Positions 1 through 64,000 of a stretch of DNA of 64,000 nt are shown here, piece after piece (positions within the stretch are counted from its first letter, which is position 1; the number at the start of each line of letters is the position of its first letter). Under the pieces are notes generated by a model. The model had not been told where the DNA came from and did not search any database. It saw only the letters and a list, made by a program, of their open reading frames with translations. The stretch spans positions 54,487 to 118,486 of the forward strand of contig JAZRMX010000026.1 in the NCBI GenBank assembly GCA_045647885.1, in the 5' to 3' direction. The position numbers were made by a program, and so were the translations under genes. This DNA comes from Bacteroidaceae bacterium (GTDB lineage: Bacteria > Bacteroidota > Bacteroidia > Bacteroidales > Bacteroidaceae).

Positions 1-643
1 AACCGCACTCGATTTTGCATTTGAAATACACAGCGAGCTTGGCGCGCACGCCCAGTATGCACGCATAAACGGCACCCTCTGTTCTGTGAAAACCGTACTG
101 AAACGTGGCGATTGTGTGGAGATAGGTCAAAATATGGCTGTTGAACCCAAACGCGACTGGTTGCAGCACGTTTCCACCTACAAAGCAAAATCGCACCTTA
201 ACCGCATACTTAACAAACAGCGCAAACTCCCTTACGAGCGTTGCGAGAACTGCCACCCCCTTCCCGGTGACGAGGTTATAGGCTTTGTCGATGAAAAAGG
301 CAATATAAAGGTGCATCGTCGCGACTGTAAGTCGGCCATACGCCTTGCATCGCAACGTGGCGACGATATTGTTGCTGTAAATTTTGAAGAGGATGCCGAT
401 TTCCTCTATCCCGTAAACGTGAACATCGTGGCGGTAGACCGCTATCACCTGCTCATAGACCTTATCGATTGTATCACGAACAAACTTAAACTGTCGCTGT
501 TGCATCTTCACACCGAGTGCCACGACGAAATTGTAAACTGCTCCGTAATCTTCTCGGTGCATTCGTCGGCAGAACTTCAGGAAGTTATCGCGAATGTCTC
601 TCAAATAGAGGGTGTGGACGAGGTGAGCCAGAGGATAGAGTAG
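1..643 (+). CDS. RelA/SpoT-family (p)ppGpp synthetase/hydrolase, C-terminal part (5'-truncated by window edge)
   Basis: The reading frame is open from position 2. It shows a TGS-like stretch 'LDFAFEIHSELGAHAQYARINGTLCSVKTVLKRGDCVEI' followed by an ACT-like C-terminus. No start codon lies inside the window. Confidence 0.85.
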   Translation, partial: TALDFAFEIHSELGAHAQYARINGTLCSVKTVLKRGDCVEIGQNMAVEPKRDWLQHVSTYKAKSHLNRILNKQRKLPYERCENCHPLPGDEVIGFVDEKGNIKVHRRDCKSAIRLASQRGDDIVAVNFEEDADFLYPVNVNIVAVDRYHLLIDLIDCITNKLKLSLLHLHTECHDEIVNCSVIFSVHSSAELQEVIANVSQIEGVDEVSQRIE

Positions 644-728
644 GGAGCGCGTATGAGAGCAACCGCAATGTGGTAGCCCACATATAAAATAGACAGAAAC
701 GGACAACCAGCGGGTTGTCCGTTTCTGT

Positions 729-1322
729 CTATAAAATCTCGGCAATGGTTATGCCATTGTTCTTTCCCACCACATAGCGCGTAACCCCGTCGTTGTTGAG
801 CGGGTTGCCGTTGCACATAATATTGTCGATATATAGCTGCTTTCCTTTTTCTATAATTGAGCACGAAAATTCATCCCCGGCTTTTATACTTGAATTAAGT
901 GCGTTTACAACCACGAAACGCCCGTTGCCTGTATGCTCAATTTCGCACAACCTGTCGGGCAACCAGCCAATTTTGACCCTTGTGCCGGGGGCAAGGTTGC
1001 TGCAAACGATGGCTTCGCTGCTCACAAAAACTTCTGATTCTCCTTTTTTCTCCTCTTTTGTTTTTGCACAAAAGTCGTTCCAATCTTTCGCACCGGTTAG
1101 CTGCGAGATAATGTTCAGAATCATTACAGAAATGCTGGCTCCTTTGCGAGTGGAGTAGCCCCACACTCTCTCGAGCGTGCTCACTGAAATGCGCTCTTTC
1201 AACCTTTCTTCTATAGTCTTCTGCAATTTGATAAAGAAGGTGTGCGATGTGCTTCCCCCAATCAGCTCCTCAATGCTTTTGCGCAAAGCCTCCATTTGTG
1301 GCGCGTCACTTTTTATATTCAT
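729..1322 (-). CDS. hypothetical protein (197 aa)
   Basis: Clean ORF divergent from the kinase gene. I cannot name any motif. The overlapping alternative-frame ORFs are shorter. Confidence 0.6.
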   Translation of the reverse strand: MNIKSDAPQMEALRKSIEELIGGSTSHTFFIKLQKTIEERLKERISVSTLERVWGYSTRKGASISVMILNIISQLTGAKDWNDFCAKTKEEKKGESEVFVSSEAIVCSNLAPGTRVKIGWLPDRLCEIEHTGNGRFVVVNALNSSIKAGDEFSCSIIEKGKQLYIDNIMCNGNPLNNDGVTRYVVGKNNGITIAEIL

Positions 1323-1409
1323 ATACTTTATGTTTTTTACAAAAATAACCCTTATATTTGAACGGCGTCAATTTTTTTTAATAAAAAGCGCAATTATAGT
1401 TTGTAAAAG

Positions 1410-2576
1410 ATGAAAGAAACAGTATCCGGTAGCGACACACTTACCCCGGTGAGTGCTCAGCTCGATTTTTCAACAACATACAACTCACCCGAAATTTATG
1501 CAGCCACATCCTCTGCAATGCTTTATCGTGTGCGCAAGGCCGGAAAATATTTCATTATAAAAACTCCAAAAAGTGGCGATGCCCGTTCTCTTTCTATGCT
1601 CAAGCGCGAGTATGAACTTTCCATAGGTAGGGCGCATCCCCATATTGTAAGTGTATTCACTTATGAACCCTCCACCATAGTGGGGTCGGGTATAGTAATG
1701 GAGTATATCGACGGGCGCAATTTAAAGGAATTTCTTGCCGAAAAGCCTTCCCTTGCAATGCGCCGCAGAGTACTGGGGCAGTTGTTGCAGGCTGTGGCAT
1801 ACATACACAGGAGTGGTCTTGTGCACAACGATATAAAGCCCGAAAATATAATGATAACCCGTGCCGATAATGATGTTAAACTCATAGACTTCGGCATAGC
1901 CGACAGCGACGCCTACTACCTTTCTCGCACGCTTGGCTGCACACCGCTTTATGCCTCGCCCGAGCTGCTTTCGCAGACAAGGGAGGTGGATGCGCGCAGC
2001 GATATATACTCGCTGGGCTTGATAATCAAAGAGCTCTTCCCCGGGCGACATTACTCGCGTGTGGTTTCGCGTTGCCTATATATAAATAAGGAGAAACGTT
2101 ACTCCAATGCCGAAGCTCTGCAACGCGCAGTGAGTCGTTATCATTATCCTTGCTATGCGTTCGCAGTTCTCCTTTTGTTATTGCTGGCCCTTTTGCCACT
2201 GTTTATGTATATGCGCGTGAGTAATGAACTTGCCGGCACGCAGCAGCACCTTCAGCAGCAACAGCGCATTATCGAAGAGAACAATGCGCGTGAGGCACAA
2301 AAGATAGCCTATGTGGACTCTGTAAAGAACATAATAAGGAGTCGTGTTGAAACAGCCTATAACCAAATACACGACTCCTTGAAAAATGAGCAGCCGCTTA
2401 CTCGAAGCAAATACCCCGACGTTTGCTCATCCTTTATGGTTAAAAGTTCTTGTATGGATATATGGAATGAGGGCAATGTGCCGTCGGAACATCTTGCCCA
2501 CCTCACTGCCTACGAAACATCTCTGAAAAACGAATATTTAGGGCGGTTCCTAAAGTCCGTAGGTTACGAAAAGTAG
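1410..2576 (+). CDS. Hanks-type serine/threonine protein kinase with one TM segment and a C-terminal domain
   Basis: Catalytic loop 'HNDIKPENIM', 'DFG' and 'SPE' motifs are present. A hydrophobic segment 'AFAVLLLLLLALLPLFMYM' is followed by a ~120-aa tail. Confidence 0.85.
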   Translation: MKETVSGSDTLTPVSAQLDFSTTYNSPEIYAATSSAMLYRVRKAGKYFIIKTPKSGDARSLSMLKREYELSIGRAHPHIVSVFTYEPSTIVGSGIVMEYIDGRNLKEFLAEKPSLAMRRRVLGQLLQAVAYIHRSGLVHNDIKPENIMITRADNDVKLIDFGIADSDAYYLSRTLGCTPLYASPELLSQTREVDARSDIYSLGLIIKELFPGRHYSRVVSRCLYINKEKRYSNAEALQRAVSRYHYPCYAFAVLLLLLLALLPLFMYMRVSNELAGTQQHLQQQQRIIEENNAREAQKIAYVDSVKNIIRSRVETAYNQIHDSLKNEQPLTRSKYPDVCSSFMVKSSCMDIWNEGNVPSEHLAHLTAYETSLKNEYLGRFLKSVGYEK

Positions 2577-3013
2577 CATATTTAATGTAAATGACAAAAA
2601 AAGACAAACTCTATTATTGTTTAATGCGTATATCTTTGCAATAGACAAAAAATGGAGGAGTAAATATATATAAAAAGCAATAGCCGATTAAAAAAACGGG
2701 GCGTTTCTTGCGTGTGTGTTTTTTTTAATATTAATTTGCTGAAAATACTGATAAACACGCGAGTGTTTGCCATTCTCGCTGATGAACCTAGGAAATTCAT
2801 TATCGATAAGAGAATCGCAAGCCCTGTCGCAATGTGTCGCGCATATATATGCGTGCGCTATTGGCGTAGGCTGTTGCTTTTTTCTTTATCACGGTTTTCC
2901 TAGGACCTATCAGCGGAAAAAAGACCAACAACCTGCGCTTTCTTTATGTCCGTACAATAAGGTCAAAGTCGCGGTTTGCTAAAGTTAAAGAGTCTATATT
3001 AAACCGTGATATT

Positions 3014-3580
3014 ATGAAAAACATTTCTTTAATTCTATTTCTTGGAGTGCTGCTCGCTGCTTGCAACCCTAAAGCCAAAATGGTGGAAGAGGCTTTTGGT
3101 AAAATGGAGGATATGTCACAGATTGGTACTGTGGAATACACCATTACAAAGCTGATTATTGCCAACGACAATTCTCTCTTCAAGTTCGGAGACAGAAAAA
3201 TTGTGTTCTCTTGCAAGGCTACAATGAAAGCCGGCATCAATTTGAAAGATTTTTCAAAGGAGGATGTTGAAATCACCAATAATGGTAAAAACGTAACTTT
3301 AAATCTCCCTTATCCCAAAGTGTTGGCATTTAATATGCCTGCCGACCAGGTGAAACTCGAATACTCAAAAGTGAGCGGTATGCGCGATGGTTATAACACC
3401 GAAGAGCGTAACGAACTTCTTAAGCAGGGCGAGGCTGCAATCCTCTCCGATGCATCAACAATTGGTATTATTGAGGACGCAAAAAAGAATGCAACCGACT
3501 TTTTTACAATGTTGCTTGCTCACTGCCAATTCGAAAATATAAATGTATGTTTCAAAGATACTACAACTGTAAAAAAATAA
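3014..3580 (+). CDS. DUF4230-like lipoprotein
   Basis: Lipobox 'LLAACN'. The core 'ATMKAGINLKDFSKEDVEITNNGKNVTLNLPYPKVL' matches my memory of the DUF4230 pattern (xGxDL ... LP xP xI). Confidence 0.7.
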   Translation: MKNISLILFLGVLLAACNPKAKMVEEAFGKMEDMSQIGTVEYTITKLIIANDNSLFKFGDRKIVFSCKATMKAGINLKDFSKEDVEITNNGKNVTLNLPYPKVLAFNMPADQVKLEYSKVSGMRDGYNTEERNELLKQGEAAILSDASTIGIIEDAKKNATDFFTMLLAHCQFENINVCFKDTTTVKK

Positions 3581-3583
3581 GTT

Positions 3584-4720
3584 ATGAGCATGTTTGATAA
3601 AATAGCCAAAAAAGTTGTTGGTGGTGCTGTGAGTAAAGTTGCAGAAAGCGCAAAAGAAAAGATTGAAAAAGCAGCAGAGACAGTTGTGGACAAAGCTGTA
3701 GATAAAGCAACAGAAGCTGTTATTGACAAAATGGGTGTTGCTTCTTCGGGCGAAGAACCCTCTACACCCAGCCCTTCACAAACAAGTGACGACAATAAAG
3801 AATGCAAAGTATCCAATGTTGTCGATGCAACTACTAAAATTGCCGATAATGTTACAAAAATTGCCGATACAGCATCAAAAGTTGCCAATGTCGTAGGTAC
3901 AGCAACGTCTGTCGGTGGTGCAGTTATGGGTGGAGTTGCAACCCCCATATTCGCACAGTTACCGGTTATTATAGGTATAATATTGCTTGTTGGTTCCTTA
4001 ACAACATTTTTGGTTGTTAACCCGTTTGGGTGGGACTACAACAATATCTTCGGTGGCGCTCCCAAGATTGAGAAGACTGCTAATGTAGTAGAAAAAGTAC
4101 GTAAAATATCGGAGTTTACAACAGCTTGTTACTATGAGGAGTATGTAATCAAAAACGAGAAATTAGGCGAGGAGAAAAGTTTCTTCTCTTCAAAAGTAGA
4201 TACCGTGAACTACGAGGTGGTGATAACCGTAAAAGGTTCCGTGCGTGCAGGCTTCGACCTCTCGGCTTTGGGAGAGCAAGATCTTATTGTAAGAGGCGAT
4301 ACCATAGATATCAAACTACCTGCTCCCCAAGTGTTCGATGTAATAAGTAACCCGTCGGACTACAAGATATTTGTAGAGACCGGCAAGTGGGAACACGACG
4401 AGATTGTAGCTATGCAGTCAAAGGGTAGAGAGCACACCCTCAACAATGCGCTCAACAGCAACCTCTTGCAGCGTGCCAACAAGGTGGGTAAAGAACGCAT
4501 CACAGCATTGTTCAACAACTTTGGATTCTCTGTAGTGAATGTAACCCTCACAGAGCCTGCTGCAGCACCCGAAGAGGTTGCCGAGGAAACAACCTCACCT
4601 GAAGAAACCATAGCTGCAGAAACCGAAGCCGTTGCCACCGACAGTATAGCAACTGCTACAGCACCCGAAGATGTTGTTGCTGCCGATAGCGCAACCGTTG
4701 AAGCTCCCACAGTTGAGTAA
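3584..4720 (+). CDS. DUF4230-domain membrane protein with Ala/Lys-rich N-terminal repeats and an acidic Ala/Thr/Glu-rich tail
   Basis: TM segment 'LPVIIGIILLVGSLTTFLVV'. The core 'VKGSVRAGFDLSALGEQDLIVRGDTIDIKLPAPQVF' is paralogous to the preceding gene. Only 3 nt separate it from that gene. Confidence 0.7.
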   Translation: MSMFDKIAKKVVGGAVSKVAESAKEKIEKAAETVVDKAVDKATEAVIDKMGVASSGEEPSTPSPSQTSDDNKECKVSNVVDATTKIADNVTKIADTASKVANVVGTATSVGGAVMGGVATPIFAQLPVIIGIILLVGSLTTFLVVNPFGWDYNNIFGGAPKIEKTANVVEKVRKISEFTTACYYEEYVIKNEKLGEEKSFFSSKVDTVNYEVVITVKGSVRAGFDLSALGEQDLIVRGDTIDIKLPAPQVFDVISNPSDYKIFVETGKWEHDEIVAMQSKGREHTLNNALNSNLLQRANKVGKERITALFNNFGFSVVNVTLTEPAAAPEEVAEETTSPEETIAAETEAVATDSIATATAPEDVVAADSATVEAPTVE

Positions 4721-4759
4721 TTGAAGCATTAATTAAAAAAACTTACAAATATTACTATT

Positions 4760-6055
4760 ATGGCAGATTTTATTTTGGATGGACGTACAAAAGTAAAGAC
4801 CATCAAAGCCGAATTTAAGGCAAATTTCGGAGCTACACTCCGCGTATATACAAATATTGCGTGCGAAGGTGAGCAGGCGAGTGACGATGCAACACTTGCT
4901 TCAATCCGTGCCGAAGGATACTCGGGTGGTGAACTTAATGTAAAGGGAAATATGAAGGTTGCGACTTTTGAGAAGAAAGTTGCCGAACTCTACGGTATTG
5001 GTGTTCAAGTTGCCAACGCCGACGATACAGAATTTGCCGACGATGCAGCAACACTTATGGGAGCAGCAACAACCTCATCGGCAACAAGCGGTCACGCCCA
5101 CGCTATTGAGACTCCTGCAACAGCCGAGGCCGGTCCCAATGTAGAGGTGAGTGCTCTTGAAAGTGCATCGGCAAAGGTTAGAGTTTATGGTAAAGCTCAA
5201 AACCGTACAGCATTGGGTATTGCTCACGCATACATGGTAATGTACCCCCACGCGACATTAGAAGACTTGCGTAAGGCATTCCCAAACTCACTAAACCCAG
5301 ATTCCGGTGTAAAAGAGAACTTCATTTATGCCGACGAGAAAGGATCGAACAATTGGAATGGTTACTTTAAGAGTGATGATGAAGTGATTACCACAGGTGA
5401 TGGTAAAAAAGTTGCAGTTGTACAGTTGTGGACAAAGCCTAGCTTTGAGCGTATTGTTGCTCACGCACGTGCTTACGATATAGTTGTTGCCAAGTTCGAG
5501 GCAGCCGACAAAGGAGGCAAAAAGGGTGGTTTCCGTCTCGAATACCTCAACGGCTATGTTCCCCCTGTACCCTCGAAGAAAAAAGGCTTCCTGTGGTTGT
5601 GGCTTCTCATTCTTCTTTTGCTTGCTCTTGGTCTCGCAATATTCTTTGCAACCCGCAAACCCGAGGTTGTAGAGGTAGAGAAGATTGTTGAGGTTGAAAA
5701 AATTGTATATGTAGAGCGCATTGAGGAGATTGAAAAAGACTTCAACGCAGCAACATTCATTGCCGGCAAAGCCGACCTTTCCGACGATGCCAAGTTTGTT
5801 CTTCACGACCTTGCCAAGGAGATGGCAAAGCACCCCGAGGTTAAGTTGCGCATCGTAGGCCACACCTCTTCAGAGGGCGACCCTGCGTTCAACCAGAAAC
5901 TTTCCGAGGAGCGCGCACTGGCTGCAGTAGACTTCCTTGTAGGTCGTGGAGTTGACCCCGCACGCCTCCAGTCCGAGGGAAAAGGTTCTTCAGAGCCCAT
6001 TGACGAGAACAACCTCGAGGCTAACCGTCGTACAGAATTCATTATTATTGAGTAA
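4760..6055 (+). CDS. Fusion protein: N-terminal double 'KVKTLK..F..FG..LRVY' module, unknown middle domain, TM segment and C-terminal OmpA-like peptidoglycan-binding domain
   Basis: The first ~100 aa are roughly 65% identical by eye to the 104-aa proteins at 7369 and 8768. TM segment 'FLWLWLLILLLLALGLAIFFA'. OmpA_C-like 'RIVGHTSSEGDPAFNQKLSEERALAAVDFLV..RRTEF'. Confidence 0.8.
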   Translation: MADFILDGRTKVKTIKAEFKANFGATLRVYTNIACEGEQASDDATLASIRAEGYSGGELNVKGNMKVATFEKKVAELYGIGVQVANADDTEFADDAATLMGAATTSSATSGHAHAIETPATAEAGPNVEVSALESASAKVRVYGKAQNRTALGIAHAYMVMYPHATLEDLRKAFPNSLNPDSGVKENFIYADEKGSNNWNGYFKSDDEVITTGDGKKVAVVQLWTKPSFERIVAHARAYDIVVAKFEAADKGGKKGGFRLEYLNGYVPPVPSKKKGFLWLWLLILLLLALGLAIFFATRKPEVVEVEKIVEVEKIVYVERIEEIEKDFNAATFIAGKADLSDDAKFVLHDLAKEMAKHPEVKLRIVGHTSSEGDPAFNQKLSEERALAAVDFLVGRGVDPARLQSEGKGSSEPIDENNLEANRRTEFIIIE

Positions 6056-6074
6056 TATTAAAAAACTTAAAGTT

Positions 6075-6209
6075 ATGGCAGTTAAAAAAACAAAAGACGG
6101 TACAGTTGACAAACGTACCAAAGAGGGAAAAGCTATTGCTGAGCGTATGGCAAAGGCACGTGCCGAAAAGAACAGCCTCAAAAACAGAATTAAAAGATGG
6201 TTTAAGTAA
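6075..6209 (+). CDS. small highly basic protein (44 aa), hypothetical
   Basis: ATG at 6075 is preceded by the same AAAACTTA A-rich leader seen before neighbouring genes. Sequence: 'MAVKKTKDGTVDKRTKEGKAIAERMAKARAEKNSLKNRIKRWFK'. Too short for strong support. Confidence 0.4.
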   Translation: MAVKKTKDGTVDKRTKEGKAIAERMAKARAEKNSLKNRIKRWFK

Positions 6210-6225
6210 CATTTTGACTACTATT

Positions 6226-6636
6226 ATGAATACAGAAATGAAACATATTGCCGCTTTGGTGGCAACATCAATATGGGCCGACGGCCAGTACGACGAAGCA
6301 GAGAAAATTGCTGTAGGCGAGATTGCCGACGCCTTTGAACTTAATGCCGACGAATTTGCAGCAGCAGTGGACAGTGAACTTGCCCTCATTGAGCCTATGA
6401 GCGAGGAAGAGGTAAACGTTTACATCCTTGAGCATTCGGCCGAAGTGGAGGAGGAAGAGGCCGAAATGTTGCTTCAGGCAGTTCTTCAGGTAGTAATTGT
6501 CAATGGCATCCTTGGCGAAGAAGAGGTAGAGAATGTACTCGCAATAGCTTCGGCACTTGGTATCAACGACTCACGCGCAGTGCTTATGCTTGCCGACCTT
6601 GTAAAAGAGGAACCCGAACTCCAGATTGAATTTTAA
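6226..6636 (+). CDS. TerB-like (tellurite-resistance TerB fold) acidic protein
   Basis: 'IAALVATSIWADGQYDEAEKIAVGEIAD' resembles the TerB 'ADG...E' helix pair. The start is set at ATG 6226 (MNTEMK), because the longer ORF from 6106 overlaps the preceding small gene. Confidence 0.5.
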   Translation: MNTEMKHIAALVATSIWADGQYDEAEKIAVGEIADAFELNADEFAAAVDSELALIEPMSEEEVNVYILEHSAEVEEEEAEMLLQAVLQVVIVNGILGEEEVENVLAIASALGINDSRAVLMLADLVKEEPELQIEF

Positions 6637-6720
6637 GAAGTTGTTTTAATCACAAATAGCCCCAGGCAAGAGTGAAACCTTACCGGGGCACACACATAAC
6701 CAAACATATATAAAATTACT

Positions 6721-6909
6721 ATGATACTTTTTGATATTGGCGCAGTATTGTTTTTGACAGGGCTCATATGGATAGTATGGTTCCTCATAAAAAGACTCTT
6801 TAGCGTAGTAATAGTTTCAATTGTTGTATCGCTTATTGGTGGCCTTCTAATGTTGATAGCCCACTATATAGTGATGGGAAACACATCTATTTTCGACAAA
6901 TACATATAA
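6721..6909 (+). CDS. small membrane protein (62 aa, two predicted TM segments)
   Basis: Two hydrophobic stretches, 'ILFDIGAVLFLTGLIWIVWFL' and 'VVIVSIVVSLIGGLLMLIAHYIV'. Same strand as the cluster. Confidence 0.5.
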   Translation: MILFDIGAVLFLTGLIWIVWFLIKRLFSVVIVSIVVSLIGGLLMLIAHYIVMGNTSIFDKYI

Positions 6910-6935
6910 TATAATTAACAAACAAGACAGACACT

Positions 6936-7298
6936 ATGGGACTTTTAAACAACATTTTGGACAGTTTCAAGAACGCAGAATTCACTGTAGCTCCTCAGAA
7001 GAAGCTCAAAACTATTTCGGCCGACTTTAAGAAGGCATTCGACCTAACCCTTGTATTCTACAAAGGTGTGCAGATAGCCGATGGTGAGCTTACCCTCGCT
7101 GCTCTCAACAAGAAGACCACAAAGGATGTGAAAAGCACAGCCGATGGCCTCAAGATTAAGGCAAGTATGAAGGTGGGTGATGCCGAGAAACTCTTCGACA
7201 CAAACTTTGGTGTAACCGTGCAGATAAAAGACAAGAGCGGTGCCAAACTCGTTCCCAATGAGATAACCATTGGCCAGGCTGCACGCGGCGAGTATTAA
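6936..7298 (+). CDS. divergent member of the double-module family (120 aa)
   Basis: Contains two module copies, 'KKLKTISADFKKAFDLTLVFY' and 'MKVGDAEKLFDTNFGVTVQIK', each followed by a 'xTL/TI' turn. Confidence 0.7.
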   Translation: MGLLNNILDSFKNAEFTVAPQKKLKTISADFKKAFDLTLVFYKGVQIADGELTLAALNKKTTKDVKSTADGLKIKASMKVGDAEKLFDTNFGVTVQIKDKSGAKLVPNEITIGQAARGEY

Positions 7299-7368
7299 AT
7301 AATGACTTTAATATTGTATAACTACAAATTTATAACTTTTTGGCTAACCATTAAAAACTTAAAACATT

Positions 7369-7683
7369 ATGGCAGAATTTAAATTGGATGGCCGTATGAA
7401 GGTCAAGACCTTGAAAGAGAATTTCAAAAAGAACTTTGGTAGCACATTGCGCGTGTACAAGAGCGTTACTTGCAAGGGTGCTATGGCTGACGATGATGCA
7501 ACATTGGCTTCACTCCGTGCCGAGGGTAAGACTGGTGGTGAGCTTACAGTAGGTGGCAACCTCCGCGTTGGTAACTTCGAGAAGAAGATTGCCGAGCTCT
7601 ACGGTATAGGTGTTCAGGTAGCTAACGCTGACGACAGCAAGCTTGCCGACAACGATATTACTCTTGTTGCTGCAGGTAAATAA
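7369..7683 (+). CDS. double-module family protein (104 aa), copy 1
   Basis: 'GRMKVKTLKENFKKNFGSTLRVY' and 'GNLRVGNFEKKIAELYGIGVQVA'. The protein is 100% identical to the product of 8768..9082. Confidence 0.8.
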   Translation: MAEFKLDGRMKVKTLKENFKKNFGSTLRVYKSVTCKGAMADDDATLASLRAEGKTGGELTVGGNLRVGNFEKKIAELYGIGVQVANADDSKLADNDITLVAAGK

Positions 7684-7705
7684 TCGTTAAAACCCGTATT
7701 AAGGT

Positions 7706-7729
7706 ATGCAGGGCTTGGTTGCCCTGCAT
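7706..7729 (+). terminator. 9-bp GC-rich hairpin downstream of the 104-aa gene (no U-tract)
   Basis: ATGCAGGGC-ttggtt-GCCCTGCAT lies 23 nt after the stop. It lacks a T-run, so its terminator role is tentative. Confidence 0.45.
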
Positions 7730-7806
7730 ATCACTAAAAAACAAATTGTTTTCATAAAAGGGTTATTCGCTTTATGCAGCTTTATTTATAACTCACAAAA
7801 TTTAGA

Positions 7807-8733
7807 ATGGTGGCAAAGTTAAAAGACATATCAGCTAAGGATGCAGCGACTCACCTCAAAGAGGTGCAAGATGTATTTAATCTCCTTGCGAAAAAGGATG
7901 TTTACAAATCTGGATTTTCAGAAGATAAAGGGGCTATATCAAAGGTCTTTAAAAGCATCAAGGAAGTGAGCAAAACAGACATCCTTGTTCGTCTTACACT
8001 CATTGATAGTATGTACTCTACTCAGATGAGTCGTCGCTACTATGCCCTCGATGAGTTGGCTACGGCTTTGTTTAAACTGTCGGGCGGGAAAGATGGTAAG
8101 TTAGAACAGATGTTCCTTGATTTTGCTGCTGCACCTGAGCAAAAAGTGCATCTTTTTGACTACGAGGAGAGAGACGATAAAGGAAATATCGTGTGTAAAA
8201 ACCTATTTTCTGAATGCTATGGAATTGGTAAAGGTGGTGCCGACAAAGGTGTTGCTATCTCCCTTATAAGCAAGTATGCATACTTTGAAACCAATTTCAA
8301 ATTCCCTATCTATGACTCTATTGCTTGCGAAATATATCCATTAGTTTGGCACTTTTGTGGTTTTGGAAAAGATAAGCCCAAACTCATACATAGTGAAAAT
8401 GGAAAAGTAGTTGGTGACAGGACAATGGTAGAGTATGTTAAAGCGATAAACCTGCTAATAGATAAGATAGATTGCAAAGAAGTTAACTACGACTTGCTCG
8501 ATCGTTTCCTGTGGTTCGTGGGCAAGATTCGTCGAGGCAATCTCTCCCTGGTTTTGTCGCGTGAGGAGTATATAGCCACTATAAACATATTCAAAGCACA
8601 AAACGTAACCGAAGAATCAAGTGAGTACTTTAATATTGAAAAGGTAGATTTGAGTAAACTTACATATTTGAAGAAAAACTCTTTGTTGTATAAGTTTTTT
8701 GAATTTGCAAGAATTTACGGACATAAGAAATAA
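7807..8733 (+). CDS. hypothetical protein (308 aa), AT-rich cargo between the direct repeats
   Basis: Clean ORF. Spot counts of 60-nt lines give about 32-45% GC, against about 50% for most neighbouring genes. Motifs 'SLISKYAYFETNFKFPIYDS' and 'LDRFLWFVGK' remind me weakly of OGG-fold/HhH-like uncharacterised families. Confidence 0.7.
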   Translation: MVAKLKDISAKDAATHLKEVQDVFNLLAKKDVYKSGFSEDKGAISKVFKSIKEVSKTDILVRLTLIDSMYSTQMSRRYYALDELATALFKLSGGKDGKLEQMFLDFAAAPEQKVHLFDYEERDDKGNIVCKNLFSECYGIGKGGADKGVAISLISKYAYFETNFKFPIYDSIACEIYPLVWHFCGFGKDKPKLIHSENGKVVGDRTMVEYVKAINLLIDKIDCKEVNYDLLDRFLWFVGKIRRGNLSLVLSREEYIATINIFKAQNVTEESSEYFNIEKVDLSKLTYLKKNSLLYKFFEFARIYGHKK

Positions 8734-8767
8734 GAGCATTTATTAACCATTAAAAACTTAAAACATT

Positions 8768-9082
8768 ATGGCAGAATTTAAATTGGATGGCCGTATGAAG
8801 GTCAAGACCTTGAAAGAGAACTTCAAAAAGAACTTTGGTAGCACATTGCGCGTGTACAAGAGCGTTACTTGCAAGGGTGCTATGGCTGACGATGATGCAA
8901 CACTTGCTTCACTCCGTGCCGAGGGTAAGACTGGTGGTGAGCTTACTGTAGGTGGCAACCTCCGCGTTGGTAACTTCGAGAAGAAGATTGCCGAGCTCTA
9001 CGGTATTGGTGTTCAGGTAGCTAACGCTGACGACAGCAAGCTTGCCGACAACGATATTACTCTTGTTGCTGCAGGTAAATAA
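8768..9082 (+). CDS. double-module family protein (104 aa), copy 2
   Basis: Identical protein to 7369..7683. The five nucleotide differences within the CDS are all synonymous. Confidence 0.8.
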   Translation: MAEFKLDGRMKVKTLKENFKKNFGSTLRVYKSVTCKGAMADDDATLASLRAEGKTGGELTVGGNLRVGNFEKKIAELYGIGVQVANADDSKLADNDITLVAAGK

Positions 9083-9104
9083 TCGTTAAAACCCGTATTA
9101 AGGT

Positions 9105-9128
9105 ATGCAGGGCTTGGCTGCCCTGCAT
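9105..9128 (+). terminator. hairpin, second copy (loop ttggct)
   Basis: Same stem as 7706..7729. The single difference is in the loop. Confidence 0.45.
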
Positions 9129-9158
9129 ATCACTATAACATTTTAAGAACTTATAACT

Positions 9159-9401
9159 ATGAGTAAAGAGTATTACAAAAAGAGAATTATTGACCTTCGT
9201 GCGTCAATTGAGAGGGAGAGAGAGGCCAAGAAACGTGATAATGATAATTATTCACGTTGGATTAAGAGTGCAACTTCGCCTTCGTCAAAGGCAAGTTACC
9301 GCAAGAGCAAAATTGATGCGGCAGCACGTCACGATAACCAGATTGAGTATCTTAAACGACAGATTGAGAGTGCCAAGGATTCACTGCGTCGCTGCAAGTA
9401 A
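9159..9401 (+). CDS. small charged coiled-coil protein (80 aa), hypothetical
   Basis: Lys/Arg/Glu-rich helical sequence 'RIIDLRASIEREREAKKRDNDN...QIEYLKRQIESAKDSLRR'. An A-rich leader containing 'GAACTTA' precedes it. Confidence 0.55.
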   Translation: MSKEYYKKRIIDLRASIEREREAKKRDNDNYSRWIKSATSPSSKASYRKSKIDAAARHDNQIEYLKRQIESAKDSLRRCK

Positions 9402-9407
9402 TGGTAT

Positions 9408-9719
9408 ATGATATTATTTTTAGCATACATAATAAACCTGTTTGCTCCTACAATAAACCTTATTGGCTTGTTGGGGCTGTGTGGGTGTGTGGTGTATGAG
9501 GATTTTTATGTTCTCGTAATTGCTGCACTGATGTTTGTTGCAGGCTTGTTCTTTGGGCGACTGGCTTATGGGCTCGATATTCCACCGCGTTGGTTTTGGG
9601 CAAAGTCGAAAAATCAACTTTTTTCTTTTACAGTAACAGCAGTGCTGGGTTATGCGTGGAGTATTGCAATGTGGCCTTGTGCCATATATCTTGTATCCAT
9701 AATAATTAAACGTATTTGA
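9408..9719 (+). CDS. small membrane protein (103 aa, 3-4 TM segments), hypothetical
   Basis: Hydrophobic segments throughout. It starts 6 nt after the previous stop. Confidence 0.55.
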   Translation: MILFLAYIINLFAPTINLIGLLGLCGCVVYEDFYVLVIAALMFVAGLFFGRLAYGLDIPPRWFWAKSKNQLFSFTVTAVLGYAWSIAMWPCAIYLVSIIIKRI

Positions 9720-9723
9720 TACT

Positions 9724-9885
9724 ATGAAATTCGGTCTTTCATTCTCGCTCAAGCGTGCCTTGGGTGTTACTGCGGTAAAGCAGAAGATTGCTAAAAAAAC
9801 GGGTATTCCTCTTACAAAGCAGGGCTTGGAACGCAAAATCGGTGGTGCAATATTGGGTGCTATTACCGGTAAAAAGAGAAAATGA
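9724..9885 (+). CDS. small basic protein (53 aa), hypothetical; not in the supplied ORF track
   Basis: Hand translation gives 'MKFGLSFSLKRALGVTAVKQKIAKKTGIPLTKQGLERKIGGAILGAITGKKRK*'. It starts 4 nt after the previous stop. Its short length limits support. Confidence 0.35.
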   Translation: MKFGLSFSLKRALGVTAVKQKIAKKTGIPLTKQGLERKIGGAILGAITGKKRK

Positions 9886-10038
9886 TGAGGTGGTTTAAGT
9901 TATTGCCTTGCTTGGTGATTGCGTCTCTTGCACTTGCTTGCGGCCCAAATGGAGAGCTTGTGGGCGATGCTATTGATGCGGGTAATCTCAAAGAGGCTGA
10001 AAGGCTTTTGAGAGAAATTTAATGAAACAATGCACTAA

Positions 10039-11355
10039 ATGAAGATGAAGTTTCTTGGAATTGTAGCTTTGGCTTGTCTGCTGGTGGTATTTTGCAGCTG
10101 CGGTGGTTCTGTGGGCAATGGTGGCTACGACGATGGCAGCGTGAAACTGTCGGAACGTGAGGCTTATCGTTATGACATGGCCTTGCGTGAGGTTGAGAGC
10201 CTCGAGAAAATGTTTGAAGAGGTTATTGCAGCTCCCACACAGGAGAATATTGCATTATTGCTTGTAAAGGCGAAGGGGGTAAAGTACAGTTATAACGACA
10301 ATGGAATGAATGCTGCAACGCTGGAGCATTGCGATTCTCTGAAGGCCCGTATGGAGGAGTATCAGCAACGCGCCCTCGGGATTGCCGAGTCTTTCCTTAT
10401 CTCTACCGGAGATATAAAGGTTGTAAATATCGAGGATAAGCTCTTTACCGAAAATGCTTATTATCCCATCTATCTAAAGAAGGGGGAGAAACTTTTCTAT
10501 AATATTGAGTCGTCGAAAGTGCTTACTGCAAAACTTTATAATTCCGACACCGAAGAGTTGCTGAAATCCTTCAAGAAGAGTGAGATTACCGACTCGTTCA
10601 CTGTGCGCAACACTGGAATATATCTTATGGAGATTGCGCCGCAGGGAAAGCAGTATGTGAGTGTGGTAATGAGCTACAGGCCTGTGAAAGCAGAGGATAT
10701 ATACAGCCGCCCTACAATATATACCGAGCAGGTGGAGTGCAAGAAGGGTGATATTGGTGCAAAGGGTGTTCCCGGTGTAATTATGCGAAAATGTTTTGAG
10801 GAGCCACGCAAGTTTACCCTCCGTGGCCAGCTTAAAGCTGCATTCTCGGGAAATGCGAAGGCTTTGGTGGCAGTGCCGCTGCCTGCCGGTACAACAGACC
10901 TCCTTTATACAATGCGTATTGCTACAAGTGAGAGCAACCGTTCCGAGGATGGACAGTTCCACGATAACCTGTCGCGTTCTTATTCGCGCGTGAAATTCTT
11001 GGGTCTCCCTCTTTATGAAAAGACATCGAGCAATGGATTGCTCAATACCTTGCTCGACGATAACCGCCCCATACGCGACGAGGATGCTTACTGCAGTATG
11101 TATGTGTTCCGCAAACAGGCTGCGGCTAAGCAGTTCCAGGATGGAACAAAGCCTGTTTCGCAGCTTGCTTATGATGTGGATTATTCAACAGTAGGCACTC
11201 AGTCGTGCAATGGCCGCATCCCTACAAATGGCGCAAAGACCATATATCTTGGTTTCGAGAATGAGCGTGTGCGTTACACCAACTATCTGTGGGTGGAGGT
11301 GGAAGCTGTTGTGCCGAATACAGTGTACTATACCACCAAATATAGCATAAACTAA
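10039..11355 (+). CDS. lipoprotein of unknown function (438 aa)
   Basis: Signal peptide plus lipobox 'LLVVFCSCGG'. A beta-rich middle part ('GEKLFYNIESSKVLTAKLYNSD...GIYLMEIAPQGKQYVSVVMSY') resembles pre-peptidase/PPC-like beta-sandwiches. This is tentative. Confidence 0.7.
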   Translation: MKMKFLGIVALACLLVVFCSCGGSVGNGGYDDGSVKLSEREAYRYDMALREVESLEKMFEEVIAAPTQENIALLLVKAKGVKYSYNDNGMNAATLEHCDSLKARMEEYQQRALGIAESFLISTGDIKVVNIEDKLFTENAYYPIYLKKGEKLFYNIESSKVLTAKLYNSDTEELLKSFKKSEITDSFTVRNTGIYLMEIAPQGKQYVSVVMSYRPVKAEDIYSRPTIYTEQVECKKGDIGAKGVPGVIMRKCFEEPRKFTLRGQLKAAFSGNAKALVAVPLPAGTTDLLYTMRIATSESNRSEDGQFHDNLSRSYSRVKFLGLPLYEKTSSNGLLNTLLDDNRPIRDEDAYCSMYVFRKQAAAKQFQDGTKPVSQLAYDVDYSTVGTQSCNGRIPTNGAKTIYLGFENERVRYTNYLWVEVEAVVPNTVYYTTKYSIN

Positions 11356-11388
11356 AACTTATAAGTATACTTATAACTATCAACTATT

Positions 11389-11901
11389 ATGGCAACTACT
11401 ACGAAGAAGACAACAGTTGCAAAACCTGCTGCCAAGAAGACAACTGCTGCAAAACCTGCTGCAAAGAAAACCACTGAAGCGAAGGCAACTGCAAAACCTG
11501 CTGTTAAAAATAATGAGATTTCCGTAACTGGTAATAAGAAGATTGAGACTCTTTGTAAGGAGTTTAATAGAAAGTTCCCTTATCTAAGATTAGGTATATA
11601 TTATAGCTATGCCCGTCAGCAGGTAGCAAAAGGAGAAACAATAACCCGAATACCTGGTGACAAGACATTGGCTTCTGTTCGCAGAGTCGATTCGGGTGGC
11701 GATATTTCTATCTCCGGCAACAAGAAAGTAAAATCTTTGGAGAAAGAGTTTGATACGGTTTTTGGTCTCTACTGCCAAATATGTTACTCAAAAGTTGAGG
11801 GTGGAAGATATTATACATCGGGCAGTTTTGACGATATGACACTTTCCGGTCTTAACTCTTATGGCGAGAAGAATGGGTTTAAAAAAGGTGAGTGGAAGTA
11901 A
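11389..11901 (+). CDS. histone-H1-like Lys/Ala/Thr-rich tail fused to two copies of the cluster module
   Basis: N-terminus 'KKTTVAKPAAKKTTAAKPAAKKTTEAKATAKPA'. It is followed by 'GNKKIETLCKEFNRKFPYLRLGIY' and 'GNKKVKSLEKEFDTVFGLYCQICY'. Confidence 0.75.
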   Translation: MATTTKKTTVAKPAAKKTTAAKPAAKKTTEAKATAKPAVKNNEISVTGNKKIETLCKEFNRKFPYLRLGIYYSYARQQVAKGETITRIPGDKTLASVRRVDSGGDISISGNKKVKSLEKEFDTVFGLYCQICYSKVEGGRYYTSGSFDDMTLSGLNSYGEKNGFKKGEWK

Positions 11902-12503
11902 TGCGAATCCTATTGACAGGCTTTGAGCCGTTTGGAAAATACAATGAGAATTCGTCGTGGGTGGTTGCCGAAAAGGTAGCTACCCAGGACTTTTTTGGGA
12001 TGGATGTGGTTCTTAAGCAGATGCCGGTGAGCTTTGCCGGCGTAGCTAAGGCGTTGCGCGATGCGGTAGATGAGTGCAACCCCGCTGCGGTTGTAATGCT
12101 TGGACAGGCTGCCAGTATAGATTATATTAAGCTGGAACGCATTGCAATAAATATGATGGATGCTGCGGCTGCCGACAATGACGGATACATTGCAGACGAG
12201 GAGCCAATCTCCATTGATGGTGCGGCGGCTCTCTTTACAAACGTGGATGTCAAGGCTCTGTGCAGGGCTGTGGAGGAACAGGGGATTCCCGCAAAGGTGT
12301 CCAACAGTGCCGGGCTCTATGTGTGCAACCGTATTTATTACGAGGCATTGCAACTTTGTGGTGAGAGACCGGGAATGAAGGTGCTGTTCGTTCACTTGCC
12401 GTTCTATACAGGACAGCTACCGGTAACAGAGGGGAAACCATCAATGCTACTCGATACAATAATAAAGGCTGTGGAATTTGTAATAAATGAAATAAGTAAA
12501 TGA
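11901..12503 (+). CDS. pcp: pyroglutamyl-peptidase I (pyrrolidone-carboxylate peptidase)
   Basis: 'MRILLTGFEPFG' N-terminus, 'SNSAGLYVCN' (catalytic Cys region) and 'FVHLP' (His region). ATG 11901 overlaps the preceding TAA (TAATG). Confidence 0.85.
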   Translation: MRILLTGFEPFGKYNENSSWVVAEKVATQDFFGMDVVLKQMPVSFAGVAKALRDAVDECNPAAVVMLGQAASIDYIKLERIAINMMDAAAADNDGYIADEEPISIDGAAALFTNVDVKALCRAVEEQGIPAKVSNSAGLYVCNRIYYEALQLCGERPGMKVLFVHLPFYTGQLPVTEGKPSMLLDTIIKAVEFVINEISK

Positions 12504-14197
12504 CACGAGTAGAAAAAATCAAGAAACAGCTTGCGCGCGTCTTTGACAACGACTTGCGTACCAAGCAATGGGAAAATATTCCCGACTATGTGATTATAGC
12601 TCTTATAGTAATAAGTACTCTTTCGGTATTCCTGGCAACGTTCAATGTGGGGCCTCTTTGTGAGAAGGTGCTCTCTGTGATAGACATTGTTACGGTAATA
12701 GCATTTACCATTGAGGTTACATTGCGTATTTGGGCTGCCGACCTGATTGACGAAAAGTACAAGGGCTTTTGGGGCAGGGTGCGTTACTGCTTCACCTTCT
12801 ATGGAATGGTCGATATTCTTTCGACATATACTTTTTATGTGGCAATGTTCTTCCCATTGCCTTATTCGGCGCTGAAGACTTTGCGTGTGTTGCGTCTTTT
12901 ACGTGTGTTCCGCTATATGCACTCGTTCCGCCTGTTGCAGACTGCCATTACTTCAAAGGCCCAGGAGATGTGGGTGTCGCTGCAGTTCCTTGTTATTGTT
13001 ACATTGATGCTCTCCTTTGTGCTGTTCTTCTATGAACACGCGGCACAGCCCGATGTGTATGACAATGGTTTCAAGTCTGTTGTGTGGGCTTTTGCCCAAT
13101 ATGTGGGAGACCCCGGCGGCTTTGCCGATACACCGCCCGTTACTTTCCCCGGTAGGCTAATTGCGTGTATTATTGGTTTGCTTGGAATTGCTCTTTTTGC
13201 CGTTCCTGCCGGTCTTATTGGTGCCGGTTTTTCCGAGGCTATGGAGGATGAGCAGAAGAGAAATACAATCTTGAAAAATACCAAAAAACTTAACCTGGCC
13301 TTTGAACGCAAACTCGACCGCCCGACCGGTTATCAGGTGGTGCCTCCTTATTTGTCAATCATAGAGATACAGGCTCGAATGGGTATGACGGTGAATGAAA
13401 TTTTGGATGCTGTTGAGGATTCCTGTAATTTCCGTTTGATAAACGTTGCTGCAACACAGACCATAGACGAGCATCCACAGGACAAGCTTGCAGTGGAACA
13501 TTTTCCAAATAACAGGCCTTATGGTTATTGCATTGACCGCGGTTCAAAGGTGACTATAATATCTCCCTCGAGTCTTGTGGATCCTTGTGTGGGCAACTTC
13601 TTCTATTATCTGGCGTTGATTGGTGGATTTAACTACATAAGCCGTGAAATTGGTGTGTTGCGTCCTTACAAATCATACTATACGTTTGCCGACCGTTATA
13701 ACCACGAGGAGAACCTGCCGTTGTATATGGAGGACTTGGAGCGTCTTACCTCGCGCGAGGGTAGCTGGACAATTACCTCACTTATTTCAAGTGGTGCCAA
13801 TGAACCTGAATATCCTACAAAATTCCACTTTGCTATTGGTGGCAAAAAGGGTGACGAGAGTTTCGAAGGTGAAAATCTTGTTGTAGAGGATATTGCTGCT
13901 TATCGTTCTTTCTACGATGATATTACTGCGGAATTGAAGGAGGAGTATGGTATGGAGTCGGACCACCAGAGGTATCACAACACAGCAGTGGAAAACCTTT
14001 ATGTCCGTAAATTTGAGGAGGGTAAGGGCTGCCGCAATAATATAATTGTGCGCTTTGCCTGGAGTGCTACTTTGTGGGATTCACGACGCATTGCCATTGC
14101 CAAGACTTTTGCCGATGTCATTAACCGCCATTTTGAGGCTGATGTCGAAAAAGAGTACGCACCCGAATTGAAGGAGAAAAAACACGGTTATCTGTAA
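12500..14197 (+). CDS. voltage-gated-type ion transport protein with a large C-terminal cytoplasmic domain
   Basis: S4-like 'TLRVLRLLRVFRYMHSFRLL'. Pore-region-like 'WAFAQYVGDPGGFAD' followed by a final TM segment. ATGA overlap with the pcp stop. Confidence 0.75.
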   Translation: MTRVEKIKKQLARVFDNDLRTKQWENIPDYVIIALIVISTLSVFLATFNVGPLCEKVLSVIDIVTVIAFTIEVTLRIWAADLIDEKYKGFWGRVRYCFTFYGMVDILSTYTFYVAMFFPLPYSALKTLRVLRLLRVFRYMHSFRLLQTAITSKAQEMWVSLQFLVIVTLMLSFVLFFYEHAAQPDVYDNGFKSVVWAFAQYVGDPGGFADTPPVTFPGRLIACIIGLLGIALFAVPAGLIGAGFSEAMEDEQKRNTILKNTKKLNLAFERKLDRPTGYQVVPPYLSIIEIQARMGMTVNEILDAVEDSCNFRLINVAATQTIDEHPQDKLAVEHFPNNRPYGYCIDRGSKVTIISPSSLVDPCVGNFFYYLALIGGFNYISREIGVLRPYKSYYTFADRYNHEENLPLYMEDLERLTSREGSWTITSLISSGANEPEYPTKFHFAIGGKKGDESFEGENLVVEDIAAYRSFYDDITAELKEEYGMESDHQRYHNTAVENLYVRKFEEGKGCRNNIIVRFAWSATLWDSRRIAIAKTFADVINRHFEADVEKEYAPELKEKKHGYL

Positions 14198-14265
14198 ATA
14201 TTTTTATTGTACGAGGGTTGATATTTTATTAGGCAAAATGTTTAGTCCTTACATTCGAAAATCTT

Positions 14266-15168
14266 ATGATATTTTTAGATAGTTTCAGTTTTCCTACTTT
14301 TGAAGAAGAAGATAATTTCTTGGCTGCCTATTATCGTGAAAATCCGTATAGTATGAAGTCTGTATATCCTTTTAAGACTCTTTCTATAAGAGGGTTGCAT
14401 TCTTTGGATTTTGACGAGATAACATTGCTTTATGGCGGAAATGGTTCTGGCAAGTCAACGGCTTTAAATGCGATTGCTAATAAGTTGGAGGTGGCCCGTA
14501 GCTCGGCATATAACAAAGGGGATTTCTATAGTGAGTATATGGATATGTGCGACTATGAGATTGGGGACTTTGATGAATATGTCTTGAATTTGAAAGATTG
14601 CGCAACGCTGATAACCAGTGACGATATTTTTAAATATATGCTTGATATTCGTCAGAGGAATGGGCGGGTGAGAGTGCATCGTGATGATACAATACAAAAC
14701 TGGATGAATGAACGCACTTCTCGCATAACCCATATAAATTTTGAGACTGGAGAAGGGGTAGATGAACTAAGGCGTTACCAGAGAGCTAAACGCCAGTCGT
14801 GTCAACAGTATGTTCGTGAGAATTTAGGAGAAGTAGTACCCTCATATTCAAATGGCGAAACTGGATTTATGAAGTTTATAGATAACATTGTACCTGATAG
14901 GTTGTATATTCTTGACGAGCCTGAAAATAGTTTGTCGTGTGAGTTGCAAATGAAACTTGCGCAGTATATTAAAGAATCGGCTCGTTTTTTTGGCTGTCAA
15001 TTTATTATTGCAACGCATTCTCCTTTTTTATTGGCAATAGAAGGTGCTAAAATATATAATTTGGATGCAGAACCTGCTACTGTTTCTAAATTTTGGGAGT
15101 TGCCTAATATGAAGCTATATTATGAACTTTTTAAAAATTATGAAAAAAGGTTTATTGGCAATAGTTGA
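14266..15168 (+). CDS. AAA/ABC-type ATPase (AAA_21-like), stand-alone
   Basis: Walker A 'GGNGSGKST', Walker B-like 'LYILDEPENSLS' and 'ATHSPFLL'. Visibly AT-rich; spot counts give about 33-38% GC. Confidence 0.8.
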   Translation: MIFLDSFSFPTFEEEDNFLAAYYRENPYSMKSVYPFKTLSIRGLHSLDFDEITLLYGGNGSGKSTALNAIANKLEVARSSAYNKGDFYSEYMDMCDYEIGDFDEYVLNLKDCATLITSDDIFKYMLDIRQRNGRVRVHRDDTIQNWMNERTSRITHINFETGEGVDELRRYQRAKRQSCQQYVRENLGEVVPSYSNGETGFMKFIDNIVPDRLYILDEPENSLSCELQMKLAQYIKESARFFGCQFIIATHSPFLLAIEGAKIYNLDAEPATVSKFWELPNMKLYYELFKNYEKRFIGNS

Positions 15169-15183
15169 TATGCTGTTATAAGT

Positions 15184-15220
15184 TAAGCGCTCACTTCTAA
15201 ATTTAGGAGTGAGCGCTTTT
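15184..15220. terminator. bidirectional hairpin terminator between convergent genes
   Basis: AAGCGCTCACT-(12 nt)-AGTGAGCGCTT followed by TTT. Confidence 0.7.
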
Positions 15221-15256
15221 TACTTTTATTGGTGATGTTGTCCAATAAATGTCTTA

Positions 15257-16006
15257 TCATTTATTCCAAATCTCCCACGAGGCAAGGGCTTGAAGGTACC
15301 ACATTTCGTAGCCGCTCTTAGTGGTGGCGCCTTGAGCCGCGCCTTTTTGCAGGAATAGGGTGTTCTCGGGGTTGTAGACAATGTCGTAGAGCAGGTGATT
15401 CTCGCTCAACTGCTCATATGGTATTTCGGGGCAGAGGTCTACTCCGTGACCGACCATTCCAAGCGGTGTGCAGTTTATTATGAGTGTGTGGCTTTGCATA
15501 ATCTCTGCGGTGAGCTGTTCGTAGGCTATGGCGTTGTCGCTCGCCTTGCGCGATACAAAAATGTACTCAATGCCAAGCTGCGTGAGCGAGTAGGCTACGG
15601 CTTTAGATACACCGCCGGTACCCAGTATAAGGGCTTTTGTGTGCTTGCCTTTAACAAGCGGTTCGAGCGAGCGTGTGAAGCCTATCACATCGCTGTTGTG
15701 CCCGTAGAGGTGCGGTGTGCCGTCGGCATCGCGCTCAATCTTTACCACGTTTACAGCCTGTATGCCCTCGGCTGCGGGGCTCAAGCCTTCGAGGTAATCC
15801 ATTACCTGTAATTTATAAGGTATGGTTACGTTAAAGCCTTGCAGAGTGGGGTGGGCTTTGAGAATTTCGGGCAGTTGCTCTATGCTTTCAATTTCAAAAG
15901 GTATATACTCGGCGTTGATGCCTTCGTTCTCGAATTTCTTATTGAAAAACGCCGGCGAAGCCGATTGTCCCAAGGGGAAACCTATTATTCCGTACTCTTT
16001 TTTCAT
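15257..16006 (-). CDS. aroE: shikimate 5-dehydrogenase
   Basis: 'GIIGFPLGQSASPAFFN' substrate-binding N-terminus and 'LILGTGGVSKAV' Rossmann motif; 249 aa. Confidence 0.85.
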   Translation of the reverse strand: MKKEYGIIGFPLGQSASPAFFNKKFENEGINAEYIPFEIESIEQLPEILKAHPTLQGFNVTIPYKLQVMDYLEGLSPAAEGIQAVNVVKIERDADGTPHLYGHNSDVIGFTRSLEPLVKGKHTKALILGTGGVSKAVAYSLTQLGIEYIFVSRKASDNAIAYEQLTAEIMQSHTLIINCTPLGMVGHGVDLCPEIPYEQLSENHLLYDIVYNPENTLFLQKGAAQGATTKSGYEMWYLQALASWEIWNK

Positions 16007-16065
16007 TTTGGGTAGTAAATTTTAAAGTAACAATATAGCAGTTGCCTCAGGATTTCTTTGTTAAT

Positions 16066-16139
16066 GTCATCCCGACAGAGCGTAGCGACGAGGGATCTCT
16101 AAAACAATATTGAGATTTCTCACATACGTTCGAAATGAC
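16066..16139. repeat. REP-like imperfect palindromic intergenic element
   Basis: 'GTCATCCCGACAGAGCGTAGCGACGAGGGATCTC ... GAGATTTCTCACATACGTTCGAAATGAC'. The arms resemble the widespread 'CGAAATGAC / GAGATTTCTC' intergenic repeat seen in many bacterial genomes. This is from memory. Confidence 0.5.
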
Positions 16140-16180
16140 ACAAACACCGGGTTATCGCAATTTGGGTCAATATCTATATT

Positions 16181-16234
16181 ATCACCAATTTTAAAGGTTG
16201 TGCCGAATCCGGCACAACCTTTAAAATTGGTGAT
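16181..16234 (-). terminator. perfect 25-bp hairpin downstream of purC
   Basis: ATCACCAATTTTAAAGGTTGTGCCG-aatc-CGGCACAACCTTTAAAATTGGTGAT lies 16 nt after the purC stop on the minus strand. Confidence 0.7.
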
Positions 16235-16249
16235 TAACAGTGTTGCTTT

Positions 16250-17194
16250 TTAGCAACCGAGATAATCTTTTATGTTCTGCTTGATGCGGTCGTCGATGTG
16301 GTCGGTCTCGCCTTTTACGAAGGGCTTGCCAACGATGTGCTCGTAGAGCTCGATGTAACGCTCCGATACGCTGTTTACATACTCGTCGGTCATTTCGGGA
16401 ACCTGCTCGCCCTCGCGTCCCATAAAGCCGTTCTCAATGAGCCACTGGCGTACAAACTCTTTTGACAACTGTTTCTGTGCCTCGCCCTTCTCGAACTTCT
16501 CCTGGTAACCCTCGGCGTAGAAGTAACGTGAAGAGTCGGGGGTGTGAATCTCGTCGATGAGGTAGATTTTGCCATCGCGTTTGCCGAACTCGTACTTTGT
16601 ATCAACGAGTATGAGGCCCTTCTCGGCAGCCATTTGTGAACCACGCTCAAAGAGTGCGTAGGTGTATTTTTCCATCAACTCATAATCCTCCTTGCTCACG
16701 ATGCCTTGAGCGATAATCTCCTCTTTTGAGATGTTCTCGTCGTGGCCGGCATCGGCTTTTGTTGTGGGGGTGATAATGGGAGTAGGGAACTTCTCGTTCT
16801 CACGCATACCCTCGGGCAATGCAACACCGCAGAGTGAACGACAGCCGTTCTTGTACTCTCTCCACGCGCTGCCGGTGAGGTAACCGCGTATAATCATCTC
16901 CACTTTGAAACCTTCGCACTTGAGACCTACGGTAACCATGGGGTCGGGGGTAGCGAGCTTCCAGTTGGGAACAATGTCGGCTGTAGCGTCGAGGAAGGTC
17001 GCTGCAATCTGGTTGAGAACCTGTCCTTTGAAGGGGATACCCTTGGGCAATACAACGTCGAACGCCGAAATGCGGTCGGTTGCTACCATAATGAGCTTGT
17101 CGTTGTCAATATCATATACATCGCGTACTTTTCCGTGGTATACGCTTTTCTGTTTCTTAAAGTGAAACTCGGTGTTGGTCAATGCTTTTGCCAT
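16250..17194 (-). CDS. purC: phosphoribosylaminoimidazole-succinocarboxamide (SAICAR) synthase
   Basis: 'GKVRDVY', 'ATDRISAFD' and '[11 protein letters not shown]' motifs; 314 aa. Confidence 0.9.
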
Positions 17195-17212
17195 ATCTGT
17201 ATTATTTTTTAT

Positions 17213-18172
17213 TTATTCTGTTTTTCTTCTTTTTTCTTCTTTTTCGTAGCTCTCATATGCATCTACAATGCGTGTTACGAGTTTGTGGCGCACGATGTCT
17301 TTCTTGCAGAGGTTTACGAAACCAATTCCCTTTACATCTTTCAAAATTCTGGTTGCCTGTACAAGACCCGAACTTTGCTGCTGCGGCAGGTCAATCTGTG
17401 TGAGGTCACCTGTGATAATCATCTTGGTGTTGTTACCCATACGGGTGAGGAACATCTTTATCTGCTGCGGAGTTGTGTTCTGTGCCTCGTCGAGAATTAC
17501 AATAGCATCGTTCAGTGTGCGGCCACGCATAAAGGCGAGAGGAGCAATCTGTATTACGTTCATCTCCATATACTCCTTTAGCTTTGCCATAGGCACCATA
17601 TCCTCGAGGGCGTCGTAAAGTGGCTGAAGGTAAGGGTCTATCTTGTCGCGCATATCTCCGGGAAGGAAACCCAGCTTCTCGCCGGCTTCCACCGCAGGGC
17701 GGCTCAATATAATCTTTCTTATCTCCTTATTCTTGAGCGCGCGCACGGCAAGAGCAATGGCCATATAGGTCTTTCCCGTTCCTGCAGGGCCCACAGCGAA
17801 GAGCATATCATTTTTCTTGAACTCTTCTACCAGACGGCACTGGTTCTCGTTGCGCGGGTATATGGGCTTGCCGTTTATATTGTAGACGATGACGTTGCTG
17901 TCGTTGCCTTTACCGGCCTTTTTGCCATTCACGGCATCAATTATGGCCTCCTCGTTAAGGCTGTTGTATTTTACGCAATACTCGGTGAGCAGCTCTATTA
18001 CCTTGTTGAAACGTTCGAGTTCCTCCTCGTCGCCAATGGCCTTGATTACGTTGTCGCGTGCAACGATTCTCAATTTAGGGTGCAGGCGCTTGAGCATCTG
18101 CAGGTGTACATTGTTGGCTCCGTAGAAACCCACGGGGTCGAGCCCCTCAAGTATTATATGACGCTCTATCAT
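17213..18172 (-). CDS. phoH: PhoH-family ATPase
   Basis: P-loop 'GPAGTGKTY' and 'ILDEAQN'; 319 aa. Confidence 0.9.
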   Translation of the reverse strand: MIERHIILEGLDPVGFYGANNVHLQMLKRLHPKLRIVARDNVIKAIGDEEELERFNKVIELLTEYCVKYNSLNEEAIIDAVNGKKAGKGNDSNVIVYNINGKPIYPRNENQCRLVEEFKKNDMLFAVGPAGTGKTYMAIALAVRALKNKEIRKIILSRPAVEAGEKLGFLPGDMRDKIDPYLQPLYDALEDMVPMAKLKEYMEMNVIQIAPLAFMRGRTLNDAIVILDEAQNTTPQQIKMFLTRMGNNTKMIITGDLTQIDLPQQQSSGLVQATRILKDVKGIGFVNLCKKDIVRHKLVTRIVDAYESYEKEEKRRKTE

Positions 18173-18201
18173 CTTCTCCTTGTCCTCTCCTTCAGTGTGG
18201 C

Positions 18202-19641
18202 TTATTTACGTTTAACCTCGGCCTCGAATCTTCTGGATGCCTCGCCACCCTCGCTGCAAGAGCAGGGACCGGTGATACAACCGCCGGGGCAAGACATTAC
18301 CTCAACCATCTTTGTGGGGCACTTGCCGGTCTTGGCGTATGCACGCAAAAGAGCGATATTCTTCTTGTTGAGGTCGGCAATAACGGTTCCCTCGAGGTCG
18401 GCCTCTCCGATGTAGTTCTTCACAGCAGTGAATACACCGGCAGTCTTTGCAAAATTGTGAGCATCTTTGCAAGCGCTCTCGGCAGGTGTGTAGGGGATTG
18501 AAGTCTCAATATCCACGCCCATACCTTGTATTACAGCGTCGAGTTCGCGGAATGTCCATACGAAGTCTACGTTGTCGTCGCCCATAGCCTCGGCTTTCTT
18601 TGAAGCACAGGGTGAAACGAATACTGTTACGCAGTCTTCGAATTTCTCTTTCGCATATTTTGCAGTGTAGTGCATGGGCGAACCTGTCGATGATACATAT
18701 TTAACAAGGTCGGGTATGTGTTTGCGTGCAAGGTTCACATAAGCGGGGCAGCAGCTTGTGGTCATAAAGGCTGCGCCTTCCTCTATTTTCTCTTTGAGCT
18801 CTTCACTCTCACGGCGTATGGTCTCTTCGGCACCGTAGGCAACCTCAATTACATCGGTGAAGCCCATTGCTTTGAGTGCGCCGTATACCTGCTCGCTGGG
18901 CTGGCCGAACTGTGCAAGTACAGAGGGAGCTACCATTGCGATAACCTTCTTGCCCTCGCGTATACGTTTGAGTACATCGAATACCTCGCACTTGTCGAAG
19001 ATTGCACCGAAGGGGCAGGCGTTAAGGCACTTGCCACAGTAGATACACTTCTCGGGGTCGATGTGCTCCACACCATACTCGTCTTTAGAAATGGCTTTCA
19101 CGGGGCACGCCTCCTCACAGGGTACGGGCATATAAATGATGGCGTGGTAAGGACATACCTGGTGGCACTTTCCACAGCTGATACATTTTGTGTGGTCAAT
19201 GTGGGCCTTGCCGTCGTTGTCGTATGTTATGGCATCCTTGGGGCAGTTTGTGTAGCAGGGACGTGCTGCACAGCCTCGGCAAAGGTTGGAAACTTCATAG
19301 TTTGTCTTGATACAAGATGAACAAGCCTCGTCCATTACGTGGAGAATCTCATTGTCTGTCGAGATGTTCTCACGCTCTATCATACGCTCGGCGTATGTTT
19401 TCAGTGTGTCAATCTCGTCAACCTCGTCTTTCATAGAGAAGCCGAGCATTGCCATAGTCTTGTACTTGGTCACGGCGCGCTCTTTGTGAACGCAGCAGCG
19501 GCCCTGAGGTTTTTGGTTGCGGGGATGCAACAGGTAGGGTAGGCGGTCGATTTTTTCAACGAGTTCGTTGTTTTTCCACATTGCTACCAATTCTGCCAAC
19601 AGACGATATCTCACAAACATAACATTGTTATTATATGCCAT
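18202..19641 (-). CDS. [FeFe] hydrogenase (monomeric, ferredoxin-domain N-terminus)
   Basis: 4Fe-4S motifs 'CISCGKCHQVCP' and 'CIYCGKCLNACP'. H-cluster motifs 'TSCCPAY', 'SPCASKK' and 'MSCPGGC'. The start is set at ATG 19641 (MAYNNN), because the track ORF extension to 19896 runs through the divergent promoter and into hydE. Confidence 0.88.
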   Translation of the reverse strand: MAYNNNVMFVRYRLLAELVAMWKNNELVEKIDRLPYLLHPRNQKPQGRCCVHKERAVTKYKTMAMLGFSMKDEVDEIDTLKTYAERMIERENISTDNEILHVMDEACSSCIKTNYEVSNLCRGCAARPCYTNCPKDAITYDNDGKAHIDHTKCISCGKCHQVCPYHAIIYMPVPCEEACPVKAISKDEYGVEHIDPEKCIYCGKCLNACPFGAIFDKCEVFDVLKRIREGKKVIAMVAPSVLAQFGQPSEQVYGALKAMGFTDVIEVAYGAEETIRRESEELKEKIEEGAAFMTTSCCPAYVNLARKHIPDLVKYVSSTGSPMHYTAKYAKEKFEDCVTVFVSPCASKKAEAMGDDNVDFVWTFRELDAVIQGMGVDIETSIPYTPAESACKDAHNFAKTAGVFTAVKNYIGEADLEGTVIADLNKKNIALLRAYAKTGKCPTKMVEVMSCPGGCITGPCSCSEGGEASRRFEAEVKRK

Positions 19642-19767
19642 AGTATATATATGTTTTTGTTTATATTTTCGTATGTGATTGTTGCGGAGCTGTGCTTCAT
19701 TTAAATGAAATTTAAAAGCACTCCGTAATTTTGCCGTAAAAATAGTTAAAAAAAATATACTTTCTTC

Positions 19768-19775
19768 TAATTTTG
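19768..19775 (+). promoter_or_regulatory. Bacteroidota -7 box (TAatTTTG) upstream of hydE
   Basis: TAATTTTG matches TAnnTTTG and ends 30 nt before ATG 19806. Confidence 0.45.
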
Positions 19776-19805
19776 CAGTAATGTTTGCATCGAATAATAA
19801 AAAAA

Positions 19806-20858
19806 ATGGATAAAAACGAGTTTTTTTCGCTTTTGGAGCGCGTGGAAACGGCCGAAAGGGTGGAGCGCAGCGAATGGCTCGCCCTTCTCTCTTCACTCAC
19901 AGCAGAGGAGCGCGAGGCGCTGGCTGTCAAGGCACGTGCAACCTCTGCCTTGAATTTTGGCACAGGGGTTTTTGTGCGTGGTCTTGTGGAGATAAGTTCC
20001 TATTGCAAGAATAACTGTTTTTATTGCGGCTTGCGCTGTGCGAACAAAAATGCGACGCGTTACCGCCTTACAAAAGAGGAGATACTTGTTTGTTGTCGCG
20101 AGGGTGCTGCCCTTGGGTTCAATACTTTTGTGCTGCAAGGTGGTGAAGACCCGGTGCAGAACGATGCCTTTATTGCCGATGTGGTTGCTGCCCTGCACAC
20201 TGAATTCCCAGAGAAGGCCATAACTCTTTCTGTGGGTGAGCGTAGCGAGGATGCTTACAAGGCTTTTCGCCAGGCGGGTGCGGCACGTTATCTCCTGCGT
20301 CACGAAACGCGCAATGATGCGCATTATGCTCACTTGCACCCCTCTATTATGAGTGCCGAAAAACGCAGAGAATGCCTTTATGCTCTCCGCCGTTTGGGTT
20401 ATCAAGTGGGTAGTGGCTTTATGGTGGGCTCTCCCGGGCAAGTGCTTGAAAATGTTGTCGACGATATTCTTTTTCTTGAGGAGCTGCAACCACAGATGAT
20501 AGGCATAGGACCTTTTATTCCTGCGACAGGTACTCCTTTTGAGAATTGCCCTGCCGGTAGTGCGGAACTTACACTTCTTCTGCTCTCGCTTTTGCGCTTA
20601 CGTTTCCCCAAAGCTCTTATCCCTGCAACCACAGCCCTTTCTACGCTCTTGCCCGACGGCGTGGAGCGCGGAATACTTGCCGGAGCCAATGTGGTGATGC
20701 CAAATCTCTCCCCCGAGTGCGTGCGTGGGAAATATTCCATTTATAATAATAAGAAGACAAGCGGCAGCGAGTCGGCGCAGCAGCTTGCGAGGCTCGAGGA
20801 GCGCTTGCGTGCCATAGGTTATTACATCGATTACGGTCGTGGCGATTATCCTGCGTGA
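19806..20858 (+). CDS. hydE: [FeFe] hydrogenase H-cluster radical-SAM maturase HydE
   Basis: Radical-SAM 'CKNNCFYCGLR'. BioB-like length. It sits next to hydG and hydF and is divergent from the hydrogenase gene. Confidence 0.85.
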   Translation: MDKNEFFSLLERVETAERVERSEWLALLSSLTAEEREALAVKARATSALNFGTGVFVRGLVEISSYCKNNCFYCGLRCANKNATRYRLTKEEILVCCREGAALGFNTFVLQGGEDPVQNDAFIADVVAALHTEFPEKAITLSVGERSEDAYKAFRQAGAARYLLRHETRNDAHYAHLHPSIMSAEKRRECLYALRRLGYQVGSGFMVGSPGQVLENVVDDILFLEELQPQMIGIGPFIPATGTPFENCPAGSAELTLLLLSLLRLRFPKALIPATTALSTLLPDGVERGILAGANVVMPNLSPECVRGKYSIYNNKKTSGSESAQQLARLEERLRAIGYYIDYGRGDYPA

Positions 20859-20951
20859 TTTTTTGAACAAACTTTTTCGCCATCTTAAAAAAAACTTGTA
20901 ACTTGCACAGGTTTTGATGAATTGACGGGCAAGGTGTCCGTTGGAGCGATT

Positions 20952-22382
20952 ATGGAAAAAGTTATGTACAACGTAAAATCACAAAAAGCCGAGGAGTTTA
21001 TATGCGACAGCGAGATACGCGACACAATGGCGTATGCTGCTGAACGTTCGGCCGATAAGGAATATATTAAAGAGATTATAGAGAAGGCACGTGCCTGCAA
21101 GGGAATAACACACCGCGAGGCTGCTGTACTGCTCGAGTGCAACGACCCTGAACTGCTCGAGGAGATGTATGCTCTTGCACGCGAGATAAAACATAAATTC
21201 TATGGCAACCGCATAGTGATGTTTGCGCCTCTTTATCTTTCGAACTATTGCGTAAATGGTTGTGTCTATTGTCCTTATCACGCAAAAAATAAGACTATAC
21301 GTCGTAAGAAACTTACACAGGAGGAGATACGTGCCGAGGTTATTGCCTTGCAGGATATGGGACACAAACGCCTTGCTCTTGAGGCTGGCGAGCATCCGCT
21401 GATGAACCCAATAGAGTATATCCTCGAGAGTATAAAGACAATCTACAGTATTAAGCATAAGAATGGTGCGATACGCCGTGTGAATGTGAATATTGCAGCA
21501 ACCACGGTGGAGAATTATCGTCGTCTGAAGGATGCCGGAATAGGTACATATATCCTTTTCCAGGAGACATACAACAAGGCTAATTATGAGCTTTTGCACC
21601 CCACAGGCCCTAAAAAGGATTATGCTTACCACACCGAGGCTATGGACCGTGCTATGCAGGGCGGCATAGACGATGTCGGTATTGGCGTGCTTTTCGGGTT
21701 AGAAACATTCCGTTACGATTTTATTGGCCTTCTTATGCACGCAGAACATCTTGAGGCAACATATGGAGTGGGACCTCACACTATAAGCGTGCCCCGTCTT
21801 TGCGCAGCCGATGATATTGACACTGCCGATTTTGAAAATGCTGTGCCCGACGATATTTTCCACAAGATTGTAGCAATAATACGTATTGCTGTGCCTTATA
21901 CGGGTATGATTATCTCCACACGCGAGAGTGTGAAGAGCCGCGAAAAGGTTCTCGAACTTGGTGTTTCGCAGATAAGCGGCGGTTCGCGTACAAGCGTTGG
22001 CGGTTATGTTACCGAGGAGAGCGAGGAGGAGAATTCCGCTCAATTCGACATTTCGGACCATCGCACTCTCGACGAGATTGTCGGCTGGTTGCTCGATCTT
22101 GACCACATTCCCAGTTTCTGTACAGCCTGTTATCGCGAGGGGCGCACCGGCGACCGTTTTATGACACTGCTGAAGAACGGCCAGATATCGAACTGTTGCC
22201 TGCCCAATGCTCTTTTTACCCTTAAAGAGTATTTGAAGGATTATGCTTCCCCCGCTACACGCGAAAAGGGTGAAGCTATGATTAAACGCCTTTTACAAAC
22301 TGTGCCCAATGAGAAGGCGCGCGCAACAGCGGCAAAATATCTCGATGCGATAGAGGAGGGTAAACGCGATTTTCATTTTTAA
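20952..22382 (+). CDS. hydG: [FeFe] hydrogenase H-cluster radical-SAM maturase HydG
   Basis: 'CVNGCVYCPY' and C-terminal 'CTACYREGRTGDRF'. The start is taken at ATG 20952, because the track start at 20922 is a TTG. Confidence 0.88.
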   Translation: MEKVMYNVKSQKAEEFICDSEIRDTMAYAAERSADKEYIKEIIEKARACKGITHREAAVLLECNDPELLEEMYALAREIKHKFYGNRIVMFAPLYLSNYCVNGCVYCPYHAKNKTIRRKKLTQEEIRAEVIALQDMGHKRLALEAGEHPLMNPIEYILESIKTIYSIKHKNGAIRRVNVNIAATTVENYRRLKDAGIGTYILFQETYNKANYELLHPTGPKKDYAYHTEAMDRAMQGGIDDVGIGVLFGLETFRYDFIGLLMHAEHLEATYGVGPHTISVPRLCAADDIDTADFENAVPDDIFHKIVAIIRIAVPYTGMIISTRESVKSREKVLELGVSQISGGSRTSVGGYVTEESEEENSAQFDISDHRTLDEIVGWLLDLDHIPSFCTACYREGRTGDRFMTLLKNGQISNCCLPNALFTLKEYLKDYASPATREKGEAMIKRLLQTVPNEKARATAAKYLDAIEEGKRDFHF

Positions 22383-22387
22383 GGAGT

Positions 22388-23569
22388 ATGACAACCATAG
22401 CACGCTCAAACAGGTATCACATAGGAATCTTCGGCCGTCGCAACGCCGGAAAATCCTCTCTTGTAAATGCGCTGGCGGGGCAACAAGTTTCCATAGTGAG
22501 CGATGTTGCCGGCACCACAACAGATGTGGTGTGGAAAAATATAGAACTTCCCGGAATAGGTGCGGCGGTAATTGGTGACACTGCCGGTTACGACGATGAA
22601 GGCGAGCTTGGTGCAATGCGTGTGGAGAGTGCGCGCAAGAGTATTGCGCGTGTAGACCTCGCAATACTTCTTCTTTCTGCCGGTGTTTCCGATGCCACTC
22701 TCGAAAAAGAGTGGCTCTCATTGTTTGATAAGGCTGCGGTACCGGTAATATGTATAGTTGGTAAAAAAGATGCCTTTTCGGCAGAACTTGCTTTTTGGGA
22801 AGGAGCGCTCGGGCGCAAGGTCTATGCTTTTTCTTCTGTAACGGGTGAGGGTAAAGAACAACTCCTCTCGCTTATGGCAGAATATTATAAAAAGGACGAA
22901 AATATTGACGATATAACTCACTCGCTTGTGAAGGCCGGCGACACGGTTCTCTTGGTTATGCCGCAGGACGCGCAAGCACCGCAGGGGCGTCTTATTATGC
23001 CGCAGGTGCAGACGCTGCGCAACCTTCTCGACAAACATTGCCTCTCATTCTGCTGCGCTCCCGAGGAGTTGCCACAGATGCTCTCTGCTTTGAAGGAACC
23101 ACCCTCGCTTGTGATTACCGACTCGCAGGTTTTTGCGCAGGTTGAAAAGCAGATTCCCCCGCAAAGTCGCTTAACCTCCTTCTCGGTGCTTATGGCACGC
23201 CACAAAGGAGATATCGAGAGCTTTAGAAAAGGGGCCGATGCACTGCTTGCACTTCCTGCTGATGCGCGCATACTCATTGCCGAGGCTTGCTCGCATATAC
23301 CCCAGAACGAGGATATTGGACGTGTGAAGCTTCCCCGTCTGCTGCGCAAACATTTTGGCGAAGGAATAACCATAGATGTAGTTTCGGGCAACGATTTTCC
23401 TGCGGACCTCTCCTCTTATAATATTGTGATACATTGCGGTGCCTGTATGTTTACCCGTCGTCACGTTATGTCGCGTCTGCGTCAGGCAAAGGCACAGGAG
23501 GTGCCCATCACTAATTATGGAATAGCTATAGCCGCGCTTACAGGCATTCTGCCTAAAGTGGTTTATTGA
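22388..23569 (+). CDS. hydF: [FeFe] hydrogenase H-cluster maturation GTPase HydF
   Basis: G1 'GRRNAGKSS', G3 'DTAGYDD' and G4 'GKKD'. C-terminal cluster ligands 'EACSH ... HCGAC'. Confidence 0.88.
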   Translation: MTTIARSNRYHIGIFGRRNAGKSSLVNALAGQQVSIVSDVAGTTTDVVWKNIELPGIGAAVIGDTAGYDDEGELGAMRVESARKSIARVDLAILLLSAGVSDATLEKEWLSLFDKAAVPVICIVGKKDAFSAELAFWEGALGRKVYAFSSVTGEGKEQLLSLMAEYYKKDENIDDITHSLVKAGDTVLLVMPQDAQAPQGRLIMPQVQTLRNLLDKHCLSFCCAPEELPQMLSALKEPPSLVITDSQVFAQVEKQIPPQSRLTSFSVLMARHKGDIESFRKGADALLALPADARILIAEACSHIPQNEDIGRVKLPRLLRKHFGEGITIDVVSGNDFPADLSSYNIVIHCGACMFTRRHVMSRLRQAKAQEVPITNYGIAIAALTGILPKVVY

Positions 23570-23582
23570 TAATTTTATTGTT

Positions 23583-24242
23583 ATGAAGATACTTGAAAAA
23601 CTCTGTCTCCTTCTTGTGGCAGCCATTTTTGTGGCATGCTCTTCGGAGGTGCGATACGAACCCAAGATTGAGCGCCCCGAAAAACCCCGTCGTTTGAAGT
23701 ATGTGAAGTTCCGTCGCGACTTCAATGATATGAACGACACGCATTTGGCGGCAGCGCAAGTTATCGGCATAGAGCCGCTTGCTTCGCGCGACGATATTGC
23801 GAACGCAACCCGTGAACTTGTATATCTCGACGATGAGGCAGCTTATGTTCTCGACAACCTCACACACTCTTCGCCCTTGCTCGTTCCCGAGGCTGCTGCT
23901 TTGCTGAAGGAGATAGGAGAGAACTTTCAGGATTCCTTGGTGGCGCACCATTTTTCTCCGTATAAGGTCATTGTCTCTTCGGTTCTTCGCACCGACGAGG
24001 ATGTGAAAAAACTTTCGCGTCGTAACATCAACGCTTCTAAACGTTCTGTTCACTGCTACGGCACAACCTTTGATATTACCTATAAGCGTTTTCATCGTGT
24101 GGATAATGATGAACCCGAGGTATCGCAGGCTAAGTTGCAGGCTGTACTGGGCGAGGTGCTTTACGATTTGAAAAAACAAGGCCGTTGTTATGTGAAATTT
24201 GAGGTGAAGCAGGCGTGTTTCCACATAACCACTCGCAAGTAA
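23583..24242 (+). CDS. lipoprotein, DUF5715/LAS (M15-like) peptidase fold suspected
   Basis: Lipobox 'IFVACSS'. 'SVLRTDEDV' and 'VHCYGTTFDI' resemble VanY/M15-type metal-site segments. Tentative. Confidence 0.5.
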   Translation: MKILEKLCLLLVAAIFVACSSEVRYEPKIERPEKPRRLKYVKFRRDFNDMNDTHLAAAQVIGIEPLASRDDIANATRELVYLDDEAAYVLDNLTHSSPLLVPEAAALLKEIGENFQDSLVAHHFSPYKVIVSSVLRTDEDVKKLSRRNINASKRSVHCYGTTFDITYKRFHRVDNDEPEVSQAKLQAVLGEVLYDLKKQGRCYVKFEVKQACFHITTRK

Positions 24243-24390
24243 CAGGTTGGTATTGTTGATGGTGGAATATGTTTTGAATATCTGAAAATTGTTTCTACAA
24301 TATTGTATTTATTACTCGCAGGGCATGCCGGTGTGTGTCAGAATGAATGGATAAAAATTGGGGGCAGACACATAGTCCTTATTTTACTAC

Positions 24391-24425
24391 AAAAAGCGTG
24401 CAACCAATTGGTTGCACGCTTTTTG
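24391..24425. terminator. bidirectional intrinsic terminator
   Basis: AAAAAGCGTGCAACC-aatt-GGTTGCACGCTTTTT lies between convergent genes. Confidence 0.8.
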
Positions 24426-24445
24426 GAGTCTGTTGTTGCTCTTAA

Positions 24446-25033
24446 TTAATCCTTATTGTATCGTTTGTTCAAACCACTTATAACCTCTTTTGTAATGTCG
24501 AGAGCCTGGTTTGCATAAAGCAGGTTGTCGCCCACGCGACTGATGATTAGGTCGTAACCCATCTCTTTGTTGTATTCATTGAGGAATGAATTTATTGAGT
24601 CGCGAAGAATGATATTGTTCTTCTGGCTCTCTGTTGCAAGCTCCGCTGCAAGGCGCTCCGAAAGTTTTTCGTAATCCTCGCGGCGCTTGATTATGCGGTT
24701 CTGTTCCTCTTCGGCACGTCTTTGTGTTGCATAAACATTGTTCTCGAGCTTGCGCTGGAAATCTTCAATGTCGGCCTGTATGTCTTTTGCCTTTTCGCTC
24801 AATGTCATGCGCATATTTTCCTCCTTGCGCAACATCTCTTTGTTTATTGTTATTGACAAATCGTAGCTTGAGAGCAACGAATCAATGTCGACAAATGCAA
24901 TTTTAATCCCTTTTACACCTTCGCATACTGCGGGTGAGGCAGGTGCAGGTGTGTTCTCCTGGTTACATTGTGTGAAAGTCAGCATTGCAGCAAAAGCAAC
25001 TGCAAAGAGTTTAAGATTCTTAAAATTTTTCAT
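24446..25033 (-). CDS. OmpH/Skp-family periplasmic chaperone
   Basis: Signal peptide plus 'TQCN', then 'IAFVDIDSLLSSYDL', then a long charged coiled coil; 195 aa. Confidence 0.8.
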   Translation of the reverse strand: MKNFKNLKLFAVAFAAMLTFTQCNQENTPAPASPAVCEGVKGIKIAFVDIDSLLSSYDLSITINKEMLRKEENMRMTLSEKAKDIQADIEDFQRKLENNVYATQRRAEEEQNRIIKRREDYEKLSERLAAELATESQKNNIILRDSINSFLNEYNKEMGYDLIISRVGDNLLYANQALDITKEVISGLNKRYNKD

Positions 25034-25044
25034 AGTTCTATTTC

Positions 25045-25260
25045 TTATTTTTTTCTTGTTTCACTCACGGAAAGAGGGTTGATGCGGCGTGCATCCTTGT
25101 CCTGCGACTGCACGCATTTTATTCCTCTCTTGCGCATATGTTTGTTTCCACCCACGTGCGTGTTGGGGAATTTCCCGTTCTTTTTTATAATTATGGTTAT
25201 TGCTAATAAAGCAAAACTTATAGCAATTATTAACAGAGTAAGTAGTAAAGTTTGCAACAT
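25045..25260 (-). CDS. small membrane protein (71 aa), hypothetical
   Basis: N-terminal TM segment 'LLLTLLIIAISFALLAITIII' followed by a basic tail. It lies 11 nt upstream of the OmpH-like gene on the same strand. Confidence 0.5.
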   Translation of the reverse strand: MLQTLLLTLLIIAISFALLAITIIIKKNGKFPNTHVGGNKHMRKRGIKCVQSQDKDARRINPLSVSETRKK

Positions 25261-25457
25261 TTCAATTATATTTGCTCAACAACAGTAGTTGTATCCCTTA
25301 TGGGTGTTTTTTATATGCGGTGCGAAGATAACTTTTTTGTCCGTCTTTCCGCATTATTACGGGTAAAAAAATATCAAAAAGGGATTAAATGTTTCATTTA
25401 TTAAAGTTATTTTACAAAGAGAATTTATAAATTAACAAATTTAAACAATAAATAGAT

Positions 25458-26915
25458 ATGGAGAATTTGAATTTGCAACCCCAAGCGGTGTTCAACTATT
25501 TTTTGCAGTTATGTAAAATTCCTCACGGCTCCAAGAATGAGGCGCAGATATCGAAGTTCCTTCAGGATTTTGGAAAAAGCCTTGGTTTTGAGACTCTCGC
25601 CGACGAGGTGGGCAATGTCCTTATTAAGAAACCTGCCACTCCCGGTTATGAGAACCGCAAGACTGTGATTCTGCAGGGACATATGGATATGGTGTGCGAC
25701 AAGCGCCCCGACGTGGTACACGATTTTACCAAAGATCCCATAAAGGCTTTTGTTGATGGCGAGTGGCTGAAAGCCGAGGGTACCACTCTTGGTGCCGATA
25801 ACGGTATAGGCGTAGCAGCTGGTATGGCGGTGCTTGCCGACAAGGAACTGAAGCACGGCCCCATAAATTGCTTGTTTACAATAGACGAGGAGACAGGACT
25901 TACCGGTGCCGAGAAACTTACTCCCGAATTCTTAAAGGGGGATATTCTCATAAATCTCGATTCAGAGGACGAGGGCGACATTTTCATTGGTTGCGCCGGA
26001 GGTATGCGCACAACTGCGCTCTTCAAACATATGTGGGTTCCTGTTGCCGGCGATATGTTCTATATGAAGATTGATATCTCGGGTCTTACCGGAGGTCACT
26101 CGGGCGACGATATCGAGAAGGGGCGTGCCAATGCCAATAAATTGCTTTGCCGTTTCCTTTGTCGTGTGGCCGACAAATATGAATTCTATCTTTGCGATAT
26201 TTCCGGTGGTAGCCTGCATAATGCAATACCGCGCGATGCTTCTGCTGTAATTGCTGTTCAGGCGGCCGACAAAGAGTCTGTACGCATAGACTTCAATATC
26301 TTTGCAGCTGAGGTTCAGGACGAATATAGTGTTACCGAGCCTAACGCCAGTTTCCTTCTTCAGAGTACAGAGCCCACCAGACGTTGCATAGACCCTGCTG
26401 TGGCTAAAGGTTTGTTGAAGGGTGTGAATGCTGCATTTAACGGAGTGTTCGCTATGAGTCAGGATATGCCCGGTCTTGTGGAGACCTCGAGCAACCTTGC
26501 TTCCATTAAACGTGAATCGGAAAATGTACTTGTTGTCACCACAAGCCAGCGCAGTTCCATTGAGTCGGGTCGTTATGCGGTTTCCGACGCTGTACGTGCG
26601 GCGTTTGAGCTTGCCGGTGCAAAGGTTGAGTGCAACGGCGGTTACCCCGGTTGGAAGCCCAATGTTAAGTCGGAAATTTTGAAGGTTGCTTGCGATACCT
26701 ATAAGGAGATGTTTGGCAAGGAGGCAAATGTGAGAGCAATTCACGCAGGTCTTGAATGTGGTCTTTTCCTTGAGAAAGCCCCTGGTCTTGATATGATTTC
26801 TTTCGGCCCTACAATGCGTGGCGTGCACTCTCCCGATGAGCGTTTGAACATCCCTTCGACCGAGCGTTGGTGGCGTCACCTTGTTGCTGTGCTCGAAAAT
26901 GTGCCTGTAAAATAA
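25458..26915 (+). CDS. pepD: aminoacyl-histidine (Xaa-His) dipeptidase, M20C
   Basis: 'LQGHMDMVC', 'GADNGIGVA' and 'FTIDEETGLTGA'; 485 aa. Confidence 0.9.
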   Translation: MENLNLQPQAVFNYFLQLCKIPHGSKNEAQISKFLQDFGKSLGFETLADEVGNVLIKKPATPGYENRKTVILQGHMDMVCDKRPDVVHDFTKDPIKAFVDGEWLKAEGTTLGADNGIGVAAGMAVLADKELKHGPINCLFTIDEETGLTGAEKLTPEFLKGDILINLDSEDEGDIFIGCAGGMRTTALFKHMWVPVAGDMFYMKIDISGLTGGHSGDDIEKGRANANKLLCRFLCRVADKYEFYLCDISGGSLHNAIPRDASAVIAVQAADKESVRIDFNIFAAEVQDEYSVTEPNASFLLQSTEPTRRCIDPAVAKGLLKGVNAAFNGVFAMSQDMPGLVETSSNLASIKRESENVLVVTTSQRSSIESGRYAVSDAVRAAFELAGAKVECNGGYPGWKPNVKSEILKVACDTYKEMFGKEANVRAIHAGLECGLFLEKAPGLDMISFGPTMRGVHSPDERLNIPSTERWWRHLVAVLENVPVK

Positions 26916-26974
26916 TGTACATACAATAATAGGGGTTTTTGCCCGTTACTATTGTGATGTAAAAATTAGAATGA

Positions 26975-28417
26975 ATGAAAGCGTTATATAGAATAATAGC
27001 TGCAATGTTTATTTCGGTTATCATCGTTGCTTGCAACGATGATACCGATTTTTCTACCGATTATAATCACAGGCTCACCTTTTCAACCGATGTAATCAGT
27101 TTCGACACCGTTTTTTCAACCCTCTGTTCATCGCGCAGCGGTGCTATGGTGTATAATTTCAATGACAAGGGGCTGAGGATAATGTCGGTGGAACTTGCCG
27201 GTGGTAGTTCGTCGGGCTTCCGCGTGATGGTCGACGGGCAATTCGGCACTCTTATGCACGACCTTGAACTGCGTAGTAAGGATAGCTTGTATGTCTTTGC
27301 CGAAGTGGTGCCGCCACTGAATGGTGCCAACGAGCCGGTGATGCTCACCGACAAGCTGTACTTTACACTGGAGAGTGGTGTGCAGCAGGAGATAGAGCTT
27401 GTGGCTTATGGCCGCGATGCTGTGTTTATGCGTGCGGTAACAGTGCGCAGCGACTCGCTCATAAAGCGTGGGCATTATGTGGTGTATGACAGTCTTGTGG
27501 TTGCTCCTTCGGCTACACTTTCCATTGAACCTGGTACAACGCTTTACTTCCACGACGACGTACCTATGGTGGTACGTGGCAGCCTTTCGGCAGTTGGAGA
27601 GAAGGATAGTCCTATAATATTCCGTGGCGACAGAACCGATAATATTTTCAGCTATCTGCCTTACGACCGCTTGCCCGGCCAGTGGGATGGCGTGAAAATT
27701 GCCCCCACAAGCAATAGCAATGTGTTAGAGTATTGCGATATTCACAGCGCCAACTATGGTATAAAAGTGGAAGCGGGTGATGCTACCGCGCAACGTCTTG
27801 TTATGAATGCTTCGCGCCTGGAAAATTTCTACGGTAACGCGCTGGAACTTCTGCAGTCGCAGGCCGAAGTGACGAACACCCTTATTGCAAATGCCGGTGG
27901 CAATTGTGTGAAACTTGTAGGTGGCAATGCCAATTTCGTACATTGCACCATTGCCAATTTCTTTGTATTCAAGACACGCGATGCAGCCCTTGCTCTCTAT
28001 AATTACAATGGTGCAGAACCGGCTCCTTTGCGCGATGCAAGTTTTGTGAACTGTATAATTACGGGTTCGCAGAGCGACGAGGTCTATGGCTATTTTTCCG
28101 AGGATAGCGAGAGTAACTGCCGTTTTGTGAATTCGCTTGTAAACACGGTGGTGCCCGAGGGTGACGAGCGCTTTGTAAATGTGGTTGCCGATGTTGCCGA
28201 TGTCGCTCCTTTTGCCGACGGCCATTTCAATACCATTAACCACGATATCTATTATTACGATTTCCACCTTGCGGCAAATTCTGCGGCACGTTCTTTGGGT
28301 ACCGGCGATATACTGCTACACGAGTATTTGAAGTACGACAAGGATGGTAACCTGCGCGAGCCCGGCTGTGTGGATGTTGGTTGTTACCAATATGTTGAGC
28401 CCTTGCAAGGTGAATAG
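26975..28417 (+). CDS. lipoprotein with probable right-handed beta-helix region, unknown function
   Basis: Lipobox 'IIVACN'. Repetitive segments such as 'NSNVLEYCDIHSANYGIKVE', 'NASRLENFYGNALEL' and 'TNTLIANAGGNCVKL' are typical of parallel beta-helix repeats. Confidence 0.65.
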   Translation: MKALYRIIAAMFISVIIVACNDDTDFSTDYNHRLTFSTDVISFDTVFSTLCSSRSGAMVYNFNDKGLRIMSVELAGGSSSGFRVMVDGQFGTLMHDLELRSKDSLYVFAEVVPPLNGANEPVMLTDKLYFTLESGVQQEIELVAYGRDAVFMRAVTVRSDSLIKRGHYVVYDSLVVAPSATLSIEPGTTLYFHDDVPMVVRGSLSAVGEKDSPIIFRGDRTDNIFSYLPYDRLPGQWDGVKIAPTSNSNVLEYCDIHSANYGIKVEAGDATAQRLVMNASRLENFYGNALELLQSQAEVTNTLIANAGGNCVKLVGGNANFVHCTIANFFVFKTRDAALALYNYNGAEPAPLRDASFVNCIITGSQSDEVYGYFSEDSESNCRFVNSLVNTVVPEGDERFVNVVADVADVAPFADGHFNTINHDIYYYDFHLAANSAARSLGTGDILLHEYLKYDKDGNLREPGCVDVGCYQYVEPLQGE

Positions 28418-28436
28418 TGGGGGAACTTAATCATAC

Positions 28437-28469
28437 CAACAAAGGCTGTGCACTGCACAGCCTTTGTTG
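28437..28469. terminator. bidirectional hairpin between convergent genes
   Basis: CAACAAAGGCTGT-gcactgc-ACAGCCTTTGTTG. Confidence 0.7.
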
Positions 28470-28494
28470 TGATTATAGCTTTTATATGTTAGGA

Positions 28495-28968
28495 TTATTC
28501 GTGGTGGTAAGGTAGGTGGTTTATGATGGTGTATGCACGGTAGAGCTGTTCTACAAAGAGCAGGCGTATCATTTGGTGCGAGAAGGTCATTTTGGAGAGC
28601 GATAGCTTCTCGTGGGCAGCGTCGTAAACCTTTTGCGAGAAACCGTAGGGGCCGCCAACGATAAATACTAATCGCTTGGTGGAAATGTTCTGCTTGTGCT
28701 CTATCCATGCTGCGAATTCTGTAGAACGGTACTCCTTGCCGCCTTCGTCGAGCAGTACCACGCGGTCGCCTGCCTGCAGGCTTTTGAGTATGAGCTCGCC
28801 CTCCTGTTCTTTTTGCTGTGCCTCGCTCAGTTTACGGGCGTTCTTGAGCTCGGGTATTACTTCGGTATCGAATTGTGTGAAATGGCTCAAACGGCTGGTA
28901 TAGTCTTTTATGCCGGCTATTATGTTTGCATCGACTGTGCGGCCAACAACGAGGAGAGTGATTTTCAT
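28495..28968 (-). CDS. rlmH: 23S rRNA (pseudouridine1915-N3)-methyltransferase
   Basis: SPOUT-type 'FIVGGPYGFS'; 157 aa; conserved C-terminus 'NHLPYHHE'. Confidence 0.9.
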   Translation of the reverse strand: MKITLLVVGRTVDANIIAGIKDYTSRLSHFTQFDTEVIPELKNARKLSEAQQKEQEGELILKSLQAGDRVVLLDEGGKEYRSTEFAAWIEHKQNISTKRLVFIVGGPYGFSQKVYDAAHEKLSLSKMTFSHQMIRLLFVEQLYRAYTIINHLPYHHE

Positions 28969-28992
28969 ACTTGTTTTTTATCTTTATGGTTG

Positions 28993-29020
28993 CGAAGATA
29001 AGAAGATTTGTCTATCTTCG
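28993..29020. promoter_or_regulatory. back-to-back divergent -7-like boxes forming an inverted repeat (rlmH / nadC)
   Basis: GCGAAGATA-(12 nt)-TATCTTCGC. TATCTTCG occurs on each strand, 19 nt before the nadC ATG and 25 nt before the rlmH ATG. It departs from TAnnTTTG at one position. Confidence 0.4.
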
Positions 29021-29038
29021 CAAAAAATATCTTGTACT

Positions 29039-29890
29039 ATGAATATTAAAGACGAACTTATCGACAGACTTATCGACTTGTCATTTGCCGAGGATATCGG
29101 TGACGGAGACCATACTACACTTTCTTCAATCCCTGCCGACGCGATGGGAAAGAATATGTTGCTCATAAAAGAGGATGGCGTGCTTGCCGGAGTGGAGATG
29201 GCAAAGCGTATCTTTGCCCGTTTCGATGAGAGCCTCGAGGTGGAGGTGCTCATTGAGGATGGTGCCGAGGTGAAGAAGGGCGATATTGCAATGTATGTAA
29301 CTGGCAGCGTGCGCTCTTTGTTGCAGACCGAGCGTTTGATGCTGAACGTTATGCAGCGTATGAGCGGTATTGCTACTATGACCCGCAAGTACGTGAAGAG
29401 ACTCGAGGGTACAAACACCCGCGTGCTCGATACTCGCAAGACTACCCCCGGTATGCGTATTATGGAGAAGGAGGCTGTGCGCATTGGTGGTGGTGTGAAC
29501 CACCGTATCGGTCTTTTCGATATGATTCTTCTCAAGGATAACCACGTTGACTTTGCCGGTGGTATTAAAGAGGCTATCGTGCGTGCGCAGGAGTACTGCA
29601 AGGAGAAGGGTAAGGATCTTAAAATTGAGATTGAGGTGCGTAACTTCGACGAGTTGCAGCAGGTACTCGACCTTGGCGGTGTGCATCGTATTATGTTCGA
29701 TAACTTCGACACCGAAAAGACACGCAAGGCTGTGGAGATGGTTGCAGGGCGCTACGAGACAGAGTCGTCGGGCGGTATCACCTTTGACACATTGCGCGAC
29801 TATGCACTTTGCGGCGTAGACTACATCTCTGTGGGTGCGCTCACTCACTCGGTTATGGGTCTTGATATGAGCTTTAAGGCTGTGAAGTAA
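29039..29890 (+). CDS. nadC: nicotinate-nucleotide pyrophosphorylase (quinolinate phosphoribosyltransferase)
   Basis: 'EDIGDGDHTT', 'LDTRKTTPG' and 'LLKDNH'. The start is moved to ATG 29039, because the track start at 28910 would overlap rlmH. Confidence 0.9.
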   Translation: MNIKDELIDRLIDLSFAEDIGDGDHTTLSSIPADAMGKNMLLIKEDGVLAGVEMAKRIFARFDESLEVEVLIEDGAEVKKGDIAMYVTGSVRSLLQTERLMLNVMQRMSGIATMTRKYVKRLEGTNTRVLDTRKTTPGMRIMEKEAVRIGGGVNHRIGLFDMILLKDNHVDFAGGIKEAIVRAQEYCKEKGKDLKIEIEVRNFDELQQVLDLGGVHRIMFDNFDTEKTRKAVEMVAGRYETESSGGITFDTLRDYALCGVDYISVGALTHSVMGLDMSFKAVK

Positions 29891-29980
29891 AAGAATCTGT
29901 CGGTGTTTTAAGGCTGTATGTCGATTTTACTTTCGTGGATGTTATAAAAAATGTAACTTGCTGCTGAAATATTTGATAAA

Positions 29981-31222
29981 ATGAAATTAAGCAGAAGAAC
30001 CACGGAGTATTTGATATATTCTCTTTTTTGGGGAGCATTGATTCTTGTCCCTTTCTGGGGTATGAACAATGGCATAGCCGTGGAGACAATCGACTGGGAC
30101 AAGGCGCTTAAATATTGGACATATCTGTTGCCGGCGCTGGTTCTCTTCTTTATAAACAATAATGTATTAATGCCGTTCCTCCTTTATAAAAAAGGAGGGC
30201 GGCGTTATTTGTTGTATCTTATATGCCTGATAGCGTTGTTCTACTTCGGTTTTATCTCTGTTATGTCTATGGTGAGGAGCGAGAAACGCCCGCCTGTGGC
30301 AGAGATGCGGCTCGACTTAGGTATGCCACAACCGCCACCAATCGGGCGGCACAAGAAACCACCACTACAAGAAGCGTACGTCAAGTTACAAAAGATGCAA
30401 CATACTGTGCACGATTTTTTCACTGATAACTATTCGTACAGAATAAAGATGCCTCCGCACGGTGCTTTGGGCAGAAAAACCGCTCCCAATGCCTTTGTAT
30501 ACTCCGACAGCGTGCAGCTTCTGCTTGTAGTGTTTACTCTTATCTTTAATATCTGTGTACGCCTTTTCTTCCTTAATCTGCGTAATGAGGAGCATCTTAA
30601 GGAACTGGAAAAACAGAAACTGCGCACGGAACTTGAATATCTGAAGTACCAGATAAATCCTCACTTCTTTATGAACACGCTGAACAATATTCACGCGCTC
30701 ATAGACATTGACAAGAGGAAAGCACAGAATTCTGTCATTGAACTTTCAAAGATGATGCGTCACGTGCTGTATGATGCTCCGTCGTCGTTTGTTACGCTTG
30801 CCAAGGAGGTTGAGTTCCTGAACAGTTATATGGACCTTATGAGGTTGCGTTATACCGACTCTTTGAAAGTCGAGTGCTCTTTCCCCTGCAAAGTCGATGG
30901 GCACAGGATTCCTTCCCTGCTTTTTGTTTCGTTTGTGGAGAATGCTTTTAAGCACGGAGTGTCGTATAATGGTAAATCCTTTATAAAGGCGGTATTGAGT
31001 GTCGACGATAAATTCATTTCTTTCTTCTGCTCAAATTCCTGTGTGGCGCAGAGCGAGTCTGGGCTGCCTTCGCACCACTTGGGTATAGGTATTGATAATG
31101 TAAGGAAAAGGTTGTCGCTCATCTATGGCGAGGATTATAGCTTGGAAATTAAAAGAGATAAAAGTGAATTTTGTGTAATATTGAAAATTCCCGTGTCGAA
31201 TGATAAAATGTATATTGGTTGA
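29981..31222 (+). CDS. sensor histidine kinase, LytS/YehU (His_kinase PF06580-type)
   Basis: N-terminal TM segments. 'YQINPHFFMNTLNNI' H-box region and 'GIGIDNVRKRL' ATP-binding region. Confidence 0.85.
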   Translation: MKLSRRTTEYLIYSLFWGALILVPFWGMNNGIAVETIDWDKALKYWTYLLPALVLFFINNNVLMPFLLYKKGGRRYLLYLICLIALFYFGFISVMSMVRSEKRPPVAEMRLDLGMPQPPPIGRHKKPPLQEAYVKLQKMQHTVHDFFTDNYSYRIKMPPHGALGRKTAPNAFVYSDSVQLLLVVFTLIFNICVRLFFLNLRNEEHLKELEKQKLRTELEYLKYQINPHFFMNTLNNIHALIDIDKRKAQNSVIELSKMMRHVLYDAPSSFVTLAKEVEFLNSYMDLMRLRYTDSLKVECSFPCKVDGHRIPSLLFVSFVENAFKHGVSYNGKSFIKAVLSVDDKFISFFCSNSCVAQSESGLPSHHLGIGIDNVRKRLSLIYGEDYSLEIKRDKSEFCVILKIPVSNDKMYIG

Positions 31223-31940
31223 TGATGAGCCTTTAGCTCTTGTGCAGTTGCAGAAGTATGTTGAAAGAATCTCTTTCCTTGAGTGTGTGAGGGCTTGCAG
31301 CTCGGCTGCTGAAGCGATTGAGGCTATGGCAAGTTTTGATGTTGATGTGATGTTTGTGGATATAAATATGCCCGATATTGATGGGTTGCAGTTGGTGCGT
31401 TCCCTTTCAAATCCTCCTATGGTGGTGTTTACAACCGCCTATTCGGAGTATGCGATAGAGGGTTTCAAACTCGACGCCATTGACTATCTGCTGAAACCTT
31501 TCTCTTTCGAGAATTTTATGAAGGCGGTAAACAAGGTGCGCCAAATATACTCTTTGCGTAACAAGAAGAGCCCCGAGGTGGGAGAAGAGGGTGGCGTGTC
31601 GGACGATTGCCTATTCGTTAAAGCGGACTACCGTATCCTGCGCATTCCCATTGCCGATATAAAATATATAGAGAGTATGAGCGAGTATGTGAGGATTTAT
31701 GTCGAGGGAAGTGCAAAACCCATTGTCACGCTGGTGAGTATGAAAAAGATTGCGGAGTATCTGCCCACAGCAACCTTTATGCGCGTGCATCGCTCCTATA
31801 TAGTAAATCTTAACAGGGTTACCGAGGTGTCTCGTATGCGTATTGTTTACGATGGCGACGTATATGTACCCATAGGCGATATGTACAAGGATAATTTCCT
31901 TGAGTATATTGACAAACGTTTTATTGGCAAAAATAGTTGA
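31200..31940 (+). CDS. LytTR-family response regulator
   Basis: Receiver domain 'ILVDDEPLAL ... FVDINMPDIDG ... DYLLKP'. LytTR domain 'RVHRSYIVNL'. Overlaps the kinase gene by 23 nt. Confidence 0.9.
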   Translation: MIKCILVDDEPLALVQLQKYVERISFLECVRACSSAAEAIEAMASFDVDVMFVDINMPDIDGLQLVRSLSNPPMVVFTTAYSEYAIEGFKLDAIDYLLKPFSFENFMKAVNKVRQIYSLRNKKSPEVGEEGGVSDDCLFVKADYRILRIPIADIKYIESMSEYVRIYVEGSAKPIVTLVSMKKIAEYLPTATFMRVHRSYIVNLNRVTEVSRMRIVYDGDVYVPIGDMYKDNFLEYIDKRFIGKNS

Positions 31941-31966
31941 CGGAATATCTTTTTTTATTTAGTTTT

Positions 31967-32004
31967 GCAATGGTTGACCTTTTGTGTGAACCATTGCTTT
32001 TTTT
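31967..32004 (+). terminator. intrinsic terminator after the response regulator gene
   Basis: GCAATGGTT-(13 nt)-AACCATTGC followed by TTTTTTT. Confidence 0.75.
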
Positions 32005-32035
32005 ATTTGTTCCACTAATGTATAAAGAATGAGGT

Positions 32036-32503
32036 ATGAAGAATGAAGATTTTATGCGTCAAGCTATAGAGCTTGCGGTGGAGAATGTGAAATGTGGTGG
32101 TGGCCCTTTCGGCGCAGTTATTGTGCGCGACGGCAAGGTGGTGGCAACCGGTGTAAACAGGGTTACTGCAAACAACGACCCCACGGCACACGCCGAGGTG
32201 TCGGCCATCAGGGCTGCTTGTACAAAACTGGGAACTTTCGACTTGAGCGGTTGTGTAATTTATACCTCGTGTGAGCCTTGTCCCATGTGCTTGGGTGCCA
32301 TATACTGGGCGCATATAGATAAGATATATTATGGTGCCAACCAGCACGACGCGGCTGCTGTGAATTTCGACGACTCTTTCATTTATCGTGAATTAGAGCT
32401 TAAACCAGCCGACAGGAATAAGCCGGTGGAAAATATATTGCACGACGAGGCTCTTGCGCCATTTAATCTGTGGCGCGAAAAAGATGATAAGATAGCATAT
32501 TGA
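32036..32503 (+). CDS. guaD: guanine deaminase (CDA-fold, GuaD-type)
   Basis: 'GGPFGAVIV', 'DPTAHAEV', 'SCEPCPMCLGAIYWA' and 'FDDSFIY'. Nearly collinear with the B. subtilis GuaD sequence as I recall it. Confidence 0.8.
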   Translation: MKNEDFMRQAIELAVENVKCGGGPFGAVIVRDGKVVATGVNRVTANNDPTAHAEVSAIRAACTKLGTFDLSGCVIYTSCEPCPMCLGAIYWAHIDKIYYGANQHDAAAVNFDDSFIYRELELKPADRNKPVENILHDEALAPFNLWREKDDKIAY

Positions 32504-32553
32504 AATAAGCAGAAAGAGGTTGCCTTCAACGGCAACCTCTTTCTGCTTATTTC
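32503..32553. terminator. bidirectional 21-bp hairpin terminator
   Basis: AAATAAGCAGAAAGAGGTTGCC-ttcaac-GGCAACCTCTTTCTGCTTATTT. Overlaps the ybaN stop. Confidence 0.85.
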
Positions 32554-32906
32554 AATGTCTTGTAGTGCAGTATGTGTATGCTTATGCCTGTTGCAAGTAG
32601 GATAAAAAATATTTTCAGCCACCAGCTGTCGGCTATTGCAAAGGTGCAGTAGAGTAAAGTACCCCACACCAGGCTCACCGATATTATTTTTACTCTTAAA
32701 GGTATTGCTCTGTTCTCGCGGAAATTGCGGATGTAGGGACCTAAATGAGGGTGCGCAAGCAGCCAATTATATAATTCTTGTGAGCTGTGGAAGTACAATG
32801 CCGCTGCCAAAAGAAGAAAAGGGGTAGTGGGCAGTAATGGTAGAAAAATACCTATTACACCCAGCGCGAGCGATACTGTTCCTAAAAATGCAAGAAAATA
32901 CTTCAT
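32547..32906 (-). CDS. ybaN: DUF454 inner-membrane protein YbaN
   Basis: 'GIFLPLLPTTPFLLLAAALY' and 'LRVKIISV'; 119 aa. Confidence 0.85.
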   Translation of the reverse strand: MKYFLAFLGTVSLALGVIGIFLPLLPTTPFLLLAAALYFHSSQELYNWLLAHPHLGPYIRNFRENRAIPLRVKIISVSLVWGTLLYCTFAIADSWWLKIFFILLATGISIHILHYKTLK

Positions 32907-33069
32907 TGTTATTCACGAAAAACTGCGCGAAGTTATCAATTTTATTCTTATTACACGCATAAAAAGGTTGTGTGGCTTTAAAAAAAAGGTTGTTTTTTTT
33001 ATTTTTTGAAAAAAAGTTGTACCTTGCAGGTGTTTAAGAAAAATTTATTAACTGTAAAATAATACCAAT

Positions 33070-33561
33070 ATGAAACGAACAATCTTGATGGTGCTGTTTG
33101 CTTTTGTAGCAAGTTTAGCGTATGTTTCTGCACAAGAGAATATTGACAAGGATATTTATGGCTTGTGGCAGTTTGCCGAAGAACGTGTAGCACCCGATGG
33201 TACGGTGCAGTATATTGGCAAGCCCATATTCAAAAGCATAAATAAGGATAACACCTATTTTGCAATGGTGAGCATTACTTTTGACATTGCAGGCAGCGGT
33301 AAGGAGAAACCCTATTCTGTTACCGAGACTTATGTTACACAGCGCGGTGATATTGAGTTTTCCGGCAAGGGAAGCTATATGGAGTATATAGACCAGCATT
33401 ATACTAACCCCGGTTTGACAAACACCATTTCGAGCCTTAAATATGAATTCAAGGACGAGAACAAGAATGTAATGTATGTGGAGTACCTCACTGCCAATAA
33501 TAATGATACTTGGTTTGGCGAAACCTGGATAAAGGTACAACCTTTCGGAGCAACGAAGTGA
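33070..33561 (+). CDS. secreted protein, lipocalin-like (DUF4488-like?), unknown function
   Basis: Signal peptide 'MVLFAFVASLAYVSAQE' and 'GLWQF' near the N-terminus. Confidence 0.6.
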   Translation: MKRTILMVLFAFVASLAYVSAQENIDKDIYGLWQFAEERVAPDGTVQYIGKPIFKSINKDNTYFAMVSITFDIAGSGKEKPYSVTETYVTQRGDIEFSGKGSYMEYIDQHYTNPGLTNTISSLKYEFKDENKNVMYVEYLTANNNDTWFGETWIKVQPFGATK

Positions 33562-33575
33562 TTTTAAATATTTAT

Positions 33576-33618
33576 AAAGCAATAGAGGACTAACCCACGG
33601 TTAGTCCTCTATTGCTTT
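33576..33618. terminator. bidirectional hairpin; left edge of the phage-like block
   Basis: AAAGCAATAGAGGACTAACC-cacg-GTTAGTCCTCTATTGCTTT. Overlaps the terminase stop. Confidence 0.8.
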
Positions 33619-35698
33619 ATATGCTTGCCTCGCTCACAATTCGTGTGCGACCCTTCTTCTTTTCATTGTTTGCTATGCGATGAGGGAGAGGGTGGTTGTA
33701 GCATGCCCAAACAAGTATGGCTGTTGCCATAACGCGGTCGTCGTGGTTCCCTTCTACGGCTCCCATTTCTTTGCCGTTCTCTTTGAGCTCATAGAGGTCG
33801 AGCTCGTATGTTGTCTGCAGGCAGCGTTCTATATACAGCCCGTCGCGCAGGGCCTTTATAAGGAAATTTATTACCATCGGCTTGGTGGAGCTGTTGGTGT
33901 GAAAGCCCCACCGGCGTGGGCGGCCTTGCTTTATCTCGAGCTGTGAGGTGCGGCTGTAGAGGTTATGGTATTTGCCGGCTATTTCGTTTAGTATGTATTC
34001 GAAATTGTCGCCTTCTGTGCCTTCGGTCTCCAGCGTGTTGGCTTCAATTATAAGCAGGGCGTTGTCGTAGGCGCGGGCTATTTCCACCGCTTTCCAGGCT
34101 AGTTTGTCGTGTTCTATGTGTCCGTGCCAGCAGGCTGCAATTTCGGGTACTCCGCCGTCGAGCATTGCAAGGCGGTCGGCTACTAGTATGCAGGAGTAGT
34201 CGGCTTTGTCGCTCACGCCGCCCACGTCCACGGTTACAATGTAACGGTCGCGCAGGTTTTGTTCCTTGTCGGGCATAAGCCACACCCATAGGGAATTTTC
34301 GTTGCAGTTTTCTCCTGGTGCAGCAGGGCGGAATTCGGTGCGCTCGTGGCTGCGTCCTTGCGCATCGGTTGTGTACCCGCAGCTTACTATGTCGCCTTTG
34401 AAGGGTGGTGGCACGCAAGTGCGGCGCGTTTCATTGACGTATGAGAGGCGGAAGACGCGGTGTCCCGTGCTCTGGAAGGCTTCGGCGGCGGTGGAGGGGA
34501 ATTCCGAGAAGAGTCGCCACTCCTCTGGCATTTCGCGGCGTTTGTCACGGTACCAGGCTATAGCTTCAAGGGTTGCTCCAAGGCCGAACAGTTGCTTTTC
34601 GTAGTCGTTAAGAGAGTCTATGAAACTGCTGTATTCGCTTTGCTTTATGGGCTTGCTGTAGAGGTCTATGCTGTACCACGGGATGAATACCGGGGTAAAG
34701 TTGTTCCTGTTCTCAACTGCGTCTATCCAGGTGCGGTGGAAAAAGTTACCCACGCCTTTTGCTGTGGATTCAAGCACCTTCATCGTGTAAGGACCTGCGG
34801 CAATGGAGCCGAAGATGGATTGTACAAGGTCTTCGGGTTTGCGTCCTTGTGTCTCCTTCCACAAACCCACTTCGGTGAGGTGTGCCATACTGATGTCTTC
34901 GCTTCGCAGTGAGTCGGGCTTTTGTGAGGAACCGAGAGAGTAACGGCTGTTGCTCCAGCTTATCACGCGCGTTTTTTGTGCCCCTTGATAGGGCGAAGTG
35001 GTTATCTTCTTTCCGCCTGTGGCCCAGGTGGGGTAGCGGTTGATGACCTTTGCAAGCATTCCGGCTACGATGGAGGATTGTTTCTCTATGTCGCCGCAGA
35101 TAACGCTGTTCCAGTTGCGCTTGTGTACGAGTTGTATCCACAACATATAGAGCTGTGTGAGGGTGCTGCCTCCCCATTGACGGGCTTTGCACAGAATTAT
35201 GTCTATGGGCTTGCCTGCGAGTCGGAGTTTTTCCATAGCTTCGAGGTATTGGCGTTGCGCGCGGTTAAGGGTAAATGGAATGTCGCGCCCTTTACCTTTG
35301 TCTGATATCGTGGTCATACTCTTTGCCCAGTATTCAAAATCGTGCTTTATGCGAGTGAGGCAGAAGTCGAGCCACAAGGCCAATATCTGTCGGCTTGTGG
35401 CCTGTGTGCCCAATATCTCTTCTATGTATCGGCTGGCTCCAAGTTCTATTATCCTGCTTGTCTTCTCATCCTCAAGCATTGCGAGGGGGAGATTGATGCT
35501 TTCGAGTGGGAAGCCCTCTATTTCCACCTTCTTGCGCGGGAGTGATGTGGAGCCTTCGCCAGTGATGGGATTATAAACGGCCGAGATTTTTCCCAGCCGT
35601 TCAATGTTCTCTTTTATTATGTTCTCTTTTTTCACGTTATATGCCTGCAAGGTCGGTGGCGCGGCGGCGCACCGGTGTGTTGTTGTAGAATTTTGCAA
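33617..35698 (-). CDS. terminase large subunit
   Basis: ATPase region 'ILCKARQWGGSTLTQ' with downstream 'VICGD'. C-terminal RNase-H-like nuclease acidic motifs 'IVTVDVGGVSDKAD', 'LIIEANT' and 'GNHDDRVMA'. ATG 35698 overlaps the upstream gene by 62 nt. GTG 35635 is an alternative start, one nt after that gene's stop. Confidence 0.8.
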   Translation of the reverse strand: MQNSTTTHRCAAAPPTLQAYNVKKENIIKENIERLGKISAVYNPITGEGSTSLPRKKVEIEGFPLESINLPLAMLEDEKTSRIIELGASRYIEEILGTQATSRQILALWLDFCLTRIKHDFEYWAKSMTTISDKGKGRDIPFTLNRAQRQYLEAMEKLRLAGKPIDIILCKARQWGGSTLTQLYMLWIQLVHKRNWNSVICGDIEKQSSIVAGMLAKVINRYPTWATGGKKITTSPYQGAQKTRVISWSNSRYSLGSSQKPDSLRSEDISMAHLTEVGLWKETQGRKPEDLVQSIFGSIAAGPYTMKVLESTAKGVGNFFHRTWIDAVENRNNFTPVFIPWYSIDLYSKPIKQSEYSSFIDSLNDYEKQLFGLGATLEAIAWYRDKRREMPEEWRLFSEFPSTAAEAFQSTGHRVFRLSYVNETRRTCVPPPFKGDIVSCGYTTDAQGRSHERTEFRPAAPGENCNENSLWVWLMPDKEQNLRDRYIVTVDVGGVSDKADYSCILVADRLAMLDGGVPEIAACWHGHIEHDKLAWKAVEIARAYDNALLIIEANTLETEGTEGDNFEYILNEIAGKYHNLYSRTSQLEIKQGRPRRWGFHTNSSTKPMVINFLIKALRDGLYIERCLQTTYELDLYELKENGKEMGAVEGNHDDRVMATAILVWACYNHPLPHRIANNEKKKGRTRIVSEASI

Positions 35699-36113
35699 AT
35701 ATCTGCCGTATGTTCTCGGAAAGGCTATGCTTTGTTGCCATTTGCGGCTGCGCCAGCATTGGCTGGCGCAGTAAAAGCCATTGCATTATTATTTCGTTTG
35801 CAAGATAGTCTGTTATTGCCTGCTTGAGCGACGGCAACAGGTGCGAACGTTTTTCATTGGTGGTTTCAAAGGTTATTTGAATCTCCTCCTCTGTAATGTT
35901 GTATGATATATTTGAAAAACGGAGTGCAACAGCAGATGTGAGTTCATTCAATACTCTTTGTGTGAACATAACGAACAATTCTTTTTCATTGGTGCTGCTT
36001 TGCAGTATATCGGCGTCGGCATCTTTACGTTTGGCCGCTTCGCCCAGATAATGGTTTCTTAAATCTATCTGCTGTTGCAACTCGTTTCTCTTTATATGTA
36101 TGCAGTTTGTCAT
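35637..36113 (-). CDS. phage-block paralog family member A (158 aa), possibly head-completion/connector-like
   Basis: Aligns by eye with 36142..36627 and 45126..45542. Shared features are an N-terminal 'YLGEAAK'-type segment, 'D/E-rich ... L...A..EL.N' and C-terminal 'DYLANEIIMQWLL'. Confidence 0.65.
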   Translation of the reverse strand: MTNCIHIKRNELQQQIDLRNHYLGEAAKRKDADADILQSSTNEKELFVMFTQRVLNELTSAVALRFSNISYNITEEEIQITFETTNEKRSHLLPSLKQAITDYLANEIIMQWLLLRQPMLAQPQMATKHSLSENIRQIFAKFYNNTPVRRRATDLAGI

Positions 36114-36141
36114 TTTATTACAGTTCTGTTTGTGTGTTTCT

Positions 36142-36627
36142 TCAGAGTATTATTTCAGGTCTTTGGCGCATAGTCAGGAACTCGCGCAATTGCAGGGCTG
36201 CAGCCTGTGCTTCACTTGCCGGTATAGCCGCCTCTTCGGGGCGGTGCTGCAGCAACCATTGTTGCAGAGCGCGTTTCACAGCATATGTTTCCATACATTT
36301 CTCTATACGTGTTAGTATAGCCTGGGGAAACGTATCTGGTGCAGAGAGTGTGAAAAGGTATATCTTATAATTGTCTTTTGTATTGCTCTCTGGTATTTCT
36401 TCAATGTTGCATATAGCCAAATAGCGTGATATAAGGTTGCCCAGTTCTGTTATAGCGTTCCCTATGTGGTCGTTGAGCTGGGTACTGTCGTCGCTCGATG
36501 CTTGCATCTTCGCAGCGAGCCTTTCGGGTACTCCAATCTCCTTGCGTGCTTCGCCGGTGTAGTAGGTGTAAATAAGTATCCGCTGTTCAATGTTCCTGTG
36601 CAGTACTTTAATGTTTATCTGTTTCAT
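36142..36627 (-). CDS. phage-block paralog family member B (161 aa)
   Basis: 'YYTGEARK', 'SSDDSTQLNDHIGNAITELGNLIS' and 'ETYAVKRALQQWLL'. Confidence 0.65.
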   Translation of the reverse strand: MKQINIKVLHRNIEQRILIYTYYTGEARKEIGVPERLAAKMQASSDDSTQLNDHIGNAITELGNLISRYLAICNIEEIPESNTKDNYKIYLFTLSAPDTFPQAILTRIEKCMETYAVKRALQQWLLQHRPEEAAIPASEAQAAALQLREFLTMRQRPEIIL

Positions 36628-36716
36628 ACTCTTTTTTGTGCGAAAATAGTTCTGTTAGTCCACTTGCAGGTTGTTATTCCGACACTTTGTTAAGTTTTGT
36701 GGCTTTTTTACATATA

Positions 36717-37136
36717 TTATATGGCGCTTACCTTGCGTTCACGCAGGGTCTTGTATATAATGCCTCTGAAGGTCTCTTCGTCGAGATAAAAGGAAGGTGC
36801 TGGCTCTTCTATGATTTTTTCGAGTATCACGTAGCGGTAGTGGCTACTTGTCTCTTTTATGCGTTTGAGATACCTGTTGTAAATCTCTCTGTACATCTCC
36901 ATCTTGTTCTTGTTTACAAGAGGAAGACGTTTCTTGCGTGTCATTAACGAAATGTAGCGTCGGGCATTTTCAAAGGTTACATAAAAACGTGGTGCATTCT
37001 TTTTTACTGCCATTTCTATGATTTCGTTCTGTGTGGCAAGCGGGTTGCTAGTCCTCACCTCCTTCATTGTTTCGAAGAATGCGCTTATGACATCCTTCTT
37101 ACGCATATTGCGTACCGATTTGTTTTCTTTATCCAT
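36717..37136 (-). CDS. basic protein (139 aa), possibly DNA-binding (small-terminase or regulator candidate)
   Basis: First gene of the minus-strand operon leading to the terminase. Lys/Arg-rich. The start is set at ATG 37136 (MDKENK). Function is guessed from position only. Confidence 0.5.
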   Translation of the reverse strand: MDKENKSVRNMRKKDVISAFFETMKEVRTSNPLATQNEIIEMAVKKNAPRFYVTFENARRYISLMTRKKRLPLVNKNKMEMYREIYNRYLKRIKETSSHYRYVILEKIIEEPAPSFYLDEETFRGIIYKTLRERKVSAI

Positions 37137-37451
37137 ATTTGTGTGCTTTTGTGCCCGCAAAATTAATAGCCAAAATAGGCTAAAGTGTTGCTTTTTTAAC
37201 ACTTTGTTTCTGCTTTCTTTGTAAGGTGTTGGTAATCAAAAGTATGCTGTGCGTGTTTTTCTTTGTCTAGCGCGCGTTTCCTTGTTGAATATAAATGCGG
37301 CCGCCTGCAGTTGCTTCCCTTCTGGTGGGTGGTAAGCCGTTTTTGGCAATTCTGCAACCCGTGATTGGTGTTTTCGCAACCTTGTCGGGAGGTTTTGATA
37401 TTTCCTTTGCCGTCGAAAAAAGACACATAAACATTTATAAACATTTTTTGT

Positions 37452-38240
37452 ATGAAAGAGAATTTTAAAAATGAAGTGCAGCAGCCCTTTGATTTCAATG
37501 TGGGCGATGCACAATTGTCTGCAGCGGGGCTGCAGGATGGTGTACAGCCCGGGCAGCCGTCATTGTCTGTCCTTGAGGCAGGCCTTAAGAGAATCTTTGG
37601 TGAGGATTTCGATCTTTACGACCAGGCTTCGCAGGAGGCTCTTGTGGAACATCTGCGTGTGAACCGCGAACAGAATGAGCATCTTGCCCAGGCGCTTGAG
37701 CGCGACCCTCGTCTGGCACAGATGATGGTTGATGTGATCGACGGCAAACGTAATGCCCACTCGGCAATGGCGCGTTATTTCGGCAGCTCTATGCTGAATT
37801 TCAACGAGGGTAGTCCGGAGTATGAGGAGATGCTGCAAGCCGACGAGGAACGTCGTAACGAGGTGGTGCGTGCCGCTGCCGAGCGTAAGGAGTATGAGGG
37901 TAACCTCGATGCAAGCCGTGCCGTGATAGAGAGATTCTGCAGTGAACGTGGCTACGACCCTGTGACATTTATGGGCGATGTGTGGGATAAGTTGGTGATG
38001 CCCATTCTCTCTGGTAACTACACTTATGATGTGTGTACGGCTCTTGAGCACGCAATAAATTATGAGCAGGATATTGAGGATGCTTTTGCTGCCGGAGACA
38101 TAAAAGGACGCAACACCAACATACAGCGTATGAAGGAGGACTTTGGCGACGGTCTTCCCAAAGGTATGAGCAGTGCCGCCCCCGATTCTTCAATGAAACG
38201 TCGTCGTAACTCCCTTATAGAGGAGGCACTAAAGGCCTGA
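37452..38240 (+). CDS. scaffolding-like protein (acidic, helical, 262 aa)
   Basis: Glu/Asp/Arg-rich predicted helices ('EEMLQADEERRNEVVRAAAERKEYEGNLDASRAVIE'). Lies immediately upstream of the capsid-like gene. The positional argument is the main support. Confidence 0.5.
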   Translation: MKENFKNEVQQPFDFNVGDAQLSAAGLQDGVQPGQPSLSVLEAGLKRIFGEDFDLYDQASQEALVEHLRVNREQNEHLAQALERDPRLAQMMVDVIDGKRNAHSAMARYFGSSMLNFNEGSPEYEEMLQADEERRNEVVRAAAERKEYEGNLDASRAVIERFCSERGYDPVTFMGDVWDKLVMPILSGNYTYDVCTALEHAINYEQDIEDAFAAGDIKGRNTNIQRMKEDFGDGLPKGMSSAAPDSSMKRRRNSLIEEALKA

Positions 38241-38279
38241 TACTTTTATTTATTAACTTATTTATAACTTTTTTTTAAA

Positions 38280-39902
38280 ATGAAGAGAATTTTTGTTTTT
38301 CTCAAGGAGAATCCTTTGTTTGTTCTCCTTTCTTTAGTGAGTGTGGTTGCGGCATTTTTTGCCGATGAACAGGTTGCATTGTCATTGGCTATGGCAACTG
38401 TGGCGGCTCCCGGTAATACAAAAGCATCGCGAGGTATTGCAGGATTGCCCACCCAGGGCTTGGGCGATGCAACAACGGTTTCTAATGCGTCGGAGTTGAG
38501 CCCCGGTCTTATCGATGCCGATATTGATGAGCAGATTGTGAGCATTGCGAGCGATGAGAGCATCATTGACACCATTAAGCGAAAAATCCGTCGTCAGGTT
38601 CCTGTAACATCTTTCGAGGTGGACCATTACCTTATTGATGACAAGCGTTCAAAGGCCTATACCAACGTAACTTACACCGGTATTGGTGCAACACGTGCCG
38701 AGATTCCTTTCTCCACAACCGGCGAAAGAAAGATTTTCCAGGAGTATTTTACTGCTATTTGTAAGGGTGTGAACGGTTACGACTCTACCGGACAGATTGA
38801 GATGCCCGGTGTGGATCTTATGCTCTTCTTTGTGGGCAAGAACAGCACTACCGAGGCTCCCATAGCAATGGCCGTGAACGGCCCCAAGACAAACGCAACC
38901 GACGATTATTGTACCGTTCCCACCATACCTGCCGGTACCGAGGTGATATTGCTCTCTTCGGCAGCCTATGAGACACAGAAGTTCATTGCTCCCAGCACCA
39001 TTGTGCCTGTGCCCGAACGTATGTACTTGCAGAAACAGCTTTGCAATAATATTGTGAGTGATTACTTTGCGGCACAGAAGAAACGCATACAGTTCAACAA
39101 ATCGCAAATAGCCGAGGCTATCTTGCGTCAGTTCCGTCTCGAGAGCTGCCGCACAGCCTGGGTGGGACAGCCCGGTAAATTCAAGGTGCAGGCAATGGAT
39201 GCGGCTATGGGTTATCAGTGGGATTACTTCAGCAAGGGTATTCGCTGGCAGTTCAAGCGTCAGTACGACCTCTCGTCGAAGATTACTTTTGCCGACCTCT
39301 TAAACCTGTCGATGGTGAAGTTTACAGGATTCAATTGTACCAAGAAAGCTATCTGGCTGCTGGGTAAGCAGTTGCTTAACGATATCCAGAAAATAGACCT
39401 CACGCTGCATAAGAATATAAGTGTGGCAAGCAGCAAGACTTTCGGTATTGAGTGTACACGCATCCACACTGTATTTGGTGACATAGACCTCATACACGAC
39501 CCCACATTGGATGCTCTTGGCTACTCTAATTGCGGTGGTCTTATCGATGCCAACGGCCTTGTGCGTTACTATATGAAGAACGAGGATTCAAAGACCGAGA
39601 ATGTAGACGGAGAGGAGGCAAGCCGTCAGGTTGTGATGACCATAGACTGCCTGTGTCTCAAAGGTTACAGCCACATCTGGGTCAATGGCTCGGCTGCCGA
39701 GAGCGACATACCCGGTACATCGCGAGTGATAAGTGCCTCGTTGCTCCCCGATGCTCCCAAAACCAATGACGTGGTGGTGCTTACTGCCGATGTTATGCAT
39801 ATGGTAAATGGTGTGCAGAAATTGTGGTTTGCTGCCGGTACTGTGGTTACATATAACGGTTCTACCTGGGTGGAGTATACAGGTGAGATTATAGCAGCTT
39901 AA
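38280..39902 (+). CDS. major capsid protein candidate (HK97-fold type)
   Basis: 'SELSPGLIDADIDEQIVSIASDESIIDTIKRKIRRQVPVTSFEVDHYLIDD' resembles the conserved N-arm/P-domain start of Bacteroidota-phage capsid proteins (pattern 'I-D-x-x-I-V-x-I-x-P ... T-P-[IL]-D ... Y-Y', from memory). ATG 38391 (MATVAAPG) is an alternative start. Confidence 0.6.
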   Translation: MKRIFVFLKENPLFVLLSLVSVVAAFFADEQVALSLAMATVAAPGNTKASRGIAGLPTQGLGDATTVSNASELSPGLIDADIDEQIVSIASDESIIDTIKRKIRRQVPVTSFEVDHYLIDDKRSKAYTNVTYTGIGATRAEIPFSTTGERKIFQEYFTAICKGVNGYDSTGQIEMPGVDLMLFFVGKNSTTEAPIAMAVNGPKTNATDDYCTVPTIPAGTEVILLSSAAYETQKFIAPSTIVPVPERMYLQKQLCNNIVSDYFAAQKKRIQFNKSQIAEAILRQFRLESCRTAWVGQPGKFKVQAMDAAMGYQWDYFSKGIRWQFKRQYDLSSKITFADLLNLSMVKFTGFNCTKKAIWLLGKQLLNDIQKIDLTLHKNISVASSKTFGIECTRIHTVFGDIDLIHDPTLDALGYSNCGGLIDANGLVRYYMKNEDSKTENVDGEEASRQVVMTIDCLCLKGYSHIWVNGSAAESDIPGTSRVISASLLPDAPKTNDVVVLTADVMHMVNGVQKLWFAAGTVVTYNGSTWVEYTGEIIAA

Positions 39903-40020
39903 AGTTTTATTTATTTATATCAACGGAGTTGGCTAAAAAGGCTCTTTTTATTCAATCCAAAACAGAGAGGATGGCTCAAAAAAGGCTTTGAGTCATCCTC
40001 GTTAAAACAAAAAAAGAATT

Positions 40021-40446
40021 ATGAAGAACAGAATTACATACGAGATTCACGGACAGGTTGAAAGGAACAGTTTCTTTAGAATGGGAAAGGCTTTGATAAG
40101 AATAGAATTTACTGGTGGCATGATTAATTCTACCGGTGTCTATCCGGCGCAATACACAACCGACAATCCTATGTATCAGCAGGCAATTGAGAACAGCGAT
40201 GCTTTCCGCCGTGGTGAGATTAAGCGTGGCAGGGTGGTTTCCCTGGACGAAGAGGTGGCAAACAGTGTTGACGAAGGCGAAGAGGCTGGCGAGAAAAACT
40301 CTTTTGTGGAAGTTGTGAACTTGCAGCAGGCACGCGCCGTGCTTATGGCTGAACCTTACAACTGCACCCTTTCGGAGCTGCAGAATAAGAGTGCAGTGAA
40401 GGCTGCTGCCGAACAGAAAGGCATATCTTTCCCCAATTGGTTATGA
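40021..40446 (+). CDS. phage-block structural accessory protein (141 aa), unknown
   Basis: Clean ORF directly after the capsid-like gene. Its stop overlaps the next start (ATGA at 40443-40446). Confidence 0.6.
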   Translation: MKNRITYEIHGQVERNSFFRMGKALIRIEFTGGMINSTGVYPAQYTTDNPMYQQAIENSDAFRRGEIKRGRVVSLDEEVANSVDEGEEAGEKNSFVEVVNLQQARAVLMAEPYNCTLSELQNKSAVKAAAEQKGISFPNWL

Positions 40447-41093
40447 TTCCCACACAGTATTTGATAGAAAAGGTTCTGGCAATATTGAACGAGCCTTACC
40501 ACGAGAACTCCATAACCCTTTTGAGCGAAGATACACGCTCCTTGCACGACACCATTCTGGAACTGTTGCCCGACGCGGTGCTCTTTGTACAGAACAACAA
40601 GGTCTATGGTACTTTGAATCCAAAGGTATATAATGTGCCTGAAGGTGCAATTACCGATAACGGCGACGGCAGCGGTTCCGTGCTTCTGCCAAGCGATTTC
40701 GTGAATCTGCTTGAAATGCGTCTTGACGGTTGGGAGAGGCCCTGTACCGTGCTTGCTCCTTCGGGTTCCCCCATTGCTCTTGCGCAAGGCAACATATACA
40801 CACGTGGTGGGTGCAGCAAGCCTGTGTGCGTAGATGCCGTGAACGGTGCCGGTGCGAGGATTGTGGAGTATTACTCTTTGCCAAAGGGGAAGAACCCGGT
40901 TGTCAAGAACTTTGTTTACGAGGCTCTCTATGAGCCGCAGGCTGGTTTGTCTTGCAACGATGGAAATCCTCTTGTTTGTGCCGTAGCATATCAATGTGCT
41001 GGACTTTTGTATAATGTTTTTGAAAGAGCCAACGCTGCCGCTTCCTTTATGGCTCTTGCTCTTTCTATGTGTAAAAACGGTAATAAAACCTGA
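40443..41093 (+). CDS. phage-block structural protein (216 aa), unknown
   Basis: ATGA coupling with the upstream gene. 'LLPSDFVNLLEMRLDGWERPCTVL' resembles the 'LP.DF.RL....W.RPV' motif I associate with phage head/neck proteins. Tentative. Confidence 0.6.
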   Translation: MIPTQYLIEKVLAILNEPYHENSITLLSEDTRSLHDTILELLPDAVLFVQNNKVYGTLNPKVYNVPEGAITDNGDGSGSVLLPSDFVNLLEMRLDGWERPCTVLAPSGSPIALAQGNIYTRGGCSKPVCVDAVNGAGARIVEYYSLPKGKNPVVKNFVYEALYEPQAGLSCNDGNPLVCAVAYQCAGLLYNVFERANAAASFMALALSMCKNGNKT

Positions 41094-41098
41094 AAGTT

Positions 41099-41380
41099 AT
41101 GGCTGTAAACAGTTTGAATTTTTCTCTTAATGGGAATTATTGGGAAAGCGAAACGTTGAAGTGTTCGGGTGGTGATCTCAGGGTTAGAGTGCACAAGAAA
41201 GGCCCTTGTCCGGTGGATCTGCTTGTGAGCATAGATGGCGTGGAGGAGTATATAAAGTATGATGACTTCGGACTCGACGACCTGAAGAGCGAGGTAACCA
41301 TCGAGAGACTTATGACCGGGCAGTTCATTAAATTTCGTTCCCGTAGTGAGTTTACTCTCATAAAGTATATGGAGCAGTGA
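41099..41380 (+). CDS. small phage-block protein (93 aa), unknown
   Basis: Starts 5 nt after the previous stop. Looks beta-rich. Confidence 0.5.
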   Translation: MAVNSLNFSLNGNYWESETLKCSGGDLRVRVHKKGPCPVDLLVSIDGVEEYIKYDDFGLDDLKSEVTIERLMTGQFIKFRSRSEFTLIKYMEQ

Positions 41381-41384
41381 TTTT

Positions 41385-41858
41385 ATGGATACCCTGAAGT
41401 TTGTTTTTGCATCGCTGCTGGCCAATGTCGCAGGGTTGTTGTTCCCCATAAAGAACGATATTTACGGGTTGGTGCTGTTGTTCTCTCTGAATTTTGTTGT
41501 CGGCATGTTTGCCGACCTGAGTAACCACCGCGACTGGAGTTTCAGAAAGGCATTCTGTTTTTTCCGCGATGCTGCCGTCTATTTTGTAATGGTAGCCTCC
41601 ATGTACCTTCTTGGGCATCTCAAAGGTGAGGAAGAGGCTGCTGTACATTGCGTCTCCTTTATGATATATGTGGCTATATATTTTTATGGTACCAATATAT
41701 TGCGCAATGCCCGTATGCTTACACAGGAGCACAGCACTCTGTTCAAGGTGCTCGATTTCTTGTATTATGTGTTCAGTTTCAAGGTTATTGGAAAGTGGGG
41801 GTGCTTGAAGAATTACATTGAATCATATGAAAAGGAGAGGAATAGTATGGCTGTGTAG
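41385..41858 (+). CDS. holin-like 4-TM membrane protein
   Basis: Four hydrophobic segments. 'FVVGMFADL' and the C-terminal 'YGTNILRNARML' resemble Phage_holin_4_1-type proteins ('D..TG' ... 'E..SILEN'). Tentative. Confidence 0.5.
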   Translation: MDTLKFVFASLLANVAGLLFPIKNDIYGLVLLFSLNFVVGMFADLSNHRDWSFRKAFCFFRDAAVYFVMVASMYLLGHLKGEEEAAVHCVSFMIYVAIYFYGTNILRNARMLTQEHSTLFKVLDFLYYVFSFKVIGKWGCLKNYIESYEKERNSMAV

Positions 41859-42222
41859 CCTTTTGTTCTTACTTGCGGCCTGTGCGCCGTGTGGCAGGAA
41901 CGAGGTGTTGCATAGCTTGCAAACCCGGCAATCGGGGAGCGTGGTGCGGGACAGCATCTACTTGCGCGACAGTGTTTTTGTAGCTCGCAGGGCCGACACG
42001 GTCTTTTACGAGAAGTCAAGAATATTATATCGCGACAGGTGGCGCGTTGATACTTTCATTGCACGCGATACACTTTTTAGGGAAAAGACCGTAACCGTGG
42101 AGAAGGTTGTTACAAAGTACCCCTCGCCGTGGCTTCTGCTTTCCGTAGTTATGCTTTTTTATGTATGGCATAAAGGATGGCTGCGGTGGTTGTGGGTGTT
42201 GTTGAAGAATTTGATTAAATAG
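41827..42222 (+). CDS. lipobox + C-terminal TM protein (unimolecular-spanin-like architecture)
   Basis: 'LFLLAACAPCG' lipoprotein signal, a soluble Arg-rich middle part, and C-terminal TM 'PWLLLSVVMLFYVW'. Overlaps the holin-like gene by 32 nt. Confidence 0.5.
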   Translation: MKRRGIVWLCSLLFLLAACAPCGRNEVLHSLQTRQSGSVVRDSIYLRDSVFVARRADTVFYEKSRILYRDRWRVDTFIARDTLFREKTVTVEKVVTKYPSPWLLLSVVMLFYVWHKGWLRWLWVLLKNLIK

Positions 42223-42227
42223 TATTT

Positions 42228-45119
42228 ATGCAGAAAAGTTTTTCATTCAAAGGTATTACAAGACATAGTGATGACCTCCTTGTCAGTGACGGGGAGTGTA
42301 TGGAACTTGTGAATTTAAGGGTGAAGGATGGCTGTCTTGAACCCTTGCCGTCGGAGTATAACGAAACGGAACTGGAGTACTGCTATGAGAAGGCCTATCG
42401 CCACCCGGTGTCGGAGATGTTGCTGTGTGTTGAGTACAGGAATCAGGGCCGTGTACATTTTTACGACAAGGATTTGAAACTTGTGAAGAGCGAGGCTGGG
42501 GAGGATGAACTTTTTCCCGACCTCTGCAATATAGTGCGCATTGAGTTTGTGGGTAGTCTCGTTTGCTGTTTCTCTGAGAGTACAACATATTATTTGGTGT
42601 ACGACTCGGGGGAATATCGTTGGTTGGGTGTGAGACCCTTCCTTCCCGAACTCTCGTTCAGCTATGACTCTATTGTTGTGGAGAGTGCAACAGACGATGA
42701 GTATCTTGCCGGAGTATCGTTGCGTAAGGAGGATGCCCCTACGCGATGGGGTAATGTGTCGAAGGGGTATTTCGACCATTGCCTCTCTATGCTGCACAGC
42801 CGTGGCTACTATGTCGACAGGGCTCTCTTCCGTTATGCTCTTCGCCTGTTCGATGGTAATTATTTCTGTTATTCGCCCATCTATTATGTCGACGATGACA
42901 ACGCGGTGGGCGAGCTTGCCAGAGATGCAAAGAATTTCTATTCAAAGCCACTTGAGTCCTCGGCTTCGTCGAGCAGATATGTGGCTCGCGTGCAGGGCTT
43001 CCTGCCAACATTCCATTTGAAGAATCTCGACCTTTCGGCGTGGAGTAATATAGTAGTGGGTGTAGACATCTTTACTACGGGTTCCATATATGGGCACAAA
43101 GTGGTTACATCAAACGAGGAGTTTTCGATAAGGAACAATGTGCGGTATTCAAAGGACGATGGCTTTGAACGTTATGTGGAGAAGGGTGGTGAAGAGATTA
43201 TGAACGACGTGCAGAATGCTGCAACGTTCTACAAAATTGCCGAGTTCAATGCTCAGGGTGTTCTTGTCGATAGCGTGAAGGATGTCTCTTTGTCAAGTCT
43301 GGCATTATGCGACTCACTTCCCGACGAGGCGGGTTCGCAGACCGACCGTTCTGCTTCATATACACTTTTCTTCAATGGACGTCTGCATTTGGCCGGCGTG
43401 AAGGAGTCTTTTATGAAAGGGTATGGCCCGCGTGCCCATTTGCCTGCAGGTGTTACTCCCACAAAGGCCGATTATGCTTTGGTGGTCACACGTATAAAGA
43501 CTACTGCGGGTGTGGCAGTCGTGAAACGTGAGTATATAAGGGACTATACTTTGGGTCTTAAGGACGGTGCTTTGTGGATGACTCCTTATATTATGTATCC
43601 CGATTCGCGAGCTTTTGAGATAATGTTCACCATCACTATGGGCGATGTAACCTATCGCAGAACATTCCCCTTGAAACAGCATCGTATGCTTAATCTCGCA
43701 TCCTATGTAAATCCCGGAGGAAGCAGGCTCACAGTCTCTCTTGAATGTCATCTCACGGTCGGGACAAGGCCATCTTCTTATTCGGTCGAGGATATTCTGG
43801 CCTTCTTCTCCAATACTCCCGGTGTATATGAAATCAAATATACATCAACTGGACAATGGTGTTATGGCGACCAGCCGTTTGTATCGAATAAAAGTGCCAG
43901 CATCAATAATCCGTACCGTATAATCGCAACGTTGAACCCACATGTAGGTGATACCATTAAAATAACCATATCAAAGAATGATGATGTGAGCGATGTGAAA
44001 GGTGTCGAGGATATAGCTTTTGATGACTCGTGGGAAATTATAGAGGAAGTGGTGGATGTAGCCGAGGAAAACTGCTGTGAAGTCCGTGGCAATGTGCTGA
44101 AGGTATCGGCCGTTGATAATCCTTTTTGCTTTGCGCCCATAAACACCTATACGCCATCGCAGGGCGATATTCTGGCCATAAGCAGCAATGCTGTTGCGCT
44201 GTCACAAGGGCAGTTCGGCCAATATCCGCTTTATGTCTTTTCCAAAGATGGTGTGTGGGCAATGGAGGGAACAGCTTCGGGTGGTGTAACTTATGCACGC
44301 TCTTATCCTGTTGCACGCGAGCTATGTACCAATGGAAATTCCATCTGTTGCACCGACTCGGGTGTGCTGTTCCTTGGCAAAAGGGGAATTATGCTGCTCC
44401 AGGGAAGTAGCCTTAGCTGCATAACCGATGCCATTGATGCCGAGTCACACTTTATGCAGGGGGTAGACCACGAGAATATTCTCTACAAGATTGCAAGGAT
44501 TACTGAAACGCAATACGCCTTGAGCAGGGAGCCTTTGTCGGATTTCCTCAAGGGAAATGTGGCAATGGGCTATGTTTCGGCCGAGAATGAGGTGTGGGTG
44601 TCCAATAACGACTTCAATTACTCTTATGTCTATTCATTGAGTAATGGCACGTGGACGAAGATTTCAAAAAGTTTTATGTGCTTTGTGAATTCTTATCCAC
44701 ACCAGTTGTATCTGCGTATTGTTGACGATAAAAGTTACATTGCAGTTATTGACAGGGAGAATGCCCTGCGCCACACTTATGTGACACTCTTTACGCGACC
44801 GCAACTTTTGGGAAACAAGTTGCCCAAACGCATTTTGCAGTTTATGCTGCACGCAGCGGTAAGGATTACCGATACTGGCCATGATATTGATTTTTGTGGC
44901 TTGGCCTGTTACCTGTTATGCAGTAACGACGGCGTACATTTTAAATTAGTTGCCGGTGCCGAGAAAAAAAAGGATTTTAATGATATGGTTTTTCCATATT
45001 TCCCAACGCAGGCATACAAGTATTATATAGTTGCCCTGACAGGTTCTGTTGCTCTTGAAAGCCGCATTGTGGATGCTGAAATCTTAATTGAACCGGCTTG
45101 GGAAAACCGTTTACGTTGA
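42228..45119 (+). CDS. large virion-associated protein (963 aa); portal or tail/receptor-binding candidate
   Basis: Longest ORF of the block, with no frameshifts. The N-terminus 'KGITRHSDDLLVSDGECMELVNLRVKDGCLEP' resembles openings of podovirus-type stabilisation/tail proteins, but I cannot assign it. Confidence 0.75.
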   Translation: MQKSFSFKGITRHSDDLLVSDGECMELVNLRVKDGCLEPLPSEYNETELEYCYEKAYRHPVSEMLLCVEYRNQGRVHFYDKDLKLVKSEAGEDELFPDLCNIVRIEFVGSLVCCFSESTTYYLVYDSGEYRWLGVRPFLPELSFSYDSIVVESATDDEYLAGVSLRKEDAPTRWGNVSKGYFDHCLSMLHSRGYYVDRALFRYALRLFDGNYFCYSPIYYVDDDNAVGELARDAKNFYSKPLESSASSSRYVARVQGFLPTFHLKNLDLSAWSNIVVGVDIFTTGSIYGHKVVTSNEEFSIRNNVRYSKDDGFERYVEKGGEEIMNDVQNAATFYKIAEFNAQGVLVDSVKDVSLSSLALCDSLPDEAGSQTDRSASYTLFFNGRLHLAGVKESFMKGYGPRAHLPAGVTPTKADYALVVTRIKTTAGVAVVKREYIRDYTLGLKDGALWMTPYIMYPDSRAFEIMFTITMGDVTYRRTFPLKQHRMLNLASYVNPGGSRLTVSLECHLTVGTRPSSYSVEDILAFFSNTPGVYEIKYTSTGQWCYGDQPFVSNKSASINNPYRIIATLNPHVGDTIKITISKNDDVSDVKGVEDIAFDDSWEIIEEVVDVAEENCCEVRGNVLKVSAVDNPFCFAPINTYTPSQGDILAISSNAVALSQGQFGQYPLYVFSKDGVWAMEGTASGGVTYARSYPVARELCTNGNSICCTDSGVLFLGKRGIMLLQGSSLSCITDAIDAESHFMQGVDHENILYKIARITETQYALSREPLSDFLKGNVAMGYVSAENEVWVSNNDFNYSYVYSLSNGTWTKISKSFMCFVNSYPHQLYLRIVDDKSYIAVIDRENALRHTYVTLFTRPQLLGNKLPKRILQFMLHAAVRITDTGHDIDFCGLACYLLCSNDGVHFKLVAGAEKKKDFNDMVFPYFPTQAYKYYIVALTGSVALESRIVDAEILIEPAWENRLR

Positions 45120-45125
45120 TTGATT

Positions 45126-45542
45126 ATGGAAATAAAAATTGATAAAAAAGAACTTTTGACCGACTTGCATAGAATGTCGGCGCATTTGGGAATGAAACTT
45201 GGAGCGCCTGAACTTGTTGCTTCCACCGTGGACGATGAGGATAAGATTGAATTGCTGTTACAAGCCTCTTTTGCCGAACTGCTCAACATCCTTTCGCCCT
45301 ATGCAACAATAGAACAGATTGCCGATGAGGCTGTGTTTACTATGAATATGCCTGCGAACTGGAAAAAGGGACAGGCCAATGCTCTTGTTCTCCTTTCTTG
45401 TGATTACCTGCGCCATTCGCTATTGGCGCGTTGGCTCGATTCTGTTAAAAGTGACAATGCCATGCTTTATCGTACATTGAACAGGGAAACAGCCGATGCT
45501 ATAGTGCATATATTGTCGTTACGGGAAAAACCGACCCCTTAG
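45126..45542 (+). CDS. phage-block paralog family member C (138 aa)
   Basis: 'TVDDEDKIELLLQASFAELLNILS' and 'CDYLRHSLLARWLD' align with members A and B. The ATG lies 7 nt after the 963-aa ORF stop. Confidence 0.65.
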   Translation: MEIKIDKKELLTDLHRMSAHLGMKLGAPELVASTVDDEDKIELLLQASFAELLNILSPYATIEQIADEAVFTMNMPANWKKGQANALVLLSCDYLRHSLLARWLDSVKSDNAMLYRTLNRETADAIVHILSLREKPTP

Positions 45543-45551
45543 TGGGGTGAT

Positions 45552-45592
45552 AAAAACAGAGGTGAAGGTCAAAAACCTTCACCTCTGTTTTT
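45552..45592. terminator. bidirectional terminator closing the structural operon
   Basis: AAAAACAGAGGTGAAGG-tcaaaaa-CCTTCACCTCTGTTTTT. Confidence 0.85.
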
Positions 45593-45803
45593 ATCCCATT
45601 ACAATGTCTTTTGAGTAGCGTCTGTTTGTGTCACGTATAATCTTTTTCTGGTTTTTGCCTATGTATATGCTGCACGCTGCAAAAATTATGAAAGAGACGA
45701 CAAATGCCATTGTGGGCAGGAACTCGTCCAATATGCTTTCGCAGCAACCTATCATCAGTGCCAGGCTTATTAATTGTATGCTAATGAGTGTGTTTGCTTT
45801 CAT
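45591..45803 (-). CDS. small membrane protein (70 aa), hypothetical
   Basis: Two hydrophobic segments. Lies downstream of 45815..46204 on the same strand. Confidence 0.45.
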   Translation of the reverse strand: MKANTLISIQLISLALMIGCCESILDEFLPTMAFVVSFIIFAACSIYIGKNQKKIIRDTNRRYSKDIVMG

Positions 45804-45814
45804 AGTGTGTATAT

Positions 45815-46204
45815 CTATTTTTCTGTTTTATCGAATGCCCAGTAAATCAATCTGCTGCTACCGGTGTCGCTCTCTTTGGTCTTTAGCGTTGCTTGGCTTA
45901 TGACTTGCCTTTTGCGATAAAGGACAACCCTGCCAATAGTGCATTCGTCGCCGCTCTCCCCGCCAATGGATTTTATTTCCATTTTATATCTGTTTAGTTT
46001 CAGAATCTTTGCCCTCGCTGCGAGAAAATTCTCAACAAAAGGCTCCTTGCGGAATCTGTCATATATCTGATAGCTCTCGGTAAGGTGGCTGGTCCATTCT
46101 TTATTGCGCCGTAACGCATAGAATAGCGACTCAAACCATTCCATAAATTTCTCGGCAACGTAATCGCACCATTGCCTTGTTTTCCAAATCTCTCTACTTC
46201 TCAT
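45815..46204 (-). CDS. hypothetical protein (129 aa), first gene divergent from the repressor
   Basis: Clean ORF. Its position matches a cro/antirepressor-type early gene, but no HTH motif was recognised. Confidence 0.55.
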   Translation of the reverse strand: MRSREIWKTRQWCDYVAEKFMEWFESLFYALRRNKEWTSHLTESYQIYDRFRKEPFVENFLAARAKILKLNRYKMEIKSIGGESGDECTIGRVVLYRKRQVISQATLKTKESDTGSSRLIYWAFDKTEK

Positions 46205-46454
46205 AATTAAATCTGTTGTTATATCTTTTGTGTTTTCTTCTATTTTTATTATGTTTGTCGCGGATTTTATTGAAATAGCCTTTTTTAGCTGTATATTCTG
46301 CTGTTTTTCCCGTTTTTTTGGTAAAATAGCTGTTTATGGCTGCAAATATAATCTTATATTCGTTAATATTTGTTGCGAAATTAACCCAATTAGCAAAAAA
46401 TGGCTATTTTAAAATGATTCTAAATAATGTGCAGAAACAAAGAATAGCAGAAAG

Positions 46455-47087
46455 ATGGAAGGTAGTATCAAGGAGAGAATATTGAGTGTTTTCAAGTTCA
46501 AGAATATGAATGTAAACAGGGCAAGCCGTCTGCTCGGGATTCCCCAGCGTACACTCAACAGGCAGGTCAACGAGGATGGCAAGGTGGGTATGGAACTGGT
46601 GTATTCATTGCTAAATGTATTTACCGATATTTCCCCTTCGTGGTTGCTGTTGGGGCAGGGCGAAATGTTTGTCGATGCCGACGTTATGTTGGCTCCTTCG
46701 GGCGCTGCGCCTTTTTACAGCAACCTACCGGTTACAGCAGGGCATTACGATGCCTTTGATCCTGCAAGAGAGAAACCTACCGGGTATATCTCAATGCCAG
46801 GTCTCTCGGCTCAGTTTTATTTTCCTGTTTTTGGAACATCTATGGAGCCCGAGATTTATTCGGGCGATATAGTGGGCGTGAACAGGGTTGATTCCTTGCG
46901 CGACATTGACCCCGACAAGATATATATGATTGTCACCAATGAGTCGCGTATGATAAAGCGTTGCCACTCCGACGAGAATGACGACTCTGTAATGTGGTGC
47001 GTCTCTCCAAACTATCCATCGTTCAAGATAAATAAAAAGGATATTTGTGCAATGTTTCACGTAGTGAACAGAATAGAAAGGCTTTAG
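46455..47087 (+). CDS. LexA/CI-type repressor (XRE-like HTH + S24 peptidase)
   Basis: HTH 'NVNRASRLLGIPQRTLNRQVN'. S24 catalytic region 'FGTSMEPEIYSGDIVGV' (Ser) and 'RMIKRC' (Lys). Confidence 0.8.
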   Translation: MEGSIKERILSVFKFKNMNVNRASRLLGIPQRTLNRQVNEDGKVGMELVYSLLNVFTDISPSWLLLGQGEMFVDADVMLAPSGAAPFYSNLPVTAGHYDAFDPAREKPTGYISMPGLSAQFYFPVFGTSMEPEIYSGDIVGVNRVDSLRDIDPDKIYMIVTNESRMIKRCHSDENDDSVMWCVSPNYPSFKINKKDICAMFHVVNRIERL

Positions 47088-47103
47088 TCTTTCTATTTTT
47101 TTT
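47072..47103 (+). terminator. intrinsic terminator after the repressor gene; right edge of the block
   Basis: AATAGAAAG-gctttagt-CTTTCTATT followed by a T-run. Confidence 0.75.
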
Positions 47104-47211
47104 ATCCTCACATCTGTTGCGCTTTCCGCTATACTCAGCACCCACTTTGCGGGCAAAAGAGTACCGATGTAAAATATTCTCCTTTTTTTATTGTTTTCTC
47201 AACATTCTTGC

Positions 47212-47219
47212 TATCTTTG
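47212..47219 (+). promoter_or_regulatory. -7 box TAtcTTTG upstream of the MORN gene
   Basis: TATCTTTG matches TAnnTTTG and lies 72 nt before ATG 47291. Confidence 0.45.
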
Positions 47220-47290
47220 CGGTAGCAACCGCTGTAAATGCAGCTCTTGTTGTGAGCTGTTGGCAGAGTGCTACTAATGAATGGTTATCA

Positions 47291-48472
47291 ATGAAGTTTA
47301 ATATAATAATTTCTCTTTTTATGCTGTGTCTGCCGTTTGTTGCGGTGTCACAGAATCTTACCACGCAGTCCAATACATCTACGCCTGTACGCGAAATGGT
47401 TGACGATGCGATTAGAAACTCCTTGAATGCAAAAACTTTAACGCTTAAGGGCGGTGTGAAGTATACCGGTGAGGTAAAGGGTAAAAAACCGAACGGGTAT
47501 GGCCGTGCCGAATACCCTAACGGAGATGTCTATGAAGGACATTTCTCACGTGGAGTGCGTCAGGGATTGGGCATATATACCTATGCCGACGGCGAACGCT
47601 ACGAGGGCGCTTTTGTCGACGGCAGACAGCACGGCAAAGGAACCTGCTATTTTGTCGATGGTAAGGTGTACAACGGTTTTTGGGAATTTGATTTTCAGCA
47701 AGGCTATGGCAAGATGACATATCCTAACGGTGATATCTATGTCGGCTCGTGGAGTGGTGACAAGCGCGATGGCAATGGTAGTTATTTCTTCGCTTCGGGC
47801 GAATCCTATTCCGGTGACTGGAAAGAGGACCGATACAACGGTACCGGTACCTTTGTGTGGCAGGACAGTTGCCGTTACGACGGCGGGTGGAAAAACGGTC
47901 TGCGTAGCGGTGAAGGCAGTTACCGTTACTCAAATGGTGATGAATATCGTGGTGCTTGGCTAAATGATGTCCGTCACGGTAAAGGTGTCTACATCTTTGC
48001 CGACAGCTGCCGTTACGAGGGTGACTATGTTAACGGAATGTGGCACGGCAGGGGTATCTTCGTCGATGCCGACGGTACGCTCTATGAGGGTGGTTTTTCC
48101 GAAGGGCTTCGCCATGGATTGGGAACTATGAAATACCCCGATGGTGCCGTGTATAATGGCGAATGGCTCGATGGTGAGCGTTCGGGCAAAGGAAAATACA
48201 CCTGGGCGAACGGTGATGTCTACGAGGGCGACTGGAGCGACGATACTATGAACGGGCAGGGAATCCTGCGCCTTGCCGATGGAAGAAAGTACCGTGGCGG
48301 GTTCTTGAATGGTGAGGAACACGGAAATGGCGTGGCAGTTGATGTCGATGGCACACGCTACGAAGGAACCTTTGAGGAGGGGCAGCGTCACGGGAAATTT
48401 ATTGTAAAGGATACAACCGGAAAAATAATAAGAGAGTGTGTGTATAATTTAGGAACAGTAAGTATAAAATAA
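47291..48472 (+). CDS. secreted MORN-repeat protein (about 14 repeats)
   Basis: Signal peptide 'MKFNIIISLFMLCLPFVAVSQN'. Fourteen 23-aa 'Y.G.[WF]..[GD]...G.G' units were counted. The start is moved from 47045 to ATG 47291. Confidence 0.85.
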   Translation: MKFNIIISLFMLCLPFVAVSQNLTTQSNTSTPVREMVDDAIRNSLNAKTLTLKGGVKYTGEVKGKKPNGYGRAEYPNGDVYEGHFSRGVRQGLGIYTYADGERYEGAFVDGRQHGKGTCYFVDGKVYNGFWEFDFQQGYGKMTYPNGDIYVGSWSGDKRDGNGSYFFASGESYSGDWKEDRYNGTGTFVWQDSCRYDGGWKNGLRSGEGSYRYSNGDEYRGAWLNDVRHGKGVYIFADSCRYEGDYVNGMWHGRGIFVDADGTLYEGGFSEGLRHGLGTMKYPDGAVYNGEWLDGERSGKGKYTWANGDVYEGDWSDDTMNGQGILRLADGRKYRGGFLNGEEHGNGVAVDVDGTRYEGTFEEGQRHGKFIVKDTTGKIIRECVYNLGTVSIK

Positions 48473-48482
48473 AACAACGACT

Positions 48483-48932
48483 ATGATACTTGATTCACTT
48501 AAAAATTTGAGAAATTATGAGGGTTTGCACCCTAATTTCGCAAAAGCGATGGATTTTTTGCTGAACAGCGATTTGAAGAATCTTCCTCTCGGCCGTAATG
48601 AAATTTGCGGTGACGAGATTTTTGCAAACGTGATGGAGGCCCAGCCCCGTACAAAAGAGGAGGTACCCGTGGAGGTGCATCGCAAGTATATTGATATACA
48701 GGTGCCCATTTCGGGTGACGAGGTTATGGGATATACTCCGCTTGAGCAGTTGCCCTCTTGTGAATACAGCGAAGCCAACGATGTGGCTCTCTATCCCGTG
48801 GGTATGTTGGCTGCAAGCTACTTTGAGGTAAAGAACACAATGTTTACAATCTTCTTCCCGCAGGATGGGCACGCACCCGCGGTGACACCTATTCCTGTAA
48901 AGAAGATTATTGTGAAGATAGCTGTAGGCTGA
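48483..48932 (+). CDS. YhcH/YjgK/YiaL (DUF386) family protein
   Basis: 'HRKYIDIQVPISGDEVMGY' and 'FFPQDGHAP'; 149 aa. Confidence 0.8.
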   Translation: MILDSLKNLRNYEGLHPNFAKAMDFLLNSDLKNLPLGRNEICGDEIFANVMEAQPRTKEEVPVEVHRKYIDIQVPISGDEVMGYTPLEQLPSCEYSEANDVALYPVGMLAASYFEVKNTMFTIFFPQDGHAPAVTPIPVKKIIVKIAVG

Positions 48933-48981
48933 CTCTTATCAAAACAATTTTAATTTAAAAACAAACTAATCTTTTAATATT

Positions 48982-50988
48982 ATGCTGAAACTTGTAGAAC
49001 GCGATGGTTATTTGGCTCCTTTTAACCTGGACATCGATGCTCGTTATCGTTATTTCCTGAAAAGGGAGAGAGAATTGACAAAGAACGGCCGACAGACATT
49101 GTCGGGTTTTGCTTCGGGTTATTTATATTTCGGCCTCCACAAGACTGCAACAGGGTGGGTGTTCCGTGAGTGGGCTCCAAATGCAACGAAGATTGTGTTG
49201 ATTGGAGATTTCTCGAACTGGGAAGAACTTCCCGAGTATGAGCTCAAACAACTTGCCGGTGGTGTGTGGGAGCGTCGTCTGCCTAAAAAAGCGTTGCAGC
49301 ACGGCCAGCATTATAAAATGAAAGTATACTGGAACGGCGGTTGCGGTGAGCGTATCCCGGCTTGGGTGCGCCGTGTAGTGCAGGACGATGCTACAAAAAT
49401 CTTCAGCGCCCAGGTGTGGGCTCCTGAGGAGGAGTATGTATTCAAGAACAAGAAATTTACTCCCAAACGCACACCGCTTCTCATTTATGAGTGCCACGTA
49501 GGTATGTCGCAGGAGGAGGAAAAAGTTGGCACATACCGCGAGTTCAAGGATAATGTATTGCCCCGTGTTGCTGCCGACGGCTATAACTGCATTCAGATTA
49601 TGGCTATTCAGGAGCATCCCTATTATGGTAGCTTCGGTTATCACGTGTCGAATTTCTTTGCTCCCTCGTCACGTTTCGGTACACCCGAGGAGTTGAAGGA
49701 ACTTATTGATACAGCTCACGGAATGGGTATCTCTGTTATTATGGACCTTGTTCACTCGCACGCTGTAAAGAATGAGATGGAGGGCTTGGGACTGCTCGAC
49801 GGCGACCCGGCGCAGTATTTCCACAATGGCGACCGTCGCGTGCATAACGCTTGGGATTCTTTGTGCTTTGACTATGGCAAGAACGAGGTTGTTCACTTCC
49901 TTTTGTCGAACTGTAAATATTGGCTTGAGGAGTTTAAGTTCGATGGCTTCCGTTTCGACGGTGTTACATCTATGATATATTACAGCCACGGTTTAGGAGA
50001 ATCGTTCTGTGGTTATGGCGACTATTACAACGGTCATCAGGATGGTGATGCTATTTGCTATCTCACGCTTGCCAACAGACTCATACACGAGATAAATCCC
50101 AAGGCGATAACCATTGCCGAGGAGGTTTCCGGTATGCCCGGTCTTGCAGCTCCCATTGAGGATGGCGGTTATGGATTCGATTATCGTATGGCGATGAATA
50201 TCCCCGATTTCTGGATAAAGATAATCAAGGAGCGTAAGGATGAGGATTGGAAGCCTTCGGAGATTTTCTGGGAGCTGACTAACCGTCGTAAGGATGAGCA
50301 GACTATCTCTTATGCCGAGAGTCACGACCAGGCTCTTGTGGGTGATAAGACTATAATCTTCCGCTTGATTGATGCCGATATGTACTGGCACTTCAACCGT
50401 GGCGACGAGACGGGTACAGTGACTCGTGGTATTGCTCTCCATAAGATGATTCGTATGATGACTCTTGCTACGATAAACGGTGGTTATCTGAACTTTATGG
50501 GTAACGAGTTCGGTCATCCCGAATGGATTGACTTCCCGCGCGAGGGCAATGGCTGGAGCCATAAATACGCCCGTCGCCAGTGGAGTCTTGTGGATAACCC
50601 CAACTATAATTATACACTCCTTGGAAAATTCGACGAGGAGCTTGTGAAACTTGTAGGCGGTGTGCGCAACTTCCAGAACCGTCCCGTGCAGGAGGTTTGG
50701 CACAACGACGGCGACCAGGTGCTTGCCTTCTCGCGTAAGGATCTGATATTTGTCTTCAATTTCAGCCCCACACGCTCGTTTACCGATTACGGCTTGTTGG
50801 TGCCCGAAGGCTCTTACTCAATTGTACTTAATACCGACTCGGAACGCTTCGGTGGCAATGCGCTTGTTGATGAGACACAGACCCACTTTACACAGTATGA
50901 TAAATTGCACGCTCGTCGCAAGAAGGGCTGGTTGATGCTTTATCTCCCTGCACGTACTGCGATGGTGCTTAAAAAGAATAAAGAATAA
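48982..50988 (+). CDS. glgB: 1,4-alpha-glucan branching enzyme (GH13)
   Basis: GH13 regions 'IMDLVHSHA', 'FDGFRFDGVTSM', 'IAEEVSGMPG' and 'YAESHDQALVGD'. Confidence 0.9.
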   Translation: MLKLVERDGYLAPFNLDIDARYRYFLKRERELTKNGRQTLSGFASGYLYFGLHKTATGWVFREWAPNATKIVLIGDFSNWEELPEYELKQLAGGVWERRLPKKALQHGQHYKMKVYWNGGCGERIPAWVRRVVQDDATKIFSAQVWAPEEEYVFKNKKFTPKRTPLLIYECHVGMSQEEEKVGTYREFKDNVLPRVAADGYNCIQIMAIQEHPYYGSFGYHVSNFFAPSSRFGTPEELKELIDTAHGMGISVIMDLVHSHAVKNEMEGLGLLDGDPAQYFHNGDRRVHNAWDSLCFDYGKNEVVHFLLSNCKYWLEEFKFDGFRFDGVTSMIYYSHGLGESFCGYGDYYNGHQDGDAICYLTLANRLIHEINPKAITIAEEVSGMPGLAAPIEDGGYGFDYRMAMNIPDFWIKIIKERKDEDWKPSEIFWELTNRRKDEQTISYAESHDQALVGDKTIIFRLIDADMYWHFNRGDETGTVTRGIALHKMIRMMTLATINGGYLNFMGNEFGHPEWIDFPREGNGWSHKYARRQWSLVDNPNYNYTLLGKFDEELVKLVGGVRNFQNRPVQEVWHNDGDQVLAFSRKDLIFVFNFSPTRSFTDYGLLVPEGSYSIVLNTDSERFGGNALVDETQTHFTQYDKLHARRKKGWLMLYLPARTAMVLKKNKE

Positions 50989-50991
50989 ACT

Positions 50992-52137
50992 ATGAGAAAC
51001 GCCGGAGAGAAACGTCTGCAGAACTTTATCACGTTTTTCTGTGTTTTAGTTTTTGCGCTGTTCTGTTTTGTTTTTGTCGCAGTGTATAAGTCCTCCGAGA
51101 TAGAGGTGGTGTATGACTGCGTGGCAACTGGCAAATTGTCTTACAACGGATATGTTCTCTCGGGTGTAGTCACGCTACTGCTGTCGGGCCTGGCATTGTG
51201 GTTGAACCGCTTTGTCGGGTTCCGGCGCGAGTGGACTGCTATGGCATTCCTTCCCTCGGCTCTTGTGCTGGCATTTCTTACCGATATAGACCGCTCCTTC
51301 TTTGTGGGAGGTAAGGAATATGGTGGGTGGTATGCTGCTTTTATTGTCGGGCTGTTGCTTTATTTGCTCTCCTCGTTTGTGCTGAACAGGATGCTGCCCG
51401 AAAAAATAAAAGACCCATCAATGGCAGCCAACCGCATTGTATGGCGTAATCTTATACTCTTTGTGCTTATGTTCCTCTCTGTAGGTTGCCTGTCGGGTGG
51501 TGACAAGAGTTTTCGTCGCGAAGCCCTTCAGTATAAATATCTTAAAAAGGGGGATATTGATGCTGCGCTTGCCGTGGGTGAGCATTCACCGATAGCGTCG
51601 CAGCAGCTCTCTGCACAAAGGGCATATCTGCTTTCTGTGAAAGGGGAACTTGCCGGGCATTTCTTTGATTATCCTGTATATTTTGGTGCCGAAGGTTTGT
51701 TGCCTGCGCTTGAAAAAGATGCGCCGATAAACCCCGATACAATTTATTCCCATATTGGTGGCGTACGCAATTCTGGTGAGAGTTCTCTGGGCTATCTTTC
51801 GCGTGTGGCATCGTCGGGTGATGGGGTAGTGGCCGCAGACTATTATCTGACTGCTCTGCTTGCGGAAAGACGTCTTGTCGATTTTGTCGATAAGGTGTTT
51901 GAATTCTATAAAGTGGCCGATTGCAACAAGCTTCCCAAGCATTATAAAGAGGCTTTGGTGCTTTACTCATACATCGCTCCGGAATTCGATATGGTGCCCG
52001 ATGAGCCCGAAATGAAAAAACGCTTTCAGGATATGATGGAGCGCGCACAGGAGTGTGGCGATACTTTTGCCTGCTCCTGTCTGTTGCATCCATTCTATGG
52101 CGACACATACTGGTGGTATTTCTTCTATGGCTATTGA
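50992..52137 (+). CDS. membrane protein of unknown function (381 aa)
   Basis: About 5 N-terminal TM segments followed by a soluble C-terminal half. Starts 3 nt after glgB. Confidence 0.65.
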   Translation: MRNAGEKRLQNFITFFCVLVFALFCFVFVAVYKSSEIEVVYDCVATGKLSYNGYVLSGVVTLLLSGLALWLNRFVGFRREWTAMAFLPSALVLAFLTDIDRSFFVGGKEYGGWYAAFIVGLLLYLLSSFVLNRMLPEKIKDPSMAANRIVWRNLILFVLMFLSVGCLSGGDKSFRREALQYKYLKKGDIDAALAVGEHSPIASQQLSAQRAYLLSVKGELAGHFFDYPVYFGAEGLLPALEKDAPINPDTIYSHIGGVRNSGESSLGYLSRVASSGDGVVAADYYLTALLAERRLVDFVDKVFEFYKVADCNKLPKHYKEALVLYSYIAPEFDMVPDEPEMKKRFQDMMERAQECGDTFACSCLLHPFYGDTYWWYFFYGY

Positions 52138-52330
52138 TGCTTTTTGTTGTTAAAAAAGTAGAAATAGTCGACTGATTATGCCACTTTGTAGAGAAGTATG
52201 TTTTAAATTTTGCCAAGTGAAAAAACTTGAATAAATTCGCAATGTGATGAAAGCGTTTATTAACGCATTAGTTTTTGAAATATCAGTTATGATAGTATAG
52301 TTTTTTCTTAGTTGTTTAGTAAATGTTGGA

Positions 52331-52362
52331 AGTGCTGCTTTGTGAAAAGCGGCACTTTTTTT
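52331..52362 (+). terminator. orphan intrinsic-terminator-like hairpin in a long intergenic region
   Basis: AGTGCTGCTT-tgtga-AAGCGGCACT (one G-U pair) followed by TTTTTTT. It lies about 195 nt after the nearest upstream stop. Confidence 0.5.
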
Positions 52363-52671
52363 ATTCCTTGTTCTTTGGTTTCTCTTCTTGTTGTGGTCGC
52401 TGAAGTTTACAAAATTCAATATATTTATATAAATTTATAATATTAGTGTGCAAAACTTGCTGTCGGTTGGCTGGAATGTGGATATTTTGTTGTAATTTTG
52501 TAAACGGATGAATATGCTTTGTTCGCAAGTGTGCTGCGGTGCCCGGCGGTTGGGGTGAAAGAATCTTTTTCTGCTAATCAACCGGTTATGGCATAAACGT
52601 TTCGCAGGGATGTGGTGTGTTCACCTTTTTTTGACAGTAGACGAATAAAATATTAAATATTTACATAAATT

Positions 52672-53262
52672 ATGGATAACAAAATTCAAGAATTGACCGA
52701 AAAGATCTATGCCGAAGGTGTAGAGAAGGGTAAGGCCGAAGCAGAGCGTCTCATTGCTGATGCTCAGGCGAAAGCAGAGGCTATTGTAAAAGAGGCTCAG
52801 GCTAAAGCTGACGCAATGATTGCAGCAGCTCAGAAGGGCGCAGAGGATTTGAACGCAAATACCCGTTCAGAACTTAAGCTCTATGGCGCACAGGCTGTTG
52901 GAGCTCTTAAGTCGGAAATTGCATCGGCAATAACCGATTCTGTTGTGAAGGCTGCCGTTAAAGAGGCTGCAAGTGGCGATGCTCTCAAGGCTGTTATCGT
53001 TAAAATAGCAGAGCGTTGGAGTGCAAACGAGTCGCTTGTTATATCAACAAACGAGGCTGCCGAGCTCAAAGCTTTCTTTGCAGCAAAGGCAAAGGCTCTC
53101 CTCGACAAAGGTGTGGAGATACAGCAGGTGAATGGTAAGAAAGCTACTTTCTCAATAGCTCCTGCCGATGGCTCATACAAAGTGAACTTCGGAGAGGGTG
53201 AGTTCGAGGCATTCTTCAACTCTTTCCTCCGTCCCCAAATGGTTGAACTTCTATTTTCATAA
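52672..53262 (+). CDS. ntpE: V-type ATPase subunit E
   Basis: 'IYAEGVEKGKAEAERLIADAQAKAEAIVKEAQ' coiled-coil N-terminus. First gene of the operon. Confidence 0.8.
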   Translation: MDNKIQELTEKIYAEGVEKGKAEAERLIADAQAKAEAIVKEAQAKADAMIAAAQKGAEDLNANTRSELKLYGAQAVGALKSEIASAITDSVVKAAVKEAASGDALKAVIVKIAERWSANESLVISTNEAAELKAFFAAKAKALLDKGVEIQQVNGKKATFSIAPADGSYKVNFGEGEFEAFFNSFLRPQMVELLFS

Positions 53263-53265
53263 GCA

Positions 53266-54099
53266 ATGAGCAATTACCACTATTTGGTTGCGGGCTTGCC
53301 CGATATTGCTTTCGATGGCGGTAAGGTTGTCTACACGATAGACAACTTTAAAGAGGATGTTTACCCTGCGCTCTCGGCAACCGATGCCAAATACATAGAT
53401 CTCTTTTTCCTCGCGTGGGACAATGAGAATATGATAAAATTGCTGCGAGAGGGTAGTGAAGCTCCTCTTGAACGCACAGGCTGTTACTCTCGCGAGGAAC
53501 TTTTGGAAATTATCGAGTCGGCAAAAAATGGCGATTCTCGTAATGCCGAAGTTCCTGCATACTTGTACGATTTCTTGAATTTTTATTTCGAGAACGAACA
53601 GGTAGAGAACGCTATGTGGCCCGATGTGCTAAGTGCTCGCTATTACAATTATGCAACCGCAGTGCCTAATAAATTCCTGGCAGGCTGGTTCGCCTTCAAT
53701 CAGAATGTAAACAACCTGCTTGTAGCTATGCTGGCCCGTAAATACAAATTGGGAGTAGCCGATGTGGTTGTTGGTGATGGTGAAATAGCAGAAGCTATAC
53801 GTAACTCGGCAGCACGCGATTTTGGTCTTTCCGGAACATTGGACTACATAGAAAAAATCCAGCGTCTTAGCGAGAACGACCAGTTGCAGGAGCGTGAACA
53901 CCAGCTCGACGAAATGCGTTGGGCTTGGCTCGAAGAGAACTCTGTGTTCAACTATTTTACCGTTGAACGCCTCTTTGTGTTCTTGCAGAAACTCGATATA
54001 ATAGCGCGATGGGCAAAGCTTGACAGCGAGAAAGGTATGCAGCGTTATACCGAACTTATCGACGAGTTGAAGGGTGGTCTTGAACTGCCGACAGTTTAA
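53266..54099 (+). CDS. DUF2764 protein (V-ATPase subunit C-like)
   Basis: 'YHYLVAGLPD' N-terminus. Its position between E and A is typical of Bacteroidota V-ATPase operons. Confidence 0.7.
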   Translation: MSNYHYLVAGLPDIAFDGGKVVYTIDNFKEDVYPALSATDAKYIDLFFLAWDNENMIKLLREGSEAPLERTGCYSREELLEIIESAKNGDSRNAEVPAYLYDFLNFYFENEQVENAMWPDVLSARYYNYATAVPNKFLAGWFAFNQNVNNLLVAMLARKYKLGVADVVVGDGEIAEAIRNSAARDFGLSGTLDYIEKIQRLSENDQLQEREHQLDEMRWAWLEENSVFNYFTVERLFVFLQKLDIIARWAKLDSEKGMQRYTELIDELKGGLELPTV

Positions 54100-54124
54100 A
54101 AGAATGTAAATTGAAATTAAAGAT

Positions 54125-55879
54125 ATGGCAACAAAAGGAAAAGTAACCGGTGTGATATCGAATATGGTGCTCTTGGCTGTTGATGGTCCTGTGGCACAGA
54201 ATGAGATATGCTTTATAAAGACCGGTGGCGACCGCTTGATGGCCGAGGTTATCAAGATTAATGGCGCAAAAGTGTACGTTCAGGTGTTCGAAAGCACACG
54301 ACGTTTGAAAATTGGTGAGGAGGCGGAGTTTACCGGGCATATGCTCGAGGTTTCTCTTGCTCCCGGTATGCTGTCGAAGAACTACGACGGTTTGCAGAAC
54401 GACCTTGACAAAATGGAGGGTGTCTTCCTGAAACGCGGAGATTATACAAACCCCCTCGACGAGGATAAATTGTGGCATTTCGAGCCCCTCGTAAAAGTTG
54501 GTGACAGCGTGAAAGCTGCAGCTTGGTTGGGTAGTGTGGAAGAGAACCACCAGCCCTTGAAGATTATGGCACCTTTTGCACTCGAGGGAACCTGGACGGT
54601 GAAAAGTATTGCAGCAGCCGGTGAGTACAAGGTGACTGACGAGATTGCTGTTATTGTAAACGAGGCTGGCGAGGAGAAAAAACTGAATATGATTCAGAAG
54701 TGGCCGGTTCGTTTGGCTATGACCGACTACAAGGAGAAACCCCGTCCCTTCAAATTGCTCGAGACCGGTGTACGTACAATCGATACTCTTAACCCCATTG
54801 TAGAGGGTGGTACCGGCTTTATTCCCGGCCCCTTCGGTACCGGAAAAACCGTGCTTCAGCACGCTATTTCAAAACAGGCCGAGGCTGATATCGTTATCAT
54901 CGCAGCCTGTGGTGAGCGTGCCAACGAGGTCGTGGAGATTTTTACCGAGTTCCCCGAACTTGTAGACCCCCACACTGGTCGCAAGCTTATGGAGCGTACC
55001 ATCATTATCGCCAATACCTCTAATATGCCCGTTGCGGCTCGTGAGGCTTCGGTGTACACAGCCATGACCATCGCCGAGTATTATCGTGCAATGGGCTTGC
55101 GCGTTCTTCTTATGGCCGACTCAACCTCTCGTTGGGCACAGGCACTTCGTGAGATGTCGAACCGTATGGAGGAGCTCCCTGGTCCCGATGCCTTCCCTAT
55201 GGATATATCGGCAATTATTGCCAACTTCTACAGCCGTGCAGGTTATGTAATCCTCAATAACGACAAGGTGGGCTCAATTACCTTCATCGGTACAGTATCA
55301 CCTGCCGGAGGTAACCTTAAAGAGCCTGTAACCGAGAATACAAAGAAAGTTGCGCGCTGTTTCTATGCTCTTGAGCAGGACCGTGCCGACAAGAAACGTT
55401 ATCCCGCTGTAAACCCCATCGACTCATACTCAAAATATCTCGAATATCCCGAATTCGGTGAGTATATCACAAAACGCATCGGTGGCAACTGGCTCGAGAT
55501 GGTCAATGAGGCAAAAACACGCCTGTTGCGTGGAAAAGAGATTGCCGAGCAGATTAACATTCTTGGTGACGACGGTGTACCCGTAGAGTACCACGTTACA
55601 TTCTGGAAGTCGGAGCTTATCGACTTTGTAGTTCTCCAGCAGGATGCGTTCGACGAAATCGATGCCGTTACACCCTTGGAGCGTCAGCAGGCTATGCTTG
55701 AGATTGTTTCGGATATCTGCCGTTCGGAGTTTGACTTCGAGAACTTCCAGGAGGTTACCGATTTCTTCAAGAAAGTTATCAACATCTGCAAACAGATGAA
55801 CTACTCGGAATATAAGTCGGAGAAATACAGCAACTACCTCGCATCACTCGAGGAATTGCTCGAAACCCGTAAGGCCTAA
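54125..55879 (+). CDS. ntpA: V-type ATPase catalytic subunit A
   Basis: Walker A 'GPFGTGKTV' and 'LLMADSTSRWAQALRE'; 584 aa. Confidence 0.92.
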   Translation: MATKGKVTGVISNMVLLAVDGPVAQNEICFIKTGGDRLMAEVIKINGAKVYVQVFESTRRLKIGEEAEFTGHMLEVSLAPGMLSKNYDGLQNDLDKMEGVFLKRGDYTNPLDEDKLWHFEPLVKVGDSVKAAAWLGSVEENHQPLKIMAPFALEGTWTVKSIAAAGEYKVTDEIAVIVNEAGEEKKLNMIQKWPVRLAMTDYKEKPRPFKLLETGVRTIDTLNPIVEGGTGFIPGPFGTGKTVLQHAISKQAEADIVIIAACGERANEVVEIFTEFPELVDPHTGRKLMERTIIIANTSNMPVAAREASVYTAMTIAEYYRAMGLRVLLMADSTSRWAQALREMSNRMEELPGPDAFPMDISAIIANFYSRAGYVILNNDKVGSITFIGTVSPAGGNLKEPVTENTKKVARCFYALEQDRADKKRYPAVNPIDSYSKYLEYPEFGEYITKRIGGNWLEMVNEAKTRLLRGKEIAEQINILGDDGVPVEYHVTFWKSELIDFVVLQQDAFDEIDAVTPLERQQAMLEIVSDICRSEFDFENFQEVTDFFKKVINICKQMNYSEYKSEKYSNYLASLEELLETRKA

Positions 55880-55898
55880 CCAATAAAAAAGTAAGATT

Positions 55899-57218
55899 AT
55901 GGCAACAGAAGCATTTCAGAAAATATATACAAAAATCAGCGCCATTACCAAAGCAACTTGCTCGCTTAAGGCTACAGGTGTAGGATATGACGAGCTCGCT
56001 ACGGTAAACGGTAAATTGGCCCAGGTCGTAAAGATTATGGGCGACGAGGTTACCCTGCAGGTGTTTGAGGGTACAGGTGGTATTCCCACGAATGCCGAGG
56101 TGGTATTTATGGGAAAAGCTCCTTCGCTTAAAGTGAGCGAACAGCTTACAGGTCGTTTCTTCAACGCATACGGCGACCCCATCGATGGTGGTCCTGTTAT
56201 TGAGGGACAAGAGGTTGAGATTGGTGGTCCTTCGGTGAACCCCGTGCGTCGTAAACAGCCCTCGGAGCTCATTGCGACAGGTATCGCCGGTATCGATTTG
56301 AACAACACCCTCGTGACCGGTCAGAAGATTCCCTTCTTCGCCGACCCCGACCAGCCCTATAACCAGGTAATGGCAAACGTGGCTATGCGTGCCGAGACCG
56401 ACAAGATTATTCTTGGTGGTATGGGTATGACAAACGACGACTACCTCTACTTCAAGAACCTCTTCTCTAACGCAGGTGCGCTCGACCGCATCATCTGCTT
56501 TATGAACACCACAGAGGACCCCGCCGTTGAGCGTCTCCTCATCCCCGATATGGCACTTACCGCTGCCGAATACTTCGCTGTGGAGAAAAACCAGAAGGTG
56601 CTCGTGCTCTTGACCGATATGACAATGTATGCCGATGCGCTTTCAATCGTGTCGAACCGTATGGACCAGATTCCTTCAAAGGACTCTATGCCCGGTTCAC
56701 TCTATAGCGACCTTGCAAAAATCTACGAGAAAGCGGTTCAGTTCCCCGCAGGTGGTTCAATCACAATTATTGCGGTGACAACACTTTCGGGTGGTGATAT
56801 TACTCACGCCGTGCCCGATAACACCGGTTACATTACCGAGGGTCAGCTCTTCTTGCGTCGCGATAGCGATATCGGTAAGGTGGTAGTCGATCCCTTCCGT
56901 TCACTCTCACGTCTAAAACAGCTCGTGGCTGGTAAAAAGACAAGAAAAGACCACCCCCAGGTAATGAACGCCGCCGTACGTTTGTATGCCGATGCAGCAA
57001 ATGCAAAAACAAAGTTGGAGAACGGTTTCGACCTTACCGACTACGACAAACGTACTCTTGCTTTCGCAAAAGACTATTCGGATAAATTGCTTGCAATTGA
57101 CGTGAACCTTAACACAACCGAGATGCTCGATGTTACTTGGGGCTTGTTTGCCGAGTACTTCAAGCCCGAGGAGGTGAACATACGTCAGGAGTTGGTAGAT
57201 ACATATTGGAAGAAATAA
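55899..57218 (+). CDS. ntpB: V-type ATPase subunit B
   Basis: 'LLTDMTMYADALSIVS' and 'PGSLYSDLAKIYE'; 439 aa. Confidence 0.9.
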   Translation: MATEAFQKIYTKISAITKATCSLKATGVGYDELATVNGKLAQVVKIMGDEVTLQVFEGTGGIPTNAEVVFMGKAPSLKVSEQLTGRFFNAYGDPIDGGPVIEGQEVEIGGPSVNPVRRKQPSELIATGIAGIDLNNTLVTGQKIPFFADPDQPYNQVMANVAMRAETDKIILGGMGMTNDDYLYFKNLFSNAGALDRIICFMNTTEDPAVERLLIPDMALTAAEYFAVEKNQKVLVLLTDMTMYADALSIVSNRMDQIPSKDSMPGSLYSDLAKIYEKAVQFPAGGSITIIAVTTLSGGDITHAVPDNTGYITEGQLFLRRDSDIGKVVVDPFRSLSRLKQLVAGKKTRKDHPQVMNAAVRLYADAANAKTKLENGFDLTDYDKRTLAFAKDYSDKLLAIDVNLNTTEMLDVTWGLFAEYFKPEEVNIRQELVDTYWKK

Positions 57219-57235
57219 TTGAATGAGATAACGAA

Positions 57236-57834
57236 ATGATTGCATTTCAATATAATAAAACATCGCTTCAGAATCTCGAAAAACAGCTGAAGATGCGTGT
57301 TCGCACACTACCTATTATTAAAAATAAGGAGAGTGCGTTGCGTGTCGAGGTAAAGAGGTGTAAGGCCGAGATGGTGCAGCACGACGAGGAGTATGCAAGA
57401 CAACTCGAGCAGTACCGTGCCCTCTTTGCTCTGTGGAACGAGTTCGATGCATCGTTGGTGAAGACAGGAACCCTCTCTATTGAGCAACAGAAAGTTGCCG
57501 GAGTTAAAGTTCCTGTACTCAAACACGCCGACTTTGTAGTCGCTCCTTTCAGCCTCTTCAACTCTCCCAAATGGTTCGCCGACGGAATCGAGTTGCTGAA
57601 GATGATGGCAATGACGGCCATTCGCCGCGAATTGCTGAATCGTAAATTGGTGCTGCTGGAGACTGCGCGTAAGAAGACCACCCAAAAGGTGAATCTCTTT
57701 GAGAAGGTGCAGATACCCGGTTACCAGGATGCGATAAGAAAGATTAAAAGATTTATGGAAGACGAGGAGAACTTATCGAAATCTTCACAGAAGATTCTTA
57801 AGTCTCTTCTGGAACAAAGAGAGGAGGCCGAGGC

Positions 57835-57838
<4 letters not shown>
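57236..57838 (+). CDS. ntpD: V-type ATPase subunit D
   Basis: 200-aa helical protein. 'TLPIIKNKESALR' resembles the subunit D N-terminus. Operon position supports the call. Confidence 0.8.
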
Positions 57839-60125
<2,287 letters not shown>

Positions 60126-60145
60126 AAGATTACGCAGAATTATAA

Positions 60146-60182
60146 AAAGCAGCTGTTATGCACCGCATAACAGCTGCTTTTG
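60146..60182 (+). terminator. intrinsic terminator of the V-ATPase operon
   Basis: AAAGCAGCTGTTATG-cacc-GCATAACAGCTGCTTT followed by T. Confidence 0.8.
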
Positions 60183-60247
60183 TATTATTTATTATTGTTT
60201 TAGTTGAGTATAAGTGCTTAATTATTTTGTTATTCAAATAAAAATAT

Positions 60248-60255
60248 TACTTTTG
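60248..60255 (+). promoter_or_regulatory. -7 box TActTTTG upstream of the glycogen synthase gene
   Basis: TACTTTTG matches TAnnTTTG and lies about 105 nt before ATG 60361. Confidence 0.4.
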
Positions 60256-60360
60256 CACGAAAATAGAGAGAAAGGTCCTCTTTCTCCCTATTTCTTATTT
60301 TATTATAATAAGGTATTTCAGTTGTGATATACCTTTGTTTTTTTGATTTTTATTTTTGAT

Positions 60361-62025
60361 ATGAAAAAAGAACTTATGCTTCCCGAGTATCTTTTCGAGA
60401 TAAGTTGGGAGGTCTGCAATAAAGTCGGCGGTATTTACACCGTTGTATCTACAAAAGCACGTACTCTCTCAATGGTAGAAGGGCTGAATGCAATTTATAT
60501 AGGTCCCGACTTGTGGAAAGAGAAAGAGAACCCATTGTTCACTGAGGATAAACGTCTGTGGAGTGCTTGGCGCAAATCTTTGGCCGATGAGAAACTTACT
60601 GTGAGATGTGGTTATTGGGAAATCCCCGGCCGTCCTAAAGTGATTTTGGTCGATTATACCGGCTATATGGAAGACAAGGATGCCATTTATGGTGAGTTGT
60701 GGAACGATTATGGCGTGGATTCTTTGCACGGCTATGGCGATTACGACGATTCTATGATTTTCGGTTACGCGGTAGGACGCGTAATAGAGAGCTTCTATAG
60801 AAAGAATGTAAAGAAAGGCAACGTTGTTGTTCAGGCACACGAGTGGCAGAGTGGTGGCGCCGCACTTTATGTGAAGAAACATCTTCCCGAGGCGGGCACC
60901 ATCTTTACAACCCACGCAACAAGCATCGGCCGTTCAATCGCATCTAATGGAAAACCTCTTTACGACTATTTCGAGAGTTATAACGGCGACCAGATGGCCG
61001 AAGAACTCAACGTACAGTCAAAGCACTCTGTGGAGCGTGTGAGCGCAGCAAATGTAGACTGTTTCACCACCGTGAGCGAAATTACAGCCCGTGAGTGCAA
61101 GCAACTTATAGAGCGTCCCATCGATGTAATCCTGGAGAATGGCTTTGAGAAGGATTTCGTGCCCACAGGCAAAAACTTTACAGCAAAACGCGAGGCTGCA
61201 CGTGCAGCACGCCTGCGTGTAGCATCGGCTCTTACAGGCGACAAAATATCAGACGATGCTCTTATAATCGGCATCGGTGGTCGTATGGAGATGCGTAACA
61301 AGGGTATAGATATGTTCATTGAGGCAATGTCGCGCCTTAACGCCAGCGAAGAGCTCGATCGCGACGTAGTAGCCTTCATCGATGTACCCGCATGGTCGGG
61401 CGAAGCACGCGAAGACTTGTACCACCGCCTTAAATCGGGCGATACAGAGTGGCATTCACCTCTGCCTAACCCTTACCTCACACACAACCTCAACAACTTC
61501 TACGAGGATGCCATTGCCTGCAGCATACGCAACTATTTCCTCGATAACCGCAGCGGAAAGAACCGCGTAAAGGTTATATACGTTCCCTGCTACCTTAAAG
61601 GCAACGACGGAATATTCGATATGGATTATTACGACGTGCTCATTGGTAACGACCTCAACGTATATCCTTCATATTACGAGCCCTGGGGCTATACACCGCT
61701 CGAGAGCGCAGCTTTCAATATCCCCACCATTACAACCGACCTTGCAGGATTCGGTCTTTGGGTGAATTCAGTGCTTGGTCGCGACGGTAAACTTGCCGAC
61801 GGAGTGGAGGTTATCACCAGAAACGACAGCAACTATTTCGATGCAGCCGAGGAAATTACAAAAACAATTCGTATCTTTGCAAAACTTTCTGAAAAGGAGG
61901 TTGCCGACTCTCGCAAGAAGGCTGCAAAAATGGCAGAAAAGGCTCTGTGGAAGCACTTTATAAAGAACTATATGACTGCTTACGATTTTGCAATGCAGGC
62001 AGCCGCTAAAAGAATAAACAAGTAA
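60361..62025 (+). CDS. glycogen synthase, GT3 (eukaryote-like) family
   Basis: 'LFEISWEVCNKVGGIYTVVSTKA' N-terminus and 'YYEPWGYTPLESAA'. The start is set at ATG 60361. Confidence 0.85.
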   Translation: MKKELMLPEYLFEISWEVCNKVGGIYTVVSTKARTLSMVEGLNAIYIGPDLWKEKENPLFTEDKRLWSAWRKSLADEKLTVRCGYWEIPGRPKVILVDYTGYMEDKDAIYGELWNDYGVDSLHGYGDYDDSMIFGYAVGRVIESFYRKNVKKGNVVVQAHEWQSGGAALYVKKHLPEAGTIFTTHATSIGRSIASNGKPLYDYFESYNGDQMAEELNVQSKHSVERVSAANVDCFTTVSEITARECKQLIERPIDVILENGFEKDFVPTGKNFTAKREAARAARLRVASALTGDKISDDALIIGIGGRMEMRNKGIDMFIEAMSRLNASEELDRDVVAFIDVPAWSGEAREDLYHRLKSGDTEWHSPLPNPYLTHNLNNFYEDAIACSIRNYFLDNRSGKNRVKVIYVPCYLKGNDGIFDMDYYDVLIGNDLNVYPSYYEPWGYTPLESAAFNIPTITTDLAGFGLWVNSVLGRDGKLADGVEVITRNDSNYFDAAEEITKTIRIFAKLSEKEVADSRKKAAKMAEKALWKHFIKNYMTAYDFAMQAAAKRINK

Positions 62026-62046
62026 TAAACATTTAATTAAATAAAT

Positions 62047-64000
62047 ATGATAGCTATTAGTAACACAAACCAACCCGGTTGGAAAACTGTTAATGTAAAG
62101 TCTTATATCCCCGAGACTTTGAAACCCCTCGAGGAGATTGCCCGCAACTTGTGGTGGGTATGGAACGAGGAGGCGCGTGAGCTCTTTACTATGCTCGATG
62201 CAAAACTTTATGATGAGTGCGCAGGTAACCCCGTACTTCTTCTTGAGAAATTGGGCGTTGAGAAACTCGATGAACTTTCAAAAGACAAGGCAATCCTTGA
62301 CAAGTTGGCAAAAGTATATGCCAATTTCCGTAAATATATGGATGTTAAGCCCGACGCAAACCGTCCCTCAGTAGCATACTTCTGTATGGAGTACGGTTTG
62401 ACAAGCGTTCTTAAGATCTACTCTGGTGGTCTTGGTATCTTGGCCGGTGACTACTTGAAAGAGGCTTCAGACTCTAACGTAGATATGTGCGCAGTAGGTT
62501 TCCTCTATCGTTATGGCTACTTCACACAGTCTTTGTCAATGGACGGTGCACAGATTGCCAACTACGAGGCACAGAACTTCAACCAGCTTCCCCTTGAGCG
62601 CGTTTACGAGGCCGACGGCGTAACTCCTATGGTTATCGACGTTCCTTACATCGACTACTACGTAAAAGCAAACGTATGGAAAGTAAACGTAGGTCGCGTA
62701 GCTCTCTACCTCTTGGATACAGACTTCGAGGCTAATAGCGAGTACGACCGTCCTATCACACACAAACTTTATGGTGGTGACTGGGAAAACCGCTTGAAAC
62801 AGGAGATTCTTCTCGGTATCGGTGGTATGATTGCTCTCGAGAAACTTGGTATCAAGAAAGATATCTATCACTGCAACGAGGGTCACGCAGCACTCTGCAA
62901 CCTCTACCGTTTGTCACAGTACATAAAGAGCGGTTACACATACGAGGAGGCATTGGAGATTGTTCGCGCAAGCAGCCTATACACCGTTCACACACCCGTA
63001 CCCGCAGGTCACGACTACTTCGACGAGGGTCTCTTCGGCAAATATATGCGTGGTTACGCAAGCCAGCTCAACATCACTTGGGACGACTTGATGAACCTCG
63101 GTCGCGAGAACGCAGGTGACAAGAACGAGCGTTTCTGTATGTCAATCTTCGCTTGCAACACTTGCCAGGAAATCAACGGTGTAAGCCGTCTCCACGGTGC
63201 CGTTTCAAAATCAATGTTCTCTGGTATCTGGAAGGGCTATTATCCCTCAGAGAACCACGTAGGTTATGTAACCAATGGTGTTCACTATCCTACATGGGTA
63301 GCTCCCGAGTGGGACGAGCTCTACAAGAAGAACTTCGATCCTTCATTCATCGGTGACCAGTCTAACGAGTCAATCTGGCACGCAATCGACAAGGTTTCTA
63401 ACGATGTTATATGGAAGACACGCGTAACACGCAAGAAGAAACTTATCGACTACATCCGTCAGGCATTCAAAGAGGATTGGTTGAAGAACCAGGGCGACCC
63501 CATGCGTATCGTTGATGTTGTAAACAAAATCAACCCCGACGCTCTCGTTATCGGTTTTGCTCGTCGTTTCGCTACTTACAAGCGTGCACACCTTCTCTTT
63601 ACCGACCTCGACCGTTTGGCTAAATTGCTCAACAACCCCGAGCGTCCCATCCAGTTCCTCTTCGCAGGTAAGGCTCACCCCCACGATGGTGCAGGTCAGG
63701 GCTTGATCAAGCGTATCATCGAAGTTTCTCGTCGTCCCGAGTTTATCGGTAAGATCATCTTCCTCGAGAACTACGATATGGATTTGGCTAAGTTGCTCGT
63801 TTCAGGTGTTGATATCTGGATGAACACTCCCACACGTCCTCTCGAGGCATCAGGTACATCAGGTGAGAAAGCACTTATGAACGGTGTTCTCAACTTCTCA
63901 GTACTCGATGGTTGGTGGTGCGAGGGTTACAAACCCGGTGCAGGTTGGGCTTTGAAAGAGGAGCGTACATACCAGAACCAGGAGTTCCAGGATCAGCTCG
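62047..64000 (+). CDS. glgP: alpha-glucan phosphorylase (GT35), 3'-truncated by window edge
   Basis: Not in the ORF track because it runs off the end. Hand translation gives '[14 protein letters not shown]...[33 protein letters not shown]'. The frame stays open to 64000. Confidence 0.85.

Follow-up and report, generated by a model that had tools for sequence, protein, structure and literature searches.

A recurring module pair in a Bacteroidaceae gene cluster, read as a tandem truncated ubiquitin-like domain and most likely a protein–protein adaptor

What is the small repeated module carried by five genes of this Bacteroidaceae contig, and what could it do on proteins as different as a membrane-spanning OmpA-like protein and one with a polycationic tail? 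The preliminary description of the window (the whole stretch of 64,000 nucleotides that was analysed) reported two tandem copies in each of five same-strand genes, ten in all. The window ORF list contains the five forward-strand genes, and together with the alignments it bears out the tandem arrangement. The genes, their parts and three neighbouring features are as follows.

4760-6055, + strand: gene of the 431-aa protein (di-module, middle domain, TM segment, OmpA-like domain)
4760-5068, + strand: N-terminal di-module of the 431-aa protein (module 1, 4760-4927; module 2, 4928-5068)
5165-5584, + strand: its conserved middle domain, residues 136-275, predicted cytoplasmic (AlphaFold2 pLDDT 85.9, pTM 0.83)
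5585-5653, + strand: its TM segment, residues 276-298, as read from the sequence, preceded by KKK
5756-6028, + strand: its OmpA-like peptidoglycan-binding domain, residues 333-423 (PF00691, E 6e-17)
6075-6636, + strand: two conserved cluster partners, a small basic protein of 44 aa (6075-6209) and a protein with a TerB domain (6226-6636)
6936-7298, + strand: B-type stand-alone 120-aa protein, N-terminal peptide followed by the di-module (6966-7286)
7369-7683, + strand: C-type stand-alone 104-aa protein, copy a (module 1, 7369-7536; module 2, 7537-7680)
8768-9082, + strand: C-type stand-alone 104-aa protein, copy b, with the same amino acid sequence as copy a
9159-9401, + strand: 80-aa basic coiled-coil protein, the commonest conserved non-module neighbour
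11389-11901, + strand: gene of the D-type 170-aa protein (polycationic tail, di-module, C-terminal extension)
11389-11502, + strand: its K/T/A/P-rich, low-complexity polycationic tail, residues 1-38
11503-11898, + strand: its di-module (11503-11856, by HMM) and conserved C-terminal extension (11857-11898)
12500-14197, + strand: Ion_trans channel protein, 565 aa (PF00520, E 1.7e-21), a conserved neighbour, its start overlapping the gene before it

The four distinct proteins align with one another across the entire two-module unit (38-141 bits pairwise). An HMM of the di-module scores 183 bits for the C-type protein, 158 bits for residues 1-103 of the 431-aa protein (66.7% identical to the 104-aa protein), 130 bits for residues 39-156 of the D-type protein, whose modules contain insertions, and 128 bits for the B-type protein, whose N-terminal peptide MGLLNNILDSFKNAEF (6936-6965 and the first domain residues) is kept among relatives. 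Module 1 and module 2 are only weakly similar in pairwise comparison (21-27 bits), but profile comparison confirms the internal duplication. It is detectable from the window sequences alone, in which a profile of the first modules (n=4) scored the second modules and 0, 3, 6 and 0 of 500 shuffles reached the real score. The family-wide profiles of the two modules align over 45 columns with 98.3% probability (P 1.5e-14). The count of ten, on the other hand, does not hold: the two 104-aa genes lie in a 392-bp DNA repeat (7345-7736 and 8744-9135) with 6 mismatches, 5 of them within the CDS and all 5 synonymous, and are on this evidence a recent duplication, which leaves 8 independent modules. The evolving, recurring unit is the pair of about 100 aa and not the single module.

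The preliminary description could not assign the module to a named family. The di-module has no name in Pfam, NCBIfam, PHROGs or PADLOC, nor in public annotations, and none of the 1065 homologues of the C-type protein is named. The family comprises 1148 clusters at 50% identity, mainly from Bacteroidota, and was not found in phages, plasmids or viral contigs. AlphaFold2 gives a confident model of the C-type protein (pLDDT 89.4, pTM 0.79) in which each module runs β-α-β and closes with a short helix or 3₁₀ turn, in agreement with the small cytoplasmic β-α-β unit first proposed. The accompanying guess of a possibly β-grasp-like fold is supported by Foldseek, hhalign, ISG15 and Pfam signals. In Foldseek against the PDB the top matches are all tandem ubiquitin-like proteins (E 1e-2); a single module can be overlaid on the UBL of HOIL-1L or of Parkin across 46-47 columns (1.9-2.0 Å), and one module also fits many viral ubiquitins (2.2-2.8 Å). 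With hhalign, the module profile matches a hand-written alignment of the ubiquitin family at 75% (P 2.5e-5; reversed controls 0.1%), with module residues 5-49 corresponding to ubiquitin 14-59 and the ‘D-x-TL’ loop to ‘DGRTLSDY’. ISG15 provides all top 5 PDB matches of the module profile, P0250 scores above the Ubiquitin_TPR1 threshold in Pfam, P0383 touches FERM_F1, and the HMMER match to ubiquitin has an E of about 1. These amount to four weak sequence signals that share one common register with ubiquitin; taken singly, each falls short of significance, and similarity to the ubiquitin families stays under family thresholds.

From the model and these signals, we read the di-module as a tandem truncated ubiquitin-like (β-grasp-derived) domain without conjugation features. 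Each module of about 45-50 aa would be half of a cytoplasmic domain of about 100 residues built from two diverged half-units, and its strand, helix, strand, short bridge and 3₁₀ turn would correspond to β2-α1-β3-β4-3₁₀ of ubiquitin, that is, ubiquitin minus its β1 strand and with no separate β5. One module, of only about 50 residues, fits 46-51 UBL residues of di-ubiquitin, ISG15, Parkin or HOIL-1L at about 2 Å. The tandem order recalls linear di-ubiquitin and ISG15, and the N-terminal position before unrelated domains recalls the eukaryotic UBL adaptors Parkin and HOIL-1L. In contrast to di-ubiquitin, the modelled halves form one compact unit of about 100 aa (pTM 0.79) and differ in mutual orientation (global TM-score only 0.33, global rmsd about 15 Å).

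The fold signals, and the conserved ...AAGK with which the small stand-alone proteins end, might suggest a ubiquitin-like modifier as in Bil/Bub or type II CBASS-like systems. We rejected such a conjugated tag, a reading already largely refuted and extremely improbable: the di-module lacks a C-terminal Gly-Gly, most members have it at the N-terminus, followed by long extensions, and no E1, E2 or JAB genes are annotated in the loci carrying precomputed Pfam annotation. Other β-grasp domains belong to families that bind soluble ligands or RNA. A regulatory domain in the style of TGS, SLBB or ACT, sensing a small molecule, a nucleotide or RNA, would accord with the conserved basic character of module 1 (charge +3.3, against -2.0 for the acidic module 2) and with fusions to the ribosomal L7/L12 C-terminal domain. 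However, the di-module matches neither TGS, SLBB nor other ligand-binding β-grasp families, its conserved positions are mainly core hydrophobics, and the many paralogues per locus and the di-module-to-di-module fusions (P0243 joins a C-type to a D-type di-module through L12_C) suit protein assembly better. We regard a sensory role as distinctly unlikely.

The architectures of the family point to binding. The di-module is N-terminal in 146 of 153 proteins, and 116 extensions fall into 71 clusters; the domains that follow it are very diverse, mostly acidic (79% of C-terminal extensions) and cytoplasmic, with a TM segment in only 4. Between 2 and 8 di-module genes occupy a locus, and the paralogue types (about 104 aa, about 120 aa and the basic-tailed protein of about 170 aa) occur together from Flavobacteriales to Bacteroidales. 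Of 64 species loci, 43 have the B type, always alongside the C type, and 21 have the D type. Fusion partners include TerB, among the representative proteins (P0261, from a reading of its sequence), Endonuclea_NS_2 in one case, and elsewhere LRR, lectin-like, nuclease and unknown acidic domains; most are not recognisable effectors. The constant N-terminus and hypervariable C-termini would also be expected of a trafficking or loading domain in a polymorphic effector family, which would send variable C-termini to a secretion apparatus while downstream stand-alone cassettes supply new ones through recombination. Stand-alone FGE-sulfatase and DUF6273 copies do adjoin di-module fusions bearing the same domains, repeated 104-aa genes flank variable genes, and the single Endonuclea_NS_2 fusion would fit. 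Yet no locus shows a secretion-system, PAAR/VgrG/Rhs, eCIS or immunity-gene pattern, most partners are of a binding type or are acidic domains of unknown kind rather than toxins, one di-module is permanently joined to an inner-membrane protein on its cytoplasmic side, and the stand-alone, cargo-free proteins are the most conserved members. An effector family is therefore very unlikely.

That inner-membrane protein is the 431-aa protein, whose OmpA-like anchor, proposed earlier, is clear (62 bits against a cut-off of 27.2, with a visible NQKLSEERALAAV motif). Since KKK precedes the TM segment, we place the N-terminus in the cytoplasm; this topology follows the positive-inside rule and the periplasmic role of OmpA-like domains. 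A single TM segment with a C-terminal OmpA-like domain is also the plan of MotB, long-form TssL and YiaD-type anchors. NCBIfam anchor models match the 431-aa protein across the OmpA domain only, with scores far too low for family membership (one reaches 83.7 bits of a required 175). It differs from these anchors in its large cytoplasmic part (275 aa), which holds the di-module and a middle domain for which the PDB gave no matching fold (best E 0.26; TM below 0.27), and from MotB in a TM segment free of acidic residues. The middle domain also occurs by itself, in tail-anchored proteins of about 165 aa and TM-OmpA proteins of about 301 aa, the latter type without di-module accounting for 60 ORFs of the same loci. 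Both fusion orders exist, with the di-module before the middle domain in 9 ORFs and after it in 4.

The D-type tail had been called histone-H1-like. It is indeed rich in K, T, A and P, but the likeness to H1 is compositional only (PF07382, 22 bits against a cut-off of 40). If the basic-tailed 170-aa and TM-OmpA di-modules bound each other, they could link DNA, membrane and wall as a housekeeping nucleoid–envelope tether. Most of the Bacteroidales D-type proteins listed carry tails of 31-82 aa with a net charge of +7 to +24, TM-OmpA platforms with a cytoplasmic domain lie in the same loci, the cluster also conserves small basic proteins, and a polycationic tail beside a peptidoglycan anchor in one conserved locus is compatible with the tethering of a polyanion. 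The tether, however, draws on two architectures only. D-type proteins of Flavobacteriales and two 140-aa D-type ORFs have no tail, the di-module family-wide mostly carries acidic, highly variable domains, and the H1/HC2 match is sub-threshold. The cluster is moreover strain-variable and tied to KAP NTPase and restriction genes, which misfits a housekeeping architecture. We consider this tether unlikely.

We suggest instead that the di-module is most likely a protein–protein adaptor; the binding or oligomerisation role named in the preliminary description is the best reading because of the paralogue clustering and the fusions. Our best reading overall, held with about as much belief as doubt, is that this adaptor builds a complex anchored to the envelope, which may be a conflict system. 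The free 104-aa, 120-aa and 170-aa proteins would dock through their di-modules on a middle-domain/TM/OmpA platform at the inner membrane face, to which one di-module is already fused in this genome. Docking would bring cargo: here the polycationic tail, predicted to bind DNA, RNA or another polyanion, and elsewhere LRR, lectin-like, nuclease or unknown acidic domains.

The link to conflict systems comes from related loci. Apart from the di-module genes themselves, the neighbour that persists most widely across the phylogeny encodes a KAP NTPase (PF07693, 1e-35 to 1e-47), which sometimes has DUF4268 at its C-terminus. The orthologous soluble protein adjoins in about a third of loci, from Bacteroidales, Flavobacteriales and one Helicobacter genome. 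Of 64 genome loci, 22 carry it on the same strand (11 of the 28 that have full flanks), and among metagenome loci of 8 kb or longer, 7 of 26 have it. The gap is at most 432 bp for 14 of 23 KAP genes. Nuclease and LRR genes are variably present around the di-module genes, and in distant taxa the loci sit among restriction genes (GmrSD and PvuRts1I/SRA neighbours). KAP adjacency, the variable nuclease and LRR genes and the distant restriction neighbours are the grounds, weaker than those for docking, on which the assembly is probably part of an NTPase-associated conflict or envelope-stress system.

KAP NTPases have been shown to be antiphage (PMC13552941), and the neighbour, as a PF07693 protein, belongs to the KAP family of the defence proteins PifA, QatA of qatABCD and EF_KAP (PMC13552941, PMC13279940). 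Apart from the qatABCD operon, KAP defences have been published as single fused proteins (PMC13552941, PMC13279940), and in the papers found none is described with ubiquitin-like partners. In contrast to them, the 64-kb window has no KAP gene; its NTPase would have been lost from the window or kept elsewhere in the genome. The bacterial Death-like domains known as EADs (Kaur et al., eLife 2020, PMC7159879) are comparable in being small domains N-terminal to many unrelated ones, with multiple copies spread over separate proteins within a locus, an associated NTPase gene, and FGE-sulfatase/LRR-type and peptidoglycan-binding (OmpA) partners. EADs are, however, defined by presence on both NTPase and effector (PMC7159879), whereas KAP proteins of the di-module loci carry no di-module. 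EADs are also helical bundles and the di-module is α/β ubiquitin-like, and EAD systems use a STAND NTPase where di-module loci have KAP, in about a third of loci only.

Interleaved among the di-module genes, as first described, are DUF4230 (twice), TerB, small TM proteins and a lipoprotein. The pyroglutamyl peptidase, ion channel and DUF4230 genes have no obvious connection to the rest, and part of the Bacteroidales ‘cluster’ may therefore be plain synteny. The ion channel gene is present in 38 of 64 genome loci, the pair of 44-aa basic and TerB genes (PF05099, 28.4 bits against a cut-off of 24.4) in 29, and the 80-aa coiled-coil protein in 42 and also in the rumen locus L118.

The preliminary description had located the module in five same-strand genes, and all five were found as open reading frames (ORFs) with the following boundaries.

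Di-module genes of the window
4760-6055, + strand, ORF of the 431-aa protein, di-module N-terminal
6936-7298, + strand, ORF of the 120-aa di-module protein
7369-7683 and 8768-9082, + strand, two ORFs of the 104-aa di-module protein
11389-11901, + strand, ORF of the 170-aa di-module protein

The four distinct proteins encoded here align with one another across the two-module unit at 38-141 bits. When a profile of their four first modules was scored against the second modules (window sequences only, 500 shuffles per second module), 0, 3, 6 and 0 of 500 shuffles reached the real score, and, for 149 family representatives, the module-1 and module-2 profiles match over 45 columns with 98.3% probability (P 1.5e-14). 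On these comparisons we regard the internal repeat of ~50 amino acids as real. Across the family, module 1 has the consensus 'InGRMKVKTLKxxFKeeFGlTLRVYdGrsFADDdATLASIRk' and module 2 the consensus 'GGElsxxgNmKVGNFEkKxxExFGIKVQVAgsDDsyLcdNdlTLAaA', and the residue pattern proposed earlier agrees with both. The two halves differ in charge, a basic module 1 (average +3.3, above zero in 89%) being followed by an acidic module 2 (average -2.0, below zero in 81%). The earlier count of 10 module copies needs revision: each gene does carry two in tandem, but the two 104-aa genes are duplicates, which leaves eight independent copies.

Scans of the five window proteins found no model for the module in Pfam-A, NCBIfam, PHROGs or PADLOC; the NCBIfam hits of the 104-aa protein to PRK06702 and slr0373 lie far under the cut-offs and were dismissed as noise. 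The 104-aa and the 120-aa protein each have over 1000 close homologues. None of these contains a Pfam domain, and in public sources, cluster look-ups included, they have either no name or 'hypothetical protein'. We found no description of the domain or of the gene cluster in the literature on DUF4230, on β-grasp, TerB or OmpA proteins in Bacteroidetes, or on KAP and ubiquitin-like proteins. The original view that the module belongs to no named family is borne out by all of these sources. When 1.84 billion cluster representatives were searched exhaustively with a profile, 1148 clusters at 50% identity fell into the di-module family (E <=1e-3), 585 of them below 1e-10; what is new is a large unnamed family that has neither a Pfam nor an NCBIfam entry. 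Individual members occur on hundreds of gut-metagenome contigs. Phage and plasmid collections (tblastn) and IMG/VR (two scans) gave no family match; within these sets, then, no member is carried by a phage or plasmid.

The suggestion to model the module with AlphaFold gave, for the di-module, a confident AlphaFold2 model (pLDDT 89.4, pTM 0.79, from an 18-row alignment). In this prediction, each module runs from a first strand through a helix of 12 residues to a second strand, followed by two bridges of one residue each and a short helix; ~50 residues thus contain no more than two true strands, with bridges besides. A single module superposes on the ubiquitin-like domains of HOIL-1L and Parkin over 46-47 columns at 1.9-2.0 Å (Foldseek, PDB), on ubiquitin-like domains overall over 46-51 residues at 1.9-2.8 Å, and on many viral ubiquitins at 2.2-2.8 Å (BFVD). 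For the whole di-module, the top Foldseek PDB matches are all tandem ubiquitin-like proteins (linear di-ubiquitin, ISG15) and are weak (E 1e-2, TM 0.33, rmsd ~15 Å); we read them as each modelled module fitting one ubiquitin unit, with a different mutual orientation. The best whole-domain match is BFVD W6B1I5, a 96-aa protein of Erwinia phage Ea35-70 (probability 0.97, TM 0.5, 8% identity), which may share the tandem architecture. W6B1I5 is an uncharacterised jumbo-phage protein.

Sequence comparisons point the same way. Aligned by hhalign with a small ubiquitin-family alignment, the module profile gives 75% (P 2.5e-5), pairing module positions 5-49 with ubiquitin 14-59, while reversed controls give 0.1%; we take this as a lead. 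Against PDB sequences, the module profile finds five ISG15 entries at the top (E ~1) in the same register; the only PDB sequence match of the di-module profile, a tail-fibre protein at E 2.4, was dismissed. The window proteins themselves have no match to the Pfam ubiquitin families; an eight-module relative scores 29.3 bits with PF23603 (Ubiquitin_TPR1; cut-off 27), and a second relative touches FERM_F1. These apparent signals of homology are individually weak and none is significant alone, and they share one common register. The turn of the type 'D-x-TL' noted in the module corresponds to the 'DGRTLSDY' loop of ubiquitin. The β-grasp fold has the order β1-β2-α1-β3-β4-3₁₀-β5, with a five-stranded mixed sheet round one helix, and compared with it the module is truncated; we propose, with moderate confidence, that it is a ubiquitin-like unit equivalent to β2-α1-β3-β4-3₁₀. 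The early guess of a β-grasp-like fold is to that extent supported by the AlphaFold2 model and by the ubiquitin-like affinities of structure and sequence. Tandem truncated units of this kind would extend the β-grasp repertoire, with two half-folds making one domain.

Close relatives of the 104-aa protein are found at 64 loci (one genome per species) in Alloprevotella (95% identical), Bacteroidaceae, Alistipes, Paludibacteraceae, Muribaculaceae, Porphyromonas and Flavobacteriales (42-45%), and on one contig of Helicobacter cetorum (NZ_FZMR01000019, L066). The 95% identity suggests Alloprevotella, or a genus close to it, as the probable source of the window. The 120-aa type lies beside the 104-aa type in 43 of the 64 and the 170-aa type is present in 21, with a maximum of eight di-module genes in one locus. 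The 120-aa type has a conserved N-terminal peptide, 'MGLxNNxxDxFKNAEF', and most Bacteroidales examples of the 170-aa type, not those of Flavobacteriales, carry a K/T/A/P tail of 31-82 residues with a net charge of +7 to +24. Several further genes recur at these loci, and the Bacteroidales 'cluster' may in part be plain synteny.

Recurrent features of the 64 loci
80-aa coiled-coil protein, 42/64
Ion_trans channel, 38/64
OmpA domain, 36/64
middle domain of the 431-aa protein, 35/64
TerB and 44-aa basic protein, 29/64
53-aa basic protein, 29/64
438-aa lipoprotein, 21/64
pyroglutamyl peptidase, 20/64
DUF4230 pair, 16/64

In the Helicobacter contig (L066), the interval 8262-12957 contains a KAP-DUF4268 gene and a tandem array of three di-module genes, which are 60% identical to the Bacteroidales type, next to a GmrSD restriction gene; the minimal unit was probably transferred horizontally into a defence island here.

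Of 153 proteins, 146 have the di-module at their N-terminus; C-terminal extensions are present in 110, and a basic linker usually comes after the di-module. The extensions number 116 and group by similarity into 71 clusters. Of those at the C-terminus, 79% have a net acidic charge, and a transmembrane (TM) segment is present in only four extensions. Recognised partners are DUF4116 (6), BspA-type LRR_5 (3) and the ribosomal L7/L12 C-terminal domain (2), together with FGE-sulfatase, DUF6273, OmpA, TerB and Endonuclea_NS_2, each seen once; the TerB partner is fused to the di-module in one family representative. Chains contain up to four di-modules, and in the representative P0243, which is encoded in a locus of the same cluster kind, an L12 C-terminal domain stands between a 104-type and a 170-type di-module. 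At two other loci (L076, 810-9253; L077, 1043-8428), fusions to FGE-sulfatase or DUF6273 adjoin stand-alone copies of the same C-terminal domains, a layout that resembles the cassette exchange of polymorphic systems; genes for a DNA methylase, a KAP NTPase, DUF4268 and Schlafen/AlbA_2 lie nearby.

The C-terminus of the 431-aa protein is an OmpA domain (PF00691, E 6e-17; 62.2 bits, cut-off 27.2) with the peptidoglycan-binding motif of the family, N-x2-L-S-x2-R-A, present as NQKLSEERALAAV. The middle domain (5165-5584) was modelled by AlphaFold2 with pLDDT 86 and pTM 0.83, and a PDB fold search with the model found no credible match; the fold may be either new or highly diverged. In the fetched loci, this domain occurs mostly in separate proteins, ~301-aa TM-OmpA forms (60 ORFs) and ~165-aa tail-anchored forms (4 ORFs), with many further examples among database proteins. 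The di-module precedes it, as in the 431-aa protein, in 9 ORFs, and the reverse order is found in 4 ORFs of other lineages. Fusion in both orders and conserved adjacency are the strongest indirect evidence that the di-modules work with, and probably bind, the platform formed by the middle domain, TM segment and OmpA domain.

Another frequent neighbour is a soluble NTPase of the KAP family (PF07693, E 1e-35 to 1e-47), and in the most distant loci, those of Flavobacteriales and Helicobacter, it is the sole persistent one; in Helicobacter and L077 it has a DUF4268 C-terminus. A TM insert is typical of KAP proteins, and the subfamily beside di-module genes, which is found in more than one phylum, is without it. 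Of the 64 genome loci, 22 have an orthologue on the same strand (mutual E 1e-49 to 1e-88), or 11 of 28 if loci with full flanks are counted; among the independent metagenome loci of >=8 kb, KAP is present in 7 of 26. The gap is <=432 bp for 14 of 23 KAP genes.

KAP NTPase genes at di-module loci
L010, 17864-18465
L012, 19691-20312
L023, 10747-12504
L066, 11017-12957
L070, 8204-9946
L073, 10397-12250

In L010 and L012, the closest relatives of the window, KAP directly follows the tailed paralogue; the 64-kb window has no KAP (PF07693) ORF or tblastn remnant. Elsewhere KAP adjoins a protein in which the di-module is joined to DUF6273, and Schlafen/AlbA_2 is encoded close by; restriction enzymes of the GmrSD and PvuRts1I/SRA kinds are among the products of the flanking genes. 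Protection against phages by KAP NTPases was demonstrated recently (PMC13552941). In NTPase conflict systems with effector-associated domains (EADs), the adaptor is found on the NTPase as well as on the effectors, whereas the KAP NTPases here are without the di-module: searched with the module and di-module HMMs at E up to 10, filters off, the linked NTPases gave no match.

The di-module behaves as an adaptor or docking domain and not as an enzyme or a conjugated tag. A conjugated ubiquitin-like modifier of the Bil/Bub type was rejected since there is no Gly-Gly, the stand-alone proteins end in ...AAGK and long extensions follow the domain in most members; in loci with precomputed Pfam annotation, no ThiF/E1, E2 or JAB family is annotated. 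The variable C-termini and stand-alone cassettes of the family resemble the recombination logic of polymorphic toxin systems, an identity that the data do not support: there is only one nuclease-type partner among 108 scanned, and the loci examined contain no secretion genes. We suggest instead that the di-module serves as a protein-protein adaptor through which a complex would assemble on an inner-membrane, peptidoglycan-fixed platform, in a system that is probably related to conflict or stress. The tailed 170-aa paralogue would contribute polyanion binding. Its tail had been called histone-H1-like, a claim that the scores do not support (PF07382, 22.2 bits against 40; NF038052 of NCBIfam, 13.7 against 135); the likeness to H1/Hc2 nucleoproteins is compositional, that of a K/A/T/P-rich repeat. 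The nucleoid-envelope tether proposed with it could be one sub-function.

A bolder proposal, which we put forward tentatively and consider rather unlikely as a whole, is that di-module proteins, the platform, TerB, the small basic proteins and the dedicated soluble KAP NTPase would form an undescribed class of envelope-anchored conflict system, antiphage or anti-invader and widespread in Bacteroidota. Tandem half-ubiquitin adaptors would then bring exchangeable domains, sensors or effectors (LRR, lectin-like, nuclease, acidic unknowns), to an inner-membrane hub fixed to peptidoglycan. Through a dedicated adaptor family beside one KAP subfamily, the partners and mechanisms of KAP NTPases could become accessible. 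Should the conflict reading prove wrong, an uncharacterised envelope-associated complex in a major phylum would still be defined by the cluster. A 'hypothetical' gene block of abundant gut Bacteroidales now yields testable ideas: a conserved paralogue triad, a membrane/peptidoglycan platform and a specific KAP NTPase partner.

Within the window, both 104-aa genes lie in a 392-bp direct DNA repeat (7345-7736 and 8744-9135), whose copies differ by six mismatches. Five of these are within the coding sequence and all five are synonymous, and both gene copies are thus apparently kept under selection. The repeats flank a 308-aa gene of no known family (7807-8733), which looks like a cassette inserted via recombination between the 104-aa genes. 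The stretch 7300-9160, between the 120-aa and 80-aa genes, varies among contigs with an identical 104-aa protein: LRR_5, LEM-3-like GIY-YIG, PDDEXK_4, HI_0787_N and the 308-aa gene are gained or lost between repeated 104-aa genes (L001-L004). The LRR genes of this stretch have counterparts elsewhere fused to di-modules. That the genes after the 104-aa genes are split fusion proteins holds for LRR only and fails for the 308-aa protein (X308), GIY-YIG and PDDEXK_4. In a marine locus (L120), a GIY-YIG gene (6610-7341) lies directly upstream of a di-module pair.

The credible genes of 3014-14197 are all on the + strand with gaps of -4 to 123 bases, and one or a few transcription units are therefore likely; this looks like an operon on the basis of gene spacing. 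A sigma-70/terminator scan of positions 1-15000, a method poorly applicable to Bacteroidota, found nothing above shuffled expectation. Neighbours in the window include TerB (PF05099, 28.4 bits against a gathering score of 24.4) and the two DUF4230 proteins (PF14014, 93.7 and 91.5 bits against 27). The pyroglutamyl peptidase gene shares bases with the end of the 170-aa gene on one side and, at its own end, with the start of the Ion_trans channel gene (12500), so that genes seemingly unrelated in function are tightly coupled across 11892-14197; the locus L074 has two Ion_trans paralogues in tandem. Small strongly basic proteins of 44, 80 and 53 aa (6075-6209, 9159-9401 and 9724-9885) are conserved in many cluster loci. 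A membrane-anchored Ser/Thr protein kinase (1410-2576; Pkinase, E 1.5e-32) is encoded just upstream of the DUF4230 pair, a position kept in L001 and L002, and a 300-aa AAA_15/AAA_21 ATPase (14266-15168; AbiEii/OLD-like, ABC-type), also found in L001, directly follows the channel gene.

Follow-up and report, generated by a model that had tools for sequence, protein, structure and literature searches.

The tufA and tufB genes of Salmonella and E. coli are the textbook example of concerted evolution by RecA-dependent gene conversion. A comparable gene pair is found in a gene cluster of Prevotella-like Bacteroidales, with a host from the gut, where the window (the whole 64,000-nt stretch of DNA analysed) encodes the same 104-aa protein, p104, twice. 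Like tufA/tufB, p104 is a highly conserved and probably highly expressed gene with two copies on one chromosome; its within-genome paralogues are closer (dS 0.06 and 0.014) than between-species orthologues (about 0.5), and its conversion tracts are limited to the coding region, with the flanks unchanged. The p104 pair differs in that heterotypic (A/B) and homotypic states segregate in one species, in that the family is uncharacterised, and in that the copies are direct repeats 1 kb apart, so that a crossover would be expected to remove the spacer gene or double it, and not to invert part of the chromosome. We regard p104 as probably a duplicated core gene under concerted evolution in a rearrangement-prone locus; the phenomenon is of a known kind, in a protein family that is undescribed.

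Two further systems resemble the locus as a whole. For the cDHS of Pseudomonas aeruginosa, exchange by homologous recombination via conserved flanks has been suggested (Johnson et al. 2023, PMC10250203). The p104 locus likewise has strain-variable content between fixed core genes without mobile-element hallmarks, and it includes known and candidate defence genes (PD-T4-3, PDC-S26-like, PDC-S57-like and KAP NTPases). Its slots, however, are small (0–4 kb), lie inside a conserved gene cluster and are punctuated by a repeated core gene, whereas cDHS are bounded by two different core genes; most of the variable genes at the p104 locus also lack a defence annotation. The AID-1 arrays of Bacteroidales are recombinase-associated (Ross et al., bioRxiv 10.1101/471110). 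The p104 locus is like integrons and AID-1 arrays in having tightly packed genes in one orientation, strain-dependent content and a recurring hairpin-containing element between the variable genes. It is unlike them in that an integrase or tyrosine recombinase was not found near p104, what recurs is an entire protein-coding gene under selection and not an attC-like site, the hairpin follows p104 only and not every cassette, and the breakpoints fit homologous recombination.

An integron cassette array was rejected: no IntI integrase with attI was found within ~7 kb upstream or 10 kb downstream, there is no attC-type hairpin at each cassette end, and no Rfam match was obtained over 6600–9600. The sequence TAACCATTAAAA, tried as an att-like site common to all cassettes, was also rejected, occurring only before p104; its one near-match precedes a 216-aa gene in L011.

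Two copies of a strongly conserved gene

Re-alignment reproduced the collinear direct repeat described in the initial annotation, at positions 7345–7736 and 8744–9135 of the forward strand (392 nt, offset 1399 nt, 6 mismatches). The two copies are 98.5% identical over 392 bp, and identity drops off immediately past both ends. Copy 1 consists of a 24-nt leader beginning TAACCATTAAAAAC, the 104-aa ORF of the ORF list (7369–7683, forward strand), a 3'UTR and a stem-loop. Copy 2 is a second full module, with its coding sequence at 8768–9082 on the same strand. Five mismatches fall in the coding sequence, and codon-by-codon comparison upheld the claim that all are synonymous, with no nonsynonymous difference and 100% identical proteins: 7422 T/C (AAT/AAC, Asn18), 7504 T/C with 7506 G/T (TTG/CTT, Leu46), 7548 A/T (Thr60) and 7608 A/T (Ile80). 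In a simulation, the chance that five random substitutions in p104 would all be silent was ~5e-4. The antisense-frame ORFs (7359–7559 and 8758–8958) do differ, as had been noted, by one residue (N/S).

The p104 protein is small, cytoplasmic, uncharacterised and very strongly conserved, with >1000 homologues, the best 120 at 83–93% identity. An identical 104-aa protein is encoded by another species with 24–28 synonymous differences, while the neighbouring proteins in that species are just 61–93% identical. Between the window and L013 or L014, dS was 0.52 and dN 0 to 0.004. Judged from these codon comparisons, p104 is under extreme purifying selection, in agreement with the initial annotation. 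Neither p104 nor its neighbours p120, cc80 and the 308-aa protein (all described below) scored above threshold in Pfam, NCBIfam, PADLOC or PHROGs, and PDB searches by sequence, single-sequence and profile, gave no match.

The AF2 model of p104 (pLDDT 90) had no significant PDB match in a fold search. A di-ubiquitin-like fold gave weak matches only (TM about 0.33, E 0.009 or worse) and was not taken as homology; BLASTP detected no internal repeat between the two halves, though the predicted secondary structure repeats. The most strongly conserved component of its gene cluster, p104 occurs in >600 clusters (50% identity), in most cases as part of a fusion with LRR or other domains. Its domain is the N-terminal part of many 200–650-aa proteins whose C-termini vary, among them LRR_5, LRR_8, DUF4116, OmpA and the C-terminal domain of L7/L12. 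LRR_5 genes are likewise seen after free-standing copies of p104.

The two window copies belong to different allele lineages, A1 (copy 1) and A2 (copy 2). Copy 2 occupies the ancestral position beside cc80 and retains an upstream TTATTAACC motif common to all relatives. At 7504, 7506, 7548 and 7608, copy 1 has T, G, A and A, as does the A copy of L011, which likewise lies upstream of the 308-aa gene; at the same four sites copy 2 has C, T, T and T, as do the A copies of L012 and L015, both of which are cc80-adjacent. Four of the six window differences are therefore common to positional orthologues in other strains, and the divergence between copies 1 and 2 (1.5%) is greater than that to the positional orthologues (0.5–1.0%). 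With these differences in common, the window copies represent older allelic lineages and no recent conversion is needed for the window strain; a fresh duplication is not supported. The two-copy layout probably predates strain divergence in the window species.

An assembly artefact, whether through collapse or expansion of a repeat or through the joining of two strains, was named at the outset as something that would overturn these observations. The window probably belongs to a metagenome-assembled genome, a single NCBI contig (126 kb) is the only known source of the exact 308-aa protein, and contigs of the window species often break inside p104, several terminating there. All four repeat junctions are nevertheless unique, and the copies have six fixed differences, their longest identical stretch being ~110 nt. 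Three more contigs, each assembled independently from another sample (L011, L090 and L094), also have the p104–308aa–p104 layout. The junction between the 308-aa gene and copy 2, GAGCATTTAT, was found in no other strain, so the window was not spliced from L011-like and L012-like sequence. We consider an artefact extremely improbable.

Alignment of 19 p104 copies placed the limits of the module at TAAC[C/A]ATT[T/A]AAAA, ~24 nt before the ATG, and at ...CATATCAC, just past the hairpin. These limits are the same whatever the neighbouring genes, and the flanks outside them vary with the neighbouring gene. They could mark functional constraint on the 5'UTR and terminator and need not be recombination end-points. 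The limits also resemble transcript 5' and 3' ends, but a copied processed transcript was rejected as the origin of the module, no reverse transcriptase and no promoter evidence having been found.

Allelic states and probable gene conversion across strains

Conspecific strains with the same layout carry three kinds of allele pair: A/A in the window, A/B with 49 differences and B/B with 1 difference. Counted within contigs, the copies differ by 5 nt in the window, 49 nt in L011/L093 and in L094, and 1 nt in L090. L011 comes from sample ERZ27299068, L012 from ERZ28633746, L090 from ERZ28633635 and L102 from ERZ27297670. The B/B state was traced by comparing L090 with L093. The two have 0 mismatches over 270 nt of upstream flank and leader, then 47 mismatches that all fall within the coding sequence (4571–4868, a ~300-nt tract), then 0 mismatches in the 3'UTR and hairpin, followed by ~3% divergence in the 308-aa gene. 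The L090 tract equals that contig's own downstream copy to within 1 nt, a sharp-bordered donor patch in orthologous context of the kind expected of a conversion tract; L090, like all the comparison loci, is a metagenome contig, and short-read assemblers can mis-thread repeats, a caveat that bears on this B/B state. The A2 copy of L012 and the B copy of L011 stand at one position beside cc80, within identical flanks, but are ~12% different inside the module.

Within genomes, dS was 0.06 between the window copies and 0.014 between the copies of L013; between these two species it was 0.52. Within-genome copies are thus closer than between-species orthologues, as expected under concerted evolution. 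The homogenisation proposed in the initial annotation is borne out by the A/A, A/B and B/B pairs of conspecific strains and by the tract limited to the coding sequence in L090.

Old duplication followed by purifying selection alone, with no gene conversion and no role for the repeats in rearrangement, would explain part of this. The protein is almost invariant, with only ~70 synonymous sites free to change, and a copy-to-copy divergence above that to positional orthologues is what would be expected without conversion. The window A/A state, taken singly, could stem from old duplication and constraint alone. Selection alone does not account for the sharply bounded 47-mismatch tract of the L090 B/B pair relative to L093, for A2 and B alleles in identical flanks at the same position, for L013 copies 1 nt apart against a between-species dS of 0.5, or for five architectures with breakpoints at module edges. 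On balance it is an unlikely account of the locus.

That the copies are so alike, and differ in coding only at synonymous sites, probably has two causes, each borne out by the comparisons made here. The first is very strong purifying selection on p104. The second is non-reciprocal homologous recombination (gene conversion) between the direct repeats across the 1-kb spacer, which has produced A/A, A/B and B/B pairs in different strains. Both copies may be kept for the benefit of two expressed copies, either through dosage or as separate transcription units. The population data directly captured the single-copy allele as well as the three allelic states, and the p104 pair could serve as a natural system in which to compare gene conversion with crossover between short direct repeats.

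The 308-aa gene and its cluster

The repeat lies in a cluster with the order Ser/Thr kinase, DUF4230, OmpA/MotB-like protein, TerB, p120, ..., p104, ..., cc80, ..., pyroglutamyl peptidase and ion channel. Several of its members are related to p104. The 431-aa OmpA/MotB-like protein (4760–6055, forward strand, as are all features that follow; OmpA match 6e-17) has a p104-like domain in residues 1–103 (4760–5068; 66% aa and ~70% nt identity). The p120 protein (6936–7298) is a distant p104 paralogue (~34% aa), and h170 (11389–11901) has a Lys/Ala-rich, histone-H1-like N-terminus with a weak HC2 match, followed by a p104/p120-like domain with 33% identity to p120. The cc80 gene (9159–9401) encodes an 80-aa predicted coiled-coil protein and is the conserved right neighbour of the cc80-adjacent p104. 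A scan of GTDB representative genomes, a set to which the source genome does not belong, returned one related locus only. We flag this as a conserved, uncharacterised Bacteroidales cluster that combines a kinase, DUF4230, an OmpA/MotB-like protein, TerB, several p104-domain proteins and an ion channel.

Between the copies lies the 308-aa gene (7807–8733), which was initially read as AT-rich cargo; its GC content is 0.380 (repeat, 0.452; window, 0.458). The protein has 445 homologues, and its gene adjoins p120, p104 or cc80 in >30 related loci at 41–70% aa identity. In most of 36 metagenome loci (at least 41% identity), p120, p104, cc80, OmpA-like or TerB genes lie beside the homologue. In most relatives p120 is directly upstream; the order p120–308aa–p104–cc80 is found in L005–L007, with extra genes interposed in L001, L008 and L010. 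The p104 gene lies only downstream of the homologue in ~14 loci, only upstream in L055, L064, L065 and L068, and on both sides in L046. Of the 11 loci compared, counting the window, 10 have a 308-aa gene that is AT-richer than the locus itself, and the window and L011 versions are 97.8% identical, with flanks at 96.7–98%. As this divergence is at background level and AT-richness is a trait of the family, the gene is not inserted cargo; on the evidence of synteny and composition, it has long belonged to the cluster, in conserved order.

The same data bear on a recent insertion, in which a mobile cassette or circle carrying the 308-aa gene and one p104 integrated into a resident p104 and thereby duplicated it. 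One crossover joining such a circle to the resident p104 would yield precisely repeat–gene–repeat, a single-copy allele exists, and the gene has 38% GC against 45.8% for the window. However, low GC characterises the homologues in all but one of the loci compared, members of the family neighbour p120, p104 or cc80 in many species, divergence from L011 is at background level, and both p104 copies belong to lineages seen in other strains. The scanned region yielded neither an integrase or transposase nor inverted terminal repeats: the 19 predicted proteins scanned at 86–19896, a set that leaves out the ORFs at 6721–6909 and 9724–9885, included no integrase or transposase, and none of the related loci had a recombinase Pfam match. 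The insertion is largely refuted, and we rate it as very unlikely; what looked like mobile cargo in a cassette is more readily accounted for by a duplicated core gene that evolves in concert. Transposon or IS cargo with a 2–15 bp target duplication was rejected as well. The duplication is 392 bp and comprises a whole gene, no transposase was found among the scanned proteins, and such cargo would be absent from the relatives' site, yet 308-aa homologues occur in the same cluster across many species.

The AF2 model of the 308-aa protein (pLDDT 90, pTM 0.90) had no fold match in PDB or BFVD. PF27257 (HI_0787_N), searched with local Pfam-A, did not match the window protein or 36 homologues; some homologues carry it in a precomputed table, and the one such gene seen in a locus is marked 'faint'. 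A 226-aa protein with a precomputed PF27257 match has a 52-residue motif in common with the 308-aa protein (E 0.001, weak). A literature search for HI0787 found no paper.

Functional pairing is an alternative compatible with concerted evolution: p104 would serve the next gene downstream as its dedicated partner, an adaptor or regulator, with the duplication selected for the pairing and not a side effect of recombination, and with two units, p104 with the 308-aa gene and p104 with cc80. In many fusion proteins the p104 domain is N-terminal to varied C-termini, LRR_5 genes follow standalone copies too, the 308-aa gene follows the paralogue p120 in relatives, and both p104 copies are intact in several lineages. 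Such pairing is harder to square with the strong hairpin between p104 and the next gene, with the great diversity of downstream genes (nucleases, LRR proteins, a coiled-coil protein) and with the position of the 308-aa gene, which in most species is upstream of p104 and not downstream. We rate it as rather unlikely.

Turnover between copies and the downstream hairpin

The repeats had been described as a recombination-ready cassette, from which deletion would precisely remove the 308-aa gene. In the same species, L102 carries a single-copy allele without the 308-aa gene (63aa–B–cc80), its left flank matching that of the upstream copy of L012 and its right flank that of the cc80-adjacent copy, although mis-threading of repeats in metagenome contigs is a caveat for this state also. 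L099 is a second candidate, ambiguous owing to an N gap inside the hairpin. As in known deletion and amplification between direct repeats, 392 bp with 98.5% identity suffices as a substrate for RecA, and L102 has the outer flanks of a two-copy array; the difference is that the L102 product is not from the window's own array and could be a deletion or an insertion. The propensity to recombine is thus supported by L102 and by the differing genes between copies, but no exact deletion derivative of the window array (p120–p104–cc80 without the 63-aa gene) was found.

The genes between copies vary from strain to strain. L012 has LRR767 and PDDEXK_4 between B and A2, and L013 and L018 have PDDEXK_4, a 45-aa gene and a 216-aa gene between copies 1 nt apart. 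At least five architectures occur within the species, with a constant p120 ... p104 ... cc80 frame and with breakpoints at module edges in five different architectures; the L011/L012 homology breakpoint lies inside the leader motif. The same repeats may act as putative RecA substrates, crossovers deleting or swapping whatever sits between p104 copies, which would give rise to the single-copy allele and to strain-specific cassettes, several of them defence-like.

Defence-like matches in the variable slots were PD-T4-3 (7e-41), PDC-S26-like (1e-15) and PDC-S57-like (6e-12), with KAP NTPases also present. Altogether the slot proteins gave one solid defence match (PD-T4-3), three candidate-family matches and several proteins without a match; the 308-aa gene itself had no PADLOC match. 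The slots collect strain-specific genes including a bona fide anti-phage nuclease, and the locus could be a useful hunting ground for new defence genes in Prevotella-like gut bacteria.

Taken further, the p104 module could act as an in-built joint for recombination in a cassette system that works without an integrase, with the 308-aa protein as an undescribed defence or stress effector, an extension that we regard as doubtful. In a joint reading, selection would freeze the protein, so that the DNA stays similar enough for homologous recombination within and between species; each extra p104 copy would open a slot for the gain, loss or swap of defence-type genes, and the 308-aa protein (an orphan fold) might act with p104-domain proteins.

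Each p104 copy ends in a hairpin. That of copy 1 (7703–7732) has a perfect 12-bp stem (7703–7714 / 7721–7732) and a 6-nt loop (7715–7720), with dG -23.2 kcal/mol and z = -5.0. The sixth mismatch between the repeat copies, 7719 T/C, lies in this loop and leaves the stem intact, as first described; the hairpin after copy 2 (9102–9131) has the loop variant C at 9118, with dG -23.2 and z -4.5. No inverted repeats other than the two hairpins were found. A GC-rich stem-loop directly after p104 is consistent with an intrinsic terminator. No T-tract lies 3' of the stem, where the sequence is ACTAAAAAAC or ACTATAACAT, and a terminator scan made no call. Sigma-70 and terminator consensus scans were uninformative, the tool's consensus excluding Bacteroidales promoters. 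A hairpin follows p104 in nearly all species with differing stems, so that the structure is kept and the sequence is not: compensatory changes were seen in 7 of 10 pairs (covariation), and the loop is conserved as YTGRYY.

The duplicated module

Tracts 7345–7736 and 8744–9135 are collinear at an offset of 1,399 nt and differ at 6 of 392 nt, and identity collapses right outside both ends. Re-alignment confirmed in all details the initial annotation's account of this repeat, with its synonymous coding changes and its loop change. Five of the six mismatches fall inside the ORF for a 104-aa protein, p104 (7369–7683 and 8768–9082), and every one is synonymous (Asn18, Leu46 at two positions, Thr60 and Ile80); the Leu46 codons, TTG and CTT, are linked by a fully synonymous route via CTG. 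The two proteins are identical, an outcome with a probability of ~5e-4 after five random substitutions, and a single residue separates the antisense shadow ORFs. The sixth mismatch, at 7719, affects a hairpin (7703–7732; dG −23.2 kcal/mol, z ~ −5) with a perfect 12-bp stem and falls in its 6-nt loop.

Across 19 aligned p104 copies from many genomes, conservation starts at TAAC[C/A]ATT[T/A]AAAA, ~24 nt 5′ of the ATG, and ends with ...CATATCAC just past the hairpin; outside these limits, sequence varies with the neighbouring gene. Because conservation spans leader to hairpin, the 392-bp repeat is exactly one leader–ORF–hairpin module. Nearly all species have a GC-rich hairpin after p104, with differing stems and compensatory changes at 7 of 10 consensus pairs.

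In 20 aligned loci the hairpin loop (window 7715–7720 and 9114–9119) stays YTGRYY-like (TTGGTT, TTGACC, CTGACC) over stems wholly different between species, which hints at a sequence-specific ligand rather than a plain terminator. A small gene at ~6079 (window 6045–6090) has a leader, TATTAAAAAACTTAAAGTTATGGCA, similar to that of p104, ATTAAAAACTTAAAACATTATGGCA (window 7337–7368); the two may share a translation-initiation context for highly expressed cluster genes.

A conserved protein family

No family was found for p104 in Pfam, NCBIfam, PADLOC or PHROG. It has more than 1,000 close homologues (the best 120 at 83–93% identity), and a search of 50%-identity representatives placed its domain in 621 clusters, mostly as the N-terminus of 200–650-aa proteins, with identified C-terminal partners that include BspA-type LRR_5, LRR_8, DUF4116 and the L7/L12 C-terminal domain. 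The AlphaFold model is confident (pLDDT 90), with two strand-helix-strand units, and gave no significant match in the PDB. Three more copies of the domain lie within the same 8 kb: at the N-terminus of an OmpA/MotB-like protein (4760–5068; 66% aa identity), in the paralogue p120 (6936–7298; 34%) and in h170 (11389–11901). The last joins a p104/p120-like domain to a Lys/Ala/Thr-rich, histone-H1-like N-terminus (weak HC2 match) built from imperfect 30-nt tandem repeats (window 11396–11510).

Twenty-three contigs encode an identical 104-aa protein, part of them from another species whose neighbouring proteins are 61–93% identical to those of the window. The p104 gene of that species differs from the window's at 24–28 positions, all synonymous (dS ~0.5, dN 0 to 0.004, in a contig set chosen by protein identity); unselected orthologues gave dN/dS of 0.04–0.12. 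These comparisons show extreme purifying selection on the protein, in line with the selection initially proposed, and synonymous-only difference is the usual pattern of p104 everywhere.

The intervening gene and its cluster

The window carries a co-oriented cluster (3014–14197) that is conserved across Prevotella-like Bacteroidales, with gene order shuffled between species. It runs from two DUF4230 genes through the OmpA/MotB-like gene with its p104-like N-terminus, a 44–49-aa gene, TerB, p120, p104 and cc80 (9159–9401, an 80-aa predicted coiled coil) to small membrane proteins, a 438-aa lipoprotein-like protein, h170, pyroglutamyl peptidase and an ion channel; a Ser/Thr kinase gene (1410–2576) lies just upstream.

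Between the repeats lies a 308-aa gene (7807–8733), which the initial annotation took for AT-rich cargo. Its product has 445 homologues and a confident predicted fold (pLDDT 90, pTM 0.90), matching nothing in the PDB or BFVD. Relatives at 65–70% aa identity (L001, L005–L010) keep the order p120, 308aa, p104, cc80, with extra genes interposed in some. A metagenome scan returned 52 loci with homologues, 36 of them at ≥41% identity, and in most of those 36 p120, p104, cc80, OmpA-like or TerB genes adjoin the homologue. p104 is downstream only in ~14 loci, and upstream only in four (L055, L064, L065, L068); L046 has it on each side, as copies with only 70% DNA identity. In 10 of 11 loci compared (window counted), the family member is more AT-rich than the locus around it, and low GC is therefore no mark of recent import; relative to the conspecific contig L011, the gene is 97.8% identical, and flanking core genes are 96.7–98%. 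Given synteny, family-wide AT-richness and background-level divergence, the gene is not cargo and was inherited with the backbone. The repeat is a duplicated core gene module, and the spacer gene is an old cluster member.

Allelic exchange at the p104 locus

Among short-read metagenome contigs whose flanking genes are ~97–98% identical to those of the window, we found five architectures between p120 and cc80, in which p104 belongs to allele lineages A1, A2 or B (A and B are separated by 13 residues and ~47 of 312 nt). The window reads p120, A1, 308aa, A2, cc80. L011 (=L093, L097) and L094 (=L100) read p120, 63aa, 216aa, LRR205, GIY-YIG246, A1, 308aa, B, cc80; L090 (=L098) is the same with B, 308aa, B. 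L012 and L015 read p120, 63aa, B, LRR767, PDDEXK_4, A2, cc80, and L102 reads 63aa, B, cc80, with a single p104 copy and without the 308-aa gene.

The paired p104 coding sequences differ by 5 nt in the window, 49 nt in L011 and L094, and 1 nt in L090. Between L090 and L093, 270 nt of upstream flank plus leader are identical, all 47 differing sites fall within the CDS (4571–4868), and the 3′UTR and hairpin are again identical, followed by ordinary ~3% divergence in the 308-aa gene. Apart from 1 nt, the replaced tract is the same as the downstream copy in L090 itself, a pattern that, in these short-read contigs, is the hallmark of gene conversion within one chromosome across a 1-kb spacer. The cc80-adjacent position carries A2 in L012 and B in L011: flanks are the same on both sides, and the modules between them diverge by 12%. 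The proposed homogenisation is borne out by the B/B pair, and conversion between p104 copies evidently occurs in the species.

Window copy 1 has four of six distinguishing bases in common with the L011 A copy, also upstream of the 308-aa gene; at those four sites copy 2 matches the A copies of L012 and L015, also adjoining cc80. Because of these matches to positional counterparts, the pair is two older allelic lineages, not a fresh duplication, and its similarity requires no recent event in this strain. In a second species (L013 and L018), two copies one synonymous site apart enclose a wholly different gene set (PDDEXK_4 and genes for 45-aa and 216-aa proteins).

On its left the single p104 of L102 is flanked as the L012 upstream copy is, and on its right as the cc80-adjacent copy is. 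A crossover between the two direct repeats is expected to yield this arrangement; equivalently, it could be the empty site where arrays were built. L099 is similar and was not counted, owing to a scaffolding gap (N run) inside the p104 hairpin. A second p104 3′ end follows that gap (L099 ~5020–5120), the assembler having failed to resolve a repeat there, and a cassette left unresolved may be present in this strain. Several contigs break off inside p104, as expected of a repeat. L102 and L012/L015 point firmly to single-copy and alternative-content alleles, again from short-read contigs; the recombination potential in the initial annotation stands with selection and homogenisation, and the cargo does not.

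RecA-type recombination between modules would be what adds, removes and swaps the genes lying between them, and both copies may be kept for their dosage or because each heads its own transcription unit. tufA/tufB exemplify concerted evolution of duplicated bacterial genes; the p104 pair behaves alike, and its behaviour also matches direct-repeat-mediated deletion. An integron or rAID-type array was rejected: the hairpin lies 3′ of p104 only, and no recombinase is present, scans of 19 predicted window proteins (86–19896) having shown neither integrase nor transposase, and no related locus a recombinase Pfam match. The locus resembles P. aeruginosa core defence hotspots in its conserved flanks and absence of mobile-element marks; for those hotspots, exchange via homologous recombination has been proposed (PMC10250203). 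The p104 repeat is real and well explained, a phenomenon of known kind that concerns a highly conserved, undescribed protein family at a variable locus.

In other species p104 is single, yet its neighbours on each side vary, among them KAP NTPases, LRR_5 proteins, PDDEXK_4 and a 759-aa L12-C-domain protein. PADLOC placed the PDDEXK_4 protein in candidate PDC-S26 (1e-15); two LRR proteins fell in candidate PDC-S57. A 246-aa GIY-YIG protein (L011 4186–4926, also L090 and L093; PADLOC anti-phage system PD-T4-3, 7e-41) is encoded directly upstream of A1 or B p104 in conspecific strains and is absent from the window strain. The leader of the L011 216-aa gene, TTCTAACAATTAAAAC (L011 2820–2850 versus L012 725–755), almost matches the beginning of the p104 leader; L011/L012 homology ends exactly at that motif, and a breakpoint inside it suggests recombination at a short leader motif. 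At window 10018/10019, L011, L012 and L015 have an extra 205-aa gene (~460–690 nt) between the 53-aa and 438-aa genes that the window lacks, a further presence/absence polymorphism in the cluster. Just downstream of the ion-channel gene, a 300-aa AAA_21/AAA_15 (AbiEii-like) ATPase (14266–15168), also in L097 and L100, may add one more defence-type gene at the cluster edge.

Follow-up and report, generated by a model that had tools for sequence, protein, structure and literature searches.

The phages related to the locus described here have genomes of 45-74 kb, in which the gene of a giant protein is followed by the portal gene and then by the large terminase gene (TerL) on the opposite strand. 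For gene transfer agents (GTAs), no description of such a system in Bacteroidota was found in the literature searched, in keeping with the initial annotation, which knew of none in Bacteroidales. The window (the whole 64-kb stretch of DNA analysed) contains a 13.5-kb phage-derived block which is neither head-only nor complete and which terminates exactly at the 3' end of TerL. The block is best explained as module 1 of a two-module set of about 20 kb, module 2 being known from relatives alone, and the ancestor as a temperate podovirus of the BKO1-TP3 type with a genome of that 45-74-kb range. The integrase, replication genes, DGR and endolysin have evidently been lost from the set. The reading favoured here, with modest confidence, is that of a podovirus particle system resembling a GTA, which would be domesticated, spread over more than one locus and passed on vertically. 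The features of the block are collected in the table.

Table. Features of the block, in positions of the window.
Feature	Position	Strand	Evidence or remark
Hairpin	33573..33621		perfect 23-bp (23-nt) arms; between convergent DUF4488 and terminase genes
Large terminase TerL	33617..35698	-	phrog_2 8e-21; T4 gp17 profile match
158-aa protein	35637..36113	-	paralogue 1 of phrog_19255-type family
161-aa protein	36142..36627	-	paralogue 2 of phrog_19255-type family; phrog_19255 1.5e-7
139-aa basic protein	36717..37136	-	pI about 10; phrog_27246 6e-14
Palindrome TAGCCAAAATAGGCTA	37167..37182		candidate operator, leftward promoter
Promoter motif CAACCT-N20-TCCTTTG	37377..37409	+	upstream of scaffold/capsid operon
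262-aa acidic protein, scaffold candidate	37452..38240	+	phrog_22323; pI 4.67
Major capsid protein, 540 aa	38280..39902	+	phrog_26635 1.2e-20
141-aa protein	40021..40446	+	present in all loci and phage relatives
Predicted portal-tail adaptor, T7 gp11 / tail tubular protein A type, 216 aa	40443..41093	+	AlphaFold/Foldseek
93-aa protein	41099..41380	+	variably present
Holin-like protein, 157 aa	41385..41858	+	four TM; Phage_holin_4_1 3.3e-4; phrog_15037
Lipoprotein	41827..42222	+	lipobox LLAAC and C-terminal TM, read from sequence
Predicted podovirus tail nozzle/hub protein, 963 aa	42228..45119	+	AlphaFold/Foldseek
138-aa protein (138-140 aa)	45126..45542	+	paralogue 3 of phrog_19255-type family
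Hairpin	45549..45595		perfect 21-bp arms; terminator ending rightward structural operon
70-aa conserved small ORF	45591..45803	-	cluster c18, 10 loci
129-aa basic protein	45815..46204	-	divergent from repressor gene; alongside S24 in 40 loci
Two TAGC-N7-GGCT candidate operators	46327-46341, 46391-46405		repressor's divergent promoter region
CI/LexA-type HTH + S24 self-cleaving repressor, 210 aa	46455..47087	+	
Terminator hairpin + T-run	47070..47099	+	right end of block

The ORF positions and descriptions of the initial annotation were reproduced, including the ATGA overlap at 40443-40446, with gaps of 4-6 nt between the small ORFs. Its large terminase call is borne out by the phrog_2 match and by the family profile, which matched T4 gp17 (E 8.8e-8) with 'ARQWGGST' aligned to the Walker A segment and 'NHDD' to the nuclease motif. 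The start codon of TerL is uncertain: an ATG at 35479 would give 620 aa, while the longer form is likely because a conserved N-terminal segment lies upstream of this ATG. TerL shows 74-87% identity across species and a dN/dS of 0.078. The 158-aa protein, for which a PDB match was sought and none found, groups by clustering with the 161-aa and 138-140-aa proteins and is kept in nearly all loci. The 139-aa gene adjoins TerL, directly upstream, in IMG/VR phages and BKO1-TP3, and by this position its product may be the small terminase or a regulator that binds DNA. The terminase and its two neighbour genes are replaced in three species by an RHS gene, which abuts the 139-aa gene.

Among the head genes, the acidity described for the ORF that precedes the capsid gene was confirmed, and its product is a candidate scaffold by composition and by position, which is equivalent in phage relatives. 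The HK97-type call for the capsid ORF draws tentative support from Pfam SU10_MCP (E 0.006, below the Pfam cut-off), from a profile match to a VP1 major capsid (E 0.007) and from synteny with phage capsid genes; the homologues in TP phages are annotated as DUF5309. Capsid identity across relatives is 72-96%, with a dN/dS of 0.053. The 141-aa protein of the invariant core may serve as a connector or as an accessory protein of the head.

The tail was found to be represented, contrary to the initial annotation, which had described the block as having no tail parts. The structure search it proposed for portal, adaptor and tail parts yielded an adaptor and a nozzle, and a portal gene is absent from the block. 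The model of the 216-aa ORF (pLDDT 88.9) matched adaptor and ring chains of GP4, Carin-1, crAss001, Pa223, T7 and KP32 TTPA in Foldseek, with E-values from 5.5e-6 to 2e-2, and is predicted to be a podovirus portal-tail adaptor. The 963-aa ORF (pLDDT 91.2, pTM 0.84) matched the crAss001 muzzle at 1e-15 along with tail chains of SU10, T7 and P22 gp10, and on its model is a podovirus tail nozzle of the crAss001 muzzle, T7 gp12 and P22 gp10 type, in a family of 3,090 representatives. A receptor-binding fibre or spike was not identified. Of the lysis-like genes, the four-TM ORF (dN/dS 0.09) scores just under the cut-off of Phage_holin_4_1, so that its earlier call as a holin is weakly supported. 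The lipoprotein appears to resemble a unimolecular spanin, and its homologue comes after the endolysin gene in a prophage-like locus (L077).

The 13.5-kb block had been taken for the whole system, and the genomes of relatives show that a portal module belongs to it too. In all four genomes examined, module 2 consists of a P22-type portal (PF16510, 5.8e-41) and a protein of 1,500-1,700 aa carrying an LPD23 domain; neither was found within the 64-kb window. In relatives, it follows the repressor directly or lies past the host F-ATP synthase operon, which separates the two modules in more than 20 species. In GCA_045654645.1, the modules are contiguous over 20,485 bp and share the ligA flank with the split arrangement. 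The gene arrangement of the window was seen again in three independent assemblies. Portal identity between species (76-88%) is comparable to that of LigA (77-90%).

The repressor matched Peptidase_S24 (2e-8) and phrog_4 (9.5e-18), no NCBIfam family at E 0.01, LexA included, and shows 23-28% identity to Bacteroidota phage repressors. The Ser129 and Lys168 dyad and the Ala95-Gly96 cleavage site are invariant in 42 of 42 repressor sequences, and the earlier description as a divergent HTH and S24 repressor thus stands. The divergent 129-aa protein is by position a candidate Cro- or antirepressor-like protein. Candidate operators are located at the promoter of the repressor gene itself and at those of the structural genes; at two promoters, the enrichment of the motif reaches about 50-fold or more. 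The paired sites recur in relatives with a spacing of about 64 bp, and across 28 loci the leftward palindrome has conserved half-sites and a variable spacer. The CAACCT-N20-TCCTTTG motif is also situated ahead of the relatives' portal operon. It gave 82 matches in the 3.5 Mb searched, 70 of them called at scaffold/capsid or portal-operon promoters, with zero occurrences in phage relatives, and is a lineage-specific promoter motif common to both modules.

Hairpins had been regarded as the bounds of the block, a view rejected here, as like hairpins occur between host genes (32500-32555) and inside the block (45549-45595); all are ordinary terminators between convergent genes. The left hairpin, a bidirectional terminator, sits where the conserved block ends on the left, and on the right, homology to relatives stops at 47078-47080. 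The left hairpin was also considered as an att feature and ruled out on the same grounds. Pfam verified ordinary chromosomal genes on both sides, DUF454/YbaN and DUF4488 to the left and MORN, YhcH/DUF386 and a GlgB-like gene to the right. Searches agreed with the absences reported earlier: no tRNA, att-like repeat or Rfam match was found at the block, and no recombinase/integrase, replication gene or endolysin was detected within it. GC content (0.465 against 0.456 in the host) and a tetranucleotide distance inside the range of host chunks likewise agree with the earlier impression of no contrast with the host.

About 76 species-level genomes of Bacteroidaceae, all of them MAGs of uncultured members from animal hindguts, carry the compact gene set in a housekeeping neighbourhood. 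Its flanks across loci include murB, an MBL-fold gene, the F-ATP synthase operon, ligA, dapA and nadC, and searches of the adjoining 10 kb in dozens of loci revealed neither an integrase nor att sites nor replication genes. The long ORFs, noted as uninterrupted in this genome, are also intact in relatives (TerL 60/60 loci, capsid 77/77, nozzle 58/59). The dN/dS of the set is 0.05-0.47 (main genes 0.05-0.12) against 0.05-0.14 for host genes, with dS near or at saturation (median 1.2-1.4 among usable pairs). Purifying selection by itself is also expected for active phages. Distances correlate with those of host genes (Mantel p<0.0005; Pearson 0.95-0.99 for murB and the MBL gene). Rank correlation with atpD is weak (Spearman 0.05-0.35), so that some horizontal exchange may have occurred. 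In one subclade, the locus is without the genes for nozzle, holin and lipoprotein, about 13 species have no repressor adjoining the block, and the left flank differs among species. Judged from these comparisons, the set was passed on as part of the chromosome, under purifying selection, while the clade radiated, and the synteny and dN/dS check suggested by the initial annotation falls on the side of domestication.

Of the two explanations offered originally, domestication is by far the better match and a mobile satellite the poorer one, given the housekeeping setting without integrase, att site or replication genes, the intact ORFs and the host-like dN/dS. A grounded, immobile satellite or anti-phage system against related TP-type phages is a live rival, though an unlikely one. 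When such a phage infects or is induced, the capsid, scaffold, terminase, portal, adaptor and nozzle made by the host would co-assemble with or sequester phage parts, and virions spoiled or loaded with host DNA would leave the population protected. Full prophage relatives do occur in the same hosts, as in MAG RGIG7365, which holds the compact set (L079) beside L077 with its endolysin and anti-repressor; a helper phage could provide the lacking fibres, endolysin and replication genes, and its anti-repressor could act on the CI-type repressor. However, no defence-type effector was seen, all known capsid-forming satellites possess an integrase and replication genes, a pure decoy needs no full head, tail core and giant protein, and proteins of the giant's kind travel with the DNA that phages and conjugative elements transfer.

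It is improbable that the set is an integrase-less selfish element still spreading by in-situ headful packaging and homologous recombination. Packaging would begin inside it, so that the head holds the element with neighbouring housekeeping DNA, and conserved flanks would mediate recombination into a related recipient. The presumed capsid capacity, larger than the 20.5-kb element, the highly conserved flanking operons (ATP synthase, ligA, murB), the weak fine-scale co-phylogeny with atpD and the species-specific left flank are consistent with this. Against it, capsid and portal divergence follows adjacent host genes, any module 2 of this genome would lie outside the window, more than 17 kb from the block, and the species-specific rearrangements fit chromosome evolution better than repeated re-installation.

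A functionless, decaying cryptic prophage is strongly disfavoured: the missing genes for integration, replication, DGR and endolysin, the nozzle and repressor content varying by species and the RHS gene at the terminase site in three of them would suit decay, but the ORFs are intact despite near-saturated dS, the main genes have low dN/dS and the regulatory motifs are conserved. Least credible is an ordinary inducible prophage with overlooked genes, already doubted by the initial annotation, since, for all its CI-type switch and its structural and lysis-like genes, both modules adjoin housekeeping genes of the host, which also sit between them, dozens of loci have no integrase, att site or replication gene in the nearest 10 kb, and genuine relatives measure 45-74 kb.

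As a domesticated particle system, the set would respond to DNA damage, upon which the S24 repressor would cut itself at Ala-Gly and promoters with TAGCC-N6-GGCTA sites would be derepressed. The two separated structural operons would be co-expressed through the common CAACCT...TYYTTTG promoter, and short-tailed capsids would be assembled. The terminase would then pack cellular DNA, no excised replicating genome competing, and particles would be released by lysis assisted by the holin and spanin. DNA and giant protein would be injected into related cells, where the giant protein plausibly counters restriction. The set is a candidate GTA-like particle system of a kind so far undescribed for Bacteroidota in the literature searched. 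The working proposed from its genes is like that of a gene transfer agent. As the capsid is of a type known from phages whose genomes measure 45-74 kb, the whole 20-kb gene set may leave room to spare in the head, in contrast to classical GTAs.

The block consists of about 16 tightly packed ORFs arranged in two divergent arms, and the ORF overlaps and gaps described in the initial annotation match the ORF calls. It is located among ordinary chromosomal genes, as had been proposed; Pfam assigned the left neighbours to DUF454/YbaN and DUF4488 and the right neighbours to MORN, YhcH and a GlgB-like gene. The claim that its composition does not contrast with the host was also borne out by a GC content of 0.465 against 0.456 for the host and a tetranucleotide distance inside the range of host chunks. 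No tRNA and no Rfam match were found anywhere in the 64-kb window, and flanking direct repeats were rejected as att sites as only chance-level matches within coding sequence were obtained, in line with the earlier statement that tRNA target and direct repeats are missing. The hairpins said to bound the block are present, but they do not mark element ends: equally perfect hairpins are found between host genes and inside the block, so those of the block are ordinary terminators between convergent genes. The start codons of the scaffold and capsid genes lie in 34-nt stretches (37433-37466 and 38260-38293) that are 76% identical (ATTTATAA...ATGAA(A)GAGAATTTT), which suggests a common translation-initiation context. 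Elsewhere in the window, a V-type ATPase operon (A subunit of 584 aa, B of 439 aa, D, I and c subunits) occupies 52672-60125, 5.5 kb right of the block, while the F-type ATP synthase operon, neighbour of the block in relatives, is absent from the 64-kb window. At 6936-9082 a 308-aa ORF lies among three small paralogues of 120, 104 and 104 aa; the 120-aa and 308-aa ORFs, the two scanned, gave no Pfam match.

Gene arrangement and positions of the features of the block and of the second module in relatives
Feature	Sequence	Position	Content or location
Leftward arm	window		139-aa basic protein, two paralogous ~160-aa proteins, 620-693-aa protein (TerL)
Rightward arm, in order	window		262-aa acidic (pI 4.67), 540-aa, 141-aa, 216-aa and 93-aa ORFs
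Rightward arm, continued	window		4-TM protein, lipoprotein with C-terminal TM segment, 963-aa protein, 138-aa third paralogue
Beyond rightward arm	window		two small leftward ORFs, then HTH + S24 repressor gene
Hairpin	window	33573-33621	left end of block
Hairpin with T-run	window	47070-47099	right end of block
Equally perfect hairpin	window	32500-32555	between host genes
Equally perfect hairpin	window	45549-45595	within block
Candidate operator	window	37167-37182	near start of leftward operon
Candidate operators	window	46327 and 46391	repressor promoter region
Module 2	NODE_112		81-aa ORF (opposite strand), 174-aa and 152-aa ORFs, LPD23 giant protein (1,715 aa), portal (654 aa), 140-aa ORF
Module-2 inverted repeat	L114 (relative)	3688-3831	
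Module-2 inverted repeat	L117 (relative)	4434-4576	
Module-2 inverted repeat	L037 (relative)	18243-18384	

Among the block proteins Pfam gave almost no matches and NCBIfam none; PHROGs and structure prediction were more informative. The block is predicted to encode a large terminase with ATPase and nuclease domains, as first annotated: the protein matched phrog_2 of PHROG (8e-21), its family profile matched T4 gp17 (8.8e-8), the invariant KARQWGGST aligned on the Walker A segment of T4 and NHDD on the nuclease motif. For the 540-aa protein the evidence is weaker but consistent with a major capsid protein. It matched phrog_26635 (1e-20) and its homologues in Bacteroides phages carry the annotation DUF5309. 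This match and synteny agree with the capsid call of the initial annotation, while for its HK97 fold only weak matches, a sub-threshold one to Pfam SU10_MCP (E 0.006) and one of the capsid profile to the VP1 podophage capsid (E 0.007), were obtained along with synteny. An exact database look-up of the window capsid protein returned no record.

The claim that the block lacks tail genes was overturned by structure prediction. The 963-aa protein, whose family comprises 3,090 representatives at 50% identity, gave a nearly all-beta AlphaFold model (pLDDT 91.2, pTM 0.84), and Foldseek matched it to the crAss001 muzzle (1e-15), followed by cyanophage A4, SU10, T7, P22 gp10 and Sf6, which places it with podovirus tail nozzle/hub proteins. 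On the basis of the all-beta model and the nozzle matches, this ORF was rejected as the missing portal. The model of the 216-aa protein (pLDDT 88.9) matched adaptor/ring chains including T7 gp11 and KP32 tail tubular protein A. The predicted folds of both adaptor and nozzle are present, and the block is therefore not tail-less; it would encode a podovirus tail core, and what the block lacks is a portal. In comparison with crAss001 ring/muzzle, T7 gp11/gp12 and P22 gp4/gp10, the adaptor and nozzle chains match the predicted folds, but sequence identity is 7-15%, and a different arrangement of the domains keeps TM-scores at about 0.3-0.5. Single-sequence PDB searches with TerL and the 963-aa protein gave no matches, and profile searches of PDB with the adaptor family and the family of the three paralogues gave nothing significant. 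No receptor-binding fibre, spike or needle partner was identified in the gene set, and no endolysin, as noted before.

Adaptor and nozzle, two of the parts sought after the initial annotation, were thus found in the block, but the portal was not. Using the portal of the closest phage (L085) as query, thousands of homologues were retrieved, many of which are 60-64% identical and located on long Bacteroidaceae contigs bearing the block. On one of these, NODE_112 (102,673 bp; capsid 94% identical to that of the window), nadC, cdd, DUF454 and DUF4488 are followed by module 1 from TerL to S24, then by the F-ATP synthase operon and a DUF4369/thioredoxin-like gene, then by module 2, whose portal matched PF16510 at 5.8e-41, and finally by ligA, dapA, DUF2400 and a malic enzyme gene. 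For the small module-2 proteins PHROGs returned no informative match; homologues of the giant LPD23 protein in phage relatives are annotated DarB-like. The same split layout was found in the genomes of the relatives L016 and L004. In GCA_045654645.1 the form is contiguous, with module 2 directly after the repressor gene and a length of 20,485 bp from TerL end to portal end; the ligA/dapA flank is found again, and no repeats of 10 bp or longer are present at the junctions. The portal (PF16510) shares a contig with the block in all four genomes of relatives examined and is not within the window, which contains no module-2 genes. Homology of the window with its closest relatives ends at 47078-47080, just past the repressor gene. 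The S24-MORN-YhcH-GlgB junction recurs in three independent assemblies (ENA ERZ27298989, ERZ27299068 and ERZ27298684) and so is not a misassembly. The particle genes are spread over more than one locus, with the ATP synthase operon between the modules in relatives, and are contiguous in at least one species. A third arrangement was observed in L002/L003 (ENA TONG22-1 scaffold_44), where the S24 gene and ATP synthase operon immediately precede the scaffold gene, module-2 genes begin straight after an 866-aa nozzle gene, and no terminase arm is present within 10 kb. Locus L111 (12329-21980), in the genome of L004, has a 288-aa tyrosine integrase gene and an unrelated run (alpha-amylase, WG beta repeat) after the portal; two other species have ligA at the position of this integrase, and the integrase with its run probably represents another element inserted there.

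When one genome per GTDB species was scanned, 78 loci turned up, and about 76 of these have the compact set. The carriers are nearly all MAGs named 'Bacteroidaceae bacterium' from the hindguts of ruminants and other animals, and capsid identity is 76-94%. Two loci depart from this pattern and resemble prophages. L082 belongs to a Paludibacteraceae MAG and has the portal adjoining. L077 (capsid 72% identical) encodes an endolysin, an anti-repressor and a fibre-like protein of 608 aa; it shares the MAG RGIG7365 (JAFYRW01) with the compact locus L079, and a helper or target phage is a possible role for it. The invariant core comprises TerL, two paralogues, the 139-aa gene, scaffold, capsid, the 141-aa gene and adaptor, and the 93-aa ORF and third paralogue are variable. 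The holin/lipoprotein/nozzle cassette is absent from a subclade of 10 species, and a 129-aa/S24 pair is not adjacent to the block in about 13 species. In L028, L031 and L051, from three species, a gene for a ~1,000-aa RHS-repeat protein adjoins the 139-aa gene at the usual place of TerL and two paralogues, which were not detected in the stretch covered; the rest of the module is intact. In L011 an 802-aa BspA-type leucine-rich-repeat gene (17430-19838) separates the third paralogue from the 129-aa gene inside the module, and related genes flank the block in other species.

All locus flanks are housekeeping genes (murB, MBL-fold gene, HlyIII gene, beta-eliminating lyase, ATP synthase operon). 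The right flank is S24 followed by ATP synthase in more than 20 species, and the left flank differs among subclades. No integrase is present in the flanks of orthologous loci, and in neither the block nor its orthologues at dozens of loci were an integrase, replication genes or att repeats found; the set is immobile in these genomes, and the reported absence of recombinase and replication genes extends to them. The synteny comparison proposed to separate domestication from mobility thus came out on the side of domestication, with about 76 species-level loci among housekeeping genes, low dN/dS and no att junctions.

The long ORFs, first noticed as uninterrupted in the window, are also conserved intact in relatives: TerL in 60/60 loci, capsid in 77/77, nozzle in 58/59 and scaffold in 74/76. 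Median dN/dS was 0.053 for capsid, 0.078 for TerL, 0.084 for S24, 0.092 for the holin-like gene, 0.12 for nozzle and 0.15-0.47 for other block genes, against 0.046 for atpD, 0.055 for the MBL-fold gene and 0.14 for murB of the host; all these values are approximate, as synonymous divergence approaches saturation (median dS 1.2-1.4 in usable pairs). The portal is 76-88% identical between species, comparable with the adjacent LigA (77-90%). Capsid distances followed those of murB and the MBL gene (Pearson 0.95-0.99, 8-9 loci). In the co-divergence test, made with ATP synthase beta subunits only, distances of capsid, TerL, nozzle, S24 and scaffold all correlated with atpD (Mantel p<0.0005), with weak rank correlations (0.05-0.35). 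Intactness, low dN/dS and co-divergence together show long vertical retention under selection. Linkage has been reshuffled repeatedly, which implies that contiguity of the genes is not required; in a genome that needs packaging this would be unexpected.

The repressor gene found by the initial annotation codes for a predicted LexA/CI-type protein with HTH and S24 domains, a Ser/Lys dyad and an Ala-Gly site. Ser129, Lys168 and the Ala95-Gly96 cleavage site are invariant in 42/42 S24 sequences. No NCBIfam family, LexA included, matched it at E 0.01, and it is 23-28% identical to CI-type repressors of Porphyromonas and Riemerella phages. The candidate operator is TAGC-N7-GGCT, often palindromic as TAGCC-N6-GGCTA, with half-sites conserved and spacers variable across relatives. 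All five matches in the 64-kb window are inside the block, at the start of the leftward operon and in the repressor promoter region among other places, and 120 of the 162 occurrences in 1.57 Mb of relatives' loci are in these two small regions. S24 may bind this palindrome and may be cleaved in a RecA-dependent manner. Adjacency of S24 was not significantly associated with operator presence upstream of the scaffold gene (p=0.08).

The second motif, CAACCT-N14-24-TYYTTTG, corresponds to a Bacteroidota-type -33/-7 promoter whose upstream element is extended. It is found ahead of the scaffold/capsid operon in 60/84 loci and of the portal operon in 10/12; of the 82 copies in 3.5 Mb, 70 belong to these two operons, and the remaining 12 are mostly the same sites with mis-called gene starts. 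As the separated modules have this promoter motif in common, they look like one regulon. The operator motif was rejected at the module-2 promoter, where it is absent and another conserved inverted repeat is found. This long repeat, GGTTGCTG(T/A)AATGACA ... TGTCATT(A/T)CAGCAACC, lies between the 81-aa ORF and the portal operon, and its right arm overlaps the common promoter motif. The 81-aa protein is highly conserved (dN/dS ~0.02), and the repeat could be an operator for it or an RNA hairpin.

Only three relatives were found in 50,697 phage records, the 64-68-kb temperate Bacteroides phages BKO1-TP3, BF1-TP2 and BS-TP4 (isolated in PMC12694917), at 25-36% identity, and IMG/VR added 26 contigs (30-74 kb) whose capsid protein shows 45-61% identity. 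Like the compact set, these phages have homologues of TerL (38-70% identity), capsid (25-61%), the 139-aa gene, scaffold, adaptor, portal, giant protein and the nozzle C-terminal region. In all of them the giant LPD23/DarB-like gene is followed by the P22-type portal, by TerL and the 139-aa gene, both on the opposite strand, and then by scaffold, capsid, the 141-aa gene and adaptor. The block stops exactly at the TerL 3' end, the position of the portal gene in the phages. Unlike the compact set, they carry an integrase, genes of recombination and replication, methyltransferases, an endolysin and a DGR with a target protein of about 2,600 aa (in BKO1-TP3 an integrase, RecT, helicase, replication initiator, methyltransferases, endolysin and a DGR reverse transcriptase with a 2,638-aa protein), and neither the operator nor the promoter motif occurs in them. 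In the BKO1-TP3 record (L001, PQ571269.1), gp51 (37872-39986), annotated 'tail spike protein', is the TerL homologue (~40% identity over 700 residues), and the 70-aa gp9 (4510-4722) is annotated 'Portal protein' while the 656-aa P22-type portal homologue is gp54.

The best-supported reading is that the block is part of a domesticated, multi-locus podovirus particle system. For its induction, assembly, packaged content and delivery the following course is proposed. On an SOS-type signal the repressor would be lost and expression of both structural operons would start. Capsids would then be built together with portal, adaptor and nozzle and filled by the terminase with chromosomal DNA, since there is no excised genome undergoing replication. 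The particles would be freed by lysis with the help of holin and spanin, and the giant LPD23 protein would accompany the DNA and shield it inside the recipient. In its furthest-reaching form, put forward tentatively, this would be a true Bacteroidota GTA, that is, an SOS-inducible, chromosomally fixed, two-locus podovirus derivative with a crAss/P22-like tail, which would pack host DNA in large heads and deliver it with a giant anti-restriction protein between related hindgut Bacteroidaceae, an independent domestication of a kind not known in the phylum.

Related prophages occur in these hosts and a helper could supply the missing functions, which makes a grounded satellite or anti-phage decoy plausible. 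The features that define a satellite were not found: integrase, att sites and primase-helicase replication domains appear to be absent, and adaptor and nozzle are predicted to be encoded. An integrase-less element spread by in-situ packaging and by homologous recombination in the conserved flanks would account for a co-phylogeny that is weak at the fine scale. Simple decay is strongly disfavoured by the intact ORFs and low dN/dS, and so is an ordinary prophage by the lack of att-type repeats at the junctions of the contiguous 20,485-bp set; the compact, split layout also differs from the full gene complement that relatives suggest for an intact temperate prophage. Of the two possibilities offered by the initial annotation, GTA-like or satellite, the genomic features point to the former.

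Few independent cases are known of phages domesticated into DNA-transfer particles. Bacteroidota is a dominant gut phylum without a described GTA in the literature searched; the full-text search found none, in agreement with the earlier remark on Bacteroidales. The clade-wide set has concrete parts (capsid, scaffold, portal, adaptor, nozzle, terminase and giant protein) and is a testable GTA candidate. A predicted trigger, the self-cleaving repressor, and two predicted cis motifs link the separated operons into one regulon, and gene flow of uncultured hindgut Bacteroidaceae may become experimentally tractable. As a model of domestication, the set has 45-74-kb phage relatives at hand for comparison. 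Prophage finders can overlook or mislabel such loci. In the part of a 2026 study of gut capsid-packaged DNA that lists known GTA lineages, none is in Bacteroidota.

Among known systems, capsid-forming PICIs and satellites are likewise small elements with their own capsid and packaging genes and a repressor switch, but they have an integrase, att sites and a replication module, all absent from the present set, and use helper tails, whereas the present set encodes predicted tail-core proteins. In function the set would be closest to GTAs, and the genomic features of GTAs are found here as far as sequence comparison can tell. Like RcGTA of Rhodobacterales and other GTAs or viriforms, the set has phage-derived particle genes without replication or integration genes, vertical inheritance, purifying selection, more than one locus, lysis functions incomplete or encoded elsewhere and a plausible SOS link; DNA packaging is here a prediction. 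Unlike the siphovirus tail of RcGTA-type agents with tube and tape measure, it has a podovirus adaptor and nozzle and a P22-type portal. It belongs to an unrelated lineage in Bacteroidota with its own CI-type repressor, and its head, unlike those of classical GTAs, probably holds more DNA than the gene set (45-74-kb phage relatives of the same capsid family against about 20 kb of genes). FpGTA of Faecalibacterium prausnitzii (Bacillota), a single 10.5-kb operon including the portal, was shown experimentally to package 8.4-8.9-kb host fragments (PMC12946183). It too is compact, belongs to a gut anaerobe and has TerL, scaffold, capsid and portal but no replication genes, and its particles are described as podovirus-like. 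Compared by description of gene content, the present set differs in having its portal in a separate module and in its phylum. We rate the present set as a separate case of domestication, which drew on another phage lineage, lies in a phylum new to such systems, and has a layout split into two modules and a CI-type switch of its own.
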